Source of the DNA: Escherichia coli
GTDB lineage: Bacteria; Pseudomonadota; Gammaproteobacteria; Enterobacterales; Enterobacteriaceae
Direction: 5' to 3' (one strand)
Assembly (NCBI RefSeq): GCF_016903815.1
Contig: NZ_CP069972.1
Length of the DNA stretch: 64,000 nucleotides
Part shown: positions 1 to 64,000 of the stretch, piece after piece
Position numbering within the stretch: the first letter of the stretch is position 1
Layout: every line of letters begins with the position of its first letter
Made by a program: the position numbers and the translations under genes
The notes under the pieces: generated by a model
Databases searched by the model: none
The model's input: the letters and a program-made list of their open reading frames with translations, nothing else
Told to the model about the DNA's origin: nothing

Positions 1-336
1 CAGCATGTCATCCAGTGGATACTCCCTTCACCGCTGGCTTCGCTGATGTCCGATGATACCTGGTTATGGCCATCCGTTCCCGGAACGCCGGCACTGAGTG
101 CCGGTGACTGGCCTGTTATGGATACTGACCCTTCCACCTTACGGCGCGTCAGACGTCGTTCTTTCAGCATCATCGATAACCGGAACAGGAAAGGTTATAT
201 CACCAGGCGATATCAGTGTTTCCCACTGGCCCCACTACCTGAAGACAGAAAATACGACAGCCTTCCTGACCTTGTGCTCCATCCCGAGCAGGAGACAATA
301 AAATGCAAAGAAAAACATTACTCGCAGCCCTTATAG
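1..336 (+). CDS. Partial CDS: 3' end of an upstream transfer-region gene running off the window start
   Basis: Frame 1 is open from nt 1 to TAG at 334-336 and overlaps the next gene start by 34 nt, as in compact tra operons; no recognisable domain. Confidence 0.3.
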   Translation, partial: QHVIQWILPSPLASLMSDDTWLWPSVPGTPALSAGDWPVMDTDPSTLRRVRRRSFSIIDNRNRKGYITRRYQCFPLAPLPEDRKYDSLPDLVLHPEQETIKCKEKHYSQPL

Positions 337-1505
337 CCACCCTGAGTGGAACGGCATGCCAGGCTCATGCTTATTCAGTCACCGTCGTCGCCAGCCGGCC
401 TGTTGAAGAGCAGGTCATCCCCAGAATGGAAGCCATCAAAGATGTCCTTGGCAACATACTGAGTACCCAGACAGCCACGGGTACCGCTATCAATCAGAAC
501 TCTGAAAAGCTGGCAAGTGTCATTGCCCAGAACGGACAGGCGACACGTCAGCAGATGATTTTCAGTAATGAAACTCAGCGCCTCGAGGAGGCTCGGAAAA
601 GCTTCACCGTGCCGGACTCCATCTGCAGTGAATCCGCATCAGGGATTGCAACAGAAAGCAAAAGTGCCTCAGCATCCGCAGCCTCAAAACTCAGTAAAGG
701 TGGCGGTGTGAGCAACCGTAGCCTCCGCGACCGTCTGGCCAGCGCAGCAAACTCTCCCGTGCGGGAAGCTTATGATGGCGCGGCCATACACGCCAGTTAC
801 TGTACAGAAGCAGAATATGCACGTTTTGGAGGAACCGCCGTTTGTCCTTCTGTGGGCGAAATACCAGGTGGAGACAGTCAGGTACGCTCGATTTACCACG
901 GCGCAGGTACAGCGGACACACCTGCGGCACTGACATGGGATCAGAAGCAAATAGATGCAGCGACTGCTTACATGAAAAACACTTCCCGCCCCTCTGCCGG
1001 TCGTGCTCTGGGTAAAGGAGAAGTGAATACCCAGAGTGGGCGAACCTACGTCGGACTCCAGAACGAATACAACGGCATCATTGATTCTGCGTCGAATCCC
1101 CAACTGACGCTGATTGCTGACAGCACGCCTAATGAAAGCACACGTAAAGCACTGGCTGAAACACTGCAGTCAGACTCAGCGGCCGCTTACTTCGACCAGG
1201 TGGCTTCACCAGAAGCAAAAGCACGGGGATATATGAGTACCCGTGAGTTTGAAGCTTTTGAGGCTGGCCGGCGCTACGCCAACACAGCATACCTGGTGGA
1301 TTTACAGGAAATGCAGGGAGATAACCTGCTCCGTGAACTGGTAAGAATCACTGCGCAAATGAACTGGCAACTGAACGACCTGAAAGAACAGATCCGCCAG
1401 GGTAATGTCATCTCTGGACAGCAACTGGCTCTGACCGCCCGCCAGTATTATGAAAAACAACTCGGTAGCCTTGAGAAAACAATCAATCAGGCAAACGCAC
1501 GTTGA
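303..1505 (+). CDS. traW: TraW-like conjugal transfer protein, secreted or lipoprotein (400 aa)
   Basis: RBS GGAGA upstream of ATG; N-terminal signal peptide MQRKTLLAALIATLSGTACQAHA; three genes upstream of excA as in R64 gene order (recollection). Confidence 0.5.
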   Translation: MQRKTLLAALIATLSGTACQAHAYSVTVVASRPVEEQVIPRMEAIKDVLGNILSTQTATGTAINQNSEKLASVIAQNGQATRQQMIFSNETQRLEEARKSFTVPDSICSESASGIATESKSASASAASKLSKGGGVSNRSLRDRLASAANSPVREAYDGAAIHASYCTEAEYARFGGTAVCPSVGEIPGGDSQVRSIYHGAGTADTPAALTWDQKQIDAATAYMKNTSRPSAGRALGKGEVNTQSGRTYVGLQNEYNGIIDSASNPQLTLIADSTPNESTRKALAETLQSDSAAAYFDQVASPEAKARGYMSTREFEAFEAGRRYANTAYLVDLQEMQGDNLLRELVRITAQMNWQLNDLKEQIRQGNVISGQQLALTARQYYEKQLGSLEKTINQANAR

Positions 1506-1533
1506 AAGCTGACGTCAGAACAGGACTGAAAAA

Positions 1534-2118
1534 ATGAATAAGTTACCGGAAAATTCAGACCAGACGAAAAACGTCAAAAAATCACCATCCATAACCCGCA
1601 TAGCCACCCGGGGGATTATTAACATTTTTGTTCCTCTGATGGAGACTCGCCTGATAACGAATTCTGTACAGCATATGCTGGAACAACAAAAACGCAGGCT
1701 GGACAGATTTCGTCAGGTAAATAATAAAAAGGCGCAACTCCACCTCACGTGGGAAGAAGCTCTGCAGGCCAGCCATATGTCAGTAGACGATCTGGATCGT
1801 CGTTTCCGCCGGCGCAGAACAGTATGGCGATTCTGTTGCTGGAGTCTGCTGGCCATCGCTTTGTTTCTCAGTGGTATGCTCTTTGCCGCCTCTTCATTAC
1901 CTCTTACGACTCTGGTACGCGCCATCAGCACTCTTGTGTTGATACTGTCAGGCGTCGCTCTTTGTGCTTCCAGAGCACTGATTGTTACATACCGCCTCTG
2001 GCAGTTGCATGAACGAAAAGTCAGCGAACCCGAGCAGGGGACTTTCCGTGATTTTCTGAACGACCGCAATGGCTGGCGCAATGCCACATTAATTGCCGTA
2101 ACCAGTAAACAATACTGA
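1534..2118 (+). CDS. traX: TraX-like small membrane transfer protein (194 aa)
   Basis: RBS AGGA before ATG; two or three hydrophobic helices in C-terminal half; position between traW-like and traY-like genes. Confidence 0.45.
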   Translation: MNKLPENSDQTKNVKKSPSITRIATRGIINIFVPLMETRLITNSVQHMLEQQKRRLDRFRQVNNKKAQLHLTWEEALQASHMSVDDLDRRFRRRRTVWRFCCWSLLAIALFLSGMLFAASSLPLTTLVRAISTLVLILSGVALCASRALIVTYRLWQLHERKVSEPEQGTFRDFLNDRNGWRNATLIAVTSKQY

Positions 2119-2145
2119 TCACGTCCAGATGCCAGTACCACTGGC

Positions 2146-4383
2146 ATGTCGCCATCCCCCTTAATTAAATCCTGTGTGGCCTTTGCCCATACGCAATTCT
2201 ATTCCGGAGTTACTGTGAAAATTTTACTTCGCGCACTCTGTGCAGGCCTTGCTATATCCTCACTGCCGGCAATGGCTTCAGTGACCTATCAGGATATTGT
2301 GTCTGCCGCAACCAATCCTGACGATCTGTCTCGCCAGGCGCTGGTCACGATATTCGGTGATGTAGTCACCAATCCACTGTCAACCAGCGCCCCCACTCTG
2401 ATCGGAAGCATGTTCGGGGCGTTCAACAGTATCATCGCCGTACTTGCCGTTGTCTGGTTTATGTTCATTGGTATCCGTCATGTTGTGCGTTCGGGGCATC
2501 AGGGACAGGTATTCAGCACCGGACGCGATATCGTCGGCACACTGAGTGTCGTTGCAGGTTTTCTGATGATCGTTCCAACCGGAAATGGCTGGAGTATCGC
2601 TCAGCTCATTATGTTATGGGGCGCATCGATAATGGGGGTTGGGTCCGCCAATGTGATGGTGCAACTTGCCGCTGATAATATCGCAAATGGTTATTCAATG
2701 ACTGTACAGCCAGTTCAGGCATCCACACGAACAGCAGCGCGTGGCATTTTTGAAATGGAACTGTGTAAGTATGCGGTTAACGCAGGACTAAATGATTTTA
2801 ATCAGACGGTCAAATCCTCGACTTCACTGATGACAGAATCAGCTAAAACCGCCAGTGGTAATTACACTGTCACGGTATCCAATGGCAGCGGTATCTGTGG
2901 TTCAGCCAGCCTGTCAGTAGAAGGAAACGGAACAACAGATCAATCGACGATTGGAAAATTCTTTAATCCCTTCAGTAAAAACGAATACAGCGGTGTTATC
3001 TCAGCACAACGTGCAGCCATGGATAATATGATTAGCGACATGGACAACGCTGCCAGTGAGTTTGTGACAACATTTCTGGAAAAAAGAAATTCTGGCAACG
3101 GAACATTGCCGGATATCGAGACACGGATTCAGAGAGCAGCCGATGAGTATGAACGCGCTGTACAAAAATCGCTACCTATTGATAACGGAGAACAATCCAG
3201 GAAAGAAGCTCTCAAGTCTTATCTCACAACCTATGGATGGGTGACGCTTGGCGCGTGGTATCAGACCTTTGCCACTGCTAACCAGCGTCTGGCAGAGCTG
3301 GCTGACAGAGCTCCAGCTGTAACTTCAATGTCATCACTTGGGGAAGTTGGCGATACTGATTTATTTAGTGCTGTTATGGGGGCATACAAGACTCAATTAC
3401 AGAACTCCACATATACTCCAACGATAGGAACGATAACAACTCAAGATGAAAGTAATGCAGCTAATAGCACAGACCCACAAAGTGTGGTCATGAAAAGTAT
3501 AGCGCCAACCATATTAAAATGGACAAACCAAGCTGCTACTGAATGGTCAGGAACAGGAACAACCAGCAACCAAGTTAACCCATTAATTAAGATGAAAAAC
3601 ATCGGCGATTATACATTGGGTACAACAGAAATTCTCTGGACAGGATATACAACTGTCAGAGTTCTCGCGACAATGGGTGATAACTCTATTTTCGGAAAGG
3701 CTGTTAATTTGTTCTCTGGATTACCTAAAGGATTTGTTGCTCTGCTGGATGCTGCAGCTCCCCCAATATATTTCTTGTTGTTCCTGTTGTTTTGTGCGGG
3801 TTTTTCCTTATCAATTTACCTACCATTTATACCATTCATTTTCTGGATGACAGGCATTGGGAACTGGATAGTAAGCGTATTAATAGGATGCACCGCCGGG
3901 CCTCTGTGGGCAGCAACACATCTAGGAACATCAGAGGACAGAGGAAGTCGAGCAGCTTACGGATATATATACTTAATTGACAGCATGATAAGACCACCTC
4001 TCATGGTATTCGGTTTCTTTTTTGCCTCTGTCGCCATCATTGCCGTCGGCACAATATTAAACTCACTGTTTGGCGCAGCACTAGTTAACGTACAGGTAAA
4101 ATCATTAACAGGGATATTCAGCCTTGCCGGGTTCCTGCTAATTTACGCCCGTATGTGTACAACGTCTGTAGCTGCAATATTTGCTTTACAAGCATATCTT
4201 CCTGACCATGTTATCAATTTCTTGGGTGGTAGAGATGGTGTAAATACTCTTGGCAACCTCACCTCATCAGTAAAAGATATTTTTGCAGGTTCTAATAGAA
4301 ATATTAGACACAGCCCTGGAGTTAGAGAGGACAGACTAAAAAATGTCACAAAGGATGATAATAAAGATGGAATAAAAGGATAA
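2146..4383 (+). CDS. traY: TraY-like polytopic inner-membrane transfer protein (entry-exclusion target in IncI1)
   Basis: 745-aa ORF with many hydrophobic segments in N- and C-terminal thirds; alternative GTG start at 2215 has a better RBS (GGAG) and gives a signal-peptide-like N-terminus; excA-like gene directly downstream. Confidence 0.55.
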   Translation: MSPSPLIKSCVAFAHTQFYSGVTVKILLRALCAGLAISSLPAMASVTYQDIVSAATNPDDLSRQALVTIFGDVVTNPLSTSAPTLIGSMFGAFNSIIAVLAVVWFMFIGIRHVVRSGHQGQVFSTGRDIVGTLSVVAGFLMIVPTGNGWSIAQLIMLWGASIMGVGSANVMVQLAADNIANGYSMTVQPVQASTRTAARGIFEMELCKYAVNAGLNDFNQTVKSSTSLMTESAKTASGNYTVTVSNGSGICGSASLSVEGNGTTDQSTIGKFFNPFSKNEYSGVISAQRAAMDNMISDMDNAASEFVTTFLEKRNSGNGTLPDIETRIQRAADEYERAVQKSLPIDNGEQSRKEALKSYLTTYGWVTLGAWYQTFATANQRLAELADRAPAVTSMSSLGEVGDTDLFSAVMGAYKTQLQNSTYTPTIGTITTQDESNAANSTDPQSVVMKSIAPTILKWTNQAATEWSGTGTTSNQVNPLIKMKNIGDYTLGTTEILWTGYTTVRVLATMGDNSIFGKAVNLFSGLPKGFVALLDAAAPPIYFLLFLLFCAGFSLSIYLPFIPFIFWMTGIGNWIVSVLIGCTAGPLWAATHLGTSEDRGSRAAYGYIYLIDSMIRPPLMVFGFFFASVAIIAVGTILNSLFGAALVNVQVKSLTGIFSLAGFLLIYARMCTTSVAAIFALQAYLPDHVINFLGGRDGVNTLGNLTSSVKDIFAGSNRNIRHSPGVREDRLKNVTKDDNKDGIKG

Positions 4384-4432
4384 TTTTAATAAAACAACCT
4401 TGCCATAAACACTCAATCGCATTAAAATATCG

Positions 4433-5107
4433 ATGAGTGTTTATGGAGGGTTTATTATGCAAATGGTAAAAACAATCAATAGATATCCTGCTTGGTGGAC
4501 ATTATATTACGCCCTTAGATTTATATATTTCATAAGCATACCAGTGTTATCCATTTTTATTCTTTTCGGCGTGCTCTCCATTACATCTTCAAGATATGTG
4601 ACGCAAGAAGATTATATTTATACTTGCGTCTGTCTGTTTTTACTAATTGCCCCTGCAATATTGATGTATTCCCGAGCAAGCTCAAGAAAAGACAAAATAA
4701 AAAAAATTGTCGCGGAGATAAAAAACACCGGTTTTTATTCACCTGACAAAGAATATGAGGGACTATCTTTTACTCAGGGCGTCTATTTTGGCGTGGATAC
4801 CAAAAAAGGCACTATGCTGTATGCTCGTGCTTACCCTGGAAATATAATGGATATTATCGGCTTTGACATTGACAACTTCACACGCACTGTGACCGACGCC
4901 AAGACACTAGAGATTTATACAAAATACATAAATATACCAATGGTCTCAATTCCGTCAGGATGCATCCATCCCAAAATGATGGCGGATACAATGCATGCAA
5001 TGGCAGAAAGAGGATATGATTACCCTGTCGACTTTCCTCGCCTAATTCAGGAGAAGCGTAAGGAGTGGGAGCAGATTGCAGGCATGCCTGTAGCCGAAGT
5101 ATTTTAA
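4433..5107 (+). CDS. excA: Entry exclusion protein ExcA-like
   Basis: 224-aa ORF immediately after traY-like gene with N-terminal membrane segments; SD GGAGGG favours internal ATG at 4457 (216 aa). Confidence 0.5.
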
Positions 5108-5127
5108 GATAAGCTCCCTCCATAACA

Positions 5128-5155
5128 GCCGGTTCAAATGAGCCGGCTTTTGTTC
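5128..5155. terminator. Intrinsic terminator hairpin after excA
   Basis: GC stem AGCCGG...CCGGCT followed by TTTTGTT. Confidence 0.45.
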
Positions 5156-5178
5156 ATTACAACAGATAACTTATGCCG

Positions 5179-5388
5179 TTACCGATAAATTCGACCAAGT
5201 GCTTTAATCGCAGCAATTTTTATTTCCATATCATCACTTTGACTCAATCTATGTAATTCACGAGTAATGTTCTCCGCCTGACACCGGCCTTCACCTAATG
5301 CATAGATCGCAGCAAGTGTAACGTCTTTTGATTTACTCTTCATCATTTCAAACAAGAAAGTATTAGCTATCGCAGGAGGCATGCTCAT
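5179..5388 (-). CDS. Small protein with HEAT/PBS-lyase-like repeat (69 aa)
   Basis: RBS GAGGA 7 nt upstream of ATG AGC ATG; repeat-like AIYALGEG...AIKALGRI; AT-rich accessory island. Confidence 0.35.
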   Translation of the reverse strand: MSMPPAIANTFLFEMMKSKSKDVTLAAIYALGEGRCQAENITRELHRLSQSDDMEIKIAAIKALGRIYR

Positions 5389-5779
5389 AATCAATCCTCT
5401 TCATGAAATAAACAATGGCACTCACTTACAAACAGGAGTCCACTATCGCAAGCGACTCAACTTAGCAATATCTCTCAATTTGAATGAAAAAAACAGATGG
5501 CATGTGACAGGGAACCGTCCGCATGATGTCCGTGACCATTTAACCCCATAAGCTAACCTTGTCACAAACGGGCGCAGAACAGCCTGCCAGACAGACAACA
5601 AAACAAAAGTCCAAGATAAAACATGAATACCGGTATCTCAATGCGAAGAAATAATCTCCGTAGAAACCCCCATGAGAAAAATATCATATGGGAGAAAATC
5701 GCAATTATCACAGCCAGCGCATTCATTACTTTCGCTGTGTTCTGGCATTAATTATTTTCAACACAAAAAGGAAAAAACA

Positions 5780-5956
5780 ATGAATCTGGTAGACGCCTTT
5801 GTCAAAAAAGTAATATCCGGTCCATATGAAGAATATGGAAAATGGTGGATAGATGTCGAATACATTTCATGGGGTGTTCCCGGGAAAACAAGACTGATGT
5901 TTGACTCAAAGGAGCAGGCACTGGAAGTTAAGGAAGGGTACAAATTTTTAACGTGA
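5780..5956 (+). CDS. Hypothetical small protein (58 aa)
   Basis: ATG at 5780 preceded by AAGGA; followed by strong hairpin at 5971-6001; no recognised domain. Confidence 0.3.
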   Translation: MNLVDAFVKKVISGPYEEYGKWWIDVEYISWGVPGKTRLMFDSKEQALEVKEGYKFLT

Positions 5957-5970
5957 GATCTCTTTTTGTT

Positions 5971-6001
5971 AAAGGGCAGGAAGCGGTAACTCCCTGCCCT
6001 T
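5971..6001. terminator. Hairpin between convergent small genes
   Basis: 11-bp stem AAGGGCAGGGA / TCCCTGCCCTT with 9-nt loop; no clean U-run on either side. Confidence 0.35.
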
Positions 6002-6020
6002 AGTTACGTTTCCAGGCTTA

Positions 6021-6128
6021 TCAGTCGACAAGTTCCCGGATCAGTTCCAGAACAGCAATCAGCGCGTTTGCAACGGCAACTACTGCCCTGAGAACGATGA
6101 TTAACAGATTAATCATCCGCTTCTCCAT
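6021..6128 (-). CDS. Small hydrophobic peptide (35 aa), DinQ/TisB-like type I toxin candidate
   Basis: ATG at 6128-6126 to TGA at 6023-6021 encodes MEKRMINLLIIVLRAVVAVANALIAVLELIRELVD, one amphipathic helix; weak SD (GGTGA 12 nt upstream); too short for the ORF track. Confidence 0.45.
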   Translation of the reverse strand: MEKRMINLLIIVLRAVVAVANALIAVLELIRELVD

Positions 6129-6187
6129 CACTGGAGGAAATCACCGTTGCTTACTCTTACATTGCCTGTCACAACGGCACTTTCAGT

Positions 6188-6211
6188 GTTAGTTGAAAAG
6201 AGACTTCCTCC
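6188..6211 (-). promoter_or_regulatory. Predicted sRNA-binding site upstream of the toxin ORF
   Basis: 24-nt segment whose reverse complement (GGAGGAAGUCUCUUUUCAACUAAC) pairs with the 5' end of the sRNA at 6375-6398 with one G-U wobble; lies 61-84 nt upstream of the toxin ATG. Confidence 0.4.
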
Positions 6212-6339
6212 TGCCAGAGCACTGAACACAGCACCACCTGTTTGTTCAGCCAGGACTTAAAATCTTGCATCCATAGTCCCGATGGATATCACGGCAGAAG
6301 TGTCGCCAGACAGAGCTAACCTGCGGATTATAAGGATGG

Positions 6340-6368
6340 TTGCTATCAAATGAACAGCTCGCTATTAT
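6340..6368 (+). promoter_or_regulatory. Sigma70-type promoter for the predicted sRNA
   Basis: -35 TTGCTA (6340-6345), 17-nt spacer, -10 TATTAT (6363-6368); predicted TSS at about 6375. Confidence 0.5.
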
Positions 6369-6374
6369 AAGAAC

Positions 6375-6461
6375 GTTAGTTGAAAAGAGATTTCCTCCGG
6401 TCAGGGCCACCCACTCTGTAACGGAACAGTAAAAAAACCGACCTCACCAGTCGGTTTTTTT
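6375..6461 (+). ncRNA. Predicted ~86-nt sRNA, candidate type I antitoxin
   Basis: Starts at the 24-nt repeat GTTAGTTGAAAAGAGATTTCCTCC and ends at an intrinsic terminator (ACCGAC-loop-GTCGGT plus T7 at 6437-6461); no ORF. Confidence 0.5.
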
Positions 6462-6614
6462 ACATCTGTTGTTTCTCAAAATCCGTCCGACATGCCCGTC
6501 ACACCGGGGAAACTCATGCTCTGAATCAGAACCAACCATCTCAACTTTGCCGTCTCCTGAAAAAACTGGCACATTCAGTTCGATAACTACCCATAAATAC
6601 AGAGAGAAAATCCG

Positions 6615-6866
6615 ATGTCAGAAAAGTGGAGTAAAGAATTCGACTCTTGCTTTCAGGTGGGGAGCATAGAAGAAATTGCAGATGCTCTCGAGAAACGCAG
6701 CGGAAGCGAGGAAAATGCGTTAGCCATGCTGGCAATGACAGCCTTCACACTCATGACCCGACGTGGTATCTGCGAAATGCAGAACGTGGCCCCCGATGGC
6801 AAAGGCATTCGGCTGGAGCTAATCGGCTTCAGGGAAAATGAAACAATACCGGATACGCTTCATTGA
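6615..6866 (+). CDS. Hypothetical protein (83 aa)
   Basis: ATG with GAGAGA upstream; followed by hairpin GCGGCGGCAG/CTGCCGCCG at 6905-6928; no recognised domain. Confidence 0.4.
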   Translation: MSEKWSKEFDSCFQVGSIEEIADALEKRSGSEENALAMLAMTAFTLMTRRGICEMQNVAPDGKGIRLELIGFRENETIPDTLH

Positions 6867-6904
6867 AGAAGAAAGGGCGCAATGAGGTCAGCCTTCGCAA
6901 CAAA

Positions 6905-6935
6905 GCGGCGGCAGAAAACCTGCCGCCGTGTTGCC
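6905..6935 (+). terminator. Terminator-like hairpin after the 83-aa ORF
   Basis: 9-10 bp GC stem with AAAAC loop followed by a U-rich tract. Confidence 0.4.
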
Positions 6936-7112
6936 CGTTAACGTTTAACTTCGTAGGCTAACGTTGCCACAAGCACTGTGTTTCCCTGCTGGAGCCGGAG
7001 TCCGCAAAGCGAATCCCTCACCATCCAGACAAAACACAGAATCGTCACACAGATGACGATTAACATCATTAAAAACGTTCGCTGTGGCATCATAGCCCCT
7101 CCATTGCCTTAC

Positions 7113-7206
7113 GGCGGTTATCGGGCTACTATAATGTTGTCTAGGCATTACAGTAGAGCCCTTGGTTGATTGATAAAAAAATCTCCAGGGGCTTTCTGCT
7201 GTATAC
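7113..7206. repeat. 85-bp direct repeat copy 1 with internal imperfect palindrome
   Basis: CGGGCTACTATAATG...CATTACAGTAGAGCCC TTGGTTGATTGA...CTCCAGGGGCTTTCTGCTGTATA; near-identical to 7421-7500. Confidence 0.6.
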
Positions 7207-7420
7207 CGTCCACAAAACGCTTTCGGCATACAGCCTCAAGCGCCCGCAGCTATTCTAACGACTTTCGTATCGGTAACAATCCTTTTAACCAGCCCCACAC
7301 ATCTTTCGGACATGGTGAGTACAAAAGGCTGCGCTCTCGAACATTTGACATTGAAAATGATTCAGGTGACAGCCTGAATGTAGCAGGAGTCCCCGTCCTT
7401 CTGGCATAGAAGATGTCAAC

Positions 7421-7500
7421 GGGCTACTATAATGTCGTTCACGCATTACAGTAGAGCCCTTGGTTGATTGACAAAAATCTCCAGGGGCTTTCTGCTGTAT
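7421..7500. repeat. 85-bp direct repeat copy 2, about 150 bp upstream of the RHH-HTH gene
   Basis: Near-identical to 7113-7206, a few substitutions and one short indel. Confidence 0.6.
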
Positions 7501-7658
7501 ATGGTTTAGTTAACAAAGAGAGCCAGTGTTCCACTGAGCAAAACCAGTAGCTATTCATGCTTACAATTATCTTCTCCATATCTGAAATAACTCAAACAGC
7601 CCAATAGAAACATATTGTTACATCTAAGATCTTGAAAAGACCTCTTTGAGAAATCAAT

Positions 7659-8645
7659 ATGAGATCACGGTATGTTGATAGGATAATATATATGAAGAAA
7701 CTATTGATTCGATTAATACCTGATGCAATATATGAGGCTCTGGAAAAGACAGCTCTGCATTCTGAACGCTCCCTGGAAGCACAGGCCAGATATATCCTTA
7801 GTTGCTCCGTAGATAATGAAAAACAATTAACTGGTGGTGAACGCTATCAAAGAGAAATAACCGCGCGTCTTAATCAAGCGTTATCAGAAGCTAATGAGGT
7901 CATAACAGCCATTAATCTTGTTCCCGCAAGAATTGCAGAACAATTAGGCCATCATGACGCCATAGAATCCGAAAATTGGTTCACCGGAAATGCTGTTCCT
8001 AGCTTTACAGAGCTTGACGAATTAAGCGATATCTTTGGATGCTCTCCAGATTGGTTAAAGTTTGGCGAAAATGTACCTTATCCAAAGAGTTCTAAAGGAA
8101 GGATAAACTGGAATCGTGGCGGAGAAAAAGATATCGATGCACTTTTAGAGCCTGACAACAAAGGTCGTAAAGTCTCATCTATTCATATTTTCAGGGTAAA
8201 TGAATCTGGCAATATACTAATACTGAGAGAATTTGAAAACAGCATAACTACAGATTTTTTCTCAACAAACCTTTACTTATCAGACAAAGAAAAAATAGGA
8301 CAGGGCGGATTCCACGACCTGGTCGATTTCCTTGTAATTTTACAATCCCTTTATTTAAAATATATAAATAGCAATCTGTTAGTGAAAAGCTATAACATTA
8401 GCCAATATGTACTGGATTCCTGTTATAAGAGCGGAGAAAAGCACCCCATAACTATATGTAGTGCAGGTGAGACAAGTACCTGGTGGGAAGACATATGGCA
8501 TGAAGACATGATAGCTCAATCGAGGAATAATGAGTCCTACTTCTGGGATGGTGACAAACCTCTTATTGATAGCCTTCATAAAGAACTTCAAAAAAATAAC
8601 AGATTAAAGCCAAACAGTGAGTTAGATATGCCACTAATTGGTTAA
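7659..8645 (+). CDS. Putative regulator: N-terminal ribbon-helix-helix, central XRE-type HTH, unknown ~190-aa C-terminal domain (328 aa)
   Basis: MKKLLIRLIPDAIYEALEKTALHSERSLEAQARYIL is RHH-like; NAVPSFTELDELSDIFGCSPDWLKFGE is HTH_XRE-like; low GC; alternative start at 7692. Confidence 0.5.
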   Translation: MRSRYVDRIIYMKKLLIRLIPDAIYEALEKTALHSERSLEAQARYILSCSVDNEKQLTGGERYQREITARLNQALSEANEVITAINLVPARIAEQLGHHDAIESENWFTGNAVPSFTELDELSDIFGCSPDWLKFGENVPYPKSSKGRINWNRGGEKDIDALLEPDNKGRKVSSIHIFRVNESGNILILREFENSITTDFFSTNLYLSDKEKIGQGGFHDLVDFLVILQSLYLKYINSNLLVKSYNISQYVLDSCYKSGEKHPITICSAGETSTWWEDIWHEDMIAQSRNNESYFWDGDKPLIDSLHKELQKNNRLKPNSELDMPLIG

Positions 8646-8862
8646 ACACCAATTAAAGATTATCTAGCTAAAACAACATCGTACACGCATACTGCAAAGC
8701 CCTTGGTGAGTTAATAGAAGAATTACTAAGGGCTTATAAAAAATATATACCCCCACATTGGTGACACATTAAAATATTTTTTGTTGATGTGTTACCAGCC
8801 TGACCCAAAAACAATTTTTAATCTTTCCGTTCGATTTAAATTCCAGAAATGGAGACTTTGTC

Positions 8863-10071
8863 ATGTCTTACAATCGACAGCCTGTCGCAGAAGATCCTAT
8901 GCAGATATGGGGCGCTGTTGGTGTCCTTCTTATCCTGCTGCTATTCGTCATATGGTTATTCTTGCCGGAAGTGGTTTACACCAGCTGCCTGATTCTTCAT
9001 ACCTTATGGGGACTGGTCGACTGGGGACCATTTCATAACTATGCAGCACCACGATACAACCTGCTTGCCATGACCGGTAACAACGCCGCCAACATAAGCT
9101 ATAGCCAGTGGGTTAACGTCATGGAACAGACCATAGGTATTCTGTGGATGTACCTCTTACCTGTGACACTCTGGTGTTTGTGGGAATGGTATCAACATCC
9201 GGGACAAAGCCGTTTCACCCGCAGACCAGTAGATATTACCCGACTGCCACACATCTTTGCTTCGTTATCCCCTGCTATCGCCCCTGTACTGGCAGATGGT
9301 GATCCGAAAAAACTCTTTCATGGTGGTAAACGACCTGAACGGCGGGTTGCTCTCACCCCGGAAGCATTTGTCGAACAGCATACTCTCATCACCAATATGC
9401 AGCTCGATGTTGCAGCTGCAAGACGATGTTTCATGGCCCAGTTGGGTAAACCTTTAACGTCCTGGAAAGACATGGCACCACATGAAAAAGCGCTCTTTGC
9501 CATATTTGGCCTTCAGTATTTCCTGGATGATCGGAAGGCAGCATTAAAGCTCATGGATACACTGAACCTCTCATGCAGAATTAAAAGCAAACGGGACAGC
9601 GGGAAATTCTGTACCCCTGTTTATTCATTGGCCAAATCAGCTTTCCAGAGCGTGATTAAAAGCAACGGAGCACAGCAATGGCTGAAACAACATCGCTACG
9701 TCCGCAGTGGGCTGGTCTGGCTGTATGCACATGACCTGCGGCTTACGCCACCCAACTGGATTTGGCTGAAAGGCGTGGACAGAACGCTGTTTTATGCATT
9801 ACACCGCGCCAATACCACGAAAGGATTTATTGAAGGCGCTGGCGTGGTGGCCGTTGCACGTGCAGAGGCCGAAGCCATGCGTTTTGGTCTTCCCTGCCCT
9901 GAACCCTGTGTTGATGAAGCGGTGGAAGGCTTACGGCGGGATATGCTCAGTCTCGGTCTTATCTGGGATGAACCACAACCAGATCGCGACCGGAAACGCC
10001 GCATCCTGACCAACTGGTCCCTCACCGACGACATCCTGCCCCGCACACCTGCTACAGACAACGAATTCTGA
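8863..10071 (+). CDS. trbA: TrbA-like conjugal transfer protein (402 aa)
   Basis: RBS GGAGA; N-terminal TM segment; first of three co-oriented genes between excA island and nikB, matching R64 trbABC order and sizes (recollection). Confidence 0.6.
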   Translation: MSYNRQPVAEDPMQIWGAVGVLLILLLFVIWLFLPEVVYTSCLILHTLWGLVDWGPFHNYAAPRYNLLAMTGNNAANISYSQWVNVMEQTIGILWMYLLPVTLWCLWEWYQHPGQSRFTRRPVDITRLPHIFASLSPAIAPVLADGDPKKLFHGGKRPERRVALTPEAFVEQHTLITNMQLDVAAARRCFMAQLGKPLTSWKDMAPHEKALFAIFGLQYFLDDRKAALKLMDTLNLSCRIKSKRDSGKFCTPVYSLAKSAFQSVIKSNGAQQWLKQHRYVRSGLVWLYAHDLRLTPPNWIWLKGVDRTLFYALHRANTTKGFIEGAGVVAVARAEAEAMRFGLPCPEPCVDEAVEGLRRDMLSLGLIWDEPQPDRDRKRRILTNWSLTDDILPRTPATDNEF

Positions 10072-10089
10072 TTATCCGGAGAACTGAAA

Positions 10090-11160
10090 ATGACAATCGA
10101 GTACTTTGCAACACGCATTGCAAAACATATTTCCGTGCAGGCAATCTGGCCGGATGGCAGGACAGAAATTATTGCCGTCCTTCCACGGGATGCCCTGTCA
10201 GGGCTGGTAACACGAAATAATCAACTGATTCATATAGCCTTTGACGCCATGGGCACCCGTAACAGAGAAACCGTCCTGATTGATAAACAGGAGCATAACG
10301 CTGACCAGATACTTACAGCTATTGATTCCTGCCTGCGCCTTGAATATCTGATGGAACGCCGCTTCAGCAGAACACCTTTGTTCCGTGGCATAATCGCCAG
10401 CGTTGTGCTGTTCGTAATGGCAACGATTGGCTTCTCTCTGTTCCGCTATGTTGATCGTGTATTCTGGGATGATACAACGCCTGAAGCAGTACAGACAGCA
10501 GGTGAGCCACGACTGCTACCCCCTCACCTGAATCACACTGTGCCATTAAATGAAGGCATTCAACTCCCGGTTCCCCCGAAAAAAGACGTCCAGGTCCCGG
10601 AGAAAACAATCACAAGCAAAAATCCGGAAGCCGCAGCTGCGCGACATAATCTGGCTACTGTTCTGAAGCGGAACGCCGATCGGGGCATGTTTACCATCAA
10701 CCTGTCATCCGGTCATGAACGAACCCTGTTCGCATTTCTCGATCCTGCCTGTCCTAACTGCAGACTTCTGGAGCCGGCCTTAAAACGCCTGGCCAGCGAC
10801 TTCAATGTCGTTATCTACCCGGTTTCAGTTATTGGTGGAGAGGAATCCACCGACCGTGTGGCACCACTGCTGTGTGAAAAAGATGCTCAGAAACGTGCTG
10901 CCGGCTGGCACCGACTGTATTCCGCAGATAACGGAATGATGACGCCATCAGAAGAAACAACGCCTGCAGATGAAACATGCCTGAAAGCAGCCAGAGCTGC
11001 GATTGATGTTAACAATGTCGCCTTCCGTAAGTTCGGATTTGCCGGTACCCCATGGGTGCTGTCCGACACCGGCTGGCATCTGCCTACAGGAATTCTGCAG
11101 GAAACTGGCACGCTTAATTTATTCCTGAAAACCACCGACAGCGAGTCTGGCCATGAGTGA
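10090..11160 (+). CDS. trbB: TrbB-like thioredoxin-fold (DsbC-like) transfer protein (356 aa)
   Basis: CPNC motif in FLDPACPNCRLLEP; N-terminal membrane anchor; stop overlaps trbC start. Confidence 0.6.
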   Translation: MTIEYFATRIAKHISVQAIWPDGRTEIIAVLPRDALSGLVTRNNQLIHIAFDAMGTRNRETVLIDKQEHNADQILTAIDSCLRLEYLMERRFSRTPLFRGIIASVVLFVMATIGFSLFRYVDRVFWDDTTPEAVQTAGEPRLLPPHLNHTVPLNEGIQLPVPPKKDVQVPEKTITSKNPEAAAARHNLATVLKRNADRGMFTINLSSGHERTLFAFLDPACPNCRLLEPALKRLASDFNVVIYPVSVIGGEESTDRVAPLLCEKDAQKRAAGWHRLYSADNGMMTPSEETTPADETCLKAARAAIDVNNVAFRKFGFAGTPWVLSDTGWHLPTGILQETGTLNLFLKTTDSESGHE

Positions 11161-13444
11161 ACATCGCGTTAACCCCGAGCTTTTACACCGTACAGCCTGG
11201 GGAAATCCTGTCTGGAATGCACTCCAGAGTCTCAATATCTATGGCTTTTGCCTGGTGGCAAGTCTTGTGGCCAGTTTTATCTGGCCACTTGCATTACCGG
11301 CATGTCTGTTGTTCACACTGATAACAATGCTGGTATTTAGTCTGCAGCGATGGCGCTGCCCTCTTCGTATGCCCATGACGCTGGAATGTGCTGACCCGTC
11401 ACAGGACAGAATGATTAAAAGAAGTCTTTTCAGCTTCTGGCCAACCCTGTTCCAGTATGAGGTCATTCTGGAATCACCGGCCAGCGGCATATTCTATGTT
11501 GGTTATCAACGCGTCAGGGATATTGGCAGGGAGTTATGGCTGAGTATGGACGATCTGACCCGCCATATAATGTTTTTCGCCACCACCGGTGGCGGTAAAA
11601 CGGAAACCATCTTTGCCTGGGCGATTAACCCACTTTGCTGGGCAAGAGGATTCACCCTTGTCGATGGCAAGGCACAGAATGATACGGCAAGAACGATCTG
11701 GTATCTGGCCAGACGCTTTGGACGTGAAGACGATGTGGAAGTCATTAACTTCATGAACGGAGGAAAATCCCGCAGTGAAATCATTCTGAGTGGTGAAAAA
11801 ACGCGTCCTCAGTCAAATACCTGGAATCCCTTCTGTTACAGCACTGAGGCATTCACAGCGGAGACAATGCAGTCAATGCTGCCCCAGAACGTCCAGGGGG
11901 GCGAGTGGCAGTCCCGGGCCATTGCCATGAATAAGGCACTGGTATTTGGTACTAAATTCTGGTGTGTGCGCGAAGGCAAAACAATGTCGCTGCAGATGCT
12001 CCGTGAACATATGACTCTCGAAGGGATGGCCAAACTTTACTGTCGTGGCCTCGATGATCAGTGGCCGGAAGAAGCTATCGCACCGTTACGTAACTACCTT
12101 CAGGACGTTCCCGGTTTCGACCTGTCGCTGGTCAGGACACCATCAGCCTGGACGGAAGAACCCAGAAAACAACATGCTTATCTCTCCGGGCAGTTTTCTG
12201 AAACTTTCAGCACATTCACGGAAGCATTCGGGGATATTTTTGCTGAAGATTCCGGTGATATCGATATCCGTGACAGCATTCACAGCGACAGGATTCTGAT
12301 GGTAATGATCCCCGCTCTGGATACATCAGCGCATACAACGTCTGCTCTTGGACGAATGTTTATCACCCAGAAAAGTATGATTCTCGCCCGTGATTTGGGC
12401 TACCGCCTCGAAGGAACTGATTCCGATGCACTGGAAGTCAAAAAATATAAGGGGCGTTTCCCTTATCTGTGTTTCCTTGATGAAGTGGGGGCATACTATA
12501 CGGACCGTATTGCTGTGGAAGCCACTCAGGTGCGTTCACTGGATTTTGCTCTGATTTTGATGGCACAGGACCAGGAACGTATAGAAGGACAGACAACAGC
12601 CACGAATACTGCAACACTGATGCAGAACACGGGGACAAAATTTGCCGGCAGGATTGTCAGCGAGGGTAGTACGGCCAGAACGCTGAAAAGCGCCGCCGGT
12701 GAAGAAGCCAGGGCGAGGATGAACAACCTGCAGCGTCAGGACGGCATATTTGGTGAATCATGGATTGACAGCCCACAAATCAGCATCCTGATGGAAAGCA
12801 AGATAAATGTTCAGGAGTTGATTGAACTTCATCCTGGCGAGTTCTTTTCTATTTTCCGGGGAGAAACCGTACCATCAGCATCATTCTTCATCCCTGACGA
12901 TGAGAAAAGCTGCAGCAGCGATCCCGTTGTTATAAACAGGTATATCAGCGTGGATGCGCCACGCCTGGACCGTCTCCGCCGTCTTGTTCCCCGTACAGCT
13001 CAACGTCGAATCCCGTCACCGGAAAATGTCAGTGCCATCATTGGCGTCCTGACTGCGAAACCCTCCAGAAAAAGACGAAAAATTCGCACGGAGCCGCACA
13101 CGATCGTGGATACATTCCAGCAACGCATTGCAGGACGTCAGGCGGCTATGGCAATGCTGGAAGAGTACGACACGGATATCAACGCACGTGAAAGTGCCTT
13201 GTGGGAAACAGCGGTGAATACGCTTAAAACGACCACACGGGAAGAGCGACGAATTCGCTATATCACGCTGAACAGGCCAGAACTACCTGAAACAAAAGAG
13301 GAAAATCAGATATCAGTGAGAGCAGAAAGAGCAGGTATAAACCTGTTAACGCTTCCACAGGACAATAACCACCCGACAGGGCGTCCTGTAAACGGGTTTC
13401 ATCATAAAAAAACCAACCGTCCGGACTGGGACGGAATGTACTGA
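11153..13444 (+). CDS. trbC: TrbC-like transfer protein with P-loop NTPase motif (763 aa)
   Basis: Walker A FATTGGGKT; N-terminal TM helices; ATGA overlap with trbB stop. Confidence 0.6.
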   Translation: MSEHRVNPELLHRTAWGNPVWNALQSLNIYGFCLVASLVASFIWPLALPACLLFTLITMLVFSLQRWRCPLRMPMTLECADPSQDRMIKRSLFSFWPTLFQYEVILESPASGIFYVGYQRVRDIGRELWLSMDDLTRHIMFFATTGGGKTETIFAWAINPLCWARGFTLVDGKAQNDTARTIWYLARRFGREDDVEVINFMNGGKSRSEIILSGEKTRPQSNTWNPFCYSTEAFTAETMQSMLPQNVQGGEWQSRAIAMNKALVFGTKFWCVREGKTMSLQMLREHMTLEGMAKLYCRGLDDQWPEEAIAPLRNYLQDVPGFDLSLVRTPSAWTEEPRKQHAYLSGQFSETFSTFTEAFGDIFAEDSGDIDIRDSIHSDRILMVMIPALDTSAHTTSALGRMFITQKSMILARDLGYRLEGTDSDALEVKKYKGRFPYLCFLDEVGAYYTDRIAVEATQVRSLDFALILMAQDQERIEGQTTATNTATLMQNTGTKFAGRIVSEGSTARTLKSAAGEEARARMNNLQRQDGIFGESWIDSPQISILMESKINVQELIELHPGEFFSIFRGETVPSASFFIPDDEKSCSSDPVVINRYISVDAPRLDRLRRLVPRTAQRRIPSPENVSAIIGVLTAKPSRKRRKIRTEPHTIVDTFQQRIAGRQAAMAMLEEYDTDINARESALWETAVNTLKTTTREERRIRYITLNRPELPETKEENQISVRAERAGINLLTLPQDNNHPTGRPVNGFHHKKTNRPDWDGMY

Positions 13445-13449
13445 ACAGT

Positions 13450-13482
13450 GGCCGCGCCGGATTCTGGCGCGGCCTTTTTTTT
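13450..13482 (+). terminator. Intrinsic terminator between convergent trbC and nikB
   Basis: 9-bp stem GGCCGCGCC/GGCGCGGCC followed by T8. Confidence 0.6.
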
Positions 13483-16180
13483 AACCTGGAGAAGGCGGTT
13501 CCCAGCGTTTATCCTGCTCCGGCGGAGGCAGTGATGCGTCATCGTTGCTGTTCGCCGCGATATAATCGCGGTAGTAGCGTTCACTTCCTTCACGGTGATG
13601 ATCCACGTCCGGTCGCGTAATCCTGTAGTCTTCGTGACCGGTACGGCCTGTCACATTATGCCAGGCAACCATTTCAGCAAAGACCTGGTTAAATTGTTTG
13701 TCGTTTCCTTCTGGTTCAAAACCCATGCGTGGATCACGCCCGAATAATACCGGTGCAATCAAATCCAGTTTATCTGCCAGCGCATTGCGGTCATGGTGAT
13801 TACGGAAAACAACCCTGTCACCATAATCCGTACAGACAAACTCTCCCGTCCGACGATCACGGAAACGAACACTCCCGTTCTTCTGCAAACGGGCCTCGAG
13901 ATCACCGGTATTACCGTATACCGGCGTTCCGCCCGGTTCACAAAGCACGACACAGCGGTCTGTTGTCGTTGTGCGTGACTTATCTTTACGGCGATCGCGA
14001 TAATCCCAGCCTCTCAGCTGCGATACAGCAGCCCTGTCTCCCTGAGCAGCCTGAATTTCGACCCACTGACGGTAAGAGGGTGGATACCACTTCCCGTCAG
14101 CAATAAGTTTCTGCCGCTCATTCCTGATGTCTTCTTTCAGCCTGATCAATGCCTGCATTCGCTGAACTTCTGCAATGTGATAATGCAGCTTACGTAATGC
14201 CGGATCATCGTACTGCGCACGAATGTGTGACTTCCGCAGACGGCATGCCTGATGAATTTCCCGACAACGTTCCCCATAACGCAGATCTGGTTTACGCCAT
14301 TGTTCACGCCATGCCAGATAGCGGGCACGCAGGTCAGCACGGGCCTCAGCTCTGGCTTCACGTCGCTGCCGGCGCAGCATTGGGTCACGTTTACTGCTGA
14401 CCCCGTACCTGTCACTGACAGCCAGCTCCGGGTTATAGCGACTTTCAGGTTGCACCCTGTCAAACAAATCTGCTGGGGCACTCACAAAAGGTCCGGCCTG
14501 TGGCTCTGCACGCCCCAGAGTCAGATCAGGATGAATGCTGCTGGCCTTCACCGGCGTTTGCTCATGATTAAAGGCATCAACGACAACAAGCCCGTGATGT
14601 TGTTTCTGTAGCATCAGTCCCTGTTGTGCAAACAACTCATGACAACGCTGCCAGGTAAACTCACCCTGTGTGATCATTTCTTCAATCTGAGGGCTACAAT
14701 GGCTGATGCTGTATCCCCACAGACTTTCTTTGTCAGAAAACAGTTCGCGTTTGATAGCCCCCTGCGGCCCCGTACCTGTACGCATACGGTGCCATTCTTT
14801 ATCGGTCGCAGGACAGCTCTCCATACGACGACCACGGAAGCGTTCTGTTGGCGTAACCTGGAGGAAAATATCTGTTGGTACAGGCTGCCAGCCACCATCG
14901 AGTTGATTCACATTGTCGAGCGTCAGCAGTGACCATACGCTGTCAGCACGAACGGGAGTCTGGTTATGATCATAACCGTCACAGATAACCAGGTGACCAT
15001 GCTGAACACGCATCCATAATCCCGCTTCAGCCAGTGTGCGGTGAATAGCCTGGCAGTTTTCCAGCCGTCCTTCCCGTGCCATTTCCGGCAGACGTTCTCC
15101 AAGATGACGACAGGCATACTGCTGCAGACTTTCTGTTTCAGCGATTTTTTCCGGGCGAACATCAGCTGCAATGAAGTCCGGATTATAGCGTCCTGGTGCT
15201 TCCACCTGGCTGAAAATGTCTTTTGGTACTGGCGTGTAGTCACCCATTTTTTTCATGAGTTTTTCTGCACACCAGGAGGGACCAAACGAGTCAAGCTGTA
15301 CACCTTCCCTGTTGCGATCCCAGCCATCCATCACCAGAAATTTTCCGTCCATCTGAGACAGGTACAGACCATCTTCCGCAAGACGACGATGCAGGGATAA
15401 CCAGTCATTTACAGGTTCACTGCGTAAACCAGCGACCGCTGTCTGCGCGACATACTCGCGAAAAGTTTGTTTTTTTCCGCGTGTCCAAGCGTTCTGGCGA
15501 TCACGTTCAACGGCAGTTTTGCGAACGATACGATTTCCCGGCGCATGGACCCAGCAACCGTTATCCGGAGCAAAACCATGCTTCAGTTCAAGCTCACGGC
15601 AGGCACGACTGAGTTTTTCCTGACTCCATGATAATCGGTTCAGATAACCCGTTTCAGGGTGTACCCGGTTAACAGCCACATGGACGTGCAGATTATCTGT
15701 ATCAGTATGCACGGCAGAGACATACTGATGGTCGGCAAGGCCGAGTGATTTCAGCGTATGACGTACACTGTCATAAATCTGTTCCGGACGCGGGCTTTCA
15801 TGTGACTGCCAGGAAAGGATGTAGTGAAAAACAGGATCAGTGTCATCTTTTGCATAGTGTGCCTGCCGGGCAATGTACTCCATATCTGCAGCGGCAGTTT
15901 CAAGAGAAGTACAGTTATGAAAGCAGGTGACACCATAAAAGTTGACCCATTCGCAGCCGTCCTTCATGACATCAACCAGCGCCACGAATGACTCATTTCG
16001 AAGACGTGTCGCATAATCAACAAGGCGACTGAAACGGCTTCGGTGCGGTTGTTCAGCCTGCGAAGAAGAAGATAAATCCAGTTCCTCATCGGTCATGTCA
16101 TCCCGGACAGAGACGTAGGATACCAGGTCTTCGAACGAAGACTTGCCGTCCCTTCTCTTTTTCGGAATGACTGCATTCAC
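13481..16180 (-). CDS. nikB: Relaxase NikB (899 aa)
   Basis: HxH relaxase motif in LHVHVAVNRVHPETGY; GTG start with SD GAGGA; directly downstream of nikA and adjacent to oriT; 899 aa as R64 NikB (recollection). Confidence 0.85.
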   Translation of the reverse strand: MNAVIPKKRRDGKSSFEDLVSYVSVRDDMTDEELDLSSSSQAEQPHRSRFSRLVDYATRLRNESFVALVDVMKDGCEWVNFYGVTCFHNCTSLETAAADMEYIARQAHYAKDDTDPVFHYILSWQSHESPRPEQIYDSVRHTLKSLGLADHQYVSAVHTDTDNLHVHVAVNRVHPETGYLNRLSWSQEKLSRACRELELKHGFAPDNGCWVHAPGNRIVRKTAVERDRQNAWTRGKKQTFREYVAQTAVAGLRSEPVNDWLSLHRRLAEDGLYLSQMDGKFLVMDGWDRNREGVQLDSFGPSWCAEKLMKKMGDYTPVPKDIFSQVEAPGRYNPDFIAADVRPEKIAETESLQQYACRHLGERLPEMAREGRLENCQAIHRTLAEAGLWMRVQHGHLVICDGYDHNQTPVRADSVWSLLTLDNVNQLDGGWQPVPTDIFLQVTPTERFRGRRMESCPATDKEWHRMRTGTGPQGAIKRELFSDKESLWGYSISHCSPQIEEMITQGEFTWQRCHELFAQQGLMLQKQHHGLVVVDAFNHEQTPVKASSIHPDLTLGRAEPQAGPFVSAPADLFDRVQPESRYNPELAVSDRYGVSSKRDPMLRRQRREARAEARADLRARYLAWREQWRKPDLRYGERCREIHQACRLRKSHIRAQYDDPALRKLHYHIAEVQRMQALIRLKEDIRNERQKLIADGKWYPPSYRQWVEIQAAQGDRAAVSQLRGWDYRDRRKDKSRTTTTDRCVVLCEPGGTPVYGNTGDLEARLQKNGSVRFRDRRTGEFVCTDYGDRVVFRNHHDRNALADKLDLIAPVLFGRDPRMGFEPEGNDKQFNQVFAEMVAWHNVTGRTGHEDYRITRPDVDHHREGSERYYRDYIAANSNDDASLPPPEQDKRWEPPSPG

Positions 16181-16190
16181 CGGAGAATCC

Positions 16191-16523
16191 TCAACCTTCC
16201 ATTAACTGTTTACGCAATGTATTTGTAAGTTCGGTTATGGCAACAAGCACTTCTGCGTATTCCTTGTCACCGGTTCTTTTTCCCTGAACAAACAGATGCT
16301 TCTGCATCCTTCCCAGTCTCATTAACTCCTTCAGAAAAGCATCATCTGTCCGGGAGTTAATTCGCTTATTCAGTGCTGCATTTCGGATGTAAGCAGATAC
16401 AGTAAGTCCGGAATCTTCAGCATTCTTACAGATAGTTTCATCCTCATCCGGTGAGAACCGGACCGCTCTCAGGATCGTCTTTTGCCGTCTTTCACTACCA
16501 CTTCTTTGACGTTTATCACTCAC
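16191..16523 (-). CDS. nikA: oriT-binding relaxosome accessory protein NikA (RHH, 110 aa)
   Basis: GTG start after AAGGAG; 110-aa product VSDKRQRSGSERRQKTILRAVRFSPDEDE... typical RHH Mob accessory protein; precedes nikB. Confidence 0.8.
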   Translation of the reverse strand: MSDKRQRSGSERRQKTILRAVRFSPDEDETICKNAEDSGLTVSAYIRNAALNKRINSRTDDAFLKELMRLGRMQKHLFVQGKRTGDKEYAEVLVAITELTNTLRKQLMEG

Positions 16524-16540
16524 GGTCAGCTCCTTACTGG

Positions 16541-16625
16541 GGTGTCGGGGCGAAGCCCTGACCAGGAGGCAATTGTATAATCGCGCGTGCGCGGTTATAC
16601 AATTGCACATCCTGTCCCGTTTTTC
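16541..16625 (+). other. oriT: Origin of transfer (oriT) with predicted nick site
   Basis: Perfect 10-bp inverted repeat AATTGTATAA/TTATACAATT (16571-16604) followed 10 bp later by ATCCTG^T (nick predicted 16614/16615) resembling the IncP nic motif; leading genes then point toward this site. Confidence 0.65.
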
Positions 16626-16755
16626 AGTCCATTATAGCCTGTTATTTTTGTGCATCATAGTCTTATGCAGACGGCAGAGGCAGGGCGCAGCCCTGCCAGG
16701 AGTCAGTTTTTGATGATAAAATCAGGCTTCAACATTAAACGGAGAGAAAGTGCCA

Positions 16756-17091
16756 ATGGCGTCTAAAAAATTTTACTCAGATGATGACATCCAGCTGGCA
16801 AAAGCTGCTTTATCGGAATTGCCAGACCTCACCGCTCAACGGAAAACATTGCGTGATTTTCTTGATGCCATTCGTGATGACATCATTATCCTGGTAAGGA
16901 CAAAGGGTTATACACTGACAGATGTTCGTGACACGCTCAAAAATGCAGGATATGAAGTAGGAGAGAAAGCACTTCGTGACATTATTCGGGAAGCAGAATC
17001 GAAAAAACCATCCCGCCGTTCTTCCTCTAAAACAGCACCTAAAAAGACAGACTCAGGCAGGAAAGATGGCATCGATATGAACAACAATTGA
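16756..17091 (+). CDS. Hypothetical protein adjacent to oriT (112 aa)
   Basis: ATG at 16756 after GGAGAGA; basic Ser/Lys-rich C-terminal tail; unusually on the + strand for a leading-region gene. Confidence 0.4.
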   Translation: MASKKFYSDDDIQLAKAALSELPDLTAQRKTLRDFLDAIRDDIIILVRTKGYTLTDVRDTLKNAGYEVGEKALRDIIREAESKKPSRRSSSKTAPKKTDSGRKDGIDMNNN

Positions 17092-17176
17092 TGTGACAAT
17101 GTCACATTGTGTTCTGAGATTATGATGATTACAGAAAAAAAAGCCCCGGCATAAATACCTGGGCTTTTCTGTTTAA

Positions 17177-18025
17177 TCAGACTCGTGGCGGCAATGCACC
17201 AGGATAATGCCGTGCAATAATATCATTCAGTTTTTCAACAAGGTCAGAACGCTTAAAGACAATGTGTACGGTCCCTTTCTGGTAGCCACGCACCGTAAAA
17301 TATTCCCCTTCTAACAGCTTACCGACATTGTCACCGTTCCCGAGAAATTCACCATACTGCGCCCCGATGCTGTTCCTGAAGTCAGGAACGTTGCGCCCCT
17401 CCAGCAGATAAAACGGACGTACCAGGTCATCCAGTGCCTCCCGTCCGCTGCAGTCCAGCGTCACACGCCCGTTACTCCAGCGGTACAGTAGGTTTTCAAT
17501 AATTATTTTCTTACCCAGACGGCAGGGATTATTGGTTCTGTAATCCCATGACAATTTCCGGTAGACATCAATCAGCCCCTGTTCAAACGTCTGCATCTTG
17601 CTGGCATTAAGATGGCGGAATGTTGCCAGTACATTGTCCAGGGTGATTTCAGGACAGGTGTCGCTCATCAGCTGGCTGTTCCACTCATCACGCTGGCATG
17701 AACTCATGAAGGTGTACATGCCCGTATCTGTCATCAGGCGGTCCCAGATTTTCCGGTCGGCAAGACGGGTGATATTCCTTTTCGCTTCTTCCGTCTTATC
17801 CATGCGACGAACGGAATCAGTCACGCAGTCTTCAAACCCGTAAAGAAAAATATCACCTGACGCATCGAGCAGAATCTTGCGCGCTGTCGCCAGGCATTCC
17901 ATCGCCTGCATGAACAGTGCAATACCTTCGTTACGCTGCGCGATGATGCGGTCGATAGCTACAGACGGAATAACATCTGTCGTGCCGGCAGTATTCAGGT
18001 CAGCAGTGGGTAAAGTCTGATTCAT
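17177..18025 (-). CDS. Leading-region protein of unknown function (282 aa), first gene behind repeat copy A
   Basis: ATG at 18025 with SD GGAGA; large hairpin repeat immediately upstream; no recognised motif. Confidence 0.55.
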   Translation of the reverse strand: MNQTLPTADLNTAGTTDVIPSVAIDRIIAQRNEGIALFMQAMECLATARKILLDASGDIFLYGFEDCVTDSVRRMDKTEEAKRNITRLADRKIWDRLMTDTGMYTFMSSCQRDEWNSQLMSDTCPEITLDNVLATFRHLNASKMQTFEQGLIDVYRKLSWDYRTNNPCRLGKKIIIENLLYRWSNGRVTLDCSGREALDDLVRPFYLLEGRNVPDFRNSIGAQYGEFLGNGDNVGKLLEGEYFTVRGYQKGTVHIVFKRSDLVEKLNDIIARHYPGALPPRV

Positions 18026-18075
18026 CACATTGTCTCCTCATCGTCACGACTGCCGGGTCAGCCAGGTCATTTCCC

Positions 18076-18386
18076 GGAGGAGCGAAGCTCCTTCTGCCGT
18101 CCGGGTCTTCGGGGATTTCCCCGCAGTGGACCTTTCCGACGGGGGACGCTCACCACGTCACGGGGCAGTTGTCCGGGGGCAGACGCAAAAGTTTTTGACG
18201 CCTGCGGCAAAAAGTTTTGTGGCTGGTACATCTCTCCCCTGGACGACTGAAACGGGATGTGGTCATGTATGTACCCCCGGAAAGTCCGTCTGCGGAGAAC
18301 AGGCCGCAGTGCGGCGGCAGACAGGCAGAGACAGCTGCGCCATCAGGCGCAGTGGCCTTACACACCGTAAGGTGTGCAGGGAGCGC
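18076..18386 (-). promoter_or_regulatory. Family-1 hairpin repeat, copy A (ssDNA-promoter-like, Frpo/ssi-type)
   Basis: Shares about 300 bp with 21469-21964 and 27812-28310, including inverted arms CCCCGCAGTGGACCTTTCC / GGAAAGTCC(A/G)...GGGG and TTGACGC...GCGGCAAAAAGTTTTGTGG. Confidence 0.6.
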
Positions 18387-18501
18387 CGCATACGGCGCGA
18401 CTGAAGAAAAACGACGGCACAACAATGGCATGTGGTGGTCACTGGCACACCACTCCCGCACAGGTGAAAACAGAGAAAACCGCACGACATTTACAACCAA
18501 A

Positions 18502-18594
18502 AAAAGTGAAATTTCTTCACTTTTTCACGCTTATTTTTCGCGTTGATTTGGTGATTATGATGATAAAATAAAGTGAAATTTTTTCACTTTTTCA
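18502..18594. promoter_or_regulatory. Two palindromic operator-like sites overlapping the promoter of the XRE gene
   Basis: AAAAAGTGAA-N5-TTCACTTTTT (18502-18526) and AAAGTGAA-N6-TTCACTTTTT (about 18570-18594) about 70 bp apart, the second abutting the ATG at 18605. Confidence 0.5.
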
Positions 18595-18604
18595 AAGGTG
18601 TTTT

Positions 18605-18856
18605 ATGACCGGCTGGGAACTGCGAATCTGGCGAAAAAGCATGCTCTGGTCACGCGAAAAAGCGGCCAGAGAATTTGGCGTGACGCAGAGAACATGGCAC
18701 GCCTGGGAAAATGCGGAACAGGTGGACGTCACCGTCTGGAGGACCACCCAGGCACTTTCAGTCCGTGACCTGCTGCCTCACATGCAGGGGATGCGTAAGG
18801 CAGATATCATCAGGCGACTGGAAAATGAACTGGGGGAAACGGCAGGGAATGTGTGA
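18605..18856 (+). CDS. Small XRE/Cro-like HTH regulator (83 aa)
   Basis: HTH-like segment WSREKAAREFGVTQRTWHAWE; preceded by paired palindromes; convergent with the Rpn operon. Confidence 0.5.
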   Translation: MTGWELRIWRKSMLWSREKAAREFGVTQRTWHAWENAEQVDVTVWRTTQALSVRDLLPHMQGMRKADIIRRLENELGETAGNV

Positions 18857-18886
18857 GCGTGATTCACAGCCTGGCTGAATGCCAGG

Positions 18887-19069
18887 CTACTGCTCATCAG
18901 GAAACAGCTTTTTCAGTTCTTCACCGGAAAGTCCCGTGACCTCCTGAATCCGTTCCAGCGGCCAGCCTATATCCCGAAGCCGGCAGGCTATTTCCCGCGC
19001 CACTTCAAGAGCCCCTTGTTTAAAACCCTCGTCGAAACCTTTCTGTATAAGACGTTCTGCAATCGTCAT
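18887..19069 (-). CDS. Stand-alone RpnS-like small protein (60 aa), homolog of the Rpn C-terminal domain
   Basis: MTIAERLIQKGFDEGFKQGALEVAREIACRL...TGLSGEELKK aligns with the last 65 aa of the adjacent Rpn; own SD AGGAG; the longer 81-aa ORF would be encoded through the rpn terminator hairpin. Confidence 0.5.
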   Translation of the reverse strand: MTIAERLIQKGFDEGFKQGALEVAREIACRLRDIGWPLERIQEVTGLSGEELKKLFPDEQ

Positions 19070-19092
19070 GCTGTTTGCTCTGCTCCTGCTGA

Positions 19093-19119
19093 CAAAAAAG
19101 CCCGGCATTTTGCCGGGCT
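19093..19119 (-). terminator. Intrinsic terminator after rpn
   Basis: Minus-strand hairpin AGCCCGGC-loop-GCCGGGCT followed by U6. Confidence 0.5.
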
Positions 19120-19131
19120 TTGTGGTTCTCA

Positions 19132-19329
19132 TCAGTGAGTGATTTTCTTCAGTTCGTCATCGGAAAGTCCGGTAGCCTGCTTAATCTGCTCCGGCGTCAT
19201 CCCCATTTTCTGAAGCTGGCACGCAATAGCCAGGGCTTTTTCAAGCGCTCCTTCCATGCGTCCTTCCATGCGTCCTTCCATCCTGCCTTCCTGGCGACCT
19301 TTTTGCTCAAGACGTTCTGCGATAGTCAT
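19132..19329 (-). CDS. Possible intragenic RpnS-like ORF (in-frame internal start, 65 aa)
   Basis: In-frame ATG at 19329 preceded by GAGGAT at -6 to -11 (CATGAGGATAAACTGATG); product corresponds to the Rpn C-terminal domain. Confidence 0.3.
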   Translation of the reverse strand: MTIAERLEQKGRQEGRMEGRMEGRMEGALEKALAIACQLQKMGMTPEQIKQATGLSDDELKKITH

Positions 19330-20058
19330 CAGTTTATCCTCATGCTGCGGCAGACGCTCAGCCAGCGCCCGCATAAATTCCGGTGATACAGAGTCCCCTG
19401 CGTTAACGATGTAATGAATCAGAACACGCACCTGCTCGTCTGAAATTTCCACCATGACCTGCGGGAGTTTGTCCAGCAGCTCCATCATGTCACGATGGCG
19501 GATATGCTTCATCAGCAGCGTCAGTGCGGCCATCCGGCGATGGTTCATGATTTCATTGTCATCAACGACAGTGATATCAACCAGCGGAAACGGCTTTGTG
19601 TATATTTTAGCCGCAAGTGCCGGATTCTCAAAACAGTCCAGCCAGTTCATGCTGTACGGGTACGGGCTGCGCTCACCGTGATAGAACAGCACCGGAATCA
19701 CCAGTGGCAACGTTTTGTGCTGCTCCAGATGTCTCTGCATCGCCGCCACACTGTAGCGTAACATGCGAAAAGGCATGTACAGATTTTCTGTGCTCTGGTG
19801 CTCGATGAGCGTATAAACATAACCATCTTCACCCCCGGTGGTTTTCACGCTCCAGAGGATATCGCTGGCGTACTGATGCAGGTCCGGCTCAACAAAGGTG
19901 GCGGGTTCCAGCTTCAGCGTGGACAGGTCGCACAACTGCCGGTACTCCGCAGGAAGATGCAGTTCCAGAAAATCCCTGGCAACGTCGGGATTCGCCAGGA
20001 ACGACCGGAACGCGGCATCATGCGGCGTGGGCGTTGTGGTGTTTTTCTTCTTACTCAC
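19132..20058 (-). CDS. Rpn family recombination-promoting nuclease (YhgA-like, PDDEXK), 308 aa
   Basis: YhgA-like N-terminal region (LIEHQS...) and conserved C-terminal domain (IAERLEQKG...TGLSDDELKK); GTG start overlapping the stop of the upstream ORF. Confidence 0.6.
   Translation of the reverse strand: MSKKKNTTTPTPHDAAFRSFLANPDVARDFLELHLPAEYRQLCDLSTLKLEPATFVEPDLHQYASDILWSVKTTGGEDGYVYTLIEHQSTENLYMPFRMLRYSVAAMQRHLEQHKTLPLVIPVLFYHGERSPYPYSMNWLDCFENPALAAKIYTKPFPLVDITVVDDNEIMNHRRMAALTLLMKHIRHRDMMELLDKLPQVMVEISDEQVRVLIHYIVNAGDSVSPEFMRALAERLPQHEDKLMTIAERLEQKGRQEGRMEGRMEGRMEGALEKALAIACQLQKMGMTPEQIKQATGLSDDELKKITH
19249..19284. repeat. 12-bp tandem repeat x3 inside rpn (encodes EGRMEGRMEGRM)
   Basis: TCCTTCCATGCG repeated twice plus variant TCCTTCCATCCT; in frame. 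Confidence 0.6.
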
Positions 20059-20444
20059 GGTTCCTCCATCAAATCAGCAGCATCGCAGCAATCATCGCCC
20101 AAATCCCCACAACCGAGAGGACAGCAATTGCGTTCAAAGCCATGACAACAATAGCCGCGTTCTGAGTCACGGCGTATTTCTTCAGCAATCTCTTCTGCGG
20201 AAAGGTAATCAAACTCCTCACGGGCCAGTTCCAGGACCAGTAGATGTTGTTCTGTCGGCAATGTGGCCACAAAATTATCAATAGCAGCACTCAAACGTCG
20301 CTGATATAGCTCATAAACAAGACCACAACGGGGCATTAGTTCTTCGGATAATAGTTCCAGTTTTGAGCGAATTCTGTCAGCGTTGAAAGTGACTTCATCA
20401 AAAGACATATGAAAAGCTTTGTCAGTATCAAAACAAGACTTCAT
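20055..20444 (-). CDS. Hypothetical protein with Cys-rich acidic C-terminus (129 aa), coupled to rpn
   Basis: ATG at 20444 with SD GGAGA; C-terminal CCHGFERNCCPLGCGDLGDDCCD; stop TGA overlaps rpn GTG start (GTGA). Confidence 0.45.
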   Translation of the reverse strand: MKSCFDTDKAFHMSFDEVTFNADRIRSKLELLSEELMPRCGLVYELYQRRLSAAIDNFVATLPTEQHLLVLELAREEFDYLSAEEIAEEIRRDSERGYCCHGFERNCCPLGCGDLGDDCCDAADLMEEP

Positions 20445-20620
20445 TGTTATCTCCAGCCCTCCCGGGCCCTGAATGAAAGAGAATCTGTTTCCCTTTTCTG
20501 TTTTTTGTGGAGACACCATGCAACACAGACGTCGTGATGTTTTTCATCTTGCTCACGGTTCCTCCTGGTAAAGTACCTGAACACATCCTGCCACCTGCAC
20601 AGGCAGACGGCAGGGGTTAA

Positions 20621-20887
20621 TCAGTGACAGACCCGTTCAATTTCAAGCGCGCGGAGCAGGTGGCCCCATTCGCTGACTTTCATGGCGGGGATACGTACCC
20701 GCTTCTGCTCACTGCAGCGTCTGGCGATATGACCGCCCATCGCCAGGACGTCCGGGTTAATCTCATCCGGTGCCAGTTCCTGGCGTCTGAAGCGGGTATG
20801 GCGGTGCAGGGGTTTGTTCTCCCGCAGGCACTCTTCACGCAGACGCTTTACATACTCGGCGGTTGCGAAGATAATTGATGGTCTCAT
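20621..20887 (-). CDS. Hypothetical leading-region protein (88 aa)
   Basis: ATG at 20887 with GGAG 9 nt upstream; basic protein; no recognised domain. Confidence 0.4.
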   Translation of the reverse strand: MRPSIIFATAEYVKRLREECLRENKPLHRHTRFRRQELAPDEINPDVLAMGGHIARRCSEQKRVRIPAMKVSEWGHLLRALEIERVCH

Positions 20888-20979
20888 GGCATAATCTCCA
20901 TAGTTAGTGAATGAGATGCCGGACTTCCGTACGGGGAAGCGCCAGCGGAGAAAGGCAGGGTTTATCGCCCTGCTTTTTT

Positions 20980-21414
20980 TCATTCCGGACAGCGACGCAG
21001 TGCCAGCGCGAGCGCTTTCATCTTCCAGCCTTCCGGCGTGCGGTACATCACCTTCCAGTAGCCGTCGATGAACACATAATGGAAGCGCACCTCTTCAGTG
21101 CTTTCCGTGGCGATGGCCTCCCTGAAAGAACGGTACTCACGCGCCTCACTGTCCATCCGGAAACCACTGTCACGTCCGTAATAAGCCGTCACACCGTCCA
21201 CCGGGTTCTGAAGCGTATGCCCGGCGGGTTTGTCGCAACGGGGACCGAGGCAACGGATATCACCGTGTTCAACCAGGGCTTCGGCCTGCTGACCGGTGGC
21301 ATAGTGGGTATGCAGGATGCGACCGTTCCAGGTCGGCTCACCGTGCAGGTGGCAGTAAACGGTACGGAACACCCCGTCGCGGCAAAAAACGGAAATCGTG
21401 CTGCTGACTGTCAT
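20980..21414 (-). CDS. Hypothetical leading-region protein (144 aa) behind repeat copy B
   Basis: ATG at 21414 with SD GGAGA; the longer 251-aa ORF in the track reads through the GC-rich repeat and is rejected. Confidence 0.5.
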   Translation of the reverse strand: MTVSSTISVFCRDGVFRTVYCHLHGEPTWNGRILHTHYATGQQAEALVEHGDIRCLGPRCDKPAGHTLQNPVDGVTAYYGRDSGFRMDSEAREYRSFREAIATESTEEVRFHYVFIDGYWKVMYRTPEGWKMKALALALRRCPE

Positions 21415-21468
21415 GAAAACGTCTCCTTCTGCTGAATCAGGTCGCCGGGCCGACCGGTTGCTCCCCCG

Positions 21469-21964
21469 GAGGGGCGAAAGCCCCTTCTGCCGTCCACTTC
21501 TTCGGGGTTTCTCCCCGCAGTGGACCTTTCCGATGGGGCAGCGACTGCCACGGCACGGGGCAGTTGTCCGGGGGCAGACGCAAAAGTTTTTGACGCTTGC
21601 GGCAAAAAGTTTTGTGGCTGGTACATCTCTCCCCTGGACGGCTGAAACGTGTTGTGGCCGCTTCAGCCCCCGGAAAGTCCACAGCGGGGAAACAGGCCGC
21701 AGGGGGGGCGGCGGAAGGGCAGACAACTGCGCCATCAGGCGCAGTTTCCTTACACACCGTCAGGTGTGCAGGGAGCGCAGGTCACGGCGCGACAGAGGCG
21801 GCGCGACCGGAACGGTCGCTGCAAGCCTGGTTTTTCAGACATCGGACCGTAGCGGCAGCCCGAAACCGCGCCAGCGGGTTCGGCGGAGACTGGCGGGTGC
21901 GCCAGCAGCTGCCTGTCGGAGTCGGGCCTGACGACCGGATGCCGCCAGGCAGCCGGGAGCCGAA
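21469..21964 (-). promoter_or_regulatory. Family-1 hairpin repeat, copy B
   Basis: About 500 bp shared with copy C and about 300 bp with copy A; long imperfect inverted repeats. Confidence 0.6.
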
Positions 21965-22146
21965 GGGTGTCCCCGCCCCCGGGAGTCAGAACAACAGAAA
22001 CGACAAAACAGAAAAATGCCTCACACTATGACAGGCAGGAAGGGTAGCGCCGCAGGCGCGGCCCTCCTGTATTTCAGGCAGGCGTAAGCCTGCCAGGGTT
22101 TTCCGGGGGCCTGGCAGGCCATCCCCCCGCCGGAGCGGGGAGTAAA

Positions 22147-22647
22147 TCACCGACGGAACACATGACCGTCAATAAAGGTGAAGGAGTCCAGGAATAAATC
22201 CCGCGCATACGCCTCATAGTCAAAATAGAGCGCCACCGTCTCCGGCACGTCAGCCAGCAGGCCGGTATCACTGACGAACTCAACCGCAAAAGCCTCCTCA
22301 CTGTCAGCCTCGCCCCACCAGGCATCGCGGAAGCTGTCAAAATCCGTCTCACCGGTATCATCCACCCAGAGACGATAAGCCTCTTCGCAGCCTTCATCCC
22401 GCGCCTGGCGGAAGCCTTCAACCCAGGCCCAGTTGATATGGCATTCAGAGGCCATATTCCCCGGGAATCCCTCATAATCCTGAAACATCAGTTCCGGGTC
22501 GGTTTCATCCTGGTGAAGGGCACGGCAGGCGGCGAAAAAGTCGCGTTCATCATCAAACGTTGTCAGGTCAAACCAGCGGCCAGCGATGCTTCCACAGTTG
22601 TATTTGTGCCAGGTTCCAACGTATACAGCAGGTGCAACAACAGACAT
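22147..22647 (-). CDS. ardA: Antirestriction protein ArdA (166 aa)
   Basis: MSVVAPAVYVGTWHKYNCGSIAGRWFDLTTFDDE...; acidic; SD GGAGGA; matches ColIb-P9 ArdA (recollection). Confidence 0.85.
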   Translation of the reverse strand: MSVVAPAVYVGTWHKYNCGSIAGRWFDLTTFDDERDFFAACRALHQDETDPELMFQDYEGFPGNMASECHINWAWVEGFRQARDEGCEEAYRLWVDDTGETDFDSFRDAWWGEADSEEAFAVEFVSDTGLLADVPETVALYFDYEAYARDLFLDSFTFIDGHVFRR

Positions 22648-22659
22648 TCCCGAATCCTC

Positions 22660-22992
22660 CATAGTCACATGTTCTGCGACACCGGGCGGTGCCGTGCCTC
22701 CATCTTTGCCGGGCCTGCAGGGATGCAAGGGCGCAAGGGAAGCCGCAGCCCGACGCACACGGCTGGCGGGAGTTGGAGGGTGAGACCGCGAAATCTGAGC
22801 GGGTGAACGACCGGAAAATCACGGCAGACGGGAAGGAGGGACCGGGTGACCGCAGCGGTTCATCTTACCTTGCATCCCGCCCGCAGAAGCCCGGCTACGA
22901 TGGAGGCACGGCACAGCCCGCACACGACACGGCGGCCACATAACTGAAAACCCACAAGGCCATGCCCCGCATGGCCGGGTAAAAGCGGAGCC
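22660..22992 (-). promoter_or_regulatory. Family-2 hairpin repeat, copy 1 (upstream of ardA)
   Basis: About 330 bp nearly identical to 31955-32286; about 45-nt inverted arms (GTGCCGTGCCTCCATC...GATGGAGGCACGGCAC) separated by about 150 nt. Confidence 0.6.
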
Positions 22993-23108
22993 GGCGGCGA
23001 CGTCCTTATTCCGGCGAGAGCAGGGAGCACACCGCATGATCTCCAGACCACCCCTGGAACGAAACGATCATGACCGGCATGTCCCTGCGTAAAATATACA
23101 TGCCTGGT

Positions 23109-23705
23109 TCACCGGAGAATATCTGTGATATCCACAAGTTTTCTGTCGCGCAGCCAGTCCTGCGCTTCACGCACCACACAACTGTCCGGTTTCACCGCTT
23201 TCAGCGATGATGCCAGTCGCTTGATCAACATCACCAGTTCCCGTGTCTGTATGTCCGGCATTGTCTCCGGCGGAGCAGGGGGACTCTCATTTCCGACGCT
23301 CATCCCATGCGCTTCCAGTGTGGCACGGACAAACCAGGCGGCATCGACCAGTTGCTGTCCAATCCAGGCCAGATCGGCATTTCTGTCACGGGCTGCCATT
23401 CGCTCGCCCGACAGCGCCTTGCTGATATGGCTGCGCACCAGATTATCCAGGAGTGCCTGCGCTTCTTCCGGTGAAAAGCCACCTGGTATCTCTGTGCGCA
23501 ACAGCCCTTTCCTGTACAGAAGCTGCAGCAGATCAACCTGCGACCGCACAGCAACTATCAGTACATAACGGACAACATTCGCACTGGCAGTGGTTTCTGT
23601 ATCATTCAGCAGTTCTTCCGGATCGTTCCCCCCGGTGTTGCAGAGCAACGGCAACAGAGGTCGCATCCACGCGGGAACCTGGTATTTTTCGTCTGATTTC
23701 ATCAT
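23109..23705 (-). CDS. Hypothetical protein (198 aa), translationally coupled to psiA
   Basis: ATG at 23705 overlaps psiA stop (ATGATGA); SD GGAGAA; no recognised domain. Confidence 0.5.
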   Translation of the reverse strand: MMKSDEKYQVPAWMRPLLPLLCNTGGNDPEELLNDTETTASANVVRYVLIVAVRSQVDLLQLLYRKGLLRTEIPGGFSPEEAQALLDNLVRSHISKALSGERMAARDRNADLAWIGQQLVDAAWFVRATLEAHGMSVGNESPPAPPETMPDIQTRELVMLIKRLASSLKAVKPDSCVVREAQDWLRDRKLVDITDILR

Positions 23706-24421
23706 ATTACGTTCTCCAGCTTGTTCGGGATCATCCACTGCTCAAGTGCACGTACCTGTACCGGTGCACCACGACCGGCCTCACCGGCTTCAAAAATCAG
23801 CCGCCAGAGTGGTTCCTCCTGCCAGAAAAACCGGTCAAATGATGACAGTGATGGAAAACGCCCGCACCACCCCCAGAAAATCGTTTCCAGATCATGCTCC
23901 TCAACAACACCAGACCAGCGGGACAACCAGCTTCCGACCGTGGCGGGAGTATGAAACGCAAGGTCAATCTGCGCCTGAGCAAAACATGTCTGGTATTCCA
24001 GTTCCCGTCGTTCTGCCTCACGTTCCCGCTGGCGGCTGTATTTCTGCTCTGTCAGCGTGGTTTTCTGACGACGACGCTCACCTTCACGAAAAGGCACGGA
24101 CGGGAACAGACGGTGCCCCGCATCGGATGGCAGGGGAAGAACACAGACTTCCCCAAAACTTTCAATCAGTTTATCCACGGCAGCCAGCCACAGGAGACGG
24201 TTGCCATGAAATTCCTCCTTCGTCAGCGCAGGGGCAAAAAAGCGGAGATCGGTCAGCGAAATCCGGCGACTGCCATTCAGGCAGCGAAAGAAAGCGGTGG
24301 CATAAGGCCATGCTGAAAGTGTGCGTCCCTGACGACGACGTTGTTCTGTGACAGCCACCGCCTGCATGGCGGCCTGTTGTTCTGCGCTGAGGGGGATCAG
24401 TGCCCGTGAACGTGCGCTCAT
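23702..24421 (-). CDS. psiA: Plasmid SOS inhibition protein PsiA (239 aa)
   Basis: [53 protein letters not shown]...; ATGA overlap with psiB stop. Confidence 0.85.
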
Positions 24422-24852
24422 GCCTGACCTCCTTCTGCCATCAGGATATGGATGATGTCGTTAACACTGTATCCCTGCGCATCCAGTGTCGCGGCAAGCG
24501 CCAGCGTGTGACTGATCGCGACAGGCGTGAAGATATGTTGCACCTGAACGACGGCGAAAGGCTGTCCACCACCATTCACCAGAACCAGCATCCAGAGCTG
24601 AGAGACGTCTCCCGGCGAACATAATGCCAGGTGGAAACGTTCGTGGGCTGGCGTGAAACGAACCTGGACGGGGAAAAAGCCCCCGAACTCACTGCCATAC
24701 TCTCCGTTCATCACCCAGTTAGCCGGTGCGTCCACTTCACGCATCACCTCGTGAGTGAGATTACGGCGCATATCGCTTCCCGCAGCACGGATATCTTCAT
24801 ATTCCTGTGCGTTCATGGACTGCAGGGCATTCAGGGTCAGTTCAGTTTTCAT
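24418..24852 (-). CDS. psiB: Plasmid SOS inhibition protein PsiB (144 aa)
   Basis: [40 protein letters not shown]...; SD AGGGAG. Confidence 0.9.
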
Positions 24853-24906
24853 CACGGTATCTCCCTTGCTGCCGCCCCGTCTCCGGCGGGGCGGTGTGGT
24901 TGTTCA

Positions 24907-26865
24907 TCAGGCGGCATCAGCCAGGTTAGCGGTGTGTTCAGTGGCATCCGTCTGTGGACGTGGTGCACACATCCAGCCAGGCACCCAGCGGTTGTCTTTC
25001 ATATGGAACTCTGCATGTTCAGCCGCATCGCCTTTCTTCATTTTCTCCGCGTCCCGTGCGGCACCGGACAGTCCGGCCTCATTCAGGGCTGCGATAATCT
25101 GCGGCTTTTTCAGGTGTCCGAAGAAGTTTGCTTTTGTCGGCTGCCACCAGTCGCGCATGTGAAAGCCGATGGCGGTTTCCAGCGAGTCCAGCGGACTGCG
25201 TGACGTGTGACCACACTCGCGGGTCTGGACACCGTTAAGACTGCACGCGGTACAGAAACTGAGCAGGGATAACAGCACCTCCTGGCTAAGTGACAGGAAC
25301 GTCGTCATATCCCGTTCCCATCCTTCCGGCAGCAGGGCAGCAAAACGAGAGTGTTCTGCCATCAGCGCCATGAATGCGGCACCTTCCTTCCCTGACGGTG
25401 CATCGCTGGTCAGCGCATAATGCTCACATTCCAGGCGAATTCTGGCGGGACTACTATGCGCTTTGCTGTCAAACACATTCAGGCAGAGCGTCCATGCCAG
25501 CAGTGCCAGGGATTTGTCCGGTTGCTGCATCAGTGCTGCCTGGACTGCCAGCGTGCGCTCTGAGGTCAATTTAGTCAGCAACGGCAGACTAATTTCCTCC
25601 ACTGACGCGCTCTCCAGCCCCTGTTCCGTGCGGTCAGCGTCGTCAGCCACATCATCCTCACTGCGCAACTGCACACCACGCTGGATACACACATTACCGT
25701 AACGCCAGGACACCACCACGCCACTTCCGGCACGCATCTCCGGCGTCCACGCCCTGACCTTCGCCATGCAGTCAATCAGCTTCATTTCTGCTGCCAGCAG
25801 GTCAGATTCCTCACACTGGTTTTCCAGCGAGTCGTAACGAGCCATCAGTTCGTTCAGACGTTCGTCTTCCGCCTCCGTCAGCACCGCTTCCGGCTCCGGC
25901 AGGTTGCGGTATGCCCGGGCATCTTCACGGCACTCACCGACAGGCTCCATGCGTCCGGCGCACCATTCCCAGCCTTCGGCTTCCCGAAGGAACTCTGCGA
26001 CAGCCTGGAGTTTTTCCAGCAGGGCGGCATCGAGCGCCACGCGGTCGACATAACCGTCCCCGTCATCGCTGAACAAATCGGTGCGCAGTTCGTCTGGCGA
26101 GAAGGCATCAGCCCCCACGAAGCGGAATTTACTGTTCCCCGCCACCGCCACTTCACTTTCGGTCACCAGACGACGAATGGTCTGTACTTCCGGTTTACCG
26201 CCCCATCCCGACTGGCAGGCGGCTTCAAACACCTGCACCTGACGCGCGGTGTCGTTCTCCAGCGCCAGCGCCTGACAGTGCTCTGTGGTGATGCGGTCTT
26301 CTGCCAGCGCATCGAGGATAACCGGAGCAAGGTCTGCCAGTTTCAGCATTCGCTGAACGTGGCGGGGTGAATAGCCCAGCAAATCACCGATTTGTGCAGG
26401 CGTTTTGCCTTCCTGCGCCATTGCGCGGAATCCGGCAATCTGTTCGGCAGGGTGCATATCCCGACGCTGACCGTTCTCGGTCATCGATGCGGCAGTCGCC
26501 AGCTCCTGCGGAATGACCTTCACGCGTACAGGCCAGTCAGCCGGAAGGATGTTGCGCTCTGCCAGCATGTTGAGTGCTGCCAGTCGGCGACCGCCTGCGG
26601 CGACAGCGTAACGGTCACCAGGCAGGGTATGCACGACCAGATTCTGCAGCAGTCCGACGCCCTTAATGGACTCCGCCAGTTCGCTGACGGACTCCGCAGA
26701 ATACGGCACCGTGCGCACATTCAGCGGTGATTTAATCAGCGAGGCCAGCGGCACGCTCACTTCCTCCGTCTGCGCCAGCAGGGCAGACAGGACAGTTTCC
26801 TGCGTTTTTACAGATTTACGGCTTGCTTTGCGGGTGGTTTCTGGTTCACACTTCGTTACAGGCAT
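24907..26865 (-). CDS. ParB-like nuclease domain protein of the leading region (about 652 aa)
   Basis: N-terminal ParB/Sulfiredoxin-like region (…VVHTLPGDRYAVAAGGRRLAAL…) plus long C-terminal extension; upstream of psiB. Confidence 0.65.
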   Translation of the reverse strand: MPVTKCEPETTRKASRKSVKTQETVLSALLAQTEEVSVPLASLIKSPLNVRTVPYSAESVSELAESIKGVGLLQNLVVHTLPGDRYAVAAGGRRLAALNMLAERNILPADWPVRVKVIPQELATAASMTENGQRRDMHPAEQIAGFRAMAQEGKTPAQIGDLLGYSPRHVQRMLKLADLAPVILDALAEDRITTEHCQALALENDTARQVQVFEAACQSGWGGKPEVQTIRRLVTESEVAVAGNSKFRFVGADAFSPDELRTDLFSDDGDGYVDRVALDAALLEKLQAVAEFLREAEGWEWCAGRMEPVGECREDARAYRNLPEPEAVLTEAEDERLNELMARYDSLENQCEESDLLAAEMKLIDCMAKVRAWTPEMRAGSGVVVSWRYGNVCIQRGVQLRSEDDVADDADRTEQGLESASVEEISLPLLTKLTSERTLAVQAALMQQPDKSLALLAWTLCLNVFDSKAHSSPARIRLECEHYALTSDAPSGKEGAAFMALMAEHSRFAALLPEGWERDMTTFLSLSQEVLLSLLSFCTACSLNGVQTRECGHTSRSPLDSLETAIGFHMRDWWQPTKANFFGHLKKPQIIAALNEAGLSGAARDAEKMKKGDAAEHAEFHMKDNRWVPGWMCAPRPQTDATEHTANLADAA

Positions 26866-26923
26866 AATCATCCCCTTATAATTGCTTATGTCCTGCCGGA
26901 CGTTCGCGCGTCCGGCACCTCTC

Positions 26924-27157
26924 TTACTTAAGAATCCCGAAATCCCTGATGTACTGGTTCATCCAGTACCCGGCACAGTCCTCAAAATTCCAGGAGCGCC
27001 AGATCAACGTGCCATCCTGACGGACAACCAGGCGAAAATGCGTTCCCTGATCATCCTCGATAAAGACGTTCCGGTACTGTGCGGCAACGGCTTCCGCCTG
27101 TTCGCGGGTAAAGGAGCCGTCCGGCAGTCCCTGAAGTATTCTGAAATATTCGCTCAT
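26924..27157 (-). CDS. Small hypothetical leading-region protein (77 aa)
   Basis: ATG at 27157 with GGAG 8 nt upstream; between ssb and the ParB-like gene. Confidence 0.45.
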
Positions 27158-27214
27158 CCTCATATCTCCGGTGATGCCCCGCACAGGGCGGGGCGGTTGT
27201 CACAGTCAGCCCGA

Positions 27215-27742
27215 TCAGAACGGGATGTCGTCTGAAAACCCGTAATCCTCCCCCTCCGGCGGTTGCGGCTGAGGCTCTGGCTGCGCGGCCTTACGTCCAC
27301 GGCCTTTCGTTTTCGCGCCACCTTTTTTCGTCGCGTCAGCACTCTGTGGCTGCCCATTCTGCTGAGGCTTCGGTTGCGCCTGAGCGTTCTGCTGTGGTGC
27401 ACGTCCCAGCATCTGCACGGTGCCCGTGGTCTTAACAAGAATTTCAGTGACGTAACGGGTGATACCGTTATCTTCCCAGCTACGGGTGCGAAGCTGACCT
27501 TCGATGTAGACCTGCGCACCCTTGCGCAGATATTCACCTGCCACTTCCGCGAGCTTGCCGAACAGCACCACGCGGTGCCATTCCGTCTGCTCCCGCATCT
27601 CCCCCGTCTGTTTGTCACGCCAGCTTTCTGATGTGGCCACCTGCAGGTTTGCCACTGCGCCCCCGTTGGGGATGTAACGGACTTCCGGATCATTGCCCAG
27701 ACGCCCGACGAGGATGACCTTGTTGATACCACGTGCACTCAT
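27215..27742 (-). CDS. ssb: Plasmid single-stranded DNA-binding protein (175 aa)
   Basis: [48 protein letters not shown]...; Gly/Pro/Gln-rich linker and acidic DDIPF tail; SD AGGAGG. Confidence 0.9.
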
Positions 27743-27811
27743 AAGAACCTCCTGACTGAAAGATGTGAGATAAACCGGATACCGGCGACGGGACGTTCAT
27801 GTGCCCCTTCA

Positions 27812-28310
27812 GAGGAGCGAAAGCTCCTCCTGCCGTCCACTTCACAGGGGTTTCTCCCCGCAGTGGACCTTTCCGATGGGGGCCCGTTTACCGCCTCACG
27901 GGGCAGCTGTCCGGGGGCGGACGCAAAATTTTTTGCCGGGTTCATGGCTAAAAATTTTGTGGCCGGTGCATCTCACCCTGGACAGATGGAACGGGAGGGG
28001 GTTACGTCTGCCCCCCGGAAAGTCCACAGCGGGGAAACAGGCCGCAGGGGGGGCGGCAGGAGGGAGGACTGCTGCGCCATCAGGCGCAGTTTCCTCACAC
28101 ACCGTCAGGTGTGCAGGGAGCGCAGGTCACGGCGCGACAGGGGCGGCGCGACCGGAACGGTCGCTGCAAGCCCGGGTTTTCACGCATCGGACCGTAGCGG
28201 CAGCCCGAAACCGCGCCAGCGGGTTCGGCGGAGACTGGCGGGTGCGCCAGCAGCTGCCCGTCGGAGTCGGGCCTGACGACCGGATGCCGCCAGGCAGCCG
28301 GGAGCCGAAG
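27812..28310 (-). promoter_or_regulatory. Family-1 hairpin repeat, copy C (upstream of ssb)
   Basis: Near-identical to copy B over about 500 bp; homology ends at about 28310, right where the group II intron begins. Confidence 0.6.
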
Positions 28311-28316
28311 TGGGCG

Positions 28317-30650
28317 GTGCGACAGGAAGTCGCTTAACGTATTGTTTTACATTGATAAAACCAGCTATCCCATTAGCTGTAGCCTACCGGGACAGGCGTT
28401 GCCGGCAACGGCGGGGTCTGAAGCTCCCGGGACAACGAGAGCCGGGCGTCAGCCCGGGTAATGCCCCGTGAGGGGCTTTACCTTGCTGCAAGCATCATGC
28501 GGCAGGAGAGCAAGGCTGGTCAGAAGGGTTAACACATGTGAACTGTTGATAAACACCGTTATCGGCAACAGGCCAAAGATGCTGACAGGCCTGAACCAAA
28601 AGGTACGGGGTCCGGTTGCTACCTCGCGCACAGGGAGCACATGGGCGCAGAGACCCCCGGTGAAGAGACAGAACCCGCCCTGACCCTCTGTATGTTAAGC
28701 GGAACCTGGTAAACCCGTATCGCTGCCTCACAGGCAGGTGAACCGCAAGGAACACTGTTAGCGGTGCGGGCATAGGAGGACGGAAAAAGCGAATGCCCGG
28801 CTGTAATAACCGGGATACGGGGCAGGTTCCCCGACGCGAAAGCGGGCAGACTTCCGTCTGGTCTTTAATTGCATGAAAAGCTGTAAAGCAGTCAAAAGGA
28901 TATCAGCGAGATGAATACACACATCAGTGTGTCCACGATACCCCACCCGACAGGCTGGCACACCATAAACTGGAAAGCATGCCATGCCCGGGTGCGAAAG
29001 CTACAGTTACGGATTGCAAAGGCAACCCGACAGCAACAATGGCGGCAGGTCAGAGAACTACAGCGCATCCTCACCCGCTCATTCTCCGGCAAAGCCGTGG
29101 CTGTCAGGCGTGTAACTGAAAATACCGGTAAAAGGACACCCGGTATTGACGGAAAAATATGGCACACACCGAAGGAGAAATGGGAAGGAATATGCAGCCT
29201 GAATCTGTGTGGTTACAGGCCACAGCCACTACGGCGAATACATATCCCAAAATCAAACGGCAAAACGCGACCGCTGGGCATACCCACAATGAGGGACCGG
29301 GCCATGCAGGCACTGTGGCTGCTGGCTCTGGAACCCGTATCCGAGACCACTGCTGACCATAACAGCTATGGTTTCAGACCAATGCGCAGCACGCATGACG
29401 CCATTGAGTCCATTTTTCTGCGGATGAGCCAGAAAGTATCGCCCAAATGGATACTGGAGGGCGATATTAAAGGGTGCTTCGATAACATCAGCCATGACTG
29501 GCTGCTTTCCCATATTCCGATGGACAGGAGACTGCTTAAAAAATGGTTGAAAGCAGGTTACATGGAAAGAGGCGTGTTTAACCATACGAACAGCGGGACA
29601 CCGCAGGGAGGCATCATATCCCCTGTTCTCGCCAACATGGCTCTGGACGGACTGGAGAAGGAACTGATGCAAACGTTCAGGAAAAGTGGTTATCACAGTG
29701 CAAAGCACCAGGTGAATTATGTGAGATATGCTGATGATTTCATCTGTTCAGGCAGCTCCCGTGAATTGCTGGAAAATGAGGTCAGACCACTGATTGCAGC
29801 TTTCATGCGCGAACGAGGGCTGGAACTGTCGGAAGAAAAAACAGCGATCACACATATAGATAAAGGCTTCGACTTTTTAGGGCAGAACGTCAGGAAGTAC
29901 AACGGTAAAATGCTGATTAAACCGTCGAAGAAAAACCTGAAGAACTTCCTCTGTAAAGTCAGAGAAATAATTAAACGCAATCCGACGCTCCCGGCATGGA
30001 AACTGATAGGCCAGCTAAACCCGGTGATCCGGGGATGGGCTACCTATCACCGACACGTCGTGGCGAAAGAAACATTTAATTATGTCGACACCCAAATCTG
30101 GCGAGCTATATGGCGATGGTGTGTAAGACGGCATCCCCGGAAAGGATTGCGGTGGATCGCCGGACGATACTTCTCCTTTGAAGGCAGGCGCTGGATCTTT
30201 AAAGCCATAACCCCGGAAGGGAAAATTCTGACACTCTTCCGGGCAATGGAAACACCGATAAAGCGCCATATAAAAATCAAAGGCGAAGCAACACCATACA
30301 CCCCCGGAATGGAAATCTACTTTGAACGTCGTCTGGATCTAATCTGGAAAGGCAAATCAAAGAAGATGAAGACAGTAGTTCAACTCTGGAAGAGGCAGGG
30401 GAAACACTGTCCGCAGTGCGGACAACTCATAACCAACCAGACCGGATGGAATATACATCACCGGATCAGGAAAGTTATGGGCGGCAGTGACGAACTGACC
30501 AATCTCGAGTTGTTACATCCGAACTGCCACCGACAGTTACACAGCAGGGAAGCCGGTGCTCACCGAAAGCACTTATAAAGGCTTGAGCGGAGTGCGGGGA
30601 AACTCGCACGCTCCGTTCTTAGGGGGCGGCGGCGCAGCAATGTGCCGCTG
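28317..30650 (+). mobile_element. Group II intron (about 2.3 kb) with intron-encoded RT/maturase/HNH protein
   Basis: 5' GTGCG at 28317; about 590 nt of upstream structured RNA; ORF in domain IV; domain V hairpin GAGCGGAGTGCGGGGAAACTCGCACGCTCCGTTC at 30585-30618; 3' end approximate. Confidence 0.75.
28911..30578 (+). CDS. Group II intron-encoded protein: reverse transcriptase, maturase, HNH endonuclease (555 aa)
   Basis: RT motifs (GIDG, YADD) and C-terminal Cys/His HNH segment (CPQCGQ...HHRIRKVMGGSD...HPNCH). Confidence 0.85.
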   Translation: MNTHISVSTIPHPTGWHTINWKACHARVRKLQLRIAKATRQQQWRQVRELQRILTRSFSGKAVAVRRVTENTGKRTPGIDGKIWHTPKEKWEGICSLNLCGYRPQPLRRIHIPKSNGKTRPLGIPTMRDRAMQALWLLALEPVSETTADHNSYGFRPMRSTHDAIESIFLRMSQKVSPKWILEGDIKGCFDNISHDWLLSHIPMDRRLLKKWLKAGYMERGVFNHTNSGTPQGGIISPVLANMALDGLEKELMQTFRKSGYHSAKHQVNYVRYADDFICSGSSRELLENEVRPLIAAFMRERGLELSEEKTAITHIDKGFDFLGQNVRKYNGKMLIKPSKKNLKNFLCKVREIIKRNPTLPAWKLIGQLNPVIRGWATYHRHVVAKETFNYVDTQIWRAIWRWCVRRHPRKGLRWIAGRYFSFEGRRWIFKAITPEGKILTLFRAMETPIKRHIKIKGEATPYTPGMEIYFERRLDLIWKGKSKKMKTVVQLWKRQGKHCPQCGQLITNQTGWNIHHRIRKVMGGSDELTNLELLHPNCHRQLHSREAGAHRKHL

Positions 30651-30856
30651 CTACCCGACCAATAAAAGACAGCCAGAAACGGTGACAGTGTCACGGAATA
30701 TCACACCTGTTCCCTGCATACAGCCATACACTACCTTCTGACCGGAAAGCCGGGCCGGCAGCGCCGCAGGCGCTGCACCCCGCGTTTCCGGCAGGCGTCA
30801 GCCTGCCAGGGGTTTTCGCGCGGGCTGACAGGCGGCCTCCACCGCCTGCCCCTGTA

Positions 30857-31048
30857 TCACCTGTTTCTGCTGCCCTGAAGGATGTAGTGACCGCCCAGGA
30901 AAACCGCCTGCTGATTCGCCACAAAATCGCAGATTTCATCAACAATCTGCGCGGTGGTGAGCGGTTTCTGCCCCATTTCACGACGCCGCGCATTAATCAC
31001 GGCCCTGTAATTACGCAGAATTTCGCGGGTTTCTGTGCTGATATTCAT
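30857..31048 (-). CDS. Small hypothetical leading-region protein (63 aa)
   Basis: ATG overlaps stop of upstream ORF (ATGA); SD GGAGA. Confidence 0.4.
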   Translation of the reverse strand: MNISTETREILRNYRAVINARRREMGQKPLTTAQIVDEICDFVANQQAVFLGGHYILQGSRNR

Positions 31049-31467
31049 GACATCGTCTCCCCGTCCAGCGCCTGCAACACAACGTCCATTGCTTCGAGTT
31101 CCTCCCTGACGAATGCGTCACCGTCGCCCCCGTTCTCACTCCCGACGGCATACAGGCGCTTCATTTCACTACCTGCCAGCGCCATCACTTTTTCCAGCAT
31201 CACCGCCGGGACTGTCACATGACGGCTGGCGCGCTTTTCTTCCATCAGTTCATTGACAATATCGGAAACAACTCTGTCACATGCGCCATATACAAAAGCA
31301 TCGTCCAGCCGCTGCATGACGGTTTCCAGCTCATCGTCTGACAGGTTCCAGTCCTGGGCTATGTGACGCACATCCCCACGGGTCAGCACCACGGCAAAAA
31401 CGCATTCACTGTCCGGCACGTCTGTATCCAGTACATCGCGGATGATTTCTTTAACAGTACAGTACAT
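31045..31467 (-). CDS. Hypothetical leading-region protein (140 aa), paralog of 33170-33604
   Basis: SD AAAGGAGA; shares the LSDxEixTVxxRLxD segment and overall pattern with the 144-aa ORF at 33170-33604. Confidence 0.5.
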   Translation of the reverse strand: MYCTVKEIIRDVLDTDVPDSECVFAVVLTRGDVRHIAQDWNLSDDELETVMQRLDDAFVYGACDRVVSDIVNELMEEKRASRHVTVPAVMLEKVMALAGSEMKRLYAVGSENGGDGDAFVREELEAMDVVLQALDGETMS

Positions 31468-31513
31468 GTTCTCGTCTCCTTTACAGGGGCGGCATTGCCG
31501 CCCCGTCCGTTAA

Positions 31514-31939
31514 TCAGTCAAGTGCCGCGTAAATCGCGTTGCATTCGGGGTGAAATTCGATGTGGCTCCACAACTGCGCATCACGCATCCTGTACAGGTG
31601 TGTCAACCCTGCATCCCCGCTGTCGTGGTACAGCCACAACTGGCGGTTAATCACAAGGGAGGTAAGGATGATGCCTGCGGCATCAGCGCTCACGGTACGG
31701 TCAAACCAGTTTGCACCGTTCACCATGTGGAAACGGTCGCCATCCGGCATCATGTAACCGCCACCGTCCGGCAGGCGGATGAAGTGCCAGAATCCGCCTT
31801 CATATTCCGGCATCATTTTTTTCGCCAGCGCGTATACAGACGCTTCGGCATACAGAAAATCCAGGCCAAACAGGTAAGGCAGAAAAGACAGACGGTCGCA
31901 CTCTTCAACGTTCAGAGTGACAGGTTTCGCATATTGCAT
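31514..31939 (-). CDS. KlcA/ArdB-like antirestriction protein (141 aa)
   Basis: Size and sequence character of the KlcA/ArdB family; sits behind the same hairpin repeat family that precedes ardA; SD GGAGGA. Confidence 0.55.
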
Positions 31940-31954
31940 GATGTTTTCCTCCGT

Positions 31955-32286
31955 TGTTCACATATTCCGCGACACCGGGCGGTGCCGTGCCTCCATCTTT
32001 GCCGGGCCTGCAGGGTTGCAAGGGCGCAAGGGAAGCCGCAGCCTGACGCGCACGGCTGACGGGAGTTGAAGGGTGAGACCGCGAAATCTGAGCGGGTGAA
32101 CGACCGGAAAATCACGGCAGACGGGAAGGAGGGACCGGGTGACCGCAGCGGTTCACCTTACCTTGCAACCCGCCCGCAGAAGCCCGGCTACGATGGAGGC
32201 ACGGCACAGCCCGCACACGGCGCTGAGGCCACATAACTGAAAACCCACAAGGCCATGCCCCGCATGGCCGGGTAAAGCGGAGCCTG
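31955..32286 (-). promoter_or_regulatory. Family-2 hairpin repeat, copy 2 (upstream of klcA-like gene)
   Basis: Near-identical to 22660-22992. Confidence 0.6.
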
Positions 32287-32354
32287 CGGCGACATCCTTT
32301 TGCTCTTTCCGGGGACCGGCTGGAAAAGGCGGAGATTTTTCCCCGCCAGCGTCA

Positions 32355-33125
32355 TCATTTCCGGATTTTCGCCAGTGCATCCGCCATGCTGCGGATTTCA
32401 GTCCGGGCTTCCAGGACCACCTCCCGCAGAATATCCCGGTCAAACCAGCGACGGGACGGTTCATCCGGTATACGCAGCACATCGCAGGCCAGCCCACTGG
32501 ACAGGATATGCTCCACACACTCACTGACCAGATACATTTCCACCGACGAAAAACGAGCGCCCCGGTTCAGGATGGCATCGAGCACCACGGGCAGGTTTTC
32601 GTCGTCTTCATCGAGCCAGCAGGGGTGATCGCTTTCCTTCACAACCAGGCGAAAGCGGCGCGTCTGGCGGGTCAGCAACGTCTGACCGGTTGTGGTCAGC
32701 GCCGCCCTGATACGCCGCGCATCTTCTGCCACCCGGCAACTGACACTGCGTACCGCATCGTGCACCGCATCAAGAACTGCCCTGATTTCGTCTTCGGTCA
32801 GCCATTCTCCGGCATACGGGAAAGACACCTGCGTTCCGTCTGCCGGAAGTACCGGCAGCGACTGCCACTGACTGCCGGACAGAACAAGTTCCGCCCCGGT
32901 TCCGGTCAGTTTCTGAATGGCAGAGGCCAGGAGCGGCGGCAGTACGCCGCCGTGACGGTTGATAAGTAACGTCGCCAGCCGGGGCGCATCCAGCAGAACA
33001 TAAATGCTGATCCAGCCCGGATACTTCGGGTTACGCTGGTCAACATCCGTCTCTTCCGGCCAGCCCTGCGCCAGCAGCAGGTTACGGGCGTGGCGACAAA
33101 TCAGTGCATTCAGCGTTTCGTTCAT
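32355..33125 (-). CDS. Hypothetical leading-region protein (256 aa)
   Basis: ATG at 33125 with GGGAGA upstream; no recognised domain. Confidence 0.45.
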
Positions 33126-33169
33126 GATTCATGGTCTCCCTGAATCGCCGCCCGCAGGCGGCGATAACA

Positions 33170-33604
33170 TCAGTCGTTTTCGCGTGTGTTGTTTTTCAGC
33201 AGGGCGCGGGCCTGATTAACCACCGCCTGTCGGCGGGTGACGCATTCCGGGACGGCGAGGCCGTTATCACGGGCGGCCCACTCACGTTTCCACAGTGCCT
33301 GTTCGGCGGTCTGAATCAGGGACGCCAGCAGTTCAGCAGGGACGGTCACCTGGCGGTTTTCTCTCACGTTATTGATGATCTCCATCGCCGCACCGGAAGA
33401 AATACCGGATTCAGTCCGCTGGTCTTCCGGGATGTCCTCCAGGCGCGCCAGGACAGTCCTGATTTCATGATCGGACAGGGAAATATCCATTCCGTCAGCG
33501 AGGGCCTGAATTTCTTCCGGGGACCAGATAACCAGCATCAGCGGCGTATCTCCCGGATACTTTGCTGCCAGCGCCCGGCAGAGCGTTTCGCATGTTCCGT
33601 ACAT
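33170..33604 (-). CDS. Hypothetical leading-region protein (144 aa), paralog of 31045-31467
   Basis: SD AAGGAGA; similar to the 140-aa ORF. Confidence 0.5.
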   Translation of the reverse strand: MYGTCETLCRALAAKYPGDTPLMLVIWSPEEIQALADGMDISLSDHEIRTVLARLEDIPEDQRTESGISSGAAMEIINNVRENRQVTVPAELLASLIQTAEQALWKREWAARDNGLAVPECVTRRQAVVNQARALLKNNTREND

Positions 33605-33617
33605 TCTCGTCTCCTTC

Positions 33618-33839
33618 TCAATCTTTGAAGCAGGAATCCAGTTCCAGAATTTCGGTATACGCTTCCATGAACAGGCGATTGGCGCGATACAGCGTCTGGC
33701 GTGTCAGGCGTTCAACAAGCACATCGGAATCAAAGCGACAGCGATGCTCCATATCGTTCAGCCTGGCCCGAAGGTCACACATGGTGTTGGCCACCTCCGC
33801 CACGTCGGCGCGAAGTTTTTCGTGTCCGGCATAGTTCAT
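33618..33839 (-). CDS. Small hypothetical protein (73 aa) downstream of the methyltransferase
   Basis: ATG directly after the methyltransferase stop (TAAATG); SD CCGGAGG. Confidence 0.4.
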   Translation of the reverse strand: MNYAGHEKLRADVAEVANTMCDLRARLNDMEHRCRFDSDVLVERLTRQTLYRANRLFMEAYTEILELDSCFKD

Positions 33840-34523
33840 TTACGCAGCCTCCGGTTCAAACCAGTTATCATTCGCGGCCCCCTGCTGCATGGCCCGTTGC
33901 ACGGCGGTCAGTCGTTGCTGTCCGGCACGGTGATACTGTTCAAGCAGCTCGATACCGATATACCGGCGTCCGGACTGAAGAGCGGCCACGCAGGTTGATC
34001 CGCTGCCTGCAAACGGGTCCAGCACAATCGCGTTCGGATGTGTGAAGCTCTCAATCAGTGGTTGCAGGCTGGTAACGGGCTTTTCCGTCGGGTGATGGCG
34101 ATTGCCCGAATATTTCCAGCCCAGCACGTCCGGCAGCGGGTTTTGTGGCAGACGTGGACGGCCTTTTGCCAGGATGTAGGCACATTCGTGGCGATAGCCC
34201 ACATATGCGGCCTTCGATGTGTAGTTTTTGGTGAAGACCAGGTGACCAACAACGCTGAATCCCGCATTTTTCCAGGCAGACATAAAACGATCGACGCGAT
34301 TCCAGCCATAGAAGCTCACCATTAACGCGTCTTTTTTGAGTACGCGGTACATCTCATTACAGGCCGGTTGCAGCCATTCATCGGTTTTATCGCCGGCAAT
34401 GGTACGCCCCTGACGGTCACGAAAACCGACGAGGTACGGCGGGTCGGTGAGGATGAAATCAATGGCGTTATCAGGGATACGGGCCATAACATCGATGCAG
34501 TTACCGAGGACAAAACGGGACAT
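33840..34523 (-). CDS. Orphan DNA methyltransferase, DPPY motif (227 aa)
   Basis: Catalytic motif IV DPPY (FILTDPPYL) and AdoMet motif (LDPFAGSGST); no adjacent restriction endonuclease gene. Confidence 0.75.
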   Translation of the reverse strand: MSRFVLGNCIDVMARIPDNAIDFILTDPPYLVGFRDRQGRTIAGDKTDEWLQPACNEMYRVLKKDALMVSFYGWNRVDRFMSAWKNAGFSVVGHLVFTKNYTSKAAYVGYRHECAYILAKGRPRLPQNPLPDVLGWKYSGNRHHPTEKPVTSLQPLIESFTHPNAIVLDPFAGSGSTCVAALQSGRRYIGIELLEQYHRAGQQRLTAVQRAMQQGAANDNWFEPEAA

Positions 34524-34876
34524 ACCAAACTCCTTCTCTTACAGAGGGCACCGGGAGGGCACCCCTGTGGTGCCCGTTCCCCGCTGCCTGTGGGCTGTTC
34601 ACCGCGTCCGGTAACGGGTCAGGCCGACCGTGGAATACCGCAGCCGTCGTCTTTTTGACGGCAAGGCTATGCCGCGAAAGCGGCTTGAAGGGCGTTCATC
34701 AGAAAAGGGCGACGGGCTGGCGTACACTGTCACCGACGCCAGCCGGGAGCGGTAAAAGCGCCCGTCCCGTGCCCGGCCGGACGCGGACACTGACCACAGG
34801 CAGCGTTTATGCCGCGCCGCGTCAGCCGGCGCAGTAAAAAGAGGAGCACGGCGACATCCTTTACCGGAAAAGAAAC

Positions 34877-34900
34877 GGGCGGTTGCCCGCCCGTCTCCGT
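34877..34900 (-). terminator. Intrinsic terminator after the 308-aa ORF
   Basis: Minus-strand hairpin ACGGGCGGGCAACCGCCCGT followed by a U-rich tract. Confidence 0.45.
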
Positions 34901-34906
34901 CATACT

Positions 34907-35833
34907 TCATCCGCCATAATGCGCCACATTGTCGATTATCCACGCAGGTCCGGTGACTTCCGGCAGCTCATCATCATCTGTCGGGGAAGACCATTCCAGT
35001 TCCCCCCACAGCACATCAACGAGCTCTCCGCGCTCATACAACTGCCAGCCACAGAAATTGCAGCCCTGTTCGGCGTACCAGTGCTCCAGCGTGCAGCCGA
35101 AACGGCGGCTTAATTCTGCAACAACGTCGCTTTCCGGCTGACACCACGGCGTGTCGAAATCTACCTGAATGAAGTTTTCCCCCTGACTGCTGATATTCAG
35201 GTCATACCCACAAGGCCACTTCACGCCATACCGTTCTGTATACCAGTGATATGCAGAAGGAACACCGTTCAGAACACCGCCGTTAAAGCCATTCACTTCA
35301 ATATCCAGGCGGGTCGGCAAAACCGTCAGCAGGTCAAACGGCATGGTTTTTTCCGGCAGTACGTTGTCACACAGACGGTTCCACCACACCGATACATCCT
35401 CGTTACCCCAGATGTCACACCAGTCACCTCTTTTTGCGGTGAAATGCACAGTGATAGTTTCCCTGACATCATCCGGTAACTCTTCCCAGCGACGCTGTCC
35501 AGTACCGCTCTGCAGCCAGAGTTCATGCAGCATCAGGCAGTTTTGCTCATCCAGCAGTACACCGTTCTGCAGGTGTGTCAGCCAGCGGGTGAACGCGATA
35601 TTTTCCGGTGATACAGCACCACGTCCGGCAGCCGTCACTCCGGGGCACTGCTCAGAGCGGATATTTTCAGTGATCTGCAGAAGTCCGGCACTTCCGGCCA
35701 GAAACAGCTGAATACCTTCATTTGTGGCGCGGCGATAAAGCGGTGTAACTGCACCGCTGGCCAGTCGTTTAATCTCAGCGATCTGTGCCGGTTCACCAGA
35801 AAAATACATACGATTCGAGCACCAGTTTGGCAT
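34907..35833 (-). CDS. Hypothetical leading-region protein (308 aa)
   Basis: ATG at 35833 with SD GGAG 8 nt upstream; Trp/Cys-rich; no recognised domain. Confidence 0.5.
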   Translation of the reverse strand: MPNWCSNRMYFSGEPAQIAEIKRLASGAVTPLYRRATNEGIQLFLAGSAGLLQITENIRSEQCPGVTAAGRGAVSPENIAFTRWLTHLQNGVLLDEQNCLMLHELWLQSGTGQRRWEELPDDVRETITVHFTAKRGDWCDIWGNEDVSVWWNRLCDNVLPEKTMPFDLLTVLPTRLDIEVNGFNGGVLNGVPSAYHWYTERYGVKWPCGYDLNISSQGENFIQVDFDTPWCQPESDVVAELSRRFGCTLEHWYAEQGCNFCGWQLYERGELVDVLWGELEWSSPTDDDELPEVTGPAWIIDNVAHYGG

Positions 35834-36156
35834 GGGAATTCTCCTCTCACATGCGGCCTCCATCAGGCCGTGCCGCACCTGTTACCGGGCGACCGCATAC
35901 GAATGCAGGTGCGGCCCCGAAGCCGCAGCGCGTGGAGGAGGAACGACGAAACGTGACCGGGTGAGGAGGCCGGCGACAGCGACACACTTGCATCGGATGC
36001 AGCCCGGTTAACGTGCCGGCACGGCCTGGGTAACCAGGTATTTTGTCCACAGAACCGTGCACAAAATGCTGTGGATAAGCTGGACACAGCAGCCCACAGC
36101 AGGCATACAGCCACACACTCAGAGAATTGAGCGTTTTTTAGTCACAACAATGACAT

Positions 36157-36203
36157 TTGACTGTGTGCGGATTCAGTTATTAGAATACTGTATAAACATA
36201 CAG
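36157..36203 (+). promoter_or_regulatory. impCAB promoter with LexA (SOS) box
   Basis: -35 TTGACT (36157-36162), -10 TAGAAT (36181-36186), then perfect SOS box CTGTATAAACATACAG (36188-36203). Confidence 0.75.
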
Positions 36204-36227
36204 CATAAAGAAAAGGGAGATGAGAAC

Positions 36228-36476
36228 ATGATCCGCATTGAAATTCTTTTCGACCGCCAGAGCACAAAAAACCTCAAATCAGGCACACTTCAGGCGCTAC
36301 AGAATGAAATCGAACAACGTCTGAAACCACACTACCCGGAAATCTGGCTGCGTATAGACCAGGGCAGCGCCCCGTCTGTATCTGTCACAGGAGCCCGCAA
36401 CGACAAGGATAAAGAACGTATCCTGTCTCTGCTGGAAGAAATCTGGCAGGACGACAGCTGGCTGCCTGCAGCATGA
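36228..36476 (+). CDS. impC: ImpC (82 aa), first gene of the impCAB operon
   Basis: ATG at 36228 after AAGGGAG; small protein preceding umuD-like and umuC-like genes. Confidence 0.75.
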   Translation: MIRIEILFDRQSTKNLKSGTLQALQNEIEQRLKPHYPEIWLRIDQGSAPSVSVTGARNDKDKERILSLLEEIWQDDSWLPAA

Positions 36477-36910
36477 GTACCGTTTATCACCGTCCGGCTG
36501 ACCCTTCAGGCGATGACAGTTACGTGCGACCGTTGTTTGCCGATCGTTGCCAGGCCGGTTTTCCTTCGCCTGCCACTGATTATGCTGAGCAGGAACTGGA
36601 TCTGAACAGCTATTGCATCAGCAGACCTGCAGCCACCTTCTTTCTGCGCGCCAGCGGTGAATCGATGAACCAGGCTGGCGTGCAGAATGGTGATCTGCTG
36701 GTAGTGGACAGGGCCGAAAAACCACAACACGGGGACATCGTTATCGCTGAGATCGACGGTGAGTTCACCGTCAAACGACTGCTGTTGCGCCCACGCCCGG
36801 CACTGGAGCCGGTTTCAGACAGCCCGGAGTTCCGCACACTGTATCCGGAAAACATCTGTATTTTTGGTGTTGTCACTCACGTGATACACAGGACGCGGGA
36901 GTTACGCTGA
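36473..36910 (+). CDS. impA: ImpA, UmuD-like S24 peptidase (145 aa)
   Basis: LexA/UmuD-type Ser-Lys dyad context (ASGESM ... K); ATGA overlap with impC stop. Confidence 0.85.
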   Translation: MSTVYHRPADPSGDDSYVRPLFADRCQAGFPSPATDYAEQELDLNSYCISRPAATFFLRASGESMNQAGVQNGDLLVVDRAEKPQHGDIVIAEIDGEFTVKRLLLRPRPALEPVSDSPEFRTLYPENICIFGVVTHVIHRTRELR

Positions 36911-38181
36911 TGTTTGCACTGGCTGATATCAACAGTTTCTACGCCTCATGTGAAAAAGTTTTCCGCCCGGACCTTCGCAACGAACCGGTCATCGTACTCA
37001 GCAATAACGATGGCTGTGTGATCGCGCGCAGCCCGGAGGCAAAAGCCCTTGGCATCAGAATGGGGCAGCCCTGGTTTCAGGTGAGACAAATGCGCCTGGA
37101 GAAGAAAATACATGTATTTTCCAGCAATTATGCGCTGTACCACAGCATGAGCCAACGGGTTATGGCTGTTCTGGAGTCGCTTTCTCCCGCAGTTGAGCCC
37201 TACTCAATTGATGAAATGTTCATTGATTTGCGGGGGATAAATCATTGCATCTCTCCGGAGATTTTTGGTCATCAGCTCAGGGAACAGGTAAAGAGCTGGA
37301 CAGGACTCACCATGGGGGTGGGCATTGCGCCTACAAAAACGCTGGCTAAAAGTGCCCAGTGGGCAACAAAGCAATGGCCACAGTTTTCCGGTGTGGTCGC
37401 GCTGACGGCAGAAAACCGTAATCGGATCTTGAAGCTACTGGGGTTGCAGCCAGTTGGTGAGGTCTGGGGAGTAGGACGCAGACTGACGGAAAAGCTGAAT
37501 GCGCTGGGTATTAACACAGCACTGCAGCTGGCGCAGGCTAACACGGCATTCATCCGGAAAAACTTCAGCGTCATTCTTGAGCGTACGGTACGCGAACTCA
37601 ACGGCGAGTCCTGCATATCTCTGGAAGAAGCACCGCCGGCAAAACAGCAGATTGTCTGTAGTCGCAGTTTTGGTGAACGAATCACAGACAAAGATGCCAT
37701 GCACCAGGCTGTTGTTCAGTATGCAGAGCGGGCCGCAGAGAAACTACGTGGGGAGCGTCAGTATTGCCGGCAGGTGACGACATTTGTACGGACATCCCCC
37801 TTTGCAGTAAAAGAACCCTGTTACAGCAATGCCGCTGTGGAAAAGCTTCCATTGCCCACACAGGACAGCCGGGACATTATTGCCGCAGCATGCAGAGCGT
37901 TAAACCATGTCTGGCGTGAAGGGTACCGCTATATGAAGGCAGGTGTCATGCTGGCTGATTTCACACCATCGGGTATAGCGCAGCCGGGATTATTTGATGA
38001 AATCCAGCCCCGTAAAAACAGTGAAAAGTTAATGAAAACACTCGATGAACTGAACCAGTCGGGAAAAGGGAAAGTGTGGTTTGCGGGGCGAGGAACCGCC
38101 CCTGAATGGCAAATGAAACGGGAAATGCTTTCTCCTGCGTATACCACCAGATGGACAGATTTGCCAGTAGCCCAGTTATGA
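36910..38181 (+). CDS. impB: ImpB, UmuC-like Y-family translesion polymerase (423 aa)
   Basis: N-terminal MFALADINSFYASCE typical of UmuC/DinB family; overlaps impA stop. Confidence 0.85.
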   Translation: MFALADINSFYASCEKVFRPDLRNEPVIVLSNNDGCVIARSPEAKALGIRMGQPWFQVRQMRLEKKIHVFSSNYALYHSMSQRVMAVLESLSPAVEPYSIDEMFIDLRGINHCISPEIFGHQLREQVKSWTGLTMGVGIAPTKTLAKSAQWATKQWPQFSGVVALTAENRNRILKLLGLQPVGEVWGVGRRLTEKLNALGINTALQLAQANTAFIRKNFSVILERTVRELNGESCISLEEAPPAKQQIVCSRSFGERITDKDAMHQAVVQYAERAAEKLRGERQYCRQVTTFVRTSPFAVKEPCYSNAAVEKLPLPTQDSRDIIAAACRALNHVWREGYRYMKAGVMLADFTPSGIAQPGLFDEIQPRKNSEKLMKTLDELNQSGKGKVWFAGRGTAPEWQMKREMLSPAYTTRWTDLPVAQL

Positions 38182-38202
38182 ATATGTAATCCACCCATAA
38201 TA

Positions 38203-38276
38203 TTGTTATCCTGTTATCCTGCTATCTTGTTATCTTGTTATCTTGTTATCTTGTTATCTTGTTATCTTGTTATCTT
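38203..38276. repeat. Array of about nine tandem 8-bp TTGTTATC repeats upstream of parA (centromere-like)
   Basis: Direct reading; followed by imperfect palindromes (TTAACAACTTGCTAAGTTGTTAA). Confidence 0.65.
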
Positions 38277-38400
38277 AATTAATCTATAAATCAAATACTT
38301 AACAACTTGCTAAGTTGTTAACATAACAAAAATAATTGCATGGTTCGCGTTCAGATGGCAATATTAAGTTGTTAACTTAACAGCTTAATATGAGGCTATA

Positions 38401-39027
38401 ATGATAATAGTATTAGGTAGTCAAAAGGGTGGGGTAGGTAAAAGTACACTGGCGGTATCTATAGCTGCGTATCTGATGTCACTAGGCAATAGAGTGATTA
38501 TTGTCGACGCAGATGACCAGAAATCAGTATTAACCTGGTACAACAATCGCCCTGAAGATCTCCCTCATATTCCGGTTACAGGCGCGACAGGTAACATCAA
38601 AGCCATGTTAAAGGAACACGAAAAATCCTATGATTTTGTTATTGCAGACTGTGCTGGCCGTGATAGCGCAGAAATGCGTAGTGGATTGATGGCCGCAGAT
38701 GTATTCATTTCTCCTTTGCGCCCATCTCAGATGGACCTGGATGTTGTGCCTCATACATGCTCCGTTTTTACAGCAGCAAAAGATTTTAATGAGGATGTTC
38801 GGGGATATCTCGTTTTAAACATGACGCCCACAAATATGTTTGTTAATGAAGCCAATGAGGCAGCTGAAGTACTTAAGGATTACCCTGAAATGCATCTGGC
38901 AAACTCCCGGGTATGTGATCGTAAAGCACATCGAGATGCTTGGGCCGAATCAATGACAATTTTTGAAACGCAAAATGATAAAGCCCAGCAAGAAATCGAA
39001 GCGTTAGTGAAAGAGGTTATTCTGTGA
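38401..39027 (+). CDS. parA: ParA-family partition ATPase (208 aa)
   Basis: Deviant Walker A GSQKGGVGKST. Confidence 0.75.
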   Translation: MIIVLGSQKGGVGKSTLAVSIAAYLMSLGNRVIIVDADDQKSVLTWYNNRPEDLPHIPVTGATGNIKAMLKEHEKSYDFVIADCAGRDSAEMRSGLMAADVFISPLRPSQMDLDVVPHTCSVFTAAKDFNEDVRGYLVLNMTPTNMFVNEANEAAEVLKDYPEMHLANSRVCDRKAHRDAWAESMTIFETQNDKAQQEIEALVKEVIL

Positions 39028-39326
39028 GAAATAGAGCAAACACTTCACCTCGTGACGAGGCAGCATTTATTAACGGTGGCACGGCTGGCCTTGATAATAC
39101 CAAAAAGTCATCAGATAAATCATCGGTTGTAAGCAAAGCAAAACCAGTGAGTATTTCTTTTTTTGAAGAAAACCTAAAAGACATTGATGCCCTTATAACG
39201 GCTGAGATGGTTTCAGGTAAAGGCAGAGTGAATCGTTCTGATGTTGTCAGGGCGGCGGTAGAAGCACTTAAAACACTATCAAAAACAGAGGTATCACGAT
39301 TGATAGCAGAAGTAAAACAAAGATAA
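39024..39326 (+). CDS. Small centromere-binding partner of ParA (100 aa)
   Basis: Overlaps parA stop; small basic protein; flanked by repeat arrays. Confidence 0.5.
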   Translation: MRNRANTSPRDEAAFINGGTAGLDNTKKSSDKSSVVSKAKPVSISFFEENLKDIDALITAEMVSGKGRVNRSDVVRAAVEALKTLSKTEVSRLIAEVKQR

Positions 39327-39330
39327 CACC

Positions 39331-39396
39331 TTGTTATCTTGTTATCTTGTTATCTTGTTATCTTGTTATCTTGTTATCTTGTTATCTTGTTATCTT
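39331..39396. repeat. Second array of about eight tandem TTGTTATC repeats downstream of the par genes
   Basis: Same 8-bp unit as 38203-38276. Confidence 0.65.
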
Positions 39397-39451
39397 CAAT
39401 GTATTTTAGGATGACCTATGTTGAATAGAACCTAAAACAAAACAAATATTA

Positions 39452-39743
39452 ATAGGGGTCCGCTTGGAAAAGGGAAATTTTCCCACGCTAAGAGAATTGA
39501 GTTGAACGAGTGGTTACATCCAGGCCAGCTAACTCACTGAACGTAAAGGCTGTACGAAATGTTCCGGCCGTCCGATAACCGTTTGGCTTACTTCCGTACA
39601 TTCCCTTGCGTAGATGTACAGAATTGTACGATTTCGGACACCAAAACCGCTGTTGTCCCGCCATTCTGGCGATTCCTGAAAGTCCTTTGACTAAAAAATA
39701 GTCTTAACGTGGTTTATTTTCCGAATTCCAAGCGGACCCCTAT
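39452..39743. mobile_element. MITE-like element (about 290 bp) with perfect 18-bp terminal inverted repeats
   Basis: ATAGGGGTCCGCTTGGAA at 39452-39469 and its exact reverse complement at 39726-39743; no ORF inside. Confidence 0.4.
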
Positions 39744-39764
39744 CAGGCCTGCCGTGGGGATTTT

Positions 39765-39926
39765 GTGGTGCGTCTCGACGGCAGCACCTGTCTGCAGTTA
39801 TGGAATAAAGAAGGCAGGGTGGTACGCCGGGAGGGCGATCCGCTGGAAGTGGCGCAGTGGCTGCTGGCCTGTCATGACGCAGGAATAGAAGTTCGCGTAC
39901 AGATAAATGAAAGTGCCGCTCCGTAA
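39765..39926 (+). CDS. Possible small ORF or 3' remnant of a disrupted gene next to the MITE-like element
   Basis: Open frame ending VRLDGSTCLQLWNKEGRVVRREGDPLEVAQWLLACHDAGIEVRVQINESAAP; only GTG starts available; frame runs into the element's right inverted repeat. Confidence 0.25.
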   Translation: MVRLDGSTCLQLWNKEGRVVRREGDPLEVAQWLLACHDAGIEVRVQINESAAP

Positions 39927-39945
39927 GAACACGCCTGTGCACGGT

Positions 39946-40293
39946 TTACACATCATCCCATGGTGGCAGCCGGTTAACTTTCCTGCGCCACCAGTGGAAA
40001 GAGGCCATGCACAGTCCGAACAAAAAACCCCCCGTGATACTTATAATAATGGCCTCACCTGCCACCATTCCTGACGGCCCCCAGTAGATAAACCACATTG
40101 CACATCCCCAGGAAATGCCCCATAAGCCCCCCGTCAGCACCGTGACCTGCCAGAACGGCATAAAGGGTAATGGCGGAAGCCGGATACCCAGCCGCCATAG
40201 AATACGCAGAAGAGGAGGGGCATAATTGCTCCGCCACATCTTTTTGCTGTCCATCAGGGCAATGGCCCGGGCTTTTTTCTGCTCAAAGGTCAC
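39946..40293 (-). CDS. Hypothetical membrane protein (115 aa)
   Basis: GTG start with SD GGAGG 7 nt upstream; two or three TM helices; adjacent to the colicin immunity gene. Confidence 0.45.
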   Translation of the reverse strand: MTFEQKKARAIALMDSKKMWRSNYAPPLLRILWRLGIRLPPLPFMPFWQVTVLTGGLWGISWGCAMWFIYWGPSGMVAGEAIIISITGGFLFGLCMASFHWWRRKVNRLPPWDDV

Positions 40294-40421
40294 AGGAGCA
40301 CCTCCGTTCCATGATGTAAACGTGACACAGCTTATTGTTATTGATTATTATTATCATGCTGTGGTTATGTTGTCATGCATCAGTACACTGACAAAAGTGC
40401 AAAAGAAAGGAAAACAGGCAG

Positions 40422-40757
40422 ATGAACAGAAAATATTATTTTAATAATATGTGGTGGGGATGGGTGACGGGGGGATATATGCTGTATATGTCATGGGATT
40501 ATGATTTTAAATACAGATTACTGTTCTGGTGTATTTCTCTCTGCGGAATGGTTTTGTATCCAGTTGCAAAATGGTATATTGAGGATACAGCTCTGAAATT
40601 TACCCGGCCTGATTTCTGGAACAGCGGTTTTTTTGCTGATACACCTGGAAAAATGGGATTGCTTGCTGTTTATACGGGTACTGTTTTCATATTATCTCTT
40701 CCGTTAAGTATGATATATACTCTTTCTGTTATTATAAAAAGGCTGTCTGTAAGATAG
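40422..40757 (+). CDS. iia: Colicin Ia immunity protein (111 aa)
   Basis: MNRKYYFNNMWWGWVTGGYMLYMSWDY...; convergent with and immediately downstream of the colicin gene; 111 aa as for Ia immunity (recollection). Confidence 0.8.
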   Translation: MNRKYYFNNMWWGWVTGGYMLYMSWDYDFKYRLLFWCISLCGMVLYPVAKWYIEDTALKFTRPDFWNSGFFADTPGKMGLLAVYTGTVFILSLPLSMIYTLSVIIKRLSVR

Positions 40758-40778
40758 ACAGCCTGTCTTATATTTTAT

Positions 40779-42659
40779 TTAAATACCCCAGAACTTATTC
40801 GCTTTTTCCACAAGCGATTCATCAATCAGCGCACCGGTGACAGCCATCAGTAAACCATACCCGATAATGCCTAAAGCGCTTCCGGTAAGAATACTGAAGA
40901 CCAGTGCAACAAGAGCCGTTGCGGCATTGCCTGCTATAATGGCTTCTGTTTTAACAAAAAGAGGACGCCAGTTCTCTGTCCGGACAGCCTTACCAAACTC
41001 AGTGATCCAGTCAGCAAGACTTGTAAATTTTCCTGCATATCCCAGTCCCCGACTGAATCTGTTCAGATTAGACGATATATCAGACAGCTTCACAGACTCA
41101 AGGGCTGCGGCAATCGCTGCACGATCTTTTGCATTAATTTTTTTGTTAATGTCAGCCCGGTACTTTTCATACGTTTTTAATGCCTCTTCAACATTACGTA
41201 TTTTCTTCCCTTTAGCCTGCCCGGCCATCTCTCTGGCTAACTGCTCAGCTTTTGCACCATATTTTTCTGAAACTGATTTCAGGAACTCTGTTGTGAAATT
41301 AATTGCGTCTTTCGTTTCCTTCAGTTCATCCTGTTTTCTTTTCTCTTCCGCTATCTTCTGATTGATGCCGGCAAGCTGGTTACGGATATTCTCTTTTTCC
41401 TTCAACAGGGCATTAAGAGCGTCATTTGCATGCTTTTGCTCATTTGTTCTGGCACTGAGGTTATTTCTCGCCGAATTTACCGCAGATTCAGCAGAGGTGA
41501 TTTTATTTCTGGCATCAAGCAATCTTTGCCGTAACTTATCCCATTCAGCAACTTCAGCATTATAAATTTTCTTGTCACCTTCCACATCCTCTGTCACCAC
41601 CGGATTCCGGTCATTCAGAATATTGCGTTTATAGTCCAGACCGGAATGGGTCAGAAGATAATTCAGGTTTGCACGGTTATCGATGACTGCGCTGGTTGTG
41701 ATTTTTATCGTACCGGCAAATCTCGGATCACCGCTCACAACAATAGAATGATTTGTTGATGAACGCCCCGGGAATTTTTCAGGGGAAACTATCGTTTTGC
41801 CGTCAGGCGTGTTTTTCTGTTGCGTCAGCTGTTGTTCAGCTCTGGTTAATGCATTACGGGCCGTGTTAAGCGATTCCGTCACTGAACTGAGTTTATTCCG
41901 GGCCTCTGAAATGGCCCTGTCATTCCGTGTCTGCTGCCCGAGCAGACGGGCCTGTTGTGCATCAAGAACGGCAAGGGCTGCCCCGCCATTTTTTTCCAGC
42001 TCTGACAACCGCGTGTCCAGAATACCTTTTCTGCGCTCGTATTCAGCAAGCATATCAGCGGCCTTCTTGTCTGCGTTCTGCGCATCCTTCTGCCGTTTTT
42101 CAGCCTGTTCGATTAACGACCTGGCCTCCCGGGGAGATATACGAAGAGAATCAGCATCAGCAAAGAGCATCCGGCTCTCTGTATGCAGCCGGAGGGCATC
42201 ATATCCGGCGATTTCAGTACGGAATCCGTATTCTCTCAGCTCTGCCTGCAGGAGTCTGAACTCCTGTCGTGTAATATCAGCGGCATCTGCGTTTCCGGCA
42301 CGGAGTGTTTTCAGTGTGTTTTCATCTTTTTCCCTTGCAGCAATCGCCGCAGAGAGGCGTTTTCCGGCTTCAGTACGCTTATTCTCATTCTCTTTCTGCT
42401 GCGCGCTGAGCGTGTTTTTGTACGCTGTGATTTCCTTGTCCCTTTTTTCGATATCACTTCGGGTTGGGGAATCATCAACCCACTCGTTTCCGCCCCAGAT
42501 GGTTTTGTTCCCGAAGGAACTCCATGCAGGCGGGGTACCATGAAAGACATCGACACGTGGAGGGTTTACATAAATATCAACGGCCATAATTTCATGGCCA
42601 TCTGAATCATACCCCAGCGATTCTGCACCGGGATTTGTAATACGTACAGGGTCAGACAT
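40779..42659 (-). CDS. cia: Colicin Ia, pore-forming (626 aa)
   Basis: MSDPVRITNPGAESLGYDSDGHEIMAVDIYVNPPRVDVFHGTPPAW... N-terminus and C-terminal hydrophobic hairpin of the Ia/Ib family; Ia vs Ib call rests on the immunity protein. Confidence 0.85.
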   Translation of the reverse strand: MSDPVRITNPGAESLGYDSDGHEIMAVDIYVNPPRVDVFHGTPPAWSSFGNKTIWGGNEWVDDSPTRSDIEKRDKEITAYKNTLSAQQKENENKRTEAGKRLSAAIAAREKDENTLKTLRAGNADAADITRQEFRLLQAELREYGFRTEIAGYDALRLHTESRMLFADADSLRISPREARSLIEQAEKRQKDAQNADKKAADMLAEYERRKGILDTRLSELEKNGGAALAVLDAQQARLLGQQTRNDRAISEARNKLSSVTESLNTARNALTRAEQQLTQQKNTPDGKTIVSPEKFPGRSSTNHSIVVSGDPRFAGTIKITTSAVIDNRANLNYLLTHSGLDYKRNILNDRNPVVTEDVEGDKKIYNAEVAEWDKLRQRLLDARNKITSAESAVNSARNNLSARTNEQKHANDALNALLKEKENIRNQLAGINQKIAEEKRKQDELKETKDAINFTTEFLKSVSEKYGAKAEQLAREMAGQAKGKKIRNVEEALKTYEKYRADINKKINAKDRAAIAAALESVKLSDISSNLNRFSRGLGYAGKFTSLADWITEFGKAVRTENWRPLFVKTEAIIAGNAATALVALVFSILTGSALGIIGYGLLMAVTGALIDESLVEKANKFWGI

Positions 42660-42699
42660 TCGGTATCTCCTTCATCCTCTGAGGAAAACAAATGAATTA

Positions 42700-42760
42700 A
42701 CTGCTTACGCATATGGATACATATACAGTATTAATTTATTAAGGAGAAAATGGCATGTCA
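42700..42760 (-). promoter_or_regulatory. Colicin promoter with LexA-box-like operator
   Basis: Minus-strand TTGACA-17-TAAATT followed by TACTGTATATGTATCCATATGCGTAAGCAG (CTGT...CAG elements). Confidence 0.55.
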
Positions 42761-42937
42761 AGATTTGATGATAGTGATTATCATTAACATGAAGTGATGT
42801 TACACCGTTCAGAAAGCCTGCTGACGCTGTGGCAGCATCACAGTCTGGGTATTCTCTGGTGCAATACAAAAACCGGACTTTCCCGTAACAACAGACAATG
42901 TTACGGGAAAAGTTACAGAACTGAGCCACAAAATATC

Positions 42938-44284
42938 TCAGTACCTGAGATGCATAAAAACACCGTACATATGTTTCTTAAAAGGGGGATGCTCGTTATC
43001 CAGCCATTTCGGTGGATCGGTATGCAGAACACCAATCTGCTTCATGCCGGTATGCTGCCTGGATTTTCTCGCGCAGTAATCACTGTCTTCATATCCCATC
43101 GTTTCGATGACCACTCTGGCCGTCTTTCCGTCAGGAGCCCTTGCTGTGACAATGAAATCCGGCAGTACATATTTCTTTTCACCATTAACATAAACTTCTG
43201 TATCAAACAGGGGCCTTTCCAGACTTAATTCCGGCGTACCTGGCTTTCTTTTAAGCCAGCTGGCCACATTCAGAAGAGCAGTGAGCGTGTTTCGTTCCAG
43301 TTTGCTGTCCACAGGCACCGGACATGTCAGTTGATAAAGAGCATGAGCATACCCTTCACTGCAGATGATTCTGCCATCGGCACTCCGGCAAAAAGCAAGA
43401 ATAACCCAGTAAGGGGGACGTATTCCGCCCTGCGCTTCACCATTAATACTGATCCCCCGCACAGGTCTGATGACCTGAATATTACCGTTCGCCCAGTGAA
43501 TTTCCACAGCATCACGACAGATGTGCTGCGCCATAAAAATCTGAAAGAACATATGCTTTCTTCTGGCAGGCCAGTGTCGTTCTGAATTCTCCAGCGTTTC
43601 CATTAACCGCTCCTGAGACCTTTCAGACATTCCTGGCCGGAAATGGATAATTTCAGATAAGGCTCTTCCCCGAATATACTCCTGCTGTAGTGTAACCTGC
43701 CGTATGGCATCAAGACACTCACGATAATTAGTCCGGATACGGGGATTAGCCAGGGAATCCAGTTTATTCAGCCCTGCATCTTCAATAAGCGACAGGAGTA
43801 AACGGCCAAGGCGCGGACGTTTCTTGCGAACGGAGGAGCGCTCACCATTATGGTAAGCAGAGCGGGCCTGCAGTCTGATAACAGAATTACTGTCATCAGG
43901 TGGTAAAAAGTTTCTGTAATTTATACGGGTGCTAACGGGATGCCGGCTTGCTCCGAAGGATGTTTCCTCTTCATTTCCGGATAACTGACGATACATGGGG
44001 CATTCAGGTGCATGCTCATGATTAAAACTGGACAGATAAAGAGTACCCGTATTGTTTTTAAGAGCAGCAAAATTCATGGCCGGCGAATCTCCCGGAATAC
44101 AGTCACACTGTAACCATGCATCATACTCACGCATTTCCCGGAGAAGATCATTGGCCAGGTTATGTTGTGCCATGGTTGCTGGCCTTTTCAGTCCACAGAC
44201 CGTCTTTACTGCAGTCTCTTCCTCACTGCTAAGCTCCCGAATCACTTTGCCCCGGGGATTCTTCTTTACAAGTATCATTGGCAT
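42938..44284 (-). CDS. Hypothetical protein (448 aa) between colicin and replicon
   Basis: ATG at 44284 with AGGAG upstream; no recognised domain. Confidence 0.45.
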   Translation of the reverse strand: MPMILVKKNPRGKVIRELSSEEETAVKTVCGLKRPATMAQHNLANDLLREMREYDAWLQCDCIPGDSPAMNFAALKNNTGTLYLSSFNHEHAPECPMYRQLSGNEEETSFGASRHPVSTRINYRNFLPPDDSNSVIRLQARSAYHNGERSSVRKKRPRLGRLLLSLIEDAGLNKLDSLANPRIRTNYRECLDAIRQVTLQQEYIRGRALSEIIHFRPGMSERSQERLMETLENSERHWPARRKHMFFQIFMAQHICRDAVEIHWANGNIQVIRPVRGISINGEAQGGIRPPYWVILAFCRSADGRIICSEGYAHALYQLTCPVPVDSKLERNTLTALLNVASWLKRKPGTPELSLERPLFDTEVYVNGEKKYVLPDFIVTARAPDGKTARVVIETMGYEDSDYCARKSRQHTGMKQIGVLHTDPPKWLDNEHPPFKKHMYGVFMHLRY

Positions 44285-44637
44285 AATGAAAGCACTCCTT
44301 ATGTACATGCTTAAACAGTAAGTAAAATATACAAAGAACCCCCCATGAAACAAAGGCAGAGATGAACTGTGCGCCCCGATATCTTCTTCTGATATCCTTT
44401 CAAATGAATTGTTTTTATTTATATCATGACAACATTAAAGTGAGAGAATATATCAACCATGTTTCTGTCAGGGTTCAGTAGAATATCAATTCGACTGTCA
44501 CGCCATAACTGTAACTACCTCGAGTATAAATATTCAGAGAATGGACTTATTAGCCATGAAAAATCACCTGATGGGAAATTTACTAATTTATGGATTGTGA
44601 TATTATTAAAGAGTAAAACCAGCCAGCCGAGGTATTT

Positions 44638-45240
44638 ATGGGAAAAAATCAGGAAGAAAGGAAAACTCCCGTCATTGTGGTGAAAAAACGTCGTACTTTT
44701 TCGCCACCGTCCTTATCCGAAAAAACAGATATTATCGCACCTGTATTTACTGAACAGACGGCAGAATCAGCCCCCGCCGGAATAAATTCATCTGCCGTCG
44801 AAACACATATCCCCGAAGCGCCAGCCAGGAAGAAGAAAAAGAAAAAACGCCGTTTCCCACGTCCCTCCCACTGGACCCGTGAGTATACTCACGAGTGCGT
44901 GGAAAAAATAAAGATCCTGTTTCCTCATCTTCGTGCTGAAGGTGGTGGATTTATTCCCCTGAAAATTGGCATAAACAATGATATTTCAGCATTTCTGGCA
45001 GAACACCCGGAGACAGAACTGACCATGGACGAATGGCTCTGTGCAGTGTCCTGCATCACCTCACGCCGTGTATATCTGCAGCGGACAGCTGTCGCCGGCG
45101 TCCCACGTTATGGTCTGGATGGTCACCCCAAAGGGCAGGTCTCAGACTCTGAAGCACAGAGTGCCGGTCGCAGACTGGCGACATTAGAACAAAAGTTGCT
45201 CAGGATGCAGGCACAGCAGGAGAATATTTCTGGGCAATAA
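44638..45240 (+). CDS. FinO/ProQ-domain RNA-binding protein (FopA-like, 200 aa)
   Basis: Hallmark FinO/ProQ segment ...GFIPLKIGINNDISAFLAEHPE...; basic N-terminal tail with KKKKKKRR. Confidence 0.6.
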   Translation: MGKNQEERKTPVIVVKKRRTFSPPSLSEKTDIIAPVFTEQTAESAPAGINSSAVETHIPEAPARKKKKKKRRFPRPSHWTREYTHECVEKIKILFPHLRAEGGGFIPLKIGINNDISAFLAEHPETELTMDEWLCAVSCITSRRVYLQRTAVAGVPRYGLDGHPKGQVSDSEAQSAGRRLATLEQKLLRMQAQQENISGQ

Positions 45241-45295
45241 ACACTCCTGATAACAGCTGGACATTACGTATCAGAAAAATGGGAAGAGAATTATT

Positions 45296-45805
45296 ATGAG
45301 TAAATCAGGTGCAGAAAAAATTCAATTCATCCTGAATAATCATGAACAGGCATACAGACGCCTGAAGCCTGTATATACTTTTTTAGAACTGGCATCTTGG
45401 ATTTCGGTTGTTCTGCTGATTATATACCTATCAGGCAAGAATCACGTGCTTACAGCAGCTTTTCTCTGCTTTGCATGGACAGCATTCTGGGTTCTTTTCC
45501 TTTTACATTATTTCCCAAAAGTTTTCTTTATTCTCGATCGTCAGAGTCTGCTCAACCTCATGGAGGCCACCAAAGACTCACCAGATGTAAAGCAGGAGCT
45601 GCTTAACCGCCTTTTTTCCGGAAAAAGAATGACCGGGCGGGATGAAATGGATATCTGCCGTCTTCTGAGAAAAAATGAAGAAGAAAAAATCCGTCAGAGT
45701 GAACTGAATATCATCAGGAATTTTATTGATGAACAGCAGTTAACGAATAGTGATATTCCGAAGAAAAGTACGGTTCCAAATGAAGATAAAAAAGGCATAA
45801 GATGA
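45296..45805 (+). CDS. Hypothetical membrane protein (169 aa)
   Basis: Two N-terminal TM helices, charged C-terminal tail. Confidence 0.4.
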   Translation: MSKSGAEKIQFILNNHEQAYRRLKPVYTFLELASWISVVLLIIYLSGKNHVLTAAFLCFAWTAFWVLFLLHYFPKVFFILDRQSLLNLMEATKDSPDVKQELLNRLFSGKRMTGRDEMDICRLLRKNEEEKIRQSELNIIRNFIDEQQLTNSDIPKKSTVPNEDKKGIR

Positions 45806-46499
45806 TATGAAATTAATAACCAGGCAAGCAGAGGATGGCGTGGTTTCATCCTAAGATTGATAGGGGTTAACCTGTAAGATAAAAGGACCGTGTTTACACG
45901 ACGTCTCTGAAGGGCTTCGTTTGGGAAACGGACAATATCTAACTGACGAGGAAATTAAATAAGGGTTTAAAAATTAACGCACCATATATTATACACAGTA
46001 TATAACGATTCAGATATCGTCACCAGGATATGCCGCGTCAGCGGCATGGAAGGCGGCACGCTGTGGTTACATGTGATACCGGAGTAAAACCGCCGAAGCC
46101 CGGCGTAAGCCGGTACGGATTGATAGATTTCACCTTACCCATCCCCAGCCCTGCTAGACCATACCCGTTTTCAGTCATGACAGAGCTTCTGTGCGCGGTC
46201 GGAGTGGTCCCGACAAGGGTTTACCCGCAGTCGGGGCGTATCTCCGCGTTAGCGGGCCGTAAGGGCCGCTTACGAGCGTGTACTGAGGACTTCCAGCCAG
46301 AAGACTGGCAGCGATGACAATGTAGTTACAACATTCATAATTAAAAGCGATGTTGTTCCCGCCCTTTGGGCGGGGGCGGCCTCGCTTTTCAGTTATGAGG
46401 GGTGGGCACGGTGCTGCGTTTGTGTGGTGTTTTTATTCCTGATGTTTTTTTGTTGTGGTTTCAGAACGGTGAGGTTCGGGGCCCGCGCGTCAGCGTGGG

Positions 46500-46870
46500 A
46501 GGTGCTTTTAGATTCTGAGCGGCGCGGCCTTGGCCGCTGCAAGCGAAGGCCTCTTTGTATTTGTTCACAGTGGTCTCAGAGATAAAGATTTTCCCTGCGG
46601 CGAAGCAACGCAGGGGATTAAATAATGGGGTTAAGACTATATTGCAGGTTTGCTGTTTCAGGTTTGCAGCTTCTTAAAGTTCTTTGTTTGCGGATTTATG
46701 TGGATAACTGAAACAACGTGGCCATGTTCTGATGACTGATGCGTGGTTTTATGGGCAGATATGCCCCTCTGAGGGGATTTAAGGTGACTACTAAGGATTT
46801 TGGGCTGAGCGGAATCTGCGCCGAAAGCCCCGGAGGGGCTGGCGATGATTCAGTGCTGAGGGAATGATGC
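46500..46870 (-). other. Replication origin region (oriV and CIS-like sequence) downstream of repZ
   Basis: Perfect DnaA box TTATCCACA (reverse complement at 46699-46707) about 170 bp downstream of repZ stop; GC-rich hairpins. Confidence 0.55.
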
Positions 46871-46873
46871 TGT

Positions 46874-47905
46874 CTAGTGCGGTGGCGGGGCAGCCAGCGT
46901 CAGTTCAAGCTGACGCAACTCCCTGATGGCCAGTCGCTTCAGATGGTCATCGGAACAGAAATAGGCTTCATCCGGCGGCAGACGCTTCCGGAGATGCTCA
47001 GCCATCTCATAAATCTGCTGGTCAACAGGTAATTTCTTCAGGCGGTTGGCACGCTTGCTGGCTGCGGCTTTTTCTCGGCGCTTCTTCAGGGCATCCTGGC
47101 TGCGCTGCAGATACCAGCGTTTTCTGGCCGCATGAACGGAGATATCTTCATCCTCACGCAGAACACCTTCCCGAATGAGCTGCTGGCGGATTTCACTTTC
47201 ACGCAGTCGTTTCTGCTGCTGTTCGTGAAGTTTTACCATGTCGACGCCCAGCATCTGCCAGCCTGCCGGTGTTATCCAGACGTAACGTGGCAGACGCTGA
47301 CGATGTTCACGGTCCCACATTGTTTCCTCTGACACACCCAGCACACCAAAGCGCACCTGTTCGGCCAGCAGACGGGAAAGACGGGAGACCGTCACTTCCA
47401 GTTCCGGAATAACATGTCCCTCGCTGTCTTTCGGGCTGATTTCTTCAGCCAGCCGAGTGACGCTCATCCCCACGGTATGTGTGCCGGCATCACTGAAGCT
47501 GACCAGAACCGGCCAGATGGCATCGAGGAGACGTTGTTTTTCCGGCCGGAAAGCGTATTTGCGACCGACGAACGTCCGTTTCTGTACATAAAAAGGATGC
47601 CGCGACATGCGCATGCGCAGGCTCTGCTCGCCGGTCACCGGGTCCTTTTTCACCAGACGGTTATAGGCGTGCCCAAGCTGCCCTTTCAGCGCTTTATAGC
47701 GCTCAGGACGATACCAGGACGGATTTTCGCATTTGGGTTTGGTGGAGTGCTCACCGCGACGGCGCTTCGTGCGCTTCCTTTCCGGTTCAACCAGGAAAGT
47801 GGTCGCCCTTCCCGCTTCATAGTCTTCCCAGAAACGGATCTGCTCTTCGGGTGCTAACTGACTCCAGTGTACTGCGTTATATGGAGTATTCTTCAGACCT
47901 GCCAC
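46874..47905 (-). CDS. repZ: Replication initiator RepZ (343 aa, GTG start coupled to repY)
   Basis: GTG at 47905 lies 7 nt before the repY stop; 343 aa as ColIb-P9 RepZ (recollection); the 358-aa track ORF starts at an upstream GTG. Confidence 0.8.
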   Translation of the reverse strand: MAGLKNTPYNAVHWSQLAPEEQIRFWEDYEAGRATTFLVEPERKRTKRRRGEHSTKPKCENPSWYRPERYKALKGQLGHAYNRLVKKDPVTGEQSLRMRMSRHPFYVQKRTFVGRKYAFRPEKQRLLDAIWPVLVSFSDAGTHTVGMSVTRLAEEISPKDSEGHVIPELEVTVSRLSRLLAEQVRFGVLGVSEETMWDREHRQRLPRYVWITPAGWQMLGVDMVKLHEQQQKRLRESEIRQQLIREGVLREDEDISVHAARKRWYLQRSQDALKKRREKAAASKRANRLKKLPVDQQIYEMAEHLRKRLPPDEAYFCSDDHLKRLAIRELRQLELTLAAPPPH

Positions 47906-47982
47906 AAGCTGTCGCTTATGGCGGAGCGATTGTGCCGTGTATTTATACACTGCACAGGGTTGAATCTCTGGTACGGTTTCAT
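47893..47982 (-). CDS. repY: Leader peptide RepY (29 aa)
   Basis: ATG at 47982 to TGA at 47893 encodes MKPYQRFNPVQCINTRHNRSAISDSLWQV; stop overlaps repZ start region. Confidence 0.65.
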   Translation of the reverse strand: MKPYQRFNPVQCINTRHNRSAISDSLWQV

Positions 47983-47994
47983 TATACTTTACCC

Positions 47995-48070
47995 GTATTC
48001 TGTGAGGCCCCCACTATCTTTCGTCGTTCCGCCAAGTTCGTAAGAAAGATAGTGGGGGTTTTCCTTTTAT
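47995..48070 (+). ncRNA. inc: Inc antisense RNA (about 70 nt) of the repZ replicon
   Basis: Promoter TTGAAT-17-TATACT (47960-47988); 15-bp stem CCCCCACTATCTTTC/GAAAGATAGTGGGGG with loop containing CGCCAA, then T-run; antisense to repZ leader. Confidence 0.6.
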
Positions 48071-49058
48071 GGCTTCCGGAACATCTTCAGTCTTCTGACT
48101 TACTGCCCGTACATGCCATCTCTCCTGAATGCCTTATGGCGCATTCTGCCGTCCGGCTTTCGCCGCTTTGCTCCACAGAGTGCCACCCTCTGCACAGCTA
48201 ATAACAGCCGAAATATACCCGCTTTACGTTAATTTGAAAAGCATTACAACGATCTCTTCTCTTCCAGTGCCTCCTCACTGATACCTCTAATAAGTTAATC
48301 TTGACCTGCGTCAAAAAAATAAAATCTATTTTTAAAAGCAGATTTTTCTGCTTTAGATCTTTCTTTTGGATTAAAAGATCGACTTTTGTCCTACTCACGA
48401 TCATTTATCTTACAACCGATCTACCTAACAGAATAATATTCTGTTTTAATGCAATTAAACGATCTAAATAACCTTTAAAAAATCATTTTGTAGATCATTC
48501 GATCGTAAATAGAATAATTCTTAGATGATAAAACCATTTGTTACACAACCCGCCAATTGTGTAACAACAGCCTCTACAAGAGCATATTTGTTCATATGTT
48601 CGTCAGAACTGCGGATTGTCTGGACGAGGGTCAGACACCGTTTCGTGCATATGGACCAGCATGTTCGAACGCCACAAAGCAGAAGCATCATGCCTGGATC
48701 GCTTCGGCGCGGAGCGTTAAGTTTTGACGCTTTTTTGTATGTTTTTTAAGCTGTTAGTTGACTCGGTGCGTTATACTAAGTACCCTTTACTGGTCACAGG
48801 CAAAACTGTGATCGGGCGTAGGAACCCGCGTAGTCATCGTCGGCGCAGAAGTTAATTTCTTCATTTGGCGTCGTTTTTTGCCATACCATAAAGACAGGAA
48901 CTTGTATTTCTTGTCGTCATCTATGGTAGCTCAGGCGGGGCAGGCATTAGCCTGGCCGGTTTCCGATGACGCCGGTATTCCTACCCCCGTCTGGGCTATC
49001 ACCAATGAGCGTAGGAACTCGGTGATAGCGTTTTTAGTTGTCATCGGAGACCGTTGCT

Positions 49059-49346
49059 ATGTCACCTCAAATGATACAGAAACTCCCGGCCATCACTCTG
49101 TTGGAAGGCATGTTTCCCGAGCTATCAACAAACCAGCTTAAAGTCTGCGTTTTTTACGCAATGGGTGTTCCTTACGACGCCATTGCTCAGAACTGTCGGC
49201 TTTCTCCCGAAACGGTACGAACCTACCTGAAGCGAAGCCTGAAGAACTTAAATCTGGAAGGATATGATGCACTTCGCTCTGCTGTGCTGATGCGAACGTT
49301 CGTTTTCATGATTAGCAATACAGCTAAAGAAAACGAAAAAATGTGA
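49059..49346 (+). CDS. LuxR/GerE-type HTH regulator (95 aa)
   Basis: LSTNQLKVCVFYAMGVPYDAIAQNCRLSPETVRTYLKRSLKNL is a LuxR-type HTH; SD GGAGA; hairpin terminator at 49351-49380. Confidence 0.55.
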   Translation: MSPQMIQKLPAITLLEGMFPELSTNQLKVCVFYAMGVPYDAIAQNCRLSPETVRTYLKRSLKNLNLEGYDALRSAVLMRTFVFMISNTAKENEKM

Positions 49347-49787
49347 ACAGGTGTCCCCATTAAAGGGGACACTTTCATGGAAATTGCATTTTGCACTTTA
49401 CAGGCGATCCCAAATTGATAAACATAAACACCAAGCACAAGTTACTTTAATAAAGCAAATCACTTCAGACGGTGTCCCAGTTATTTGTATCTGGCTCATG
49501 CCCGATATATGGCGACCTTACTCTGAACTGACGTGCTGATGTTTTATTTCGCGTATCACAATACTGTGCCACTGTATTGCTGATATTAGTGCTTAGCCGT
49601 TCTTTATCTGTGAGTTCGCCAAATCACCGATACAGAACGTACTAGAGTCTGCTGGTTATATGCCTGTCAGAACTGCAGTTTATCCAGATATGGGCTGGAC
49701 ACTGCTTCAGACATATGATTTAGCATATTCGCCTGACATCGCAAAATCGTCCATCATGGATCGGTTTTGCGCGGAGCGTTGAACTTC

Positions 49788-50321
49788 GTGAATATAGAAC
49801 ACCTGAATAACCGGAACTGGTATCTTGCGCAATATAATACAGCCGGCAAAAACAGAGAATCTTTATTCTCATGGCTGAATGAGCAAAACGTCGTACCATG
49901 GACTCCATTAATAACAAGAAAGATAAGACGGGCAGACTCCAGGTGCTGTTACCGTGAAAGAATATTCGCTATTTTTCCAGGGTACTTTTTTATTCTGGCT
50001 AATTTTGACATTCACCCAGTATCAGCATTACGTCGACATAGCGCCTTCATTGATTTCGTGAAGTTTGGCGGTGAAATAAAACCCGTCAATAAAGATATTG
50101 TTGATGGATTAATGAAGATTTACCCGGACCCTGTGCTAAATCCGGGAGCCAGGGAAGAGCTGAATGCGGCTTCCAGCATATGGCTGACAAAAGCACAATA
50201 TCAGTATCTCCTCAGAATGGAAAATACTCTCCAGCCTGAGTCGAGGATATCCCTGCTCCTGGAACTGGTATCAAATGCCGAACATCACGGCTTTATGGAG
50301 CGCCTTGTAAACATCCCATAG
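49788..50321 (+). CDS. NusG/RfaH-family transcription antiterminator paralog (TraB-like)
   Basis: N-terminal NWYLAQY... resembles RfaH WYLLYCK; the track ORF starts at TTG 49767; GTG 49788 has an SD; terminator at 50331-50357. Confidence 0.5.
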   Translation: MNIEHLNNRNWYLAQYNTAGKNRESLFSWLNEQNVVPWTPLITRKIRRADSRCCYRERIFAIFPGYFFILANFDIHPVSALRRHSAFIDFVKFGGEIKPVNKDIVDGLMKIYPDPVLNPGAREELNAASSIWLTKAQYQYLLRMENTLQPESRISLLLELVSNAEHHGFMERLVNIP

Positions 50322-50574
50322 CCAGTATTTCCCGGCCTTCGGGCCGGGCTTTTTTCAATTCCAGAGAATATTCCGGAGTGAAGCCTGCACGAAGCCATCC
50401 CCACCATGGACTCCCCCTGTCTTTTGATGGAACCGTGTATTTCTTAATGGCGAAAGAAATAAAAGGCTTCACCCCAGAGTATTGATTCGTTTTATCAAAG
50501 GCCGGCCCGTGCCATCACGTGTGGCGGAGAGAACGGATACCGGTCTTCTTTTCATCTCACAGTAGGACATTCGC

Positions 50575-51258
50575 ATGACCACGACAGAACATCCCGTGCG
50601 CCAGTTGCTCTGGTGTGCACTGAATGCCCTGAAAACGGCACAGGAAAACCACAATATAACCAGTGAAACCGGATTACGGCATTACCTGCTTGAATGGCTT
50701 TCTGGTGCCAGCAGACATCCTGAGTTCCGTAGTCTCCCTGGCGAAATCATGGCGTTAAAAGCATTGACCGAAAAAGATCGCAATATTCCCATCATCGGAA
50801 CGCTGAATACGCTCTTTCTCAGCTCTGCCACTGTCGGGGAATGTCCGTTGTTTCGTTTTCGGGCTGCACTGGGTAAATTACAGAAAGCAGGCTGGCGCAC
50901 ATATGTCTGCCCATGGCCTGAGAGGGTGTTCAATGAATCCATTGAACGGGCCTGTTCCGGGAAACGTCATCTGCTACAACTAAGTCGCACCGAAGAGTGT
51001 TTTCTACCGACAGGCGATATGAGGGCACCAGTTACGTTGCAGCTGATCACTCCACTACACCGCAAAACTATGCAGCTTCTGGAAACGGCAGAGTTAATAT
51101 TCTCCGACGAAGGATTTCAGGTGGTGAGAGGATACGAACATCAATTCGGGATCGAACGCAGAGAAACCCTCTTTCACACCCTATTTATCGGGCTGCCCAG
51201 CCTGCCAGAAGATGTCTGGGGTGCAACACAGGAGCAGACGACTATCACATTACACTGA
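50575..51258 (+). CDS. Hypothetical regulator (227 aa), TraC-like by position
   Basis: SD AGGA; located between the NusG-like gene and pilI. Confidence 0.4.
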   Translation: MTTTEHPVRQLLWCALNALKTAQENHNITSETGLRHYLLEWLSGASRHPEFRSLPGEIMALKALTEKDRNIPIIGTLNTLFLSSATVGECPLFRFRAALGKLQKAGWRTYVCPWPERVFNESIERACSGKRHLLQLSRTEECFLPTGDMRAPVTLQLITPLHRKTMQLLETAELIFSDEGFQVVRGYEHQFGIERRETLFHTLFIGLPSLPEDVWGATQEQTTITLH

Positions 51259-51269
51259 GGATGTGTAAT

Positions 51270-51390
51270 CCCCGGCATACCCCGTTTCCAGTCTTCGCAG
51301 CCTGTACCACCCTTCCTGCCGTTTCCGACATTCTTTCTGTCACTACTCGCTTGTGCCATTTTTTCGCAAGCGGCCCCCATCGACATGACG
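51270..51390 (+). repeat. About 100-bp direct repeat, copy 1 (upstream of pilI)
   Basis: CCGTTTCCxGTCTTCGCAGCCTGTACCxCCCTTCCTGCCGTTTCCGACATTCTTTCTGTCACTACTCGCTTGTGCCxTTTTTTCGCAA, near-identical to 51985-52095. Confidence 0.6.
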
Positions 51391-51430
51391 GTGCGAGTCT
51401 TTCTTTTTACCCTGAGAGGAAATTAACAGC

Positions 51431-51982
51431 ATGAAAAAACAACCACTACTCTGGATGACGATAGCCGCCGCACTGCTGTCCGGCTGCACAGGCCACAGGG
51501 AACATCACCCGCAGGTGACATTCACGGTCGATACCGTGCGAACAGACACAACGGCCAGCAACCCAATCTGCCTGGCGGAAAAATACGGAAGCCTTCTTAA
51601 TGAGCGCCATCCGGACCTGTTTGCCGGTGCTCAGGGGAGTATTTCACGCAGTGCATTTTTTAATGACAGCCTGACGCTGACACCTGAAACGCTCCACGGG
51701 ATGATACAGAATACGCCCTGTGTTGAATCACTGGTAACGTCCGTAGGTCCGGATACCTTCACTGCAGATGTCTCTCCCGGTGTCAGAATGCAGGTATCAC
51801 CGGATATTCACGGTGCGCCCGGAAATATCACTCTGCGACTCTCGACCACAGACCAGAAACGAAAACAGACTGTTGAACAAAGCATTTCTCTCAGACCGGA
51901 ACAGTCCCTTGTCGTGAATGGATTCACCGGAGACGGAGCTGGCGAAAAGCGCGTCGTTCTCATCACACCTCACGTGCGTTAA
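51431..51982 (+). CDS. Lipoprotein (183 aa), PilI-like by position
   Basis: Signal peptide with lipobox LLSGC; first gene of the pil cluster. Confidence 0.45.
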   Translation: MKKQPLLWMTIAAALLSGCTGHREHHPQVTFTVDTVRTDTTASNPICLAEKYGSLLNERHPDLFAGAQGSISRSAFFNDSLTLTPETLHGMIQNTPCVESLVTSVGPDTFTADVSPGVRMQVSPDIHGAPGNITLRLSTTDQKRKQTVEQSISLRPEQSLVVNGFTGDGAGEKRVVLITPHVR

Positions 51983-51984
51983 TT

Positions 51985-52095
51985 CCCAACACAACCCGTT
52001 TCCCGTCTTCGCAGCCTGTACCGCCCTTCCTGCCGTTTCCGACATTCTTTCTGTCACTACTCGCTTGTGCCGTTTTTTCGCAACCGGTACGTGCA
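51985..52095 (+). repeat. About 100-bp direct repeat, copy 2 (upstream of pilJ-like gene)
   Basis: See copy 1. Confidence 0.6.
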
Positions 52096-52143
52096 GTTAT
52101 GACGGTACAGCTGCTTCTTTTCCCGTTCCGGAAGGAGTCTTTG

Positions 52144-52398
52144 ATGCCACAGCAACATCCTGGACGACTGCAAATACTGGTCGTCGACGCACACTGCAAA
52201 CGCAGGCTGTTTTCAACGAAAACACCGACAGACCCCGATGAGCTTGCCCGACGTTTCTGCACGCCGGATAACTGTCTCGTGGTGGTACTACGCGACAACC
52301 GATTTCTGTTCCGACTGGAGCGTGCTCCCGGCAGCCACTGCCGCTGGCACAAGGGCAGCAGCTCCCGCCATCAGCATCTACAGGACTGGCTGTCGTAA
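52144..52398 (+). CDS. Small protein (84 aa), PilJ-like by position
   Basis: ATG at 52144 with SD GGAG. Confidence 0.35.
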   Translation: MPQQHPGRLQILVVDAHCKRRLFSTKTPTDPDELARRFCTPDNCLVVVLRDNRFLFRLERAPGSHCRWHKGSSSRHQHLQDWLS

Positions 52399-52564
52399 AC
52401 ACAACAAAAACAAAAGACCTCGTCAAAACAGGTGGGGGCCGTGTTCTTTTTAGTTAAATTAACCATCGCGATTGCGATTGTCTGTGTACACCTTTTAACG
52501 ATTTTAATTTAGCCGTTTGTTGCCATCTTTATTACCTCTCTCCCTTTTATCATGGAGATTAACG

Positions 52565-52861
52565 ATGTTTACCATGTTCTTTCTAGTTAAATTAACCATC
52601 GCGATTGTGATTGTCTGTGGAATCCTTTCTCCGATTTTAGTTTCACCACATAACAAACTGTCCACACTTTTTTGGAAGATACCAAACGCGTTCTGGATTT
52701 TCCTGATTTGCATATACTTTGCAATCGCCATGGCGGTGTTAATAGAAAGCAGTGAACAGACACGCATCCGCCGCCAACAATATTTCCAACAGTGCGAAGT
52801 GCCAAATGAGACACATAAAAATGTGGTGATAGAAAACAGTATTAAAAGTCAACTAATATGA
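52565..52861 (+). CDS. Small membrane protein (98 aa)
   Basis: SD GGAGA; two TM helices; its first about 50 nt are duplicated at 52441-52512. Confidence 0.4.
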   Translation: MFTMFFLVKLTIAIVIVCGILSPILVSPHNKLSTLFWKIPNAFWIFLICIYFAIAMAVLIESSEQTRIRRQQYFQQCEVPNETHKNVVIENSIKSQLI

Positions 52862-53451
52862 AAAATAATAACGTACCATTATATCTATGGTTGCTTTGGT
52901 GTACGCTTTGTCTGTACATCACTACCCCATGGCAATACTTACGTTATCCATACACTGACAACTTATCATTGCCTTATATGTTATATTTCTGTGTGGTGGT
53001 TGTGATTTGCATTTTCCCACTACTTTTCAGATGTGTACTTCTTATTGTAAGGTCTGCATCTAAATACGACTTCACATTCTTTGTGAAGAAGAAAAAGGGA
53101 AGCAAGAAATCAACTATACATCTTAGCCCCTATGCTGACACACGTTGCCCGAAGTCAATGAGGAAACACTGGGATGTATTGCTTTCTCTGATATCAAAAG
53201 CAATTAATAATGATGAAATCATTGTCATGCATTCACATCTCTTTACTCCAGCAAGAATAAATAAACTTATAAAGAGACTGGAATCTTATGATTTGAGTTT
53301 TTCAGTTATTACATACCCACGGAAAACAAGTCTGTACGAAAAATTATCAATTCCTTTTATATATCTCTTATTTCAGTGGTCTTTCCCGCATTTGCATTCG
53401 GACGGAATGACAGTCGTCATTCGTCCTCTCCAGCCGCCTCACACCAATTAA
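52858..53451 (+). CDS. Membrane protein (197 aa), PilK-like by position
   Basis: ATGA overlap with upstream stop; hydrophobic N-terminal half. Confidence 0.4.
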   Translation: MKNNNVPLYLWLLWCTLCLYITTPWQYLRYPYTDNLSLPYMLYFCVVVVICIFPLLFRCVLLIVRSASKYDFTFFVKKKKGSKKSTIHLSPYADTRCPKSMRKHWDVLLSLISKAINNDEIIVMHSHLFTPARINKLIKRLESYDLSFSVITYPRKTSLYEKLSIPFIYLLFQWSFPHLHSDGMTVVIRPLQPPHTN

Positions 53452-53484
53452 CAAACACGTATATACGAACACGGAGTCTCCGTT

Positions 53485-54552
53485 ATGAAAAAAAACTGTC
53501 TGACACTTATACTGCCGTCATTATTGTCCGGCTGTGCCGGAATTTCCGGCAGCAATAACGTGGCACCATCAGATACGCCTGCTCTGGTTTTTGTTGACGG
53601 ACAAATCAGTGAAAGTGCTGGCGTTCTGGCACTTACGCAACAACGTCTTTCTCCACCTAAAATAACTCCCCCCCCGAGAGTCAGCGTGCCAGAGACAGTA
53701 AAAACAGCACAGCCTGTTAGCGAATCCCGACCGTTACCTTCACCAACAATAAGTCAGAATTTCTCCCGGTTAATCATTACAGGCAAGCCTGGTAGCGCCC
53801 CTGTAACACTATCGCCGACGGCCCGTAACCGGACCGTCAGTCAGTGGATAAAAACATTACTACCGGAAGGATGGAAATTCAGACAAGAGAATGCAGCCAC
53901 GCCCAAGCTGAATACCAAACTGGTTTCATGGTCTGCCAATGATCAGTGGACCCGTTCTCTGAACCGGTTGCTGGAAGAACAACACCTATGGGGCCATCTG
54001 GACTGGGATAATAAAACGTTGACCGTCACAACATCAGCTGCTGCACCGGCACAGGACACGGCAACCACTATCTCGCCAGCAGCCATGGTAACCACATCCA
54101 CTTCCCCTGAATCTCCAACAACAGCAAATAGCCAGAACAAACCACGAAATCCATTCAGAGGAAACAGCGTATCTTCGTCAACCCCCGCCGCCACCCCAAC
54201 TCCAACCGGCTCCACAGTCAAGTCTATCCCGCTCATGACCGGGACGCCTGTCAAACCGGTATCTCAGGGTAAAGAGTGGCGTGCGCCGGCAGGCACCACA
54301 TTAAGAGAGAACATTATTAAGTGGGCAGAAGAAACAAAATGCGAAAGCATGGCATCAACGCACTGGATGGTCATATGGCCACTTTCTGTAACCGATTACC
54401 GTCTGGATGCGCCTTTAATGTTCCGGGGATCATTTGAATCAGCCATGGAGCAGGTATTTGAGTTATATCGGACTGCGCAAAAACCTTTATACGCACAGGC
54501 TTCTCGCATGCAGTGCATCATTACAGTTTCTGATACAAGGGATGGTCGCTAA
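53485..54552 (+). CDS. pilL: Thin-pilus lipoprotein PilL (355 aa)
   Basis: Lipobox LLSGCAG; Pro/Thr-rich linker; begins the conserved pilL-to-pilV order. Confidence 0.7.
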   Translation: MKKNCLTLILPSLLSGCAGISGSNNVAPSDTPALVFVDGQISESAGVLALTQQRLSPPKITPPPRVSVPETVKTAQPVSESRPLPSPTISQNFSRLIITGKPGSAPVTLSPTARNRTVSQWIKTLLPEGWKFRQENAATPKLNTKLVSWSANDQWTRSLNRLLEEQHLWGHLDWDNKTLTVTTSAAAPAQDTATTISPAAMVTTSTSPESPTTANSQNKPRNPFRGNSVSSSTPAATPTPTGSTVKSIPLMTGTPVKPVSQGKEWRAPAGTTLRENIIKWAEETKCESMASTHWMVIWPLSVTDYRLDAPLMFRGSFESAMEQVFELYRTAQKPLYAQASRMQCIITVSDTRDGR

Positions 54553-54989
54553 TGGGATGGCTGGTCATGGCCGTCGGCCTGACCATTCTGATTATCACTG
54601 GTAGCTACCAGAATCAGAAGATGTCTGAAACCACAAACGCCCAGCAATATGCAAGTGCGTCTGTATGGGCAAGTCAGATACTAATGATTGCTAACAGAAT
54701 CAATGATATCAGATACGTATCAGGCCAGCAGGACGGAGTAATTTCCTCAGATAAACTGGCTCTCCCTGTCACTCCGGACTCCCGAATTAAACATCAGTTA
54801 CAACAGGGGCGTCTGTGGGTATGGATGCCTGAACAACCAGGACTTGTTGAAACTTTGCGTTCAAAAAGTCGTGGTTCTGCACTAATAGGGATCTTCCAAA
54901 ACGGGCAACTCACCTGGCTATCAGGAACTGCAACCGGTCTGACACCCCCGGCAGGCATTACTGCTGGTTCTGTCGTCTACGTTAACTAA
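54552..54989 (+). CDS. pilM: PilM (145 aa)
   Basis: N-terminal TM anchor; overlaps pilL stop. Confidence 0.65.
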   Translation: MGWLVMAVGLTILIITGSYQNQKMSETTNAQQYASASVWASQILMIANRINDIRYVSGQQDGVISSDKLALPVTPDSRIKHQLQQGRLWVWMPEQPGLVETLRSKSRGSALIGIFQNGQLTWLSGTATGLTPPAGITAGSVVYVN

Positions 54990-55002
54990 TCTGGATATAT
55001 TC

Positions 55003-56685
55003 ATGAAAAAATCACACCAGCGTTCAATGAAGCTGGCGGTGCTCCCCTGCATGATCGCCGTCGCTCTTTCCATCTCCGGATGTACTTTCAGCGAAATCAA
55101 CAAAATGCAGAAAAAAGCACAGGAAGACTCAGCACATGCACGGGAAAAGGTATCAGCCCTTTCGGCCCGTAAATCGCAGGCTCTCACCTGGCTCGATAAT
55201 CAATGGATAAACCCTGTTCCGGTCGCTCAGGTATCAAGAGAGAAAAAACAAACAGCTCCGGCCTGCTACATCACGCAGGCAAGAAAAGGAGAGATCACTC
55301 TGCAGGAACTGGGGCAACGTATTACTGCCGTATGCGGCATCCCTGTAATCATCACGCCTGACGCAGCCAATTCAACTCTTGAAGGAGGCGCTACCCGCCA
55401 GATGACAGGAACACTACCAGCACCAGATGAAAATGGACGTCTACCGTTAAGCAGCCTGGGCAGCACAACAATGACTACCTCCACTCAGCCATTAACGCTG
55501 AATAACCTCATGTGGCAGGGAGATATCAATGGTCTTCTGGATCTGATGGCCAGCCGGAGTGGTCTGTACTGGCGCATGGATAATGGTCGGATTGTATTCT
55601 ATCTGACTGAAACCAGAACGTATCCACTTCATATGCTGAACACCAAAACCAGCAGCAGTTCCAGTGTCAGCTCTGGCTCAACAAGCACAATGGGGGCAAC
55701 AGGAGGCCAGGATAACTCAGCATCCGGTGATGCAACGTCCTCTCAGAGCACAACCGTTGGTCAGGAATACGATCTGTATGAAGACATCCGGAAAACTATT
55801 GAAGCAATGCTGACACCAGAAAAAGGCCGTTACTGGTTATCTGCATCGAGCTCAACGCTAACAGTCACTGATACTCCTGCTGTCCAGGAAGCCGTCGCAC
55901 GATATGTGGACGAACAAAACAGTATTATGAACCGCCAGGTAGCCCTGAACGTACAGGTTCTGAGCGTCAGCAATACCAGAAACGAGCAGTTCGGTCTGGA
56001 CTGGAACCTTGTTTACAAATCGCTACATTCCGCCGGAGCAACGTTGAACAATGCAAGCGGAGATTTTACAGGCGCTACATCTGCAGGCGTATCAATTCTG
56101 GATACGGCAACAGGGAATGCCGCCAAATTCAGCGGTTCCAGCCTTCTGATTAAAGCACTGAGTGAACAAGGCGATGTCAGCGTTGTAACTTCACAAGAAA
56201 GCACTGTCACAAACCTGACGCCGGTACCTATCCAGATGGCAGATCAGACAGTTTACGTCGCCCAGTCAGCAACAACTACGACTACGGATGTAGGAGCAAC
56301 AACAACATTAACACCGGGCATGATCACCACTGGATTCAATATGACCCTACTGCCTTTAATTCAGAAAACAGGCAATCTCCAGTTGCAGATGAACTTTAAT
56401 CTGTCTGATCCCCCAACTATCCGTAGCTTTACGTCAAAAGACGGAAACAGTTACATCGAAATGCCATATACCAAACTGCGTTCACTGAGCCAGAAGGTCA
56501 ATCTGAAAGAAGGGCAATCACTTGTCGTTACTGGTTTCGATCAGAACAATACGACGACAAGTAAAGCCGGTACGTTTACGCCAGCAAATCCATTATTTGG
56601 TGGTTCACAAACCGGGAAAAATGAACGCAGCACGCTTGTGATCATCATTACCCCGACTTTCCCGTCAGGAGGCAATAATGGCTGA
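55003..56685 (+). CDS. pilN: PilN secretin-like outer-membrane lipoprotein (560 aa)
   Basis: Lipoprotein signal ISGCTF; Ser/Thr-rich region; secretin-like C-terminal half. Confidence 0.75.
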   Translation: MKKSHQRSMKLAVLPCMIAVALSISGCTFSEINKMQKKAQEDSAHAREKVSALSARKSQALTWLDNQWINPVPVAQVSREKKQTAPACYITQARKGEITLQELGQRITAVCGIPVIITPDAANSTLEGGATRQMTGTLPAPDENGRLPLSSLGSTTMTTSTQPLTLNNLMWQGDINGLLDLMASRSGLYWRMDNGRIVFYLTETRTYPLHMLNTKTSSSSSVSSGSTSTMGATGGQDNSASGDATSSQSTTVGQEYDLYEDIRKTIEAMLTPEKGRYWLSASSSTLTVTDTPAVQEAVARYVDEQNSIMNRQVALNVQVLSVSNTRNEQFGLDWNLVYKSLHSAGATLNNASGDFTGATSAGVSILDTATGNAAKFSGSSLLIKALSEQGDVSVVTSQESTVTNLTPVPIQMADQTVYVAQSATTTTTDVGATTTLTPGMITTGFNMTLLPLIQKTGNLQLQMNFNLSDPPTIRSFTSKDGNSYIEMPYTKLRSLSQKVNLKEGQSLVVTGFDQNNTTTSKAGTFTPANPLFGGSQTGKNERSTLVIIITPTFPSGGNNG

Positions 56686-57973
56686 TGAAGATATCAACCC
56701 GGTAGTGCTTCTCGAAGATCCTAAAGTAAATCATCGCGTGTGGGCTGCCTGTCTTAAATGGACTCCTGTCGTAAAAAAACAGCGCGTCCCCTCACATCAT
56801 AAACACAAGTCTCATGTAAAACCCAGACGGCTTACCTCCCTGAAAGTGACTGTAGGCAGCAGAAATTCCCGTGGAAAGATCAGCCGCCTTACCGGCACAG
56901 GAATACTGACCAGGCCAGAACGCAATCATTATTTTTCCCTGGCACTGGCTTTCTGCTCATGGGTCAGAAATGGATACGGTGTCTTCCGGTACAGCGATAA
57001 GGAGCTCTTATTCCTTGCTTCCATTAATGGCCAGCCTGCCGTTATGGCTGACTTATCAGGAAATGATGCCGACGTTGCCCAAAAGGTCAGCCTTTTTCTG
57101 GCGATGAACGAAGAGCCCCCCGAAAAATGGCAGGTTGTATCGTCTCTGGAACATCCTGATAACTGGGAAAGTATTATTACCCGGTTATCATCAGCAGACC
57201 TCCGCCGTTGCAAACTTACTGTCGGCAATCGCAGCAAATTCACACTGCCTGCCGTACTGTTTTTAGTAGCAGCCGGCGCAGGCACTGTATTCTGGATGAC
57301 TCAGCCAGAGCCGGATGTCGTACCGACGCCCGAGGAGATAGCTGCTCGGGCAAGATTGCAGTTTAAAAAGCCCGATCCACCGCCAGAACTCCCGCATCCA
57401 TGGGCATCACAACCTGTAATCAGTGATTTTCTGAAAGCCTGCGCGGACCTTCGAAAACCGTCACCGGTCGCACTGGAAGGCTGGAAACTTACCGGCGGAA
57501 CATGTACTCCTGAGACATTCACACTGATTTACGAACGACAGCCTGGAGGAACCATTGAGGGTTTTCTGGCAAGAAGTAAAGAAATCTTTGGTGTTATTCC
57601 TGACTTTAACCTTAAAGATGGTGCACGCCAGGTTTCTGTAACCCGTCCACTGCCGTCCCTGCCCGGCAGGGATGAGGCTGTCCCGGCCCCCTCAGAACAA
57701 CTGATGCGGGTGTTCACGTGGTTTCAGAAAAAACAGTTAACACCGGCCATTAATGAAATAGCCATACCGGAGCCATTACCAGGCAACGATGGTGAACCAG
57801 CCCCTGTTCAGAAATGGAAAGAATATCAGTTCAGTTTATCAACTCCTGTAAATCCTGATGAGTTTTTCCCTTTACTTCAGGATACCGGCGTCCGTCTGAG
57901 CAATATCCATTTTGAATTAAACGGCGGTACTTTCAGTTATTCCTCAGAAGGTCATATATATGCGTCCAAGTAA
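56678..57973 (+). CDS. pilO: PilO (431 aa)
   Basis: Overlaps pilN stop; position and size. Confidence 0.65.
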   Translation: MADEDINPVVLLEDPKVNHRVWAACLKWTPVVKKQRVPSHHKHKSHVKPRRLTSLKVTVGSRNSRGKISRLTGTGILTRPERNHYFSLALAFCSWVRNGYGVFRYSDKELLFLASINGQPAVMADLSGNDADVAQKVSLFLAMNEEPPEKWQVVSSLEHPDNWESIITRLSSADLRRCKLTVGNRSKFTLPAVLFLVAAGAGTVFWMTQPEPDVVPTPEEIAARARLQFKKPDPPPELPHPWASQPVISDFLKACADLRKPSPVALEGWKLTGGTCTPETFTLIYERQPGGTIEGFLARSKEIFGVIPDFNLKDGARQVSVTRPLPSLPGRDEAVPAPSEQLMRVFTWFQKKQLTPAINEIAIPEPLPGNDGEPAPVQKWKEYQFSLSTPVNPDEFFPLLQDTGVRLSNIHFELNGGTFSYSSEGHIYASK

Positions 57974-58412
57974 ATTACTCATTATTCCTTCCATATTTTT
58001 CTTCTCTGGTTTTTCATTTGCCACAACACAACCTCTTGTCACAATAGGAGAACTTGAAGCACAACAAAACCGGAATATTCTTTTACAGGCAAAAGTTCAG
58101 GGTGCACAGTTACAGAAACAACTTGAAGAATCAGATGTTACTTCATCATCTGAAACTGTTTCAGGTTTCTCTGGTGTGACCGCCCCCTTGCCATCAGTTT
58201 CAGAGCAAACGGCACCGAAAAACAGAAAAGAATTGCCCATCATTATGGAAATAAACGGCAAAGATAAACGTCTTCATGCCGTTCTTCGCATGGCTGATGG
58301 ACGTCAGACAAGCGTCACCACTGGCAGCCAGCTTCCAGGTACATCCGTCACGGTGAAGTCGATCTCATTGTCTGGCGTCACGTTAAGTGATGGCACTACC
58401 CTTACTTTCTGA
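57960..58412 (+). CDS. pilP: PilP (150 aa)
   Basis: N-terminal signal/TM segment; position and size. Confidence 0.6.
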   Translation: MRPSKLLIIPSIFFFSGFSFATTQPLVTIGELEAQQNRNILLQAKVQGAQLQKQLEESDVTSSSETVSGFSGVTAPLPSVSEQTAPKNRKELPIIMEINGKDKRLHAVLRMADGRQTSVTTGSQLPGTSVTVKSISLSGVTLSDGTTLTF

Positions 58413-58422
58413 GTAACGTGAT

Positions 58423-59976
58423 ATGGATAAATATAATCTGAAGGATGCTCTCCTTTTTATATCCCGGGGAGACACCCATGAAATTCTTATAGAAACAAAC
58501 CAGCGGACAAGGCCTGACGTACAAAGTAATCTCCAGGAACTGCTAAAATTATATCCGGGTATCAACCCAAAAGTAGTCTCGTTGTCGGAGTTACAGGAAG
58601 CAGGTCAGGATGAAAAAAACAGAGGCCCGAAAGAACGAATTATTCATCTGAAAGATCTTGCTGATGTCAGTGAAAGTGAGAAGAAAGTTCTATCTTATTT
58701 TGAAACGGCCAGAAAACTTGGTGCTTCAGATATTCATTTTTTAATTTCTGAGTCTATTTTCAAAGTTCGCATGAGAATATTCGGTGAACTGCAGACTGTA
58801 GATGAAGATCAACCAGCACTGGGCTATTCACTTTGCGCAACAGCCATTCTGTCAATGGCTGATGTCACTGAAACCAGTTTCTTCCCTCAAAGGGAACAGG
58901 ATGCGCGCCTGTCCCCACAATTAATGCGAAAAATAGGAATATTTGGTGCACGCTACAGTCACAGACCTACGGGAGACGGTCTGATTGCAGTTATGCGCCT
59001 GATACCCGATGACGGAGATAAAGTTCCCACGTTTAAACAACTGGGCTTTATCCCGGAACAAATCCGGTTGCTGAACATAATGCTGCGCCGCCCGGAAGGA
59101 AAAATAGTCCTGTCAGGTCCAACCGGTTCCGGTAAATCGACAACGTTACGCAGCGCCTGCCGTGTATATCTTGACGATAATCAGGGGCGACACCTGCTAA
59201 CAATCGAAGATCCGCTGGAAGGACAGATACTGGGAGCAACACAGACTCCGATTATCTGCGACAAATCCGACGAAGATGCCGTCAAACTGGCATGGAGTCG
59301 GGCTATTTCATCGGCAATGCGACTTGACCCTGATGCCATCATGGAAGGGGAAATGCGCGATCTTATCTCGATGATGTCAACCACCTACGCGGCACAGACC
59401 GGGCACATAGTTCTGACGACATTACATACAAACTCAGCTCTGGGTATACCGGAGCGAATGATTACGATGGGTATGAATGCCGATCTTATTTGCGATGCGC
59501 AATTACTGATTGGGATGATCAGCCAGCGCCTTGTACCAACTCTGTGTCCCTCCTGCCGTATTCCATGGGAAACGCGAGCACCTGAACTTAGAGACGACGA
59601 GCGTGATTACCTTGAGCGGCACTGCAATAAAGATTCACTCTGCAGTACAGATAATATCTGGTTCCGAAATCCTCACGGATGCTCTGAATGTAATCACGAC
59701 GTAATCATTAACGGCAGAAAGCGCGGTGAAATAGGTAAAGGCCTCACCGGCAGGACTGTAATTGCTGAGGTGATAGAACCTGATAACCGCTTATTTCAGA
59801 TTCTGAAAACACGCGGCAAAGTTGCAGCACGTAAATACTGGCTGGAAAACATGAAAGGCATCAGTCGTGTAGAGCATCTTCTTCGCCGTATCAATGAAGG
59901 TCTGGTAGACCCTCTTGAAGCCGACAGAATCATCCCTCTGGACGAAGACGAGCGCCTCAGCATCGATGATGTCTAA
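58423..59976 (+). CDS. pilQ: PilQ type IV pilus assembly ATPase (517 aa)
   Basis: Walker A GPTGSGKST; tetracysteine motif (CPSC...CSEC). Confidence 0.8.
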   Translation: MDKYNLKDALLFISRGDTHEILIETNQRTRPDVQSNLQELLKLYPGINPKVVSLSELQEAGQDEKNRGPKERIIHLKDLADVSESEKKVLSYFETARKLGASDIHFLISESIFKVRMRIFGELQTVDEDQPALGYSLCATAILSMADVTETSFFPQREQDARLSPQLMRKIGIFGARYSHRPTGDGLIAVMRLIPDDGDKVPTFKQLGFIPEQIRLLNIMLRRPEGKIVLSGPTGSGKSTTLRSACRVYLDDNQGRHLLTIEDPLEGQILGATQTPIICDKSDEDAVKLAWSRAISSAMRLDPDAIMEGEMRDLISMMSTTYAAQTGHIVLTTLHTNSALGIPERMITMGMNADLICDAQLLIGMISQRLVPTLCPSCRIPWETRAPELRDDERDYLERHCNKDSLCSTDNIWFRNPHGCSECNHDVIINGRKRGEIGKGLTGRTVIAEVIEPDNRLFQILKTRGKVAARKYWLENMKGISRVEHLLRRINEGLVDPLEADRIIPLDEDERLSIDDV

Positions 59977-59988
59977 CAGGAGAACAAC

Positions 59989-61086
59989 ATGCGTGAAATG
60001 AATTTCAGTCAACGGCTGAGGCGTTTCATTGTCAGAAAAACGTTCAGCGCCCCCTACAGGGTGCAGTTTTACGAAGCCCTGCGTTTTCTGCTGGAAAATA
60101 AACAGCCATTAAAGACCGCACTGGAACAGATGCGGGATGCCTGGACAGACTTTGGACGAAAATGGCATCCCTTTGCTGAACTGGCCACAGACTGCATTGA
60201 GTCTCTTCGTGAAAACAGTGGCGAAAACTCTCTGGAATATACTCTTAGTTTATGGGTTCCTCAGGAAGAGGCCGCAGTAATCAGCGCCGGGATAAGAAGT
60301 GGTTCAATTGTGGATGCACTGCAATTCGCCACCACTCTTACAGATGCAAAAGAACAAATCCATCAGGCTATATGGCAAATGGCTATTTATCCGGTGGGAT
60401 TGTTAATCATGATGACGGGGACATTATATGTTCTGAATACACAGCTAATACCTGAACTGAGCAAAATAAGCTCCCCCGATTCATGGAGTGGTGCTCTTGG
60501 TTTTCTTTATGGATTATCTGTTTTTGTCGATAATTACGGCGCTATATGTGCCGTTCTTTTTGCAGTGATCACAGGTTTAATATCATGGTCTCTGCCAAAC
60601 TGGAAAAGCCCTGACAGTGTTCGTACTTTTGCCGACAAGATAATGCCATGGAGTATTTATCAGGATATACAGGGAGCAACATTTCTCCTGAATATGGCTG
60701 CACTTCTGAAAGCCAAAATGACGACGCTCAACTCACTAAACATTCTTCAGGAGTTTGCATCACCATGGTTAAGCACACGTCTTGACAGCATTATTTACCG
60801 CGTCCGCCAGGGGGATCATCTTGGACTGGCTTTGCGTCAGTGCGGTTATCAGTTCCCATCCAGGGAAGCAGCCAACTTCCTGTCTTTATTACAGGGAGAT
60901 GGCGCAACAGAGCTAATCAGCAATTATGGTCAACGATGGCTTAGTCAAACACTTCAACGTGTAAAGAAACGGGCAAACGTGATTCGTTTAATTATGCTGA
61001 TATTTCTTGTCATGTCTCTCATGTTACTGGTTTTTGCCATTATGGATATTCAGTCTATTAGTGACAACAGCATGGGTAACTTTTAA
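59989..61086 (+). CDS. pilR: PilR, GspF/TadB-like inner-membrane platform protein (365 aa)
   Basis: Polytopic membrane protein directly after the ATPase. Confidence 0.7.
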   Translation: MREMNFSQRLRRFIVRKTFSAPYRVQFYEALRFLLENKQPLKTALEQMRDAWTDFGRKWHPFAELATDCIESLRENSGENSLEYTLSLWVPQEEAAVISAGIRSGSIVDALQFATTLTDAKEQIHQAIWQMAIYPVGLLIMMTGTLYVLNTQLIPELSKISSPDSWSGALGFLYGLSVFVDNYGAICAVLFAVITGLISWSLPNWKSPDSVRTFADKIMPWSIYQDIQGATFLLNMAALLKAKMTTLNSLNILQEFASPWLSTRLDSIIYRVRQGDHLGLALRQCGYQFPSREAANFLSLLQGDGATELISNYGQRWLSQTLQRVKKRANVIRLIMLIFLVMSLMLLVFAIMDIQSISDNSMGNF

Positions 61087-61103
61087 ACAAAACGAGGATA
61101 TTT

Positions 61104-61718
61104 ATGTTAGTAGAAAATATTAATGCCACTTTAACTGGAAATAATAAGAAGAATGAGCCTCATGATAAAGGATGGGGAATTTTGGAGCAGGGAACAATAG
61201 CGCTCGTTGTTCTTTTTGTTATAGTCGTTGTTCTGGGTAGTTTGTATGCGTTACGTACAAGAACCAATGTGGCAACTGAAACCGCAAATATACAAACAAT
61301 TATCACAAGTGCCCAGAGCCTGCTAAAAGGTAGCGATGGATATACATTTACCAGCAGTGCCAAAATGACAGGTGCCCTCATTCAGATGGGGGCCGTTCCC
61401 TCTGGGATGACAGTACAGGGCAACAAAACATCTGGTACAGCAACGCTCTATAACGCATGGGGCGGTGCTGTAACTGTTGCCCCGGCTTCAACATCAGGGT
61501 TCAACAACGGTTTTACCGTTACCTATGATAAAGTCCCACAGGATGCCTGTATCCAGATTGCCACACGGATCAGTAAAACTGGTTTAACTAACGGCATTAC
61601 CCTGAACAGTACTGCTCACAGTGATGGAAAAGTCACTACTGAAGAAGCCAGTACGCAATGCAAGGCAGATAATGGCAGCACTGGTACAAACAAACTTATC
61701 TTCACCATCAATGGTTAA
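61104..61718 (+). CDS. pilS: PilS type IV prepilin (204 aa)
   Basis: Leader ending at Gly followed by hydrophobic stretch ...KGWGILEQGTIALVVLFVIVVVLGSLYAL. Confidence 0.75.
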   Translation: MLVENINATLTGNNKKNEPHDKGWGILEQGTIALVVLFVIVVVLGSLYALRTRTNVATETANIQTIITSAQSLLKGSDGYTFTSSAKMTGALIQMGAVPSGMTVQGNKTSGTATLYNAWGGAVTVAPASTSGFNNGFTVTYDKVPQDACIQIATRISKTGLTNGITLNSTAHSDGKVTTEEASTQCKADNGSTGTNKLIFTING

Positions 61719-61727
61719 GGAGTTTTA

Positions 61728-62288
61728 ATGTCAGGGGGTACAGTACCCCTCAGACTTATTTCATTAATCCTGCTTTTTTCTCTTATTCCACCCGCCCGAG
61801 CTTCATACGTAGCCCCCAAACAGATCTGGACCAACAAGTGGGACAATTGCTTTGCCGCTGCCGGCGCGCGCTATCAAATTGAACCATTATTATTGAAGGC
61901 TATTTCTGCCGGGGAATCTTCGTTGAGGCCGGGCGCAATTAATATAAATAAGGACAAAAAAACAGGTAAAGCCAGTAGCACGGATTATGGGTTGATGCAA
62001 ATAAACTCAACCCATATTCCAAAGCTGATAAATATGGGCGTAATAAAAAAGTCTGAGGATTTAATCACCAAACCATGCCTTAATATCCATATAGGAAGCT
62101 GGATACTGGCAAGACATTTTCAGATATGTGGCGTCAGCTGGAATTGCCTTGGGTCATACAATGCCGGATTCCGTAAGGACAGACATGAAACAAGAGAGCA
62201 ATATGCCAATAAAATATGGAGAATTTATCGTGACATGAAAGGGATATGTCTTCCCGGACAGGGAGGCAGGCAATGCAGACAATCGTAG
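61728..62288 (+). CDS. pilT: PilT lytic transglycosylase (SLT domain, 186 aa)
   Basis: SLT motifs ISAGESSL and GLMQINSTH; signal peptide. Confidence 0.75.
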   Translation: MSGGTVPLRLISLILLFSLIPPARASYVAPKQIWTNKWDNCFAAAGARYQIEPLLLKAISAGESSLRPGAININKDKKTGKASSTDYGLMQINSTHIPKLINMGVIKKSEDLITKPCLNIHIGSWILARHFQICGVSWNCLGSYNAGFRKDRHETREQYANKIWRIYRDMKGICLPGQGGRQCRQS

Positions 62289-62929
62289 GCATAAGTCTAT
62301 CCCCTGTTTATATACTGCCATTGATGTTCACATTTTCCATTATTGGACGAACTCTGCTATTCAGAGTTCGTTATTTTTTATCTGATACGGGACATCTCTG
62401 GTATAAGACACACCCTGCTGTTCTGTCAGGAATATGGCTATACAGTATAGCTGTGGCGTTAATTATTTTATCATCATCACCACTGCTCTACCGTATTCAT
62501 GCTGTCCTTATTCTTTCGTTCATACTGCAAATGGCGGTAACGGATGCACTGACAGGTTTATTACCAGGAACATTCACCCGGCGTTTTTTAATTGCAGGAA
62601 TGCTATCACAAATCACGACTGATATATGGTGGTTCCGTACAACAGAATTTGCCACTGCTGCAATTGTCTTATTCTGCCTTCATAAATTAGTTAACCGCCA
62701 TCGTCTTAATATTGGCACTGGAGACCTGTGGCTTATTGCAGGTATTACCGCATGGTCAGGGTTATATAACGCCATATGGTGTGTGTTGCTGGGCACAGGA
62801 GGATTTGTCTTATGGCATTCAACATGGTGCATAAAAGGGCATAAAGAAGGCCCTCTGGGTCCATGGCTATGTTTTGGCCATGTCCTTTTGCTGCTGGATA
62901 ATCTTTATCAACCACTATGGGTAATCTGA
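62273..62929 (+). CDS. pilU: PilU prepilin peptidase (218 aa from ATG 62273)
   Basis: Polytopic membrane protein after the prepilin gene; SD GGGAGG before ATG 62273. Confidence 0.7.
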
Positions 62930-64000
62930 TGAAAAAATATGACCGAGGCTGGGCATCGCTGGAAACTGGCGCGGCTTTACTGATTGTTATGCTCCTGATT
63001 GCCTGGGGAGCGGGCATATGGCAGGACTATATTCAAACAAAAGGATGGCAAACTGAAGCACGTCTTGTCAGCAACTGGACCAGTGCGGCCCGCTCTTATA
63101 TAGGGAAAAACTACACGACTCTCCAGGGCAGTAGTACCACAACAACTCCTGCCGTTATCACGACAACCATGCTGAAAAATACCGGCTTTTTGTCCAGCGG
63201 GTTTACTGAGACAAACAGCGAGGGGCAGCGGTTACAGGCATATGTGGTTCGAAACGCCCAAAACCCGGAATTACTACAGGCAATGGTTGTATCCAGTGGT
63301 GGCACACCTTATCCAGTGAAAGCACTTATCCAGATGGCTAAGGATATTACCACTGGTCTTGGTGGATATATCCAGGACGGCAAAACAGCCACAGGTGCAT
63401 TACGTTCCTGGTCAGTAGCTTTAAGTAATTATGGTGCCAAAAGCGGTAACGGGCATATTGCCGTATTGTTATCGACAGATGAACTTAGTGGTGCAGCTGA
63501 GGACACTGATCGTCTTTACAGATTCCAGGTCAATGGTCGCCCTGACTTAAACAAAATGCACACGGCCATTGATATGGGATCAAATAACCTGAATAACGTT
63601 GGGGCAGTAAATGCCCAGACAGGTAATTTCAGCGGCAATGTGAATGGTGTAAATGGCACTTTCAGCGGTCAGGTAAAAGGCAATAGCGGAAACTTTGACG
63701 TAAATGTCACCGCTGGCGGTGATATCAGAAGTAATAATGGTTGGTTAATTACTCGTAACAGTAAAGGCTGGCTCAATGAAACTCACGGTGGCGGATTTTA
63801 TATGTCCGATGGATCATGGGTTCGAAGTGTAAACAACAAGGGCATCTATACCGGCGGTCAGGTGAAAGGCGGTACTGTTCGGGCTGATGGTCGCCTTTAT
63901 ACTGGTGAATACTTACAACTGGAAAGAACTGCCGTTGCTGGCGCATCATGTTCGCCTAACGGCCTTGTAGGCCGCGATAATACAGGGGCAATACTTTCGT
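62929..64000 (+). CDS. pilV: PilV thin-pilus tip adhesin, N-terminal constant region (partial, runs off window end)
   Basis: ATG at 62929 overlapping pilU stop; prepilin-like N-terminus ([26 protein letters not shown]); frame open to the window end; shufflon not in window. Confidence 0.7.

Follow-up and report, generated by a model that had tools for sequence, protein, structure and literature searches.

The 64,000-nucleotide stretch of Escherichia coli DNA analysed here (contig NZ_CP069972.1, assembly GCF_016903815.1; hereafter the window) contains a complete group II intron, which lies on the + strand within a plasmid leading region. Its sequence places it in subgroup IIB1 and the CL1 lineage, as a relative of EcI5, and suggests that it is intact and mobile. 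We consider it probable that this element arrived by site-specific retrohoming, at a target whose 5′ part appears to be the conserved distal end of a repeat of the ssi/Frpo type. The intron is already known, and we regard it as real but ordinary. Features are listed below by position in the window.

27215–27742, − strand: ssb, which opens the operon downstream of repeat copy C (open reading frame; annotated ssb in homologous records)
27812–28310, + strand: repeat copy C, predicted ssi3/Frpo2-type single-strand promoter region upstream of ssb, with a large hairpin at about 27826–28063
28303–28316, + strand: predicted 5′-exon target, with IBS2a (A28303), IBS2 (GCCGA, 28304–28308) and the IBS1 region (28310–28316), from complementarity to EBS2a, EBS2 and EBS1
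28317–30659, + strand: complete group II intron (subgroup IIB1, CL1 lineage by sequence), 2,343 nt, GUGCG...CCCGAC; empty site and Rfam at both ends
28361–28510, + strand: part of ribozyme domain I (subdomains Ib–Ic), Rfam RF02012
28560–28566, + strand: putative EBS2a (U28560, then A28561) and EBS2 (UCGGC, 28562–28566), homologous to those of EcI5
28625–28631, + strand: putative EBS1 loop GCGCAC (28626–28631), with C28625 just before it; homologous loop in five introns
28911–30578, + strand: intron-encoded protein of 555 aa, with reverse transcriptase (RT), maturase (X) and HNH endonuclease domains (open reading frame, Pfam, TIGR04416)
30585–30618, + strand: 34-nt domain V, carrying the AGC triad and a GAAA loop
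30622–30656, + strand: domain VI, in which the branch-point A at 30653 is bulged (hand pairing from sequence, inside the RF00029 match)
30660, + strand: putative IBS3, the first 3′-exon nucleotide, C, from comparison of the +1 base across site types
30857–31048, − strand: 63-aa open reading frame, the final gene of the adjacent operon (annotated as a hypothetical protein in L001, L002 and L005–L008)

Borders, ribozyme and encoded protein

The empty allele is found in an intron-free IncK2/Z plasmid, NZ_CP023387.1 (L001), in which ...GCCGAAGTGGGCG runs directly into CAATAAAAGAC..., continuous across the site and with one mismatch to the window flank in 441 nt on the 3′ side. This allele fixes the intron borders exactly, and its comparison with the window reveals no target-site duplication. 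The intron runs from GUGCG at 28317 to CCCGAC at 30659, in keeping with the GUGYG and AY ends of group II introns. An earlier note, drawn up from the letters of the sequence, had reported a complete intron at 28317–30650: its GTGCG start and its completeness stand, whereas its 3′ end fell 9 nt short, within domain VI and upstream of the branch-point A.

Rfam covariance models, the check on borders and class that the earlier note had suggested, matched both domain I and domains V/VI. Domain I, about 450 nt in size, scored 121.8 bits (E 3.5e-25) against RF02012 (group-II-D1D4-7), for which the gathering score is 34, and this match falls within the 594 nt that precede the open reading frame inside the intron, first described as about 590 nt of 5′ structure. 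The match to RF00029 (Intron_gpII; 30583–30659, 60.1 bits) takes in the domain V hairpin at the very position first given for it, with the catalytic AGC triad at 30586–30588, and also domain VI, where hand pairing puts the branch-point A 7 nt from the 3′ splice site. An MFE fold of the 5′ 596 nt of the intron was unusable as a model of domain I, which was therefore read by homology to relatives.

All three domains ascribed to the 555-aa protein (RT, maturase and HNH) were found, with Pfam matches to RVT_N, RVT_1, GIIM and HNH, a TIGR04416 score of 385 bits (cut-off 300) and a YADD motif read in the sequence; PGAP annotates the open reading frame as ltrA. The protein is 56% identical over 97% of its length to that of EcI5 from pO157, an intron listed as CL1 (PMC8643678), and 56–61% identical to the proteins of EcI5 and other plasmid introns.

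Target recognition in the leading-region repeat

IIB1 introns share a layout in which a 5-bp EBS2/IBS2 pairing occupies positions −13 to −9 and EBS2a, lying two nucleotides upstream of EBS2 and followed by an A, pairs with −14 (PMC8643678). Exon-binding sites were placed by comparing the window intron with four relatives, and this layout was recovered: EBS2 forms 5/5 pairs with GCCGA at −13 to −9, and the U of EBS2a pairs with A at −14. The EBS2a/EBS2 columns covary in the four relatives, each matching its own 5′ exon, and the EBS1 loop forms from 5/6 to 6/6 pairs with the intron's own 5′ exon across five introns. The window site is of an IncI type, which differs from the IncF type in the last six bases of the 5′ exon and in the 3′ exon; all insertion sites examined share positions from about −80 to −8, single-base differences aside. 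EBS1 of the window intron is identical to that of copies residing at the perfectly matching IncF site, where GCGCAC forms 6/6 pairs with GUGCGC; with the window exon, GUGGGCG, it forms 1/6 pairs in the standard register and 6/7 when shifted by one nucleotide, using C28625. Both plasmid site types have C as the +1 base, and a chromosomal site in yejF has T, which fits a predicted G at EBS3. A hand search for complements of the 5′ exon had also raised CGCCC (intron positions 360–364) as EBS1; this was rejected because it fits the IncI-type exon only and because, in EcI5 and other relatives, the homologous loop is a different one.

The leading region of the window holds three copies of the repeat, of which copy C is 88.8% identical to copy B (21469–21965) and 80.7% identical to copy A (18077–18401). 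Homology between B, which carries no intron, and C ends at 21965/28310 and picks up again at 22046–22119/30760–30833, just as the earlier note had seen. The impression that the intron sits exactly at the edge of the repeat proved an accident of this plasmid, since repeat homology in IncF plasmids extends about 45 nt beyond the insertion point. Both ssi3 and Frpo2 are known upstream of ssb, according to passages of PMC9849209 and PMC10104558, and copy C would be of this type by its position upstream of ssb and its predicted transferred-strand stem-loop (ssDNA fold z = −9.6; a hairpin of about 240 nt, with inverted repeats). A simple scan of 27700–28317 for duplex promoters found nothing.

The proposal that the intron had landed in or beside a structured single-stranded promoter element holds as to "beside", given the adjoining ssi/Frpo-type repeat, and fails as to "in", with the large promoter-like hairpin (27826–28063) about 250 nt from the insertion site. 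No gene or promoter hairpin is interrupted by the intron, and the 63-aa open reading frame ends 197 nt past it. Disturbed expression of the distal genes, also suggested at first, is unlikely because the intron sits on the downstream side of the 3′ ends of these genes and past the promoter repeat of ssb.

An R64-type nick region lies on the + strand at 16541–16616, about 11.7 kb from the intron, with nikA running opposite; all leading genes are on the − strand, ssb, psiB and ardA included, and relative to them the intron runs antisense. These orientations agree with the initial placing of the intron, on the transferred strand of the leading region, and indicate that its sense strand is the transferred one. 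The T strand is the template for leading genes (PMC9849209); as the intron is antisense to those genes, it cannot be transcribed from the incoming single strand, and its transcription has to await synthesis of the complementary strand. The promoter scan upstream of the intron turned up none on the + strand.

In the retrohoming that we favour, intron RNA would pair with its target through EBS2a at −14, EBS2 at −13 to −9, EBS1 at the last 6–7 nt of the 5′ exon and presumably EBS3 at +1. To judge from domain content, the RNA would then reverse-splice into the top strand, the HNH domain would cut the bottom strand and cDNA synthesis would be primed at that cut, on double-stranded plasmid DNA; this classical endonuclease route appears the most likely. 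Leading regions of IncF, IncI, IncK and related plasmids hold two or three copies of the ssi/Frpo-type repeat, and a target within it is therefore a ready-made, non-coding, multi-copy homing site carried by conjugative plasmids. Intergenic, antisense and outside the promoter hairpin, the intron is thus probably close to neutral for its plasmid.

Distribution and alternative explanations

The same intron is present in 1,067 PLSDB plasmid records, and the repeat stands directly 5′ of it in 1,013 of them. The 3′ exons are of at least two types, window-like in 131 records and IncF-type in 784. The window copy is 100% identical to that in NZ_CP103522.1, while IncF and Klebsiella copies are about 99% identical to it (21 of 2,343 nt differ). 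An intron junction was found in 319 of 5,426 complete E. coli genomes (~6%). Many records match the exon halves only of junction queries, and empty sites occur in otherwise near-identical plasmids. One IncF plasmid carries three near-identical copies, one per repeat copy, and an ectopic chromosomal copy in yejF retains GGAGCCGA and the GUG..CG motifs. An exact-match scan with the first 28 nt of the intron across one-genome-per-species contigs gave two matches, one in a Streptomyces assembly and the other in an Erysipelotrichaceae MAG; given their IncF-type flanks, both look like contamination rather than independent sites. A cousin with 61% identity occupies the same locus in pINV plasmid L012, its 5′ end truncated by an IS, and is found at ≥80% coverage in 14 records.

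Passages of PMC8765060 describe a 2,343-bp group II intron in pHN7A8 alongside intron-free sister plasmids, among them 58 FII-33 plasmids, and report that intron-bearing FII-33 plasmids are still conjugative, with conjugation occurring with and without the intron. During experimental evolution, two replicate lines acquired new intron junctions at this position of an IncI plasmid, according to a passage of PMC10104558, whose "putative group II intron" of IncI/IncF plasmids is probably that of pHN7A8. The passages concerned use the intron to mark lineages or record a new junction, and contain no analysis of its class, exon-binding sites, strand or link with ssi/Frpo. Kl.pn.I5 was rejected as the identity of the window intron because, at 1,910 bp, it is a different element. 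E.c.I8, a CL1-type intron name in the Zimmerly nomenclature, was considered as a candidate name only.

The earlier note had seen in the site a fit to retrohoming into single-stranded or hairpin targets, which appears superfluous because the canonical IIB1 pairings can explain the site and the protein has an HNH domain. We judge it unlikely that homing is coupled to conjugation, with the RNP reverse-splicing, in either donor or recipient, into the transferred strand during its single-stranded stage. In that case the target would be exposed just 3′ of promoter-type hairpins, and complementary-strand synthesis would prime the cDNA, making the endonuclease dispensable. The intron-binding sequences do lie on the transferred strand in both IncI and IncF plasmids, but such a match has a chance expectation of 50% for any site-specific element, and two relatives, EcI5 (empty site at 35813/35814, − strand of the window) and L013, have their targets on the other strand of leading regions, the one that is not transferred. 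A 6-bp ssDNA hairpin, GCCGGG/CCCGGC, is predicted at the IncF-type site, with IBS2a, IBS2 and most of IBS1 in its loop, and the window site follows a small hairpin at 28253–28298; no small hairpin spans the IncI-type window site, however. Variation of the 3′ exon between site types would be of less consequence if insertion could do without bottom-strand cleavage, yet a full HNH domain is kept in the protein. Similarly, the de novo insertions arose in a strain with conjugative plasmids (in the passage of PMC10104558), although the chromosomal yejF insertion requires no conjugation. That the intron is specialised for a conjugative single-stranded intermediate, its RNP using the incoming or outgoing strand, strikes us as improbable; if true, it would couple intron spread to plasmid transfer.

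Co-option by the plasmid, for instance for regulation or insulation of leading-region expression or for a defence or anti-defence role of the RT, we consider very improbable. The intron is very common, as the above counts attest, but its presence is patchy, with many empty sites in near-identical plasmids and the intron-free FII-33 plasmids of PMC8765060, in whose passages plasmids with and without the intron conjugate. The ribozyme and mobility parts are all intact; being antisense to the single-strand template (PMC9849209), the intron allows no early expression; and introns and reverse transcriptases are absent from a survey of leading-region anti-defence genes. That the intron is not an insertion but an ancestral block of the plasmid lineage, or was recombined in with its flanks, is practically untenable: nothing but the sharing of junctions by many plasmids speaks for it, and it is refuted by the precise empty allele of NZ_CP023387.1. 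The presence of the same intron at different repeat copies and in yejF also speaks against it, as do the junctions seen to arise experimentally (PMC10104558, in the passage cited).

Site-specific retrohoming into the repeat thus remains our preferred reading, and what it adds is descriptive. Clinically important resistance plasmids of the IncF, IncI and IncK groups commonly carry the intron as a passenger, and it already serves as a lineage marker. A homing site that is part of the ssi/Frpo repeat explains why it is found on many plasmid backbones, always in one orientation (sense strand on the transferred strand), and in up to three copies in some plasmids, where recombination between several 2.3-kb direct repeats within the leading region could favour deletions. 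Understanding of group II intron mobility and of early leading-region expression is unchanged by these results.

Relation to known group II introns

The pHN7A8/FII-33 intron resembles the window intron in length (2,343 bp), in its leading-region location and in having intron-free sisters (passages of PMC8765060). EcI5 (E.c.I5, IIB1/CL1, of pO157) shares the EBS2a-A-EBS2 layout, the EBS1 loop, an endonuclease domain and residence in a plasmid leading region, and domain I can be aligned over its full length, at a mean column identity of 78% among three introns; EcI5 differs in inserting at the start of a DUF1281 gene, in sense orientation and on the non-transferred strand, its target being present in one copy and not as a repeat.

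Group IIC introns likewise insert shortly 3′ of a DNA stem-loop, in non-coding positions. They do so after terminator or attC hairpins, recognise an IBS1 of 3–4 nt only, have a reduced domain I without EBS2 and encode proteins without an endonuclease domain. The window intron, in contrast, has a full-size domain I, a 5-bp EBS2/IBS2 pairing with EBS2a, and an HNH domain, and so falls outside IIC; no stem-loop spans or abuts its IncI-type site. Ll.LtrB, which resides in the relaxase gene of lactococcal conjugative elements, is another mobile group II intron that spreads with a conjugative element, but it belongs to IIA (ML lineage) and lies in sense orientation within an essential transfer gene, where its splicing controls conjugation, whereas the window intron is, by sequence, a IIB1 element, intergenic and antisense.

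Borders and protein of the intron

The window belongs to an IncI1-type plasmid, and its closest record is NZ_CP103522.1, an IncI1/B/O plasmid. The borders of its group II intron were fixed by comparison with the intron-free IncK2/Z plasmid NZ_CP023387.1, which has the same flanks. The empty site there reads ...GCCGAAGTGGGCG joined directly to CAATAAAAGAC..., followed by one mismatch in 441 nt against the window; as this site is continuous, the intron spans 28317-30659 (2,343 nt), without target duplication. The earlier note had placed the start exactly and had correctly described about 590 nt of 5′ structure, a 555-aa ORF and domain V at 30585-30618, but its end (30650) was 9 nt short, inside domain VI and before the bulged branch A at 30653. 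Plasmid and intron features identified were:

7088-7245: sok (Rfam)
47918-48066: repZ pseudoknot (Rfam)
28361-28510, + strand: group II intron domain I (Rfam RF02012, 121.8 bits)
28911-30578, + strand: intron ORF, 555 aa, between the two Rfam intron matches
30583-30659, + strand: group II intron domains V/VI (Rfam RF00029, 60.1 bits)

Rfam also matched C4 antisense RNA near the repZ region (48919-49006, + strand, 77.5 bits) and AgrB (6376-6463, + strand, 55.3 bits). At 38204-38284 and 39324-39404, some 1.05 kb from each other, an 8-bp unit (TGTTATCT/TGTTATCC) is tandemly repeated; these two arrays may be iteron-like or partition-site-like.

The intron protein carries RVT_N, RVT_1, GIIM and HNH domains, scores 385 bits on TIGR04416 and has a YADD motif and HNH cysteine/histidine residues visible in its sequence. 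It is 56% identical to the protein of EcI5 (pO157), 59% to that of a Salmonella plasmid intron and 61% to that of a pINV intron (CP046677.1). EcI5 belongs to subgroup IIB1 and to the CL1 lineage (PMC8643678).

Insertion sites, flanking repeat and exon-binding sequences

The 5′ flank of the intron is part of a repeat of about 500 nt with three copies in the window:

18077-18401: repeat copy A
21469-21965: repeat copy B
27812-28310: repeat copy C, the 5′ flank of the intron
27215-27742, − strand: ssb, a leading-region gene

Folded as single-stranded DNA, copy C is predicted to be strongly structured (z = −9.6 against shuffled controls), with a hairpin of about 240 nt (27826-28063) and smaller hairpins after it. 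Its place upstream of ssb is that of ssi3 in IncI plasmids and of Frpo2 in F. The intron begins about 250 nt past the large hairpin and 18 nt past the last small one (28253-28298). Homology between copies B and C does stop at 28310 and resume near 30760, as the earlier note had it, but the intron seems to sit at the repeat's edge only because these two copies diverged there; the IncF repeat continues past the site and IncF 3′ exons are homologous for about 45 nt beyond it, so the IncF site lies inside the repeat.

The intron was found in 1,067 PLSDB records (526 Escherichia, 491 Klebsiella), essentially full-length in 982 of these. A query joining 120 nt of repeat to 120 nt of intron was covered in 1,013 records, and the 5′ exon is almost always the repeat; the 5′ junction was also present in 319 of 5,426 complete E. 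coli genomes. The 3′ exon was of the window type in 131 records and of the IncF type in 784. Sites were:

IncI and IncK (window): ...GGGAGCCGAAGTGGGCG, intron, CAATAAAAGAC
IncF and Klebsiella: ...GGGAGCCGAAGGTGCGC, intron, CCGGCAGACAG
chromosomal copy in yejF: CAGGAGCCGATGGTGTCGT, intron, TAAATCC, with the IBS2 motif kept but shifted one nt and IBS1 kept in part

The IncF plasmid CP056471.1 holds three copies (at 18593, 28673 and 34344), one in each of three Frpo-type repeats and all in one orientation, with 3′ exons mutually homologous over about 45 nt; such direct 2.3-kb repeats could drive leading-region deletions. A different group II intron in this plasmid (25511-27412, 633-aa protein, opposite strand) adjoins ssb. 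The pINV intron (773-2942 in CP046677.1; 66% nucleotide identity) is a diverged cousin at the same locus, likewise oriented and adjoining the 63-aa/DUF1380/antirestriction operon, with its 5′ end truncated by an IS element. Contigs assigned to Streptomyces morookaense and to an Erysipelotrichaceae MAG carry the intron with IncF-type leading-region flanks and most likely represent enterobacterial plasmid contamination of those assemblies.

For exon-binding sites, domain I was aligned against EcI5 and three further relatives and homologous EBS columns were compared. Under the IIB1 rule (Monachello et al., PMC8643678), a 5-bp EBS2/IBS2 pairing occupies −13..−9, and −14 pairs with EBS2a, located two nt before EBS2 with an A next to it; U-A-UCGGC (28560-28566) opposite A-GCCGA (28303-28308) fits perfectly. 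By homology, the EBS1 loop is GCGCAC (28626-28631). In the relatives, the homologous EBS2 (ACCAG, CAUAA, AGUUG, ACCCU) match their own exons at 4-5 of 5 positions and the EBS1 loops (GUUUGC, UCGUAG, UUUGAC, UUCGAC) at 5-6 of 6. The intron therefore has exon-binding sites, backed by covariation across the five introns; this answers the refuting condition of the earlier note, that such sites fail to fold.

EBS1 forms 6 of 6 pairs with the IncF-type exon GUGCGC, but in the same register only 1 of 6 with the window's own 5′ exon (28310-28316), which reaches 6 of 7 after a one-nt shift, with C28625 pairing with G−1 and one G-G mismatch. EBS1 is identical in copies at the IncI-type and the perfectly matching IncF-type sites, and these copies show 4-21 differences elsewhere. 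Passages of PMC10104558 describe a new intron junction that arose in an IncI plasmid in two replicate evolution lines, at a site that a sister plasmid already had filled; according to these junctions, the IncI-type site is used despite the poor in-register pairing.

Orientation relative to the transferred strand

An R64-type oriT is readable in the window:

16541-16616, + strand: oriT, with repeat GTCGGGGCGAAGCCCTGAC, inverted repeats and nick region CACATCCTGTCCCG

The nick is presumably in the ATCCTG-bearing strand, following the RP4 and R64 literature. The nikA gene begins at 16535 on the − strand, pointing away from the oriT orientation. Every leading-region gene is on the − strand, including ardA, psiA, psiB, a parB-like gene and ssb and, past the intron, the 63-aa ORF, DUF1380 gene and antirestriction gene. 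Two directly repeated 300-nt stretches, 96% identical, are by position just upstream of ardA (22665-22964) and of the second antirestriction gene (31958-32257). Transfer runs 5′ to 3′, leading region first, with leading genes templated by the transferred strand (PMC9849209); given oriT on the + strand, it is the + strand that is transferred. This is the sense strand of the intron, as the earlier note had proposed; relative to the leading genes the intron is thus antisense, and it cannot be transcribed before the complementary strand is made. A promoter scan of the duplex sequence found no + strand promoter upstream of the intron.

That the intron targets single-stranded or hairpin DNA, as also proposed, is unlikely. 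Its binding sequences are on the transferred strand, and a 6-bp hairpin, GCCGGG (−20..−15) with CCCGGC (−1..+5), is predicted for the single-stranded IncF-type empty site, reconstructed by joining about 4100-4125 of another plasmid record (L005) to its 6464-6470; the loop would hold IBS2a, IBS2 and the greater part of IBS1. However, fold prediction gave no such hairpin at the window's IncI-type site, the protein retains its HNH domain, the yejF insertion is independent of conjugation, and strand agreement in one site-specific element amounts to a coin toss. Moreover, close relatives use the opposite strand: an unoccupied EcI5 site at 35813/35814 (− strand, within 35780-35860), which agrees with pO157 at every position between −40 and +20, is found where a DUF1281 gene starts, opposite in strand to our intron, and the Salmonella plasmid intron runs with the leading genes, judging from its DUF932 gene, which is on the same strand as the intron (opposite in plasmid record L007).

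Effect on the plasmid and relation to known systems

The intron interrupts no credible gene. A short ‘hypothetical protein’ annotated over the empty site in some records falls inside the GC-rich repeat and is probably the ‘77-aa ORF’ of pHN7A8 mentioned in passages of PMC8765060, which also describe FII-33 plasmids as conjugative with and without the intron. The neighbouring operon has its 3′ end upstream of the intron, which also falls outside the ssb promoter repeat, on its far side; together with the FII-33 carriers, this argues against the disturbed expression of distal genes once suggested.

Published work already covers this intron, and hundreds of records carry it under the annotation ltrA. 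Within literature passages on it, we found nothing said about its homing site belonging to the ssi/Frpo repeat, about its sense strand being the one transferred, or about the location of its exon-binding sites; introns go unmentioned in a Nature 2024 survey of leading regions. The repeat-borne homing site, strand and EBS positions are modest descriptive additions and make no new kind of system. With ygfA of F, the intron shares the property of being untranscribable until the complementary strand is present.

Follow-up and report, generated by a model that had tools for sequence, protein, structure and literature searches.

A predicted M.EcoGIX-type orphan DNA methyltransferase and its candidate single-stranded DNA promoter in the leading region of an Escherichia coli IncI-complex plasmid

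M.EcoGIX and M.BceJIII are beta-class DNA methyltransferases that produce N6-methyladenine (m6A) promiscuously, in the context SAY and on one strand only, typically modifying about 40% of the susceptible sites (PMC7736820). Their substrate in vitro is single-stranded DNA and not double-stranded DNA, and mutation of the DPPY motif to APPA abolishes the effect (PMC7736820). The methylase activity co-purifies with DNA polymerase I (PolI); this observation and work with fusion proteins are the basis of the link to PolI (PMC7736820). M.EcoGIX is encoded by the IncI1 plasmid pESBL-EA11 of E. coli O104:H4 at positions 54782-55465 of NC_018659, a locus to which Yamaichi et al. give this name in their table of pESBL genes (PMC4288162). 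M.BceJIII, from the Burkholderia cenocepacia plasmid pBCA072, is likened to the enzyme studied here through its published description as beta-class, specific for single-stranded DNA, SAY m6A-forming and PolI-associated (PMC7736820). During vegetative growth with the native pESBL, the SAY sites of both plasmid and host are unmodified (PMC7736820). When M.EcoGIX is expressed constitutively from artificial constructs, plasmids that depend on PolI (ColE1 and p15A replicons) are found at a lower copy number; M.EcoGIX also suppresses the growth of phage M13 (PMC7736820).

Deletion of M.EcoGIX lowers pESBL transfer up to about 1000-fold into recipients with EcoGIII or EcoRI and about 9-fold into a Klebsiella isolate, and leaves plasmid stability, host growth and transfer to a non-restricting recipient unchanged (PMC4288162). 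Inverting oriT has an effect of about the same size as the knockout, meaning that protection needs the native orientation of oriT and that synthesis of M.EcoGIX has to take place in the recipient, with the entering strand as its source (PMC7736820). CTGCAG and GAATTC, for which the mating tests showed protection, are not strict SAY sites, and the published mechanism is incomplete in this respect.

By RNA-seq of donor-free transconjugants, leading-region genes organised in six operons were found to be induced, 15 min after mating, by as much as about 500-fold, the induction of M.EcoGIX being transient and restricted to early conjugation (PMC12672017). Each of the six operons is preceded by a hairpin-forming single-stranded DNA (ssDNA) promoter, with start sites mapped by 5'RACE. 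These promoters fall into three classes: the Frpo-like ssi1-3 make up class 1, ardA and klcA are each preceded by a class 2 promoter and M.EcoGIX by a class 3 promoter; ssDNA promoters can prime DNA synthesis as well (PMC12672017). In a survey of plasmid leading regions, orphan methylases ranked with the most enriched functions and were always oriented for transcription from the transferred strand (T-strand) (PMC11541004). Single-strand specificity, SAY context, the PolI link, restriction protection, the induction seen in transconjugants and the start site mapped by 5'RACE all come from experiments on the pESBL orthologue of the methylase described below.

Outside plasmids, the closest functional analogue is the enzyme DpnA (M.DpnIIB) of Streptococcus pneumoniae, which methylates entering single-stranded DNA and shields it from restriction ahead of second-strand synthesis. 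DpnA differs in being part of a complete restriction-modification cassette, DpnII, in being specific for GATC and in serving natural transformation instead of conjugation. The larger enzymes CcrM, which regulates the cell cycle, and M.RsrI, which is paired with a cognate nuclease, act on double-stranded DNA at GANTC or GAATTC. Within the leading region itself, ArdA and KlcA/ArdB share with the methylase the same island, early expression from ssDNA promoters and the same purpose, namely to escape restriction in the recipient. Their mode of action is different: the proteins themselves inhibit restriction enzymes, ArdA as a DNA mimic, whereas the methylase modifies DNA.

The DNA analysed here is a stretch of 64 kb (the window), which its sequence assigns to an IncI-complex conjugative plasmid. 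The closest relatives of this plasmid are typed IncI1/B/O or IncK2/Z, MOBP and MPF_I, and its full size would be roughly 90-100 kb. Our evidence on the methylase of the window concerns its identity, motifs, synteny and strand orientation, the conserved structured element that precedes it and the lack of any partner nuclease.

The methylase is encoded on the minus strand at 33840..34523 by an open reading frame (ORF) of 227 amino acids, the length of M.EcoGIX, with an ATG start. A Shine-Dalgarno sequence AAGGAG, read from the sequence, is located 6 nt before the ATG (34530..34535, minus strand). A first-pass annotation, made from the letters of the DNA alone, had reported a DPPY motif and an AdoMet-binding motif in this 227-residue protein. 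The ORF and both motifs were recovered, motif IV (DPPY) at residues 27-30 and motif I (FAGSG) at residues 171-175, together with matches to two profile libraries. The Pfam family PF01555 (N6_N4_Mtase) matches residues 21-201 over profile positions 1-219 of 221, with an E-value of 1.8e-40 and 139.7 bits for a cut-off of 26.7. The NCBIfam model PRK13699 'DNA methyltransferase' (NF010253) covers residues 1-227 with 500 bits for a cut-off of 244. Such scores are far beyond chance: the methylase is a genuine gene and a chance ORF is excluded.

The best sequence matches in the PDB were CcrM (6pbd, 1.4e-15) and M.RsrI (1eg2, 2.2e-14). The order of the motifs is permuted, with DPPY N-terminal and FAGSG C-terminal, and they align with the DPPY and FFGVG of CcrM. 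CcrM and M.RsrI have the same order (DPPY first, FxGxG last) and belong to the same fold family. A small beta-class enzyme of the 'DpnA' type (PDB 5hek) matches residues 141-206 with an E-value of 5e-12, the similarity being limited to the AdoMet-binding half. By every feature that can be tested on sequence, the protein is an intact beta-class N6-adenine DNA methyltransferase of the M.EcoGIX / PRK13699 family.

Compared with CcrM and M.RsrI, the window methylase is 90-140 residues shorter and has a much smaller segment between its two conserved halves; CcrM runs about 100 residues past the point where the window methylase ends (residue 227). This small size fits the absence of a dedicated target-recognition domain, which would in turn explain a relaxed specificity. 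The CcrM equivalog model (NCBIfam NF050803) was failed by the methylase, with 84.5 bits for a cut-off of 830, and its alignment was good only over residues 139-214.

These differences bear on the possibility, offered as one of two alternatives by the first-pass annotation, that the enzyme is an epigenetic regulator of the Dam/CcrM type. In vegetatively growing cells, such an enzyme would methylate the double-stranded DNA of plasmid or host at a defined motif and thereby control gene expression or replication. The family membership common to CcrM and the methylase agrees with this possibility, as does the missing nuclease partner (see below), and the orthologue does lower the copy number of PolI-dependent plasmids when expressed from constitutive constructs (PMC7736820). 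However, besides its low score with the CcrM model, the methylase is devoid of about 40 residues of the CcrM central region and of the C-terminal extension of about 100 residues. Single-stranded DNA is the sole in vitro substrate of the orthologue, and the native plasmid and its host are without SAY methylation (PMC7736820). Its expression is transient, early and tied to the single-stranded state (PMC12672017), and no promoter-like site for double-stranded DNA was predicted upstream of the window methylase. We therefore regard a regulatory role of this kind as very improbable and do not retain that alternative.

The window methylase was then compared with its plasmid-borne homologs. It aligns without gaps to M.EcoGIX of pESBL, 212 of the 227 residues (93%) being identical, DPPY and FAGSG included. 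Homologs are also found in R64, where the protein is called YfbB, and in the F plasmid, whose copy shares 211 of 227 residues (93%) with that of the window and belongs to a collinear segment of 5.3 kb with 92.8% identity. At the DNA level the window and pESBL genes are 89% identical, and 55 of their 75 nucleotide differences fall at third codon positions. The resulting dN/dS of 0.087 (dS 0.46, dN 0.040) argues for strong purifying selection on the methylase gene and suggests that the alleles are old and functional. The window allele would be expected to behave like M.EcoGIX. Its 15 amino-acid substitutions relative to M.EcoGIX are concentrated in residues 75-127 (11 substitutions), so that its context preference could differ from that of M.EcoGIX.

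The family is very common. Among 72,556 plasmid records, at least 5000 encode a protein at least 90% identical to the methylase. The hosts listed for these matches are mostly Escherichia, Klebsiella, Salmonella and Shigella. Of the plasmids themselves, about 80% are typed as conjugative. A module formed by the upstream element, the methylase and the two genes that follow it (Hp9 and the DUF1380 gene, described below) occurs in at least 5000 plasmids, whose types are IncI, IncK, IncB/O and IncF.

The position of the methylase relative to the origin of transfer was deduced from the surrounding genes. According to the annotation of related plasmids, nikB (13481-16180, minus strand) and nikA (16191-16523, minus strand) adjoin oriT. 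The oriT core lies on the plus strand at 16570..16615 and is made of a 17-bp inverted repeat followed by the motif CATCCTG|T (16609-16615), which we take to be a nick region of the IncP/IncI1 type, its consensus presumably placing the nick at about 16615. Since this motif is on the plus strand, the plus strand would be the one transferred, entering 5' to 3' in the direction of the methylase and also serving as the template of the methylase gene. The methylase is about 17.9 kb from the nick, within a leading region collinear with those of pESBL and F. All the classic genes of the leading region are on the minus strand and read toward oriT: DUF4942, Rpn-family, ardA, psiA, psiB, parB-like, ssb, klcA, methylase and DUF1281. 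This arrangement, anchored by nikB, nikA and oriT at 13481-16615, bears out the minus-strand leading operon in which the first-pass annotation had placed the gene. The DUF4942 protein (17177-18025) was considered as a possible second methylase; it has no sequence match in the PDB and no methylase motif was seen in it.

On the far side, the island ends at the plus-strand interval 36228..38181, where a divergently transcribed operon holds impC (DinI-like; Pfam DinI 8.2e-18) and the umuDC-like impA-impB, the latter identified from the annotation of relatives. Anti-defence islands of leading regions usually have their far boundary at an operon of this type (PMC11541004). The order ParA-like, ImpB/A/C, Hp8, M.EcoGIX, Hp9, Hp10, Hp11, KlcA ... 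ssb, psiB, psiA, ardA, oriT is common to the window and pESBL, for which the published table gives ParA-like, ImpB, ImpA, ImpC, Hp8, M.EcoGIX, Hp9, Hp10, Hp11/YchA, KlcA/ArdB, Hp12 and Hp13 (PMC4288162). The one departure from collinearity with pESBL is a group II intron of 2.3 kb inserted in the window at 28317-30659. Being located further along the leading region, it should leave the methylase unit unaffected.

A partner nuclease was searched for in the vicinity of the methylase and throughout the window. With Pfam, no nuclease domain was detected in the eight flanking ORFs and no restriction enzyme in six further ORFs of the leading region. Nor is any restriction endonuclease annotated in five related plasmids that together cover the 64-kb window. 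The only nuclease-family genes of the window are the relaxase and a gene for an Rpn/YhgA-like nuclease of the PD-(D/E)XK type (19132-20046), which forms a separate unit at 14 kb from the methylase and is absent from the annotation of the F plasmid leading region. Within the 64-kb window the methylase is an orphan, with no cognate restriction endonuclease. The first-pass annotation had said as much, describing the adjacent genes as small, of unknown function and none of them endonuclease-like. The latter description is essentially right: downstream of the methylase come a 73-residue ORF, a DUF1380 protein and a YchA-like ORF of 256 residues, then klcA, and a DUF1281 gene lies upstream.

The gene could still descend from a type II restriction-modification system whose endonuclease was lost or is encoded elsewhere on the plasmid or the chromosome. 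Many members of the N6_N4_Mtase family are indeed methylases of such systems, the window represents 64 kb out of the roughly 90-100 kb of the plasmid, and a nuclease of the PD-(D/E)XK type is encoded 14 kb away. But the Rpn gene, as said, belongs to another unit and is missing from the F leading-region annotation, the close relatives reveal no endonuclease over the extent of the window, and the nuclease-free neighbourhood of DUF1281, the 73-residue ORF, DUF1380 and YchA-like genes is kept across IncI and IncF plasmids. In the at least 5000 plasmids carrying the module, the latter is always located in the leading region and always partnerless. Moreover, the relaxed SAY preference on single-stranded DNA is unlike that of a cognate methylase (PMC7736820). 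Such a remnant thus seems to us extremely improbable.

The DNA preceding the methylase is the second distinctive part of the locus. A conserved non-coding element of 383 nt, forming a branched hairpin in the transferred strand, occupies positions 34524..34906 of the plus strand, from the stop codon of the DUF1281 gene to the start codon of the methylase, with a core at about 34547-34814. Folded as T-strand DNA, it reached -109.3 kcal/mol (z=-6.87), and none of 100 dinucleotide shuffles was as good. As controls, a stretch of 384 nt from the methylase coding sequence gave z=-0.12 and a published class 2 element gave z=-4.15.

We also scanned the T-strand from oriT to impA in windows of 300 nt, using DNA energy parameters and the cut-off of -75 kcal/mol taken from PMC12672017. 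Six loci below the cut-off matched the published classes. Three were ssi-type repeats at about 18.1, 21.5 and 27.9 kb, and two were class 2 repeats at 22.7 and 32.0 kb; both the class 1 and the class 2 repeat families were recovered independently by a direct-repeat search. The sixth locus, at 34.5-34.9 kb and directly upstream of the methylase, reached -90.9 kcal/mol. The cut-off was also passed by one additional scan window (about 30.55-30.85 kb), where the inserted group II intron has its 3' end.

Conservation of the element exceeds that of the gene behind it. Against pESBL, 424 of 433 positions are identical (98%), compared with 89% for the adjoining methylase gene. Among the best 5000 plasmid matches, the element is at least 95% identical in 4991, whereas the methylase gene is mostly 90-95% identical. 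This difference points to a constraint acting on the DNA itself. In an alignment of nine sequences, a consensus branched hairpin was obtained at about 34547-34814 with three compensatory pairs; as variation was low, this is a weak test of covariation, and the support it gives to the hairpin is suggestive, not decisive. In an IncF plasmid of Klebsiella, parM takes the place of the DUF1281 gene and the element, the methylase, the 73-residue ORF and the DUF1380 gene are all kept, so that the element belongs to the methylase unit.

On the minus strand, no sigma-70-type duplex promoter was predicted between 31.9 and 36.3 kb, which agrees with a methylase gene that is silent in double-stranded DNA, and no convincing -35/-10 boxes were identified by eye within the element. 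From these results, the element at 34524-34906 is a well-supported candidate for the 'class 3' ssDNA promoter of the methylase operon, its placement in that class following the wording 'hairpin located in 5' of M.EcoGIX' (PMC12672017) and our repetition of the folding screen rather than published coordinates.

RefSeq annotates in this interval a hypothetical ORF (34599..34904, minus strand). We examined it as a possible partner gene and rejected it, as single-base indels shift its frame between plasmids. Its N-terminal halves are unrelated from one plasmid to another although the DNA is about 97% identical, and it overlaps the terminator-like hairpin of the DUF1281 gene. It is most likely spurious, the DNA most likely being that of the non-coding ssDNA promoter.

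The limits of the transcription unit could be proposed on both sides. Upstream, the DUF1281 (Api92-like) protein is encoded on the minus strand at 34907..35833 (Pfam DUF1281 1.1e-46, DUF1281_C 7.4e-15). Directly after its stop codon, the fold and the sequence reveal a GC-rich hairpin (34875-34894) followed by a T-run, which looks like an intrinsic terminator and would divide the DUF1281 gene from the methylase unit; this hairpin, visible in the fold, was not listed by a consensus terminator scan.

Downstream, the methylase is followed by the ORF of 73 residues (Hp9 of pESBL; 33618..33839, minus strand), which belongs to no Pfam family. The start codon of Hp9 abuts the stop codon of the methylase (TAAATG), so that the two are probably co-translated, and their adjacency is kept in IncF, IncI and IncK plasmids. 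Next in the unit are the DUF1380 protein (Hp10 of pESBL; 33170..33604, minus strand; Pfam DUF1380 1.2e-54) and the YchA-like ORF of 256 residues (32355..33125, minus strand), which has no Pfam family and corresponds to Hp11 in the pESBL table (PMC4288162). The YchA-like ORF is the final gene ahead of the next ssDNA promoter, a class 2 repeat upstream of klcA (31958..32257, plus strand; T-strand fold z=-4.15; repeat family D1 in our search, classes as in PMC12672017). A copy of this repeat, 96% identical, is found at 22665-22964 upstream of ardA. The methylase unit ends downstream at the klcA-proximal copy. Beyond it begins the next operon of the shared anti-defence island, with the KlcA/ArdB anti-restriction protein (31514..31939, minus strand; Pfam Antirestrict 2.4e-26).

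Taken with the published work, these data are best explained if the methylase is a plasmid entry-protection enzyme of the M.EcoGIX type acting by the published mechanism, a reading to which we give a probability of about 0.9. During conjugation, the plus strand of the window would enter the recipient 5' end first from the oriT nick at about 16615. Some 18 kb later, the element at 34524-34906 would arrive and fold into a large hairpin mimicking a double-stranded promoter, from which the host RNA polymerase would transcribe the methylase together with the next three genes, with the incoming strand as template. The methylase would then mark adenines on the still single-stranded plasmid with a very relaxed sequence preference (SAY context). 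Once the complementary strand is synthesised, many restriction sites would be hemimethylated and would resist the restriction enzymes of the recipient. In duplex DNA the hairpin promoter would be gone and the methylase gene silent, leaving the established plasmid without such methylation. The other alternative of the first-pass annotation, a protective methylase for incoming plasmid DNA, is therefore the one upheld, by the deletion phenotype of the 93%-identical M.EcoGIX (up to about 1000-fold) and by its dependence on oriT orientation.

A different emphasis would make DNA processing through PolI the primary function. The enzyme would mark or slow the entering strand and so coordinate complementary synthesis, or would hit ssDNA phages and competing PolI-dependent plasmids, restriction evasion being a side effect. 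The orthologue co-purifies with PolI, depresses ColE1 and p15A copy number and suppresses M13 (PMC7736820), and ssDNA promoters can prime DNA synthesis (PMC12672017), all of which would suit such a function. The phenotype of the native deletion is nevertheless a loss of restriction protection, with transfer to non-restricting recipients, stability and growth unaffected (PMC4288162), and the methylase shares its island with ArdA, KlcA and PsiB. As the primary function we find it very improbable; as a secondary effect of an entry-protection enzyme, a PolI-linked role is possible.

Entry protection could also involve more than the methylase. The hairpin element, the methylase, the 73-residue ORF, the DUF1380 protein and the YchA-like protein might form one functional unit, in which the last three would be cofactors targeting or timing the methylase; or else the cluster of substitutions in residues 75-127 might alter its context preference. 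We hold this extension to be doubtful. If there were such a unit, the three co-transcribed proteins could be the factor lost on purification of M.EcoGIX, and synthesis of the complementary strand would also be primed by the hairpin, making it the starting point of PolI-coupled methylation.

The system of the window is already known, and we saw no departure from the published one: the enzyme, its single-strand specificity, its expression at the time of entry and its protective role were all published between 2012 and 2025. Its prior characterisation and its abundance, the specificity for single-stranded DNA and the reading of the flanking 'intergenic' DNA as a single-strand promoter were points absent from the first-pass annotation. 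By helping IncI and IncF resistance plasmids to cross restriction barriers, a methylase of this type bears on the spread of antibiotic resistance. For annotation, the 'hypothetical protein' upstream of the gene is most likely a non-coding ssDNA promoter, more conserved than the gene that it drives. A second hairpin, with z=-4.3, was observed upstream of the DUF1281 gene at 35864-36028.

The methylase gene (33840-34523, minus strand), which belongs to the M.EcoGIX family of single-stranded DNA methyltransferases, forms one unit with the three uncharacterised genes that follow it on the same strand: a 73-aa ORF (33618-33839), a DUF1380 gene (33170-33604) and a YchA-like gene (32355-33125), in that order. 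The ATG of the 73-aa ORF abuts the methylase stop codon (TAAATG), and the order methylase/73-aa ORF/DUF1380 is kept in those IncI, IncK and IncF plasmids that were examined. A second, more weakly matching DUF1380 paralog is located after klcA at 31045-31467.

Directly upstream of the methylase, RefSeq draws a "hypothetical protein" at 34599-34904 (minus strand) in thousands of plasmids. This ORF is entirely contained in the hairpin element (34524-34906) and is probably not a gene: single-base indels leave the translated N-terminal halves of its alleles unrelated, even though the DNA is about 97% identical apart from them. At 34875-34894 on the minus strand, starting 13 nt past the stop codon of the DUF1281 gene (34907-35833, minus strand), a GC-rich hairpin with an 8-bp stem and a 4-nt loop is followed by TTCTTTT. 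In fold and in sequence the hairpin resembles an intrinsic terminator; it was missing from the output of the consensus terminator scan.

Two repeat families of the window correspond to the single-stranded DNA promoters described for the IncI1 plasmid pESBL. Class 1, the Frpo-like ssi elements, is present in three copies (18073-18404, 21443-21965 and 27786-28310). Class 2 comprises two 300-nt copies that are 96% identical (22665-22964 and 31958-32257), placed directly upstream of ardA and klcA. Folding calculations indicated very stable T-strand structures, that is, structures on the transferred strand, for all the copies of both classes.

The intergenic region between the divergent DUF1281 gene and impC (35864-36028) harbours a long imperfect inverted repeat with 27-nt arms that are 78% complementary, owing to which its T-strand fold reaches z=-4.3. 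When the T-strand was scanned in 300-nt windows, this region attained only -68.6 kcal/mol, short of the -75 kcal/mol cut-off that defines the single-stranded promoters. The repeat might act as a weaker single-strand promoter for DUF1281, or as a site through which the imp operon is regulated.

The 3' end of a complete group II intron (28317-30659, plus strand), inserted in the leading region, passed this cut-off when the T-strand was scanned. The intron carries an ltrA ORF coding for a 555-aa reverse transcriptase/maturase (28911-30578, plus strand), and its D1-D4 (28361-28510) and domain V/VI (30583-30659) segments were both detected by Rfam. It is flanked by the Hp13 ORF, named as in the pESBL gene table, on one side and by the class 1 ssi copy that precedes ssb on the other. 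The transferred strand carries the intron in sense orientation, opposite to that of every leading-region gene. pESBL and p86 do not contain the intron found in the window, but several IncI1 plasmids have it at the identical site.

The first sizeable gene past oriT to reach the recipient encodes a DUF4942 protein (17177-18025, minus strand). The sequence of this protein matched none of the solved structures, and inspection of the sequence itself revealed no methylase motif. The leading region also encodes a recombination-promoting nuclease of the Rpn family (YhgA-like, Transposase_31, PD-(D/E)XK; 19132-20046, minus strand), whose gene is oriented like the anti-defence genes.

Elsewhere in the window, Rfam detected an AgrB antisense RNA (6376-6463, plus strand), which in relatives adjoins the DinQ-like toxin gene dqlB, and a sok antitoxin RNA with a Hok/Gef gene (7088-7245, minus strand). 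It also detected the repZ regulatory pseudoknot (47918-48066, minus strand) and a C4-type antisense RNA (48919-49006, plus strand) with the replicon on one side and traA on the other.

Follow-up and report, generated by a model that had tools for sequence, protein, structure and literature searches.

Two repeat arrays around one partition operon

In a 64-kb stretch of Escherichia coli DNA (64,000 nucleotides, hereafter the window), the gene for a Walker-type partition ATPase and the gene for its small partner protein lie between two arrays of the same 8-bp repeat, which raises the question of whether the partition genes are flanked by two centromere-like sites, as had been proposed in the initial annotation of the stretch, or are served by a single upstream site. 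The repeats were located using Tandem Repeats Finder together with exact and 1-mismatch searches with the unit TTGTTATC, and the coordinates of all features of the locus are collected in Table 1. The upstream array was returned with a period of 8, 9.2 copies and 93% matches, and consists of seven exact TTGTTATC units, CTGTTATC (38211) and CTGCTATC (38219). The downstream array, which begins 4 nt past the parB stop codon, was returned with a period of 8, 8.4 copies and 100% matches. Exact copies of the octamer occur 19 times in the 64-kb window, compared to 2.15 ± 1.49 in dinucleotide-preserving shuffles, where 0 of 100 shuffles reached 19. Sixteen of the 19 are inside the two arrays, all on the plus strand (seven upstream and eight downstream in register, plus the copy at 38203). 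The initial annotation had counted about nine repeats upstream and about eight downstream, and both its counts and its coordinates were accurate; its inventory of two arrays lacked only the single inverted copy at the parB stop codon, a position that is followed in pESBL and some relatives by 2–4 further inverted units.

Table 1. Features of the partition locus in the window (positions are those of the window)
Feature	Position	Strand	Description
Upstream parS array	38203-38276	+	9 direct 8-bp units and a partial unit (Tandem Repeats Finder)
Imperfect palindrome	38299-38321		TTAACAACTT-gct-AAGTTGTTAA; TTGTTAAC-type half-sites, 1 mismatch from the octamer
Candidate parAB promoter	38336-38364	+	Putative -35 TTGCAT 38336-38341, 17-nt spacer, -10 CAATAT 38359-38364, TG at 38356-38357
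Conserved 31-bp palindrome	38361-38391		ATATTAAGTTGTTAA-c-TTAACAgCTTAATAT (= ATATTAAGTTGTTAAcTTAACAgCTTAATAT); 15-nt arms, 93% complementary
parA	38401-39027	+	208-aa Walker-type partition ATPase
parB (Hp7)	39024-39326	+	100-aa centromere-binding protein; GTG start overlaps the parA stop TGA
Single inverted octamer	39322-39329	-	GTGTTATC on the minus strand, overlaps the parB stop codon (1-mismatch/exact search)
Downstream parS array	39330-39396	+	8 exact direct TTGTTATC units at 39331-39394 (Tandem Repeats Finder, exact search)

Identity with the pESBL partition locus

Using BLASTP against NC_018659, ParA of the window was found to be identical to pESBL ParA at 208 of 208 residues (O3K_25822 with an N-terminal extension), and ParB to pESBL ParB (Hp7/O3K_25817) at 100 of 100. 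The partition locus of pESBL, an IncI1 plasmid of E. coli O104:H4, was described by Daniel et al. 2020 (Genes 11:1207, PMC7602700). In that study, Tn-seq insertions in this ~1-kb region disappeared without selection, the cloned par locus stabilised a par-minus mini-F, and foci of GFP-Hp7 (ParB) were seen only with pESBL present. In EMSA, ParB shifted both the 7-DR probe (seven direct octamers) and the 8-BS probe (four inverted and four direct octamers), and the complexes equalled the octamers in number (PMC7602700). According to the supplementary oligonucleotide table of the same paper, 7-DR reproduces the native upstream array and has the flanks seen in the window (CCATAATA...CTTAATTAA), and 8-BS was taken from the downstream region.

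The proposal that centromere-like sites lie on both sides of the partition genes is therefore supported, since it agrees with a published locus that has identical proteins and whose ParB shifts probes from both arrays (PMC7602700). The opposite outcome foreseen in the initial annotation, in which only one array binds the partner protein, is largely contradicted on the binding side by these EMSA. The stabilising fragment and the deletion mutant of pESBL were not array-specific, and a par deletion by itself did not make pESBL unstable, since its effect is masked by toxin-antitoxin killing and by re-conjugation (PMC7602700).

The window and pESBL share the octamer (GATAACAA = TTGTTATC), arrays on both sides of the operon, the impB/umuC-like upstream neighbour and the promoter region, and differ in array size and layout alone. 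The upstream array has seven units in pESBL and nine in the window, and the downstream region of pESBL, which borders directly on a Tn3 end, holds ~5 inverted and 10 direct units, of which several are TTGTCATC, compared to one inverted and eight direct units in the window. At ~49870-49900 of the pESBL record (locus L003, NC_018659), the Tn3 terminal inverted repeat GGGGTCTGACGCTCAGTGGAACG touches the last downstream octamer (compare 39394-39400 of the window), so the site at which the TEM-1-carrying transposon went in is the very border of the centromere array.

In the literature collection searched, no later paper dissecting the pESBL arrays was found (the one other pESBL paper found to mention ParB, PMC10085688, treats UvrD in conjugative DNA transfer), and full-text searches with the octamer strings returned unrelated primer or sequence matches alone. 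Judged by its sequence, the locus is the known pESBL-type parABS partition system, real and functional, and already published in 2020.

ParA and the class of the system

ParA carries a deviant Walker A motif, KGGVGKST, at residues 9-16, near its N-terminus. It matched the Pfam families MipZ (2.4e-19), AAA_31 and CbiA, and the NCBIfam model ParA_partition at 1e-45 with 155.8 bits, which is under the 180-bit equivalog cut-off of that model. The closest solved structure was ParF of TP228 (4dzz; E = 2.3e-14, residues 6-207, ~30% identity), while P1 ParA (3ez7) gave a local match alone (E = 2e-4). An N-terminal DNA-binding domain is absent from the 208 residues, and ParA is therefore a type Ib ATPase. 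Both a small (~200 aa) deviant Walker-A ParA lacking that domain and short iterated repeats beside a coupled parA-parB operon, as found here, are features of type Ib loci, the class to which the pESBL system was assigned (PMC7602700). Assignment to type Ia (P1/F-like) was rejected on the basis of the length of ParA, its N-terminal Walker A and a ParB without ParB_N or HTH_ParB match.

ParB and its predicted fold

An alignment of 29 sequences of the ParB family shows three regions: residues 1-21 form a conserved N-terminal tail, residues 22-37 make up a variable linker, and the C-terminal half is conserved again. Invariant positions are R2, N3, R4, E12, F15, I16, G18 and G19 in the tail, and K40, P41, V42, S43, S45, N70, R71, S72 and D73 in the C-terminal half. 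One close variant (locus L007, NZ_CP086260, 2343-2657) encodes a parB product of 104 aa, whose variable linker is lengthened by four residues (KGFD); NCBI labels it 'ribbon-helix-helix domain-containing protein', and the 100-aa form 'hypothetical protein'.

ParB was described as having no predicted DNA-binding motif (PMC7602700). Searches of Pfam, NCBIfam and PDB with the window ParB, as a single sequence and as a family profile, gave nothing significant; 12 of the 29 family members matched Pfam RHH_1 weakly, and some database entries for close variants carry a ribbon-helix-helix (RHH) label. The AlphaFold2 model of the monomer has three helices and a low-confidence N-terminus, and a Foldseek search with it returned only RHH proteins (ParD2, ParD1, PrpA and Reg576), all of them non-significant with E >= 2. 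The strands of an RHH fold form solely in the dimer, and ParB was therefore modelled as a linked dimer, in which two copies of residues 36-100 were joined by a flexible linker, with an alignment of the same construct for 23 homologues. In each half, this model placed a strand at 40-46 and, after it, three helices (48-63, 71-82 and 87-100), with pLDDT > 90 in the structured parts and a pTM of 0.75. Residues 40-100 of ParB are thus predicted, from an artificial linked construct, to form an RHH domain; as the sequence searches and the monomer Foldseek search were non-significant, the assignment rests on the linked-dimer model. In type Ib systems, ParG, omega and pCXC100 ParB are centromere-binding proteins with an RHH fold (PMC3074162), and the model groups the ParB of the window with them.

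Conservation of the arrays among relatives

For comparative analysis, a close set of 13 loci including the window was assembled, with ParB at least 82% identical and IncI1/B/O, IncK2/Z, IncI-gamma/K1, IncF-cointegrate and IncR replicons. Both arrays, with the unit TTGTTATC, are kept in 13 of 13 close loci, with copy numbers from 3 to 14 (3-9 units upstream and 5-14 direct units downstream). The promoter-proximal end of the upstream array is at -126 from the ATG in 11 IncI-complex loci; of the four IncR-group loci, three have it at -157 and L005 has it at -124. In five loci of the close set, 2-4 inverted units precede the downstream array; in the others it begins 4 nt past the stop codon.

Copy numbers that vary this widely among near-identical plasmids are typical of replication slippage, and the sequences argue for copy-number changes of the slippage type. 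The same variation would fit arrays that are slippage-prone microsatellites travelling with the genes and having no function. However, ParB binds the repeats specifically in vitro and its foci require the plasmid (PMC7602700), and the two arrays are retained from one replicon type to another although the non-coding DNA beside them and the flanking genes vary, which argues for selection on both arrays. Among the relatives examined, no locus with intact parAB but entirely without arrays was found, and the one locus that had lost parA (L008) had also lost nearly all repeats. The microsatellite reading was rejected as highly improbable, being contradicted by the published EMSA (PMC7602700) and by arrays that track parAB.

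The upstream array sits between repB and parA in IncR plasmids, as might be expected if the arrays were replication iterons or incompatibility sites for a Rep protein rather than partition sites. Against this, the same arrays go with parAB beside unrelated replicons (IncK2/Z, IncF and IncR), and therefore track parAB and not rep; in the window, repZ is ~9 kb away. Together with the binding data (PMC7602700), arrays that follow parAB across unrelated replicons led us to reject the iteron reading, which we regard as having a negligible chance of being correct.

A distant set, with ParB 58-71% identical, was gathered from searches for homologous proteins and their encoding contigs. The Citrobacter-type locus has a degenerate mix of TTACTATC and TTGTTATC upstream and four or eight TTGTTATC units downstream. 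The Erwinia locus (L011) has nine TTGTTATC units upstream and, downstream, TTGTTAAC-type inverted pairs with a 16-bp period and no TTGTTATC array. In the Atlantibacter-type locus a real upstream array is missing, and two arrays that run in the opposite orientation, ATAACAAC and GATAGTAA, lie downstream. Loci L013 and L014 are without an upstream array and have two downstream ones. As L013 and L014 lack the upstream array and L011 the downstream TTGTTATC array, two flanking arrays are not obligatory in the family; in the IncI/IncR lineage, on the sequences compared, they are the rule. That some lineages have lost one array and some the other is an argument that the centromere can function from either side of the operon.

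A decayed remnant of the cassette was also seen in pESI-like megaplasmids. In a 290-kb plasmid of Salmonella Infantis (L008, CP113993), an orphan parB at 2501-2842 retains ~94% nucleotide identity, with ~1.5 octamers left downstream, and parA is gone save for its last ~20 nt.

Candidate promoter and operator

The region from the upstream array to the ATG was aligned for eight loci (IncI, IncK, IncR, IncF and Erwinia). TTGnnn and TGGCAATAT were found at a constant spacing of 17 nt while the spacer sequence varied, which points to the parAB promoter given in Table 1. A consensus promoter scan gave no more matches than shuffles and did not call this promoter; its best candidate, TTGCTA-18-AATAAT (38307-38336), was rejected since its -35 is not conserved in the relatives of the eight-locus alignment. 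Downstream of parB, no intrinsic terminator was detected.

The conserved 31-bp palindrome overlaps the putative -10 and the leader, just 5' of the Shine-Dalgarno GAGG (38392-38395), and its counterparts in two IncR loci (L004 and L005) and in the Erwinia locus L011 are perfect palindromes. Its half-sites, TTGTTAAC, are one base away from the centromere unit, and like sites replace the downstream array in Erwinia; for these two reasons we propose the palindrome as a candidate ParB operator. The imperfect palindrome further upstream is conserved among relatives in part only, and 1-mismatch octamers occur at 38315 and 38322.

The position of the upstream array beside the promoter region, with its end fixed 126 bp before the ATG, also bears on how the two arrays may share their work. 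In the main rival reading, one array, likeliest the downstream one, could be the centromere, with the upstream array and the promoter palindrome serving mainly as the operator for ParB autoregulation. In line with this division, the upstream site of pB171 is described as involved in regulation, and the authors of the pESBL study leave the question open, stating that the regulatory role of the upstream array 'remains to be determined' (PMC7602700); the operator and centromere of TP228 are adjacent arrays of the same box (PMC3130281); and L013 and L014, without an upstream array, have two downstream. The upstream array is, however, ~60 bp 5' of the putative -35 and does not overlap it, both arrays of TP228 act as centromeres (PMC3130281), and Erwinia L011 retains the upstream TTGTTATC array without a downstream one, so the upstream array can be the sole long array. 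We consider such a strict division rather unlikely, and prefer the reading in which ParB coats both arrays.

Genomic context and distribution

The 5' neighbours of the locus are a umuD-like gene and an impB/umuC-like gene (36910-38181). On its 3' side, at 39452-39743, is a ~290-bp MITE-like element with 47-nt imperfect terminal inverted repeats (ATAGGGGTCCGCTTGGAA... / ...TTCCAAGCGGACCCCTAT). Among 5,426 complete E. coli genomes, 1,368 contain this unit at 90-99% identity, a single genome holding as many as 8 copies, and 1,768 of its 1,802 places are plasmid-borne. Between the par locus and yagA are a DUF6404 ORF (39946-40293, minus strand), a colicin-immunity-like ORF (40422-40757, Pfam Microcin) and colicin Ia (40779-42659, minus strand).

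An Rfam search placed an IncI-type repZ pseudoknot (PK-repZ) at 47918-48066 on the minus strand, ~9 kb from the arrays, and the window is therefore from an IncI-complex plasmid; the best match over its par region is an IncK2/Z plasmid. Rfam also returned a sok antitoxin RNA at 7088-7245 (minus strand), belonging to a pnd/hok-type killer system that was also analysed in the pESBL paper, a C4 antisense RNA-like element at 48919-49006 (plus strand) and AgrB at 6376-6463 (plus strand). A group II intron (Rfam D1-D4, domain V/VI) occupies 28361-30659 (plus strand), and its 555-aa ORF (28911-30578) carries, in related plasmids, the annotation ltrA (reverse transcriptase/maturase). An orphan ParB-like gene at 24907-26871 (minus strand), which has no adjacent ParA, encodes 654 aa with the domains ParB_N and HTH_ParB and is unrelated to the type Ib ParB.

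The par cassette was found in 1,423 PLSDB plasmids, ~660 of them at >=90% nucleotide identity and 764 at 80-90%. The plasmids sampled from the 80-90% band were mostly from Klebsiella, and in these the replicon is IncR; in L004, sampled with wider flanks, the cassette directly follows repB. The locus helps to maintain plasmids of the IncI complex and IncR that bear resistance and virulence genes in the Enterobacteriaceae.

Proposed mechanism and meaning

Taken together, the locus is very probably a type Ib ParABS cassette, that of pESBL itself, in which ParB would coat both arrays, stimulate ParA through its tail and repress parAB. In this scheme, ParB, as a small dimeric RHH protein, would bind the TTGTTATC units cooperatively, with about one ParB per octamer, and the two coated arrays would constitute the partition complex. 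The conserved tail, MRNRANTxPRDExAFINGG, would contact and stimulate the ParF-like ParA, which in its ATP form would be bound to the nucleoid, and the resulting ParA gradient would space the plasmid copies so that they come to lie to both sides of the division plane. ParB bound at the TTGTTAAC promoter palindrome (probably) and at the upstream array (possibly) would repress parAB. The present analysis shows the identity to the pESBL locus, the retention of both arrays among relatives, the resemblance of the ATPase to ParF and an RHH fold predicted for ParB; by homology with TP228 and other type Ib systems, we infer stimulation of the ATPase by the tail, autoregulation through the palindrome and activity of both arrays as centromeres in vivo.

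A further proposal is tentative, and we hold it at somewhat below even chances. ParB may read a degenerate core (~TTnnTAnC) through its family-invariant beta-strand, so that lineages could swap the unit (TTGTTATC, TTACTATC, TTGTTAAC or TTGTTATG), its orientation and its side; the TTGTTAAC promoter palindrome would be a dedicated operator distinct from the centromere arrays, and plasmids sharing the system would interfere with one another in partition. If this is true, IncI1, IncK/B/O/Z, IncI-gamma and IncR resistance plasmids would show par-mediated incompatibility despite compatible replicons, because they share ParA, a near-identical ParB and parS.

The identity of ParA and ParB, the binding of ParB to the repeats and the dual-array layout have been known since 2020, and the finding therefore adds nothing new in kind. 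Modest additions are the confident RHH dimer model of ParB, the conservation and plasticity of the arrays with free copy number, and the candidate operator, all of them incremental leads and none a new kind of system.

Comparison with known partition systems

The parFGH system of TP228 has an operator (OF) and a centromere (parH) that are adjacent arrays of one ACTC box at 8-bp spacing, direct and inverted, and each box takes up one ParG dimer; the boxes serve as operator and centromere alike, and centromere activity is found in both arrays (PMC3130281). Shared with the window are a ParA homologous to ParF over its full length, a small RHH partner (RHH being predicted here) with a flexible N-terminal tail, and direct and inverted sites every 8 bp, which in TP228 consist of a 4-bp box and a 4-bp AT-rich spacer. 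The two differ in that ParB has no detectable sequence similarity to ParG, in the box (ACTC vs TTGTTATC), and in that all 20 boxes of TP228 are 5' of the genes, whereas the arrays of the window flank the operon. By analogy, the operator and centromere of TP228 are the closest mechanistic parallel to the candidate operator and arrays described here.

The par2 locus of pB171 has 6-bp repeats, unlike the 8-bp unit of the window. Its arrangement (parC1-parA-parB-parC2) is likened to that of the window by its description as a type Ib operon between an upstream and a downstream centromere array (PMC4270457, PMC7602700), and the upstream site is described there as taking part in regulation too (PMC7602700).

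In the delta/omega system of pSM19035, as described in PMC3074150, a Walker ATPase likewise acts with an RHH protein on short contiguous direct and inverted repeats at several sites, and omega is repressor and centromere binder in one protein, a feature of the same type as that proposed for ParB. This system is Gram-positive, with 7-bp heptads and no simple parA-parB operon flanked by arrays, and its ATPase delta (2oze) matched the ParA of the window weakly (E = 7e-4). Dual arrays, as noted in pB171 and pSM19035 by the authors of the pESBL study (PMC7602700), are not unusual among type Ib loci.

Follow-up and report, generated by a model that had tools for sequence, protein, structure and literature searches.

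The window, a 64-kb stretch of Escherichia coli DNA, carries a par locus whose last parts are a ParA-like gene (38401-39027), a gene for a 100-aa partner (39024-39326) and an 8-bp repeat array. A short element bounded by inverted repeats lies about 55 bp downstream of this array, after ...AATATTAATA, and directly to the right of the element is the 3' stump of a gene (39741-39926, + strand), which comprises 61 codons plus a stop and contains a 53-aa ORF (39765-39926). The first-pass annotation had noticed that the right-hand reading frame runs into the right repeat, and this is borne out: the frame at 39741-39926 is that of the C-terminal end of a longer gene; in R64 (WP_000194575.1) it encodes 196 aa, in IncF (WP_000194542.1) 169 aa. 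Where the gene is intact (L004 and L005), it reads ...GGCATAACG, TATCA and GGCC in succession, and onward ...GGCATAACG is followed by TATCAGGCC.... The 5' part of the disrupted gene and a small gene upstream of it are absent throughout the 64-kb window. A Pfam search with the full-length product of the 196-aa gene returned no significant domain.

The perfect 18-bp terminal inverted repeats first noticed at this locus are present: positions 39452-39469 read ATAGGGGTCCGCTTGGAA, of which 39726-39743 are the exact reverse complement, and with a repeat finder the arms reach 47 nt (39452-39498 and 39697-39743) and are 79% complementary. By chance, perfect inverted pairs of 18 nt lying within 400 nt of each other are expected about 4e-4 times per 64 kb. 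There is one copy of the element in the window. Homology breakpoints against other plasmids delimit it as the 286 bp from 39455 (GGGG) to 39740 (CCCC): in plasmid records, matches to the right flank start at 39741, those to the left flank only stop at 39454-39458, and the GGGG start and CCCC end are common to all copies in other contexts. Because these breakpoints put the ends at 39455 and 39740, the outer ATA and TAT are flanking DNA, complementary by chance, by which the palindrome is lengthened. The earlier estimate of about 290 bp (292 bp from end to end of the palindrome) is corrected here to 286 bp.

The functional repeat extends beyond the 18 perfect bases to a 38-bp terminus of Tn3 type. 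On the + strand, the element runs from a tnpR-side end (IRL) to a tnpA-side end (IRR). IRL (39455-39492, + strand) is GGGGTCCGCTTGGAAAAGGGAAATTTTCCCACGCTAAG, and IRR (39703-39740, - strand) reads inward as GGGGTCCGCTTGGAATTCGGAAAATAAACCACGTTAAG; both show the Tn3-family pattern (GGGG...ACGYTAAG), and the two are identical at 30 of 38 positions. An alignment of seven E. coli-type copies has a mean column identity of 97%.

The element is non-coding. A 58-aa ORF can be called mechanically on the minus strand (39488-39664), but since stops and frameshifts break it in homologues we count the element as free of ORFs, as the first-pass annotation had done. An Rfam scan of 38000-41000 gave zero matches at E <= 1, and a scan of 39300-40000 for promoter and terminator consensus sequences found no sites, lending no support to outward transcription from the element.

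Tn3-family ends and a res-like core

The first-pass annotation did not recognise the terminal repeat as that of a named IS family; sequence comparison gives it a family. Judged by sequence, the ends are 38-bp terminal repeats of the Tn3 family, and the element belongs with the inverted-repeat miniature elements derived from Tn3 (TIMEs; Szuplewska 2014, PMC4133298). Scanning one genome per species for GGGGTCCGCTTGGAANNNGGAAA, we found 82 stretches, nearly all in Enterobacterales, with others in Vibrio and Shewanella. At many of these an ORF of about 1000 aa reaches into the repeat, and four such ORFs score 1176-1213 bits against the NCBIfam model NF033527 (Tn3 family transposase; cutoff 500). 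The relatives with ends GGGGTCCGCTTGGAAAACGGAAA... are autonomous Tn3-family transposons of at least 4 kb, for example L028 in Pantoea sp. IMH, L050 in Vibrio furnissii, and L037, which encode a TnpA of 994 aa, a divergently oriented TnpR of 192-197 aa, and cargo. The divergent ORF is a serine resolvase (Pfam Resolvase, 6.7e-38; HTH_7, 1.4e-11); NCBIfam gave sub-threshold serine-recombinase matches only, and the identity of TnpR was decided by Pfam.

The window IRL agrees at 36 of 38 positions with the tnpA-proximal ends of L028, L050, and L081, and the IRL consensus drawn from the E. coli copies agrees with them at 37 of 38. IRR is identical at 36 of 38 positions to a repeat at L073:5499 and at 34 of 38 to one at L076:3442. 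The sub-terminal sequence beside IRR resembles the 3' end of tnpA (LYKKQS and the stop) in the autonomous relatives, and a tblastn comparison of TnpA with the element, which would have revealed a tnpA remnant in the interior, gave a best E-value of 0.67, not significant. Neither TnpA nor TnpR homologues are encoded in the 64-kb window, and for this reason the window copy is a solo, immobile element. A TnpA at least 90% identical to that of L028 is present in 342 PLSDB records, mainly from Klebsiella, Enterobacter, and Citrobacter, with 99.9% identical TnpA found on plasmids of these three genera. The L028-type TnpA is a candidate for mobilising the element in trans, and TnpR of the L028, L050, and L037 type is likewise a candidate for acting on it.

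Full-length homologues of the element, 69-76% identical to it, occur in Citrobacter, two Xenorhabdus species, Cedecea, and one Enterobacterales MAG. From these homologues we built a profile of the interior for nhmmer, and it matched autonomous transposons at one place, the intergenic gap between tnpR and tnpA, with E-values between 1e-9 and 4e-11 in L028, L050, L037, L044, L080, and L019 and of 8.7e-6 in L032 (the matches span 6739-6843 in L028, 13360-13466 in L050, and 8125-8230 in L037). The matches are bracketed by TnpR and TnpA, and their orientation agrees with the tnpA-type right end. In transposons of the Tn3 subgroup, the tnpR-tnpA gap is the res site (PMC13367494). Its homology to this region, its position and its order of parts suggest that the core of the element (39538-39644, + strand) is a res of Tn3-subgroup type, at which resolvase binding and recombination are predicted. 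Of the 210 interior bases, only some 105 are covered by this homology, and element positions 39-85 and 190-235 lie outside it.

The core contains two clear dyads and a single half-site, with no third full dyad defined. The tnpA-proximal dyad (39615-39640), 26 bp of the form TGTACAGAATT-GTAC-GATTTCGGACA, aligns with TGTACGAAACCGACCGGTTTCGGTCA of the autonomous elements and is the putative crossover site (site I), an assignment made from its position by analogy with the res of Tn3 and gamma-delta. The second dyad, of about 31 bp (GTCCGATAAC...ACTTCCGTACA, 39570-39600), aligns with TATCCGAAAC...CACTTTCGGACA of the autonomous elements and would be site II. The extra half-site, TGTACGAAA (39551-39559, + strand), forms part of a putative site III region, at which the block GGATGTACGAA is invariant in both alignments (A2 and A3). 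Conservation is 0.92 in the half-sites, 0.93 in the terminal repeats, and 0.80 in the remaining interior (permutation P=0.0004, with the half-sites chosen post hoc from the alignment). Some hybrid elements are joined at position 172, the centre of putative site I. The central 4 bp of this site are GTAC in the miniature element and GACC in the autonomous elements, and because of this difference the resolvases of the autonomous relatives might not recombine the element. In terms of its parts, the element corresponds to a parent transposon that has lost tnpA from one side of res and tnpR together with the cargo from the other, as is the case in IS101 (PMC4133298, PMC13367494).

Distribution and flanking sequences

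Matches to the element occur in 2187 PLSDB records and are nearly full length in 568. Of 5426 complete E. coli genomes, 1368 (25%) have the element or remnants of it, and 539 (10%) have a near full-length copy; the locations in E. coli genomes are overwhelmingly on plasmids (1768, versus 34 on chromosomes). Among the matches listed, there is no annotated feature beneath the element in RefSeq or PLSDB in nearly every case. The contexts include the par region of I-complex plasmids, a site beside a toxin-antitoxin pair on pINV, a small ColE2 plasmid, IncF plasmids, and a site beside cvi on ColV plasmids, and most copies sit where unrelated segments of DNA join.

We compared the flanks of 54 near-full copies for which both sides were usable, including copies from a scan of metagenomes. 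These represent 41 distinct junction pairs, with 37 different flanks on the left and 33 on the right. Because the 286-bp unit recurs in some 40 flanking contexts, we consider it a mobile unit rather than a fixed palindrome or RNA, and the first-pass description of a MITE-like, non-autonomous element is sustained by these contexts together with the lack of TnpA and TnpR in the window.

Perfect 5-bp duplications surround the element in two of the 41 junction pairs (TATAA in L008 and TAAAT in L084). Shuffled pairing of the flanks, among which AT-rich pentamers recur, yields an expectation of 0.40 duplications against the two observed (P=0.04), and direct support for simple transposition is thin. 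The A+T fraction of the five bases adjacent to the ends is 0.81-0.86 on the left and 0.73-0.91 on the right, falling to 0.27 and 0.24 at position 6. Each junction thus bears a Tn3-type target footprint, although the two pentamers of a copy usually differ. Several copies have one flank in common and a different flank on the other side. In a recombinant trio (L009, L155, and L163) the switch lies exactly at the element terminus; we looked here for a resolvase crossover, and the switch is not at putative site I, which gives no support to res-mediated exchange in this trio. The flank pattern fits later end-precise rearrangement or exchange between copies better than it fits an absence of transposition.

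History of the window copy

The pentamer to the left of the window copy is TAATA (39450-39454), the end of the par-locus DNA, and on its right, within the disrupted gene, stands the AT-rich and target-like TATCA (39741-39745). The two do not form a target duplication, in agreement with the first-pass annotation, which saw no clear one. The left junction between par and the element is also present in L001, L003, L096 (1 nt shorter), and two metagenome loci (L110 and L148). In one of these, plasmid pO104_H7 (L096), the element at this junction is followed on its right by the small upstream gene, of which only the first 31 nt are missing, and then by the intact 196-aa gene. Compared with L096, the window is missing 631 bp (L096 2787-3417), namely what L096 has of the small upstream gene and about 135 codons from the start of the 196-aa gene. 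The two are 94% identical in the par region and about 97% identical in the element, which makes it probable that their common ancestor had the element beside par. The L096 layout itself has no duplication (TTAAT on one side and ATGAG on the other) and is not a pristine insertion either. A third layout, common in IncI1 (L003), passes from element positions 1-88 to sequence corresponding to window position ~42643, with the colicin region deleted. For the left junction, a true empty site was not found. One candidate, L002 (CP070396.1), was rejected, since TAATA is followed there by DNA of a resistance region in which a TnAs1-type transposase is truncated.

We hold with considerable confidence that the element is a Tn3-derived TIME with a res-like core that inserted beside par in an ancestor and then suffered an adjacent loss on its right side. 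In such a history, a TnpA supplied in trans would bind the two 38-bp repeats and insert the element by replicative 'paste-and-copy' transposition at AT-rich 5-bp targets, and a cognate serine resolvase, TnpR, would resolve the cointegrates at the interior descendant of res. The element would have entered the DNA just downstream of par in the ancestor of these I-complex plasmids. A later loss next to its right end, of 631 bp by comparison with pO104_H7, would have brought that end against TATCA with no duplication.

When a Tn3-family end undergoes intramolecular replicative transposition, nested deletions that begin at that end are the outcome. A deletion at the right terminus is favoured by the shared left junction and different right junctions of L096 and the window, and we infer that the loss arose by intramolecular transposition of the right end, which would leave such nested deletions, rather than by recombination between two copies.

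The second of these routes is nevertheless a possibility to be taken seriously, if a clearly lesser one: the mismatched flanks may stem from recombination, either homologous or by resolvase at res, between one copy beside par and another at TATCA in the gene. Shuffling of flanks is common, several copies share only one flank, and nearly all copies have the 5-nt AT-rich footprint on both sides that normal insertions would leave; the element also has a res-like core, at whose putative site I centre, position 172, hybrids are joined. Against this route, a search of PLSDB for the reciprocal junction, the gene's 5' part followed by TATCA and IRL, found none, returning only three-piece matches of the L096 type. 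The sole resolvable trio switches at the terminus and not inside the element, and the nested series formed by L096 and the window is what adjacent one-end deletions would be expected to leave. The end products of two-copy recombination and of adjacent deletion are identical in sequence.

The original proposal that the element had inserted into a small gene, leaving it disrupted or chimeric, was correct in that the gene on the right is disrupted. Tn3 targets are typically of the kind seen at the right junction, an AT-rich pentamer between G/C bases within that gene, and what is left of the frame runs from the boundary of the element. As a simple insertion, however, the proposal is very improbable: a target duplication is lacking, par DNA and not the gene's 5' part borders the element on the left, the last 61 of the 196 codons are all that remain, and the 5' part and the upstream gene are missing from the entire window, whereas in L096 the same par junction goes together with an intact gene.

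Still less credible is the notion that the element is the remnant of a full-length transposon that was deleted in situ, and not a unit that moved at 286 bp. Its structure is indeed that of a parent transposon with two internal deletions, but the endpoints of these deletions are common to dozens of contexts and to ~70% identical homologues in other genera, which implies that the deletions happened once, long ago, and that the miniature unit then spread.

A non-mobile origin, as a conserved regulatory palindrome or structured RNA of the par locus or the neighbouring genes, which the first-pass annotation had named as what would overturn its reading, has some appeal in the location ~55 bp downstream of the par array and in a long inverted repeat that could fold, but it can be dismissed given an identical 286-bp unit in ~40 unrelated contexts (among them pINV, ColE2, ColV, and other genera), uninterrupted alleles of the gene in R64 and IncF, ends that match those of transposase-bounded transposons, and the lack of Rfam matches at E <= 1 or of promoter- or terminator-like sites.

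Comparison with named TIMEs

TIMEs are recognised by Tn3-type repeats of ~38 bp (GGGG...ACGYTAAG), a length of 50-500 bp, the lack of a transposase or conserved gene, direct repeats of 5 bp (rarely 6 bp), and occurrence at many sites. The element has Tn3-type repeats, measures 286 bp, contains no conserved gene, and occupies many unrelated sites; the window copy is not surrounded by a 5-bp direct repeat, which is explained by the later adjacent deletion or recombination. For reference sequences we used the four enterobacterial TIMEs in Table S2 of Gomi and Yano 2026 (PMC13367494), where membership requires at least 95% identity to the reference element. IS101, IMU, MITESen1, and TIME244/MITEEc2 were each rejected as the identity of the element, with whole-element global identities of only 0.51-0.66.

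By analogy, IS101 appears to be the functionally closest known system. This 209-bp TIME of pSC101 is mobilised by the TnpA of Tn1000/gamma-delta and has a functional res (PMC4133298, PMC13367494). Like the element, it has 38-bp Tn3-family repeats, no genes, and an interior res of the type found in the Tn3 subgroup, with divergent tnpR and tnpA, and L094 is a natural hybrid of the two. Beyond the family-level pattern of the repeats, the two sequences are unrelated. The differences lie in the repeats (18-21 of 38 positions identical), the global identity (0.51), the length (209 versus 286 bp), and the parent lineage, which is gamma-delta for IS101 and L028-type for the element; the res of IS101 is functional, whereas that of the element is putative.

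The integron mobilization unit (IMU), reported as 288 bp long (Poirel 2009, as related in PMC13367494), is nearly equal in length and also plasmid-borne in Enterobacterales, and its IRL matches the window IRR at 31 of 38 positions, the best agreement among the named TIMEs. However, its interior is non-homologous, so that the whole-element identity of 0.62-0.66 comes mostly from the ends. IMU has no recognised similarity to res and is found in 0.06% of genomes (PMC13367494), as against the 25% of complete E. coli genomes that have the element or its remnants.

TIME244/MITEEc2 and MITESen1 are likewise enterobacterial plasmid TIMEs, with repeats that match at best at 30 of 38 positions (TIME244 IRL against the window IRR) and 29 of 38, respectively, but TIME244 and MITESen1 are only about 0.6 identical to the element. 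TIME244 has a putative res of Tn21/Tn1721 type, MITESen1, too, has the target TAATA, and TIME copies often lack direct repeats (PMC13367494); the core of the element differs from the TIME244 res in resembling the intergenic res of the Tn3 subgroup. The autonomous L028-type transposons share its ends (36-37 of 38 positions) and a tnpR-tnpA gap homologous to its core, but they span at least 4 kb and encode TnpA, TnpR, and cargo where the element encodes nothing, and the core has diverged from theirs, including at the central bases of the putative crossover site.

A full-text search of the literature with the terminal-repeat string retrieved no paper, and the TIME literature that we found covers only IS101, IMU, MITESen1, TIME244, and TIME1-4 of Pseudomonas, the element being absent from it. 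The element is therefore apparently an unnamed TIME, set apart from the four enterobacterial TIMEs by sequence, which may bear a name in the registries of insertion sequences and transposons.

The TIME class and its mechanism are well known, and the understanding of transposition is unchanged by this element. It is an ordinary relic of mobile DNA, distinguished by its commonness, by having been overlooked, and by its retained res-like core. Because of this core, it would be the second TIME after IS101 with both cis sites for complete replicative transposition. The four named enterobacterial TIMEs combined are found in 3.5% of genomes (PMC13367494). The prevalence of the element or its fragments in E. 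coli genomes is roughly an order of magnitude higher.

More speculatively, the element may be an undescribed res-bearing TIME, by far the most prevalent in E. coli plasmids, and a general breakpoint at which plasmids are repeatedly remodelled; modules for par, colicins, and toxin-antitoxin systems would be shuffled between I-complex, IncF, and Col plasmids by deletions precise to the element end, by exchange of flanks, and by the formation of IS101 hybrids, all of it invisible to standard annotation. We advance this tentatively and as doubtful in its full extent. Since most copies sit at junctions, recognising the element explains puzzling breakpoints in I-complex, IncF, ColV, ColE2, and pINV plasmids. 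In the window, the copy marks the deletion that cut off the neighbouring gene, and the breakpoints explained also include that of the common IncI1 variant L003, in which the colicin region was deleted from inside the element.

Hybrids joined within the putative res site

Two of the related loci carry hybrid miniature elements, in which the right-hand part of the element (286 bp, window 39455-39740, numbered 1-286 from IRL to IRR) is fused to an end of the IS101 type. The first, at ~3824-4115 of CP061227.1 (L094), is composed of IS101 positions 1-191 (92% identity) and element positions 172-286 (95%). The second, at ~3104-3246 of NZ_CP006635.1 (L093) and located between pemK and IS1, has a gamma-delta/IS101-type terminus joined to the element at the same point. 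This joint is the centre of putative res site I, the 26-bp dyad with a GTAC centre at window 39615-39640, where GTACG(T/A)TTTCG is common to both partners. The 115-bp right-hand fragment beginning at position 172 was found in 15 of the 60 sampled rows, in E. coli and Klebsiella plasmids.

Truncated, possibly nested and partly deleted copies

Among the plasmid rows sampled from Klebsiella, E. coli and Salmonella, a form of the element truncated at position 206 is seen repeatedly. One such copy, at ~3950-4206 of NZ_CP026589.1 (L095), is near IS26, rmtB and blaTEM regions, and just upstream of its left end are, in this order, a MITESen1-like terminus (GGGGCAGTTTGGATATCGAAAATTATTGTAC), TATAA and a short duplicated piece of the element's own terminus, an arrangement that suggests nested or tandem insertions of TIMEs.

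A common IncI1 variant, represented by NZ_KJ866866.1 (L003), retains only element positions 1-88, joined to DNA just upstream of the start of the colicin gene (L003 3144-3147, corresponding to a joint between window 39542 and 42643). The deletion has removed the remainder of the element, the gene stump to its right (window 39741-39926), DUF6404 and the colicin gene together with its immunity gene. Since a short CGTA is common to both sides, the joint may have formed by illegitimate recombination.

The left junction and the par locus

In the window, the par locus includes a ParA-like ATPase gene (38401-39027), a 100-aa gene (39024-39326) and, directly after the latter, a tandem array of about nine 8-bp units (CTTGTTAT; 39322-39409), which is probably the centromere-like site of the locus. 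The array is upstream of the element and outside it, separated by ~55 bp.

The IncK2 plasmid CP070396.1 (L002) has a resistance region at the same junction. From 3061 onward this region directly follows par...TAATA, its first base falling exactly where the element starts in the window; it opens with GGGGG and contains a truncated TnAs1-type Tn3-family transposase. Such a coincidence points to a hot spot for Tn3-family ends or, alternatively, to a replacement via the element's left end.

The terminal repeat in Photorhabdus and bacteriocin neighbours

The draft genome of Photorhabdus cinerea DSM 19724 (L011-L022) carries the element's terminal repeat ~105-127 nt from contig ends, in at least 10 contigs and often at both ends of a contig. 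This placement suggests a related transposon, present in many copies, at which the assembly breaks.

Bacteriocin modules often adjoin copies of the element, which may simply follow from the kinds of plasmid that carry it. The window (39946-42659) has a colicin Ia/Ib-type gene with immunity and DUF6404 genes, L007 has colicin E2/E3 operons, L009 has cvi with colicin B/M genes and L010 has cvi; the L094 hybrid locus is a further example.
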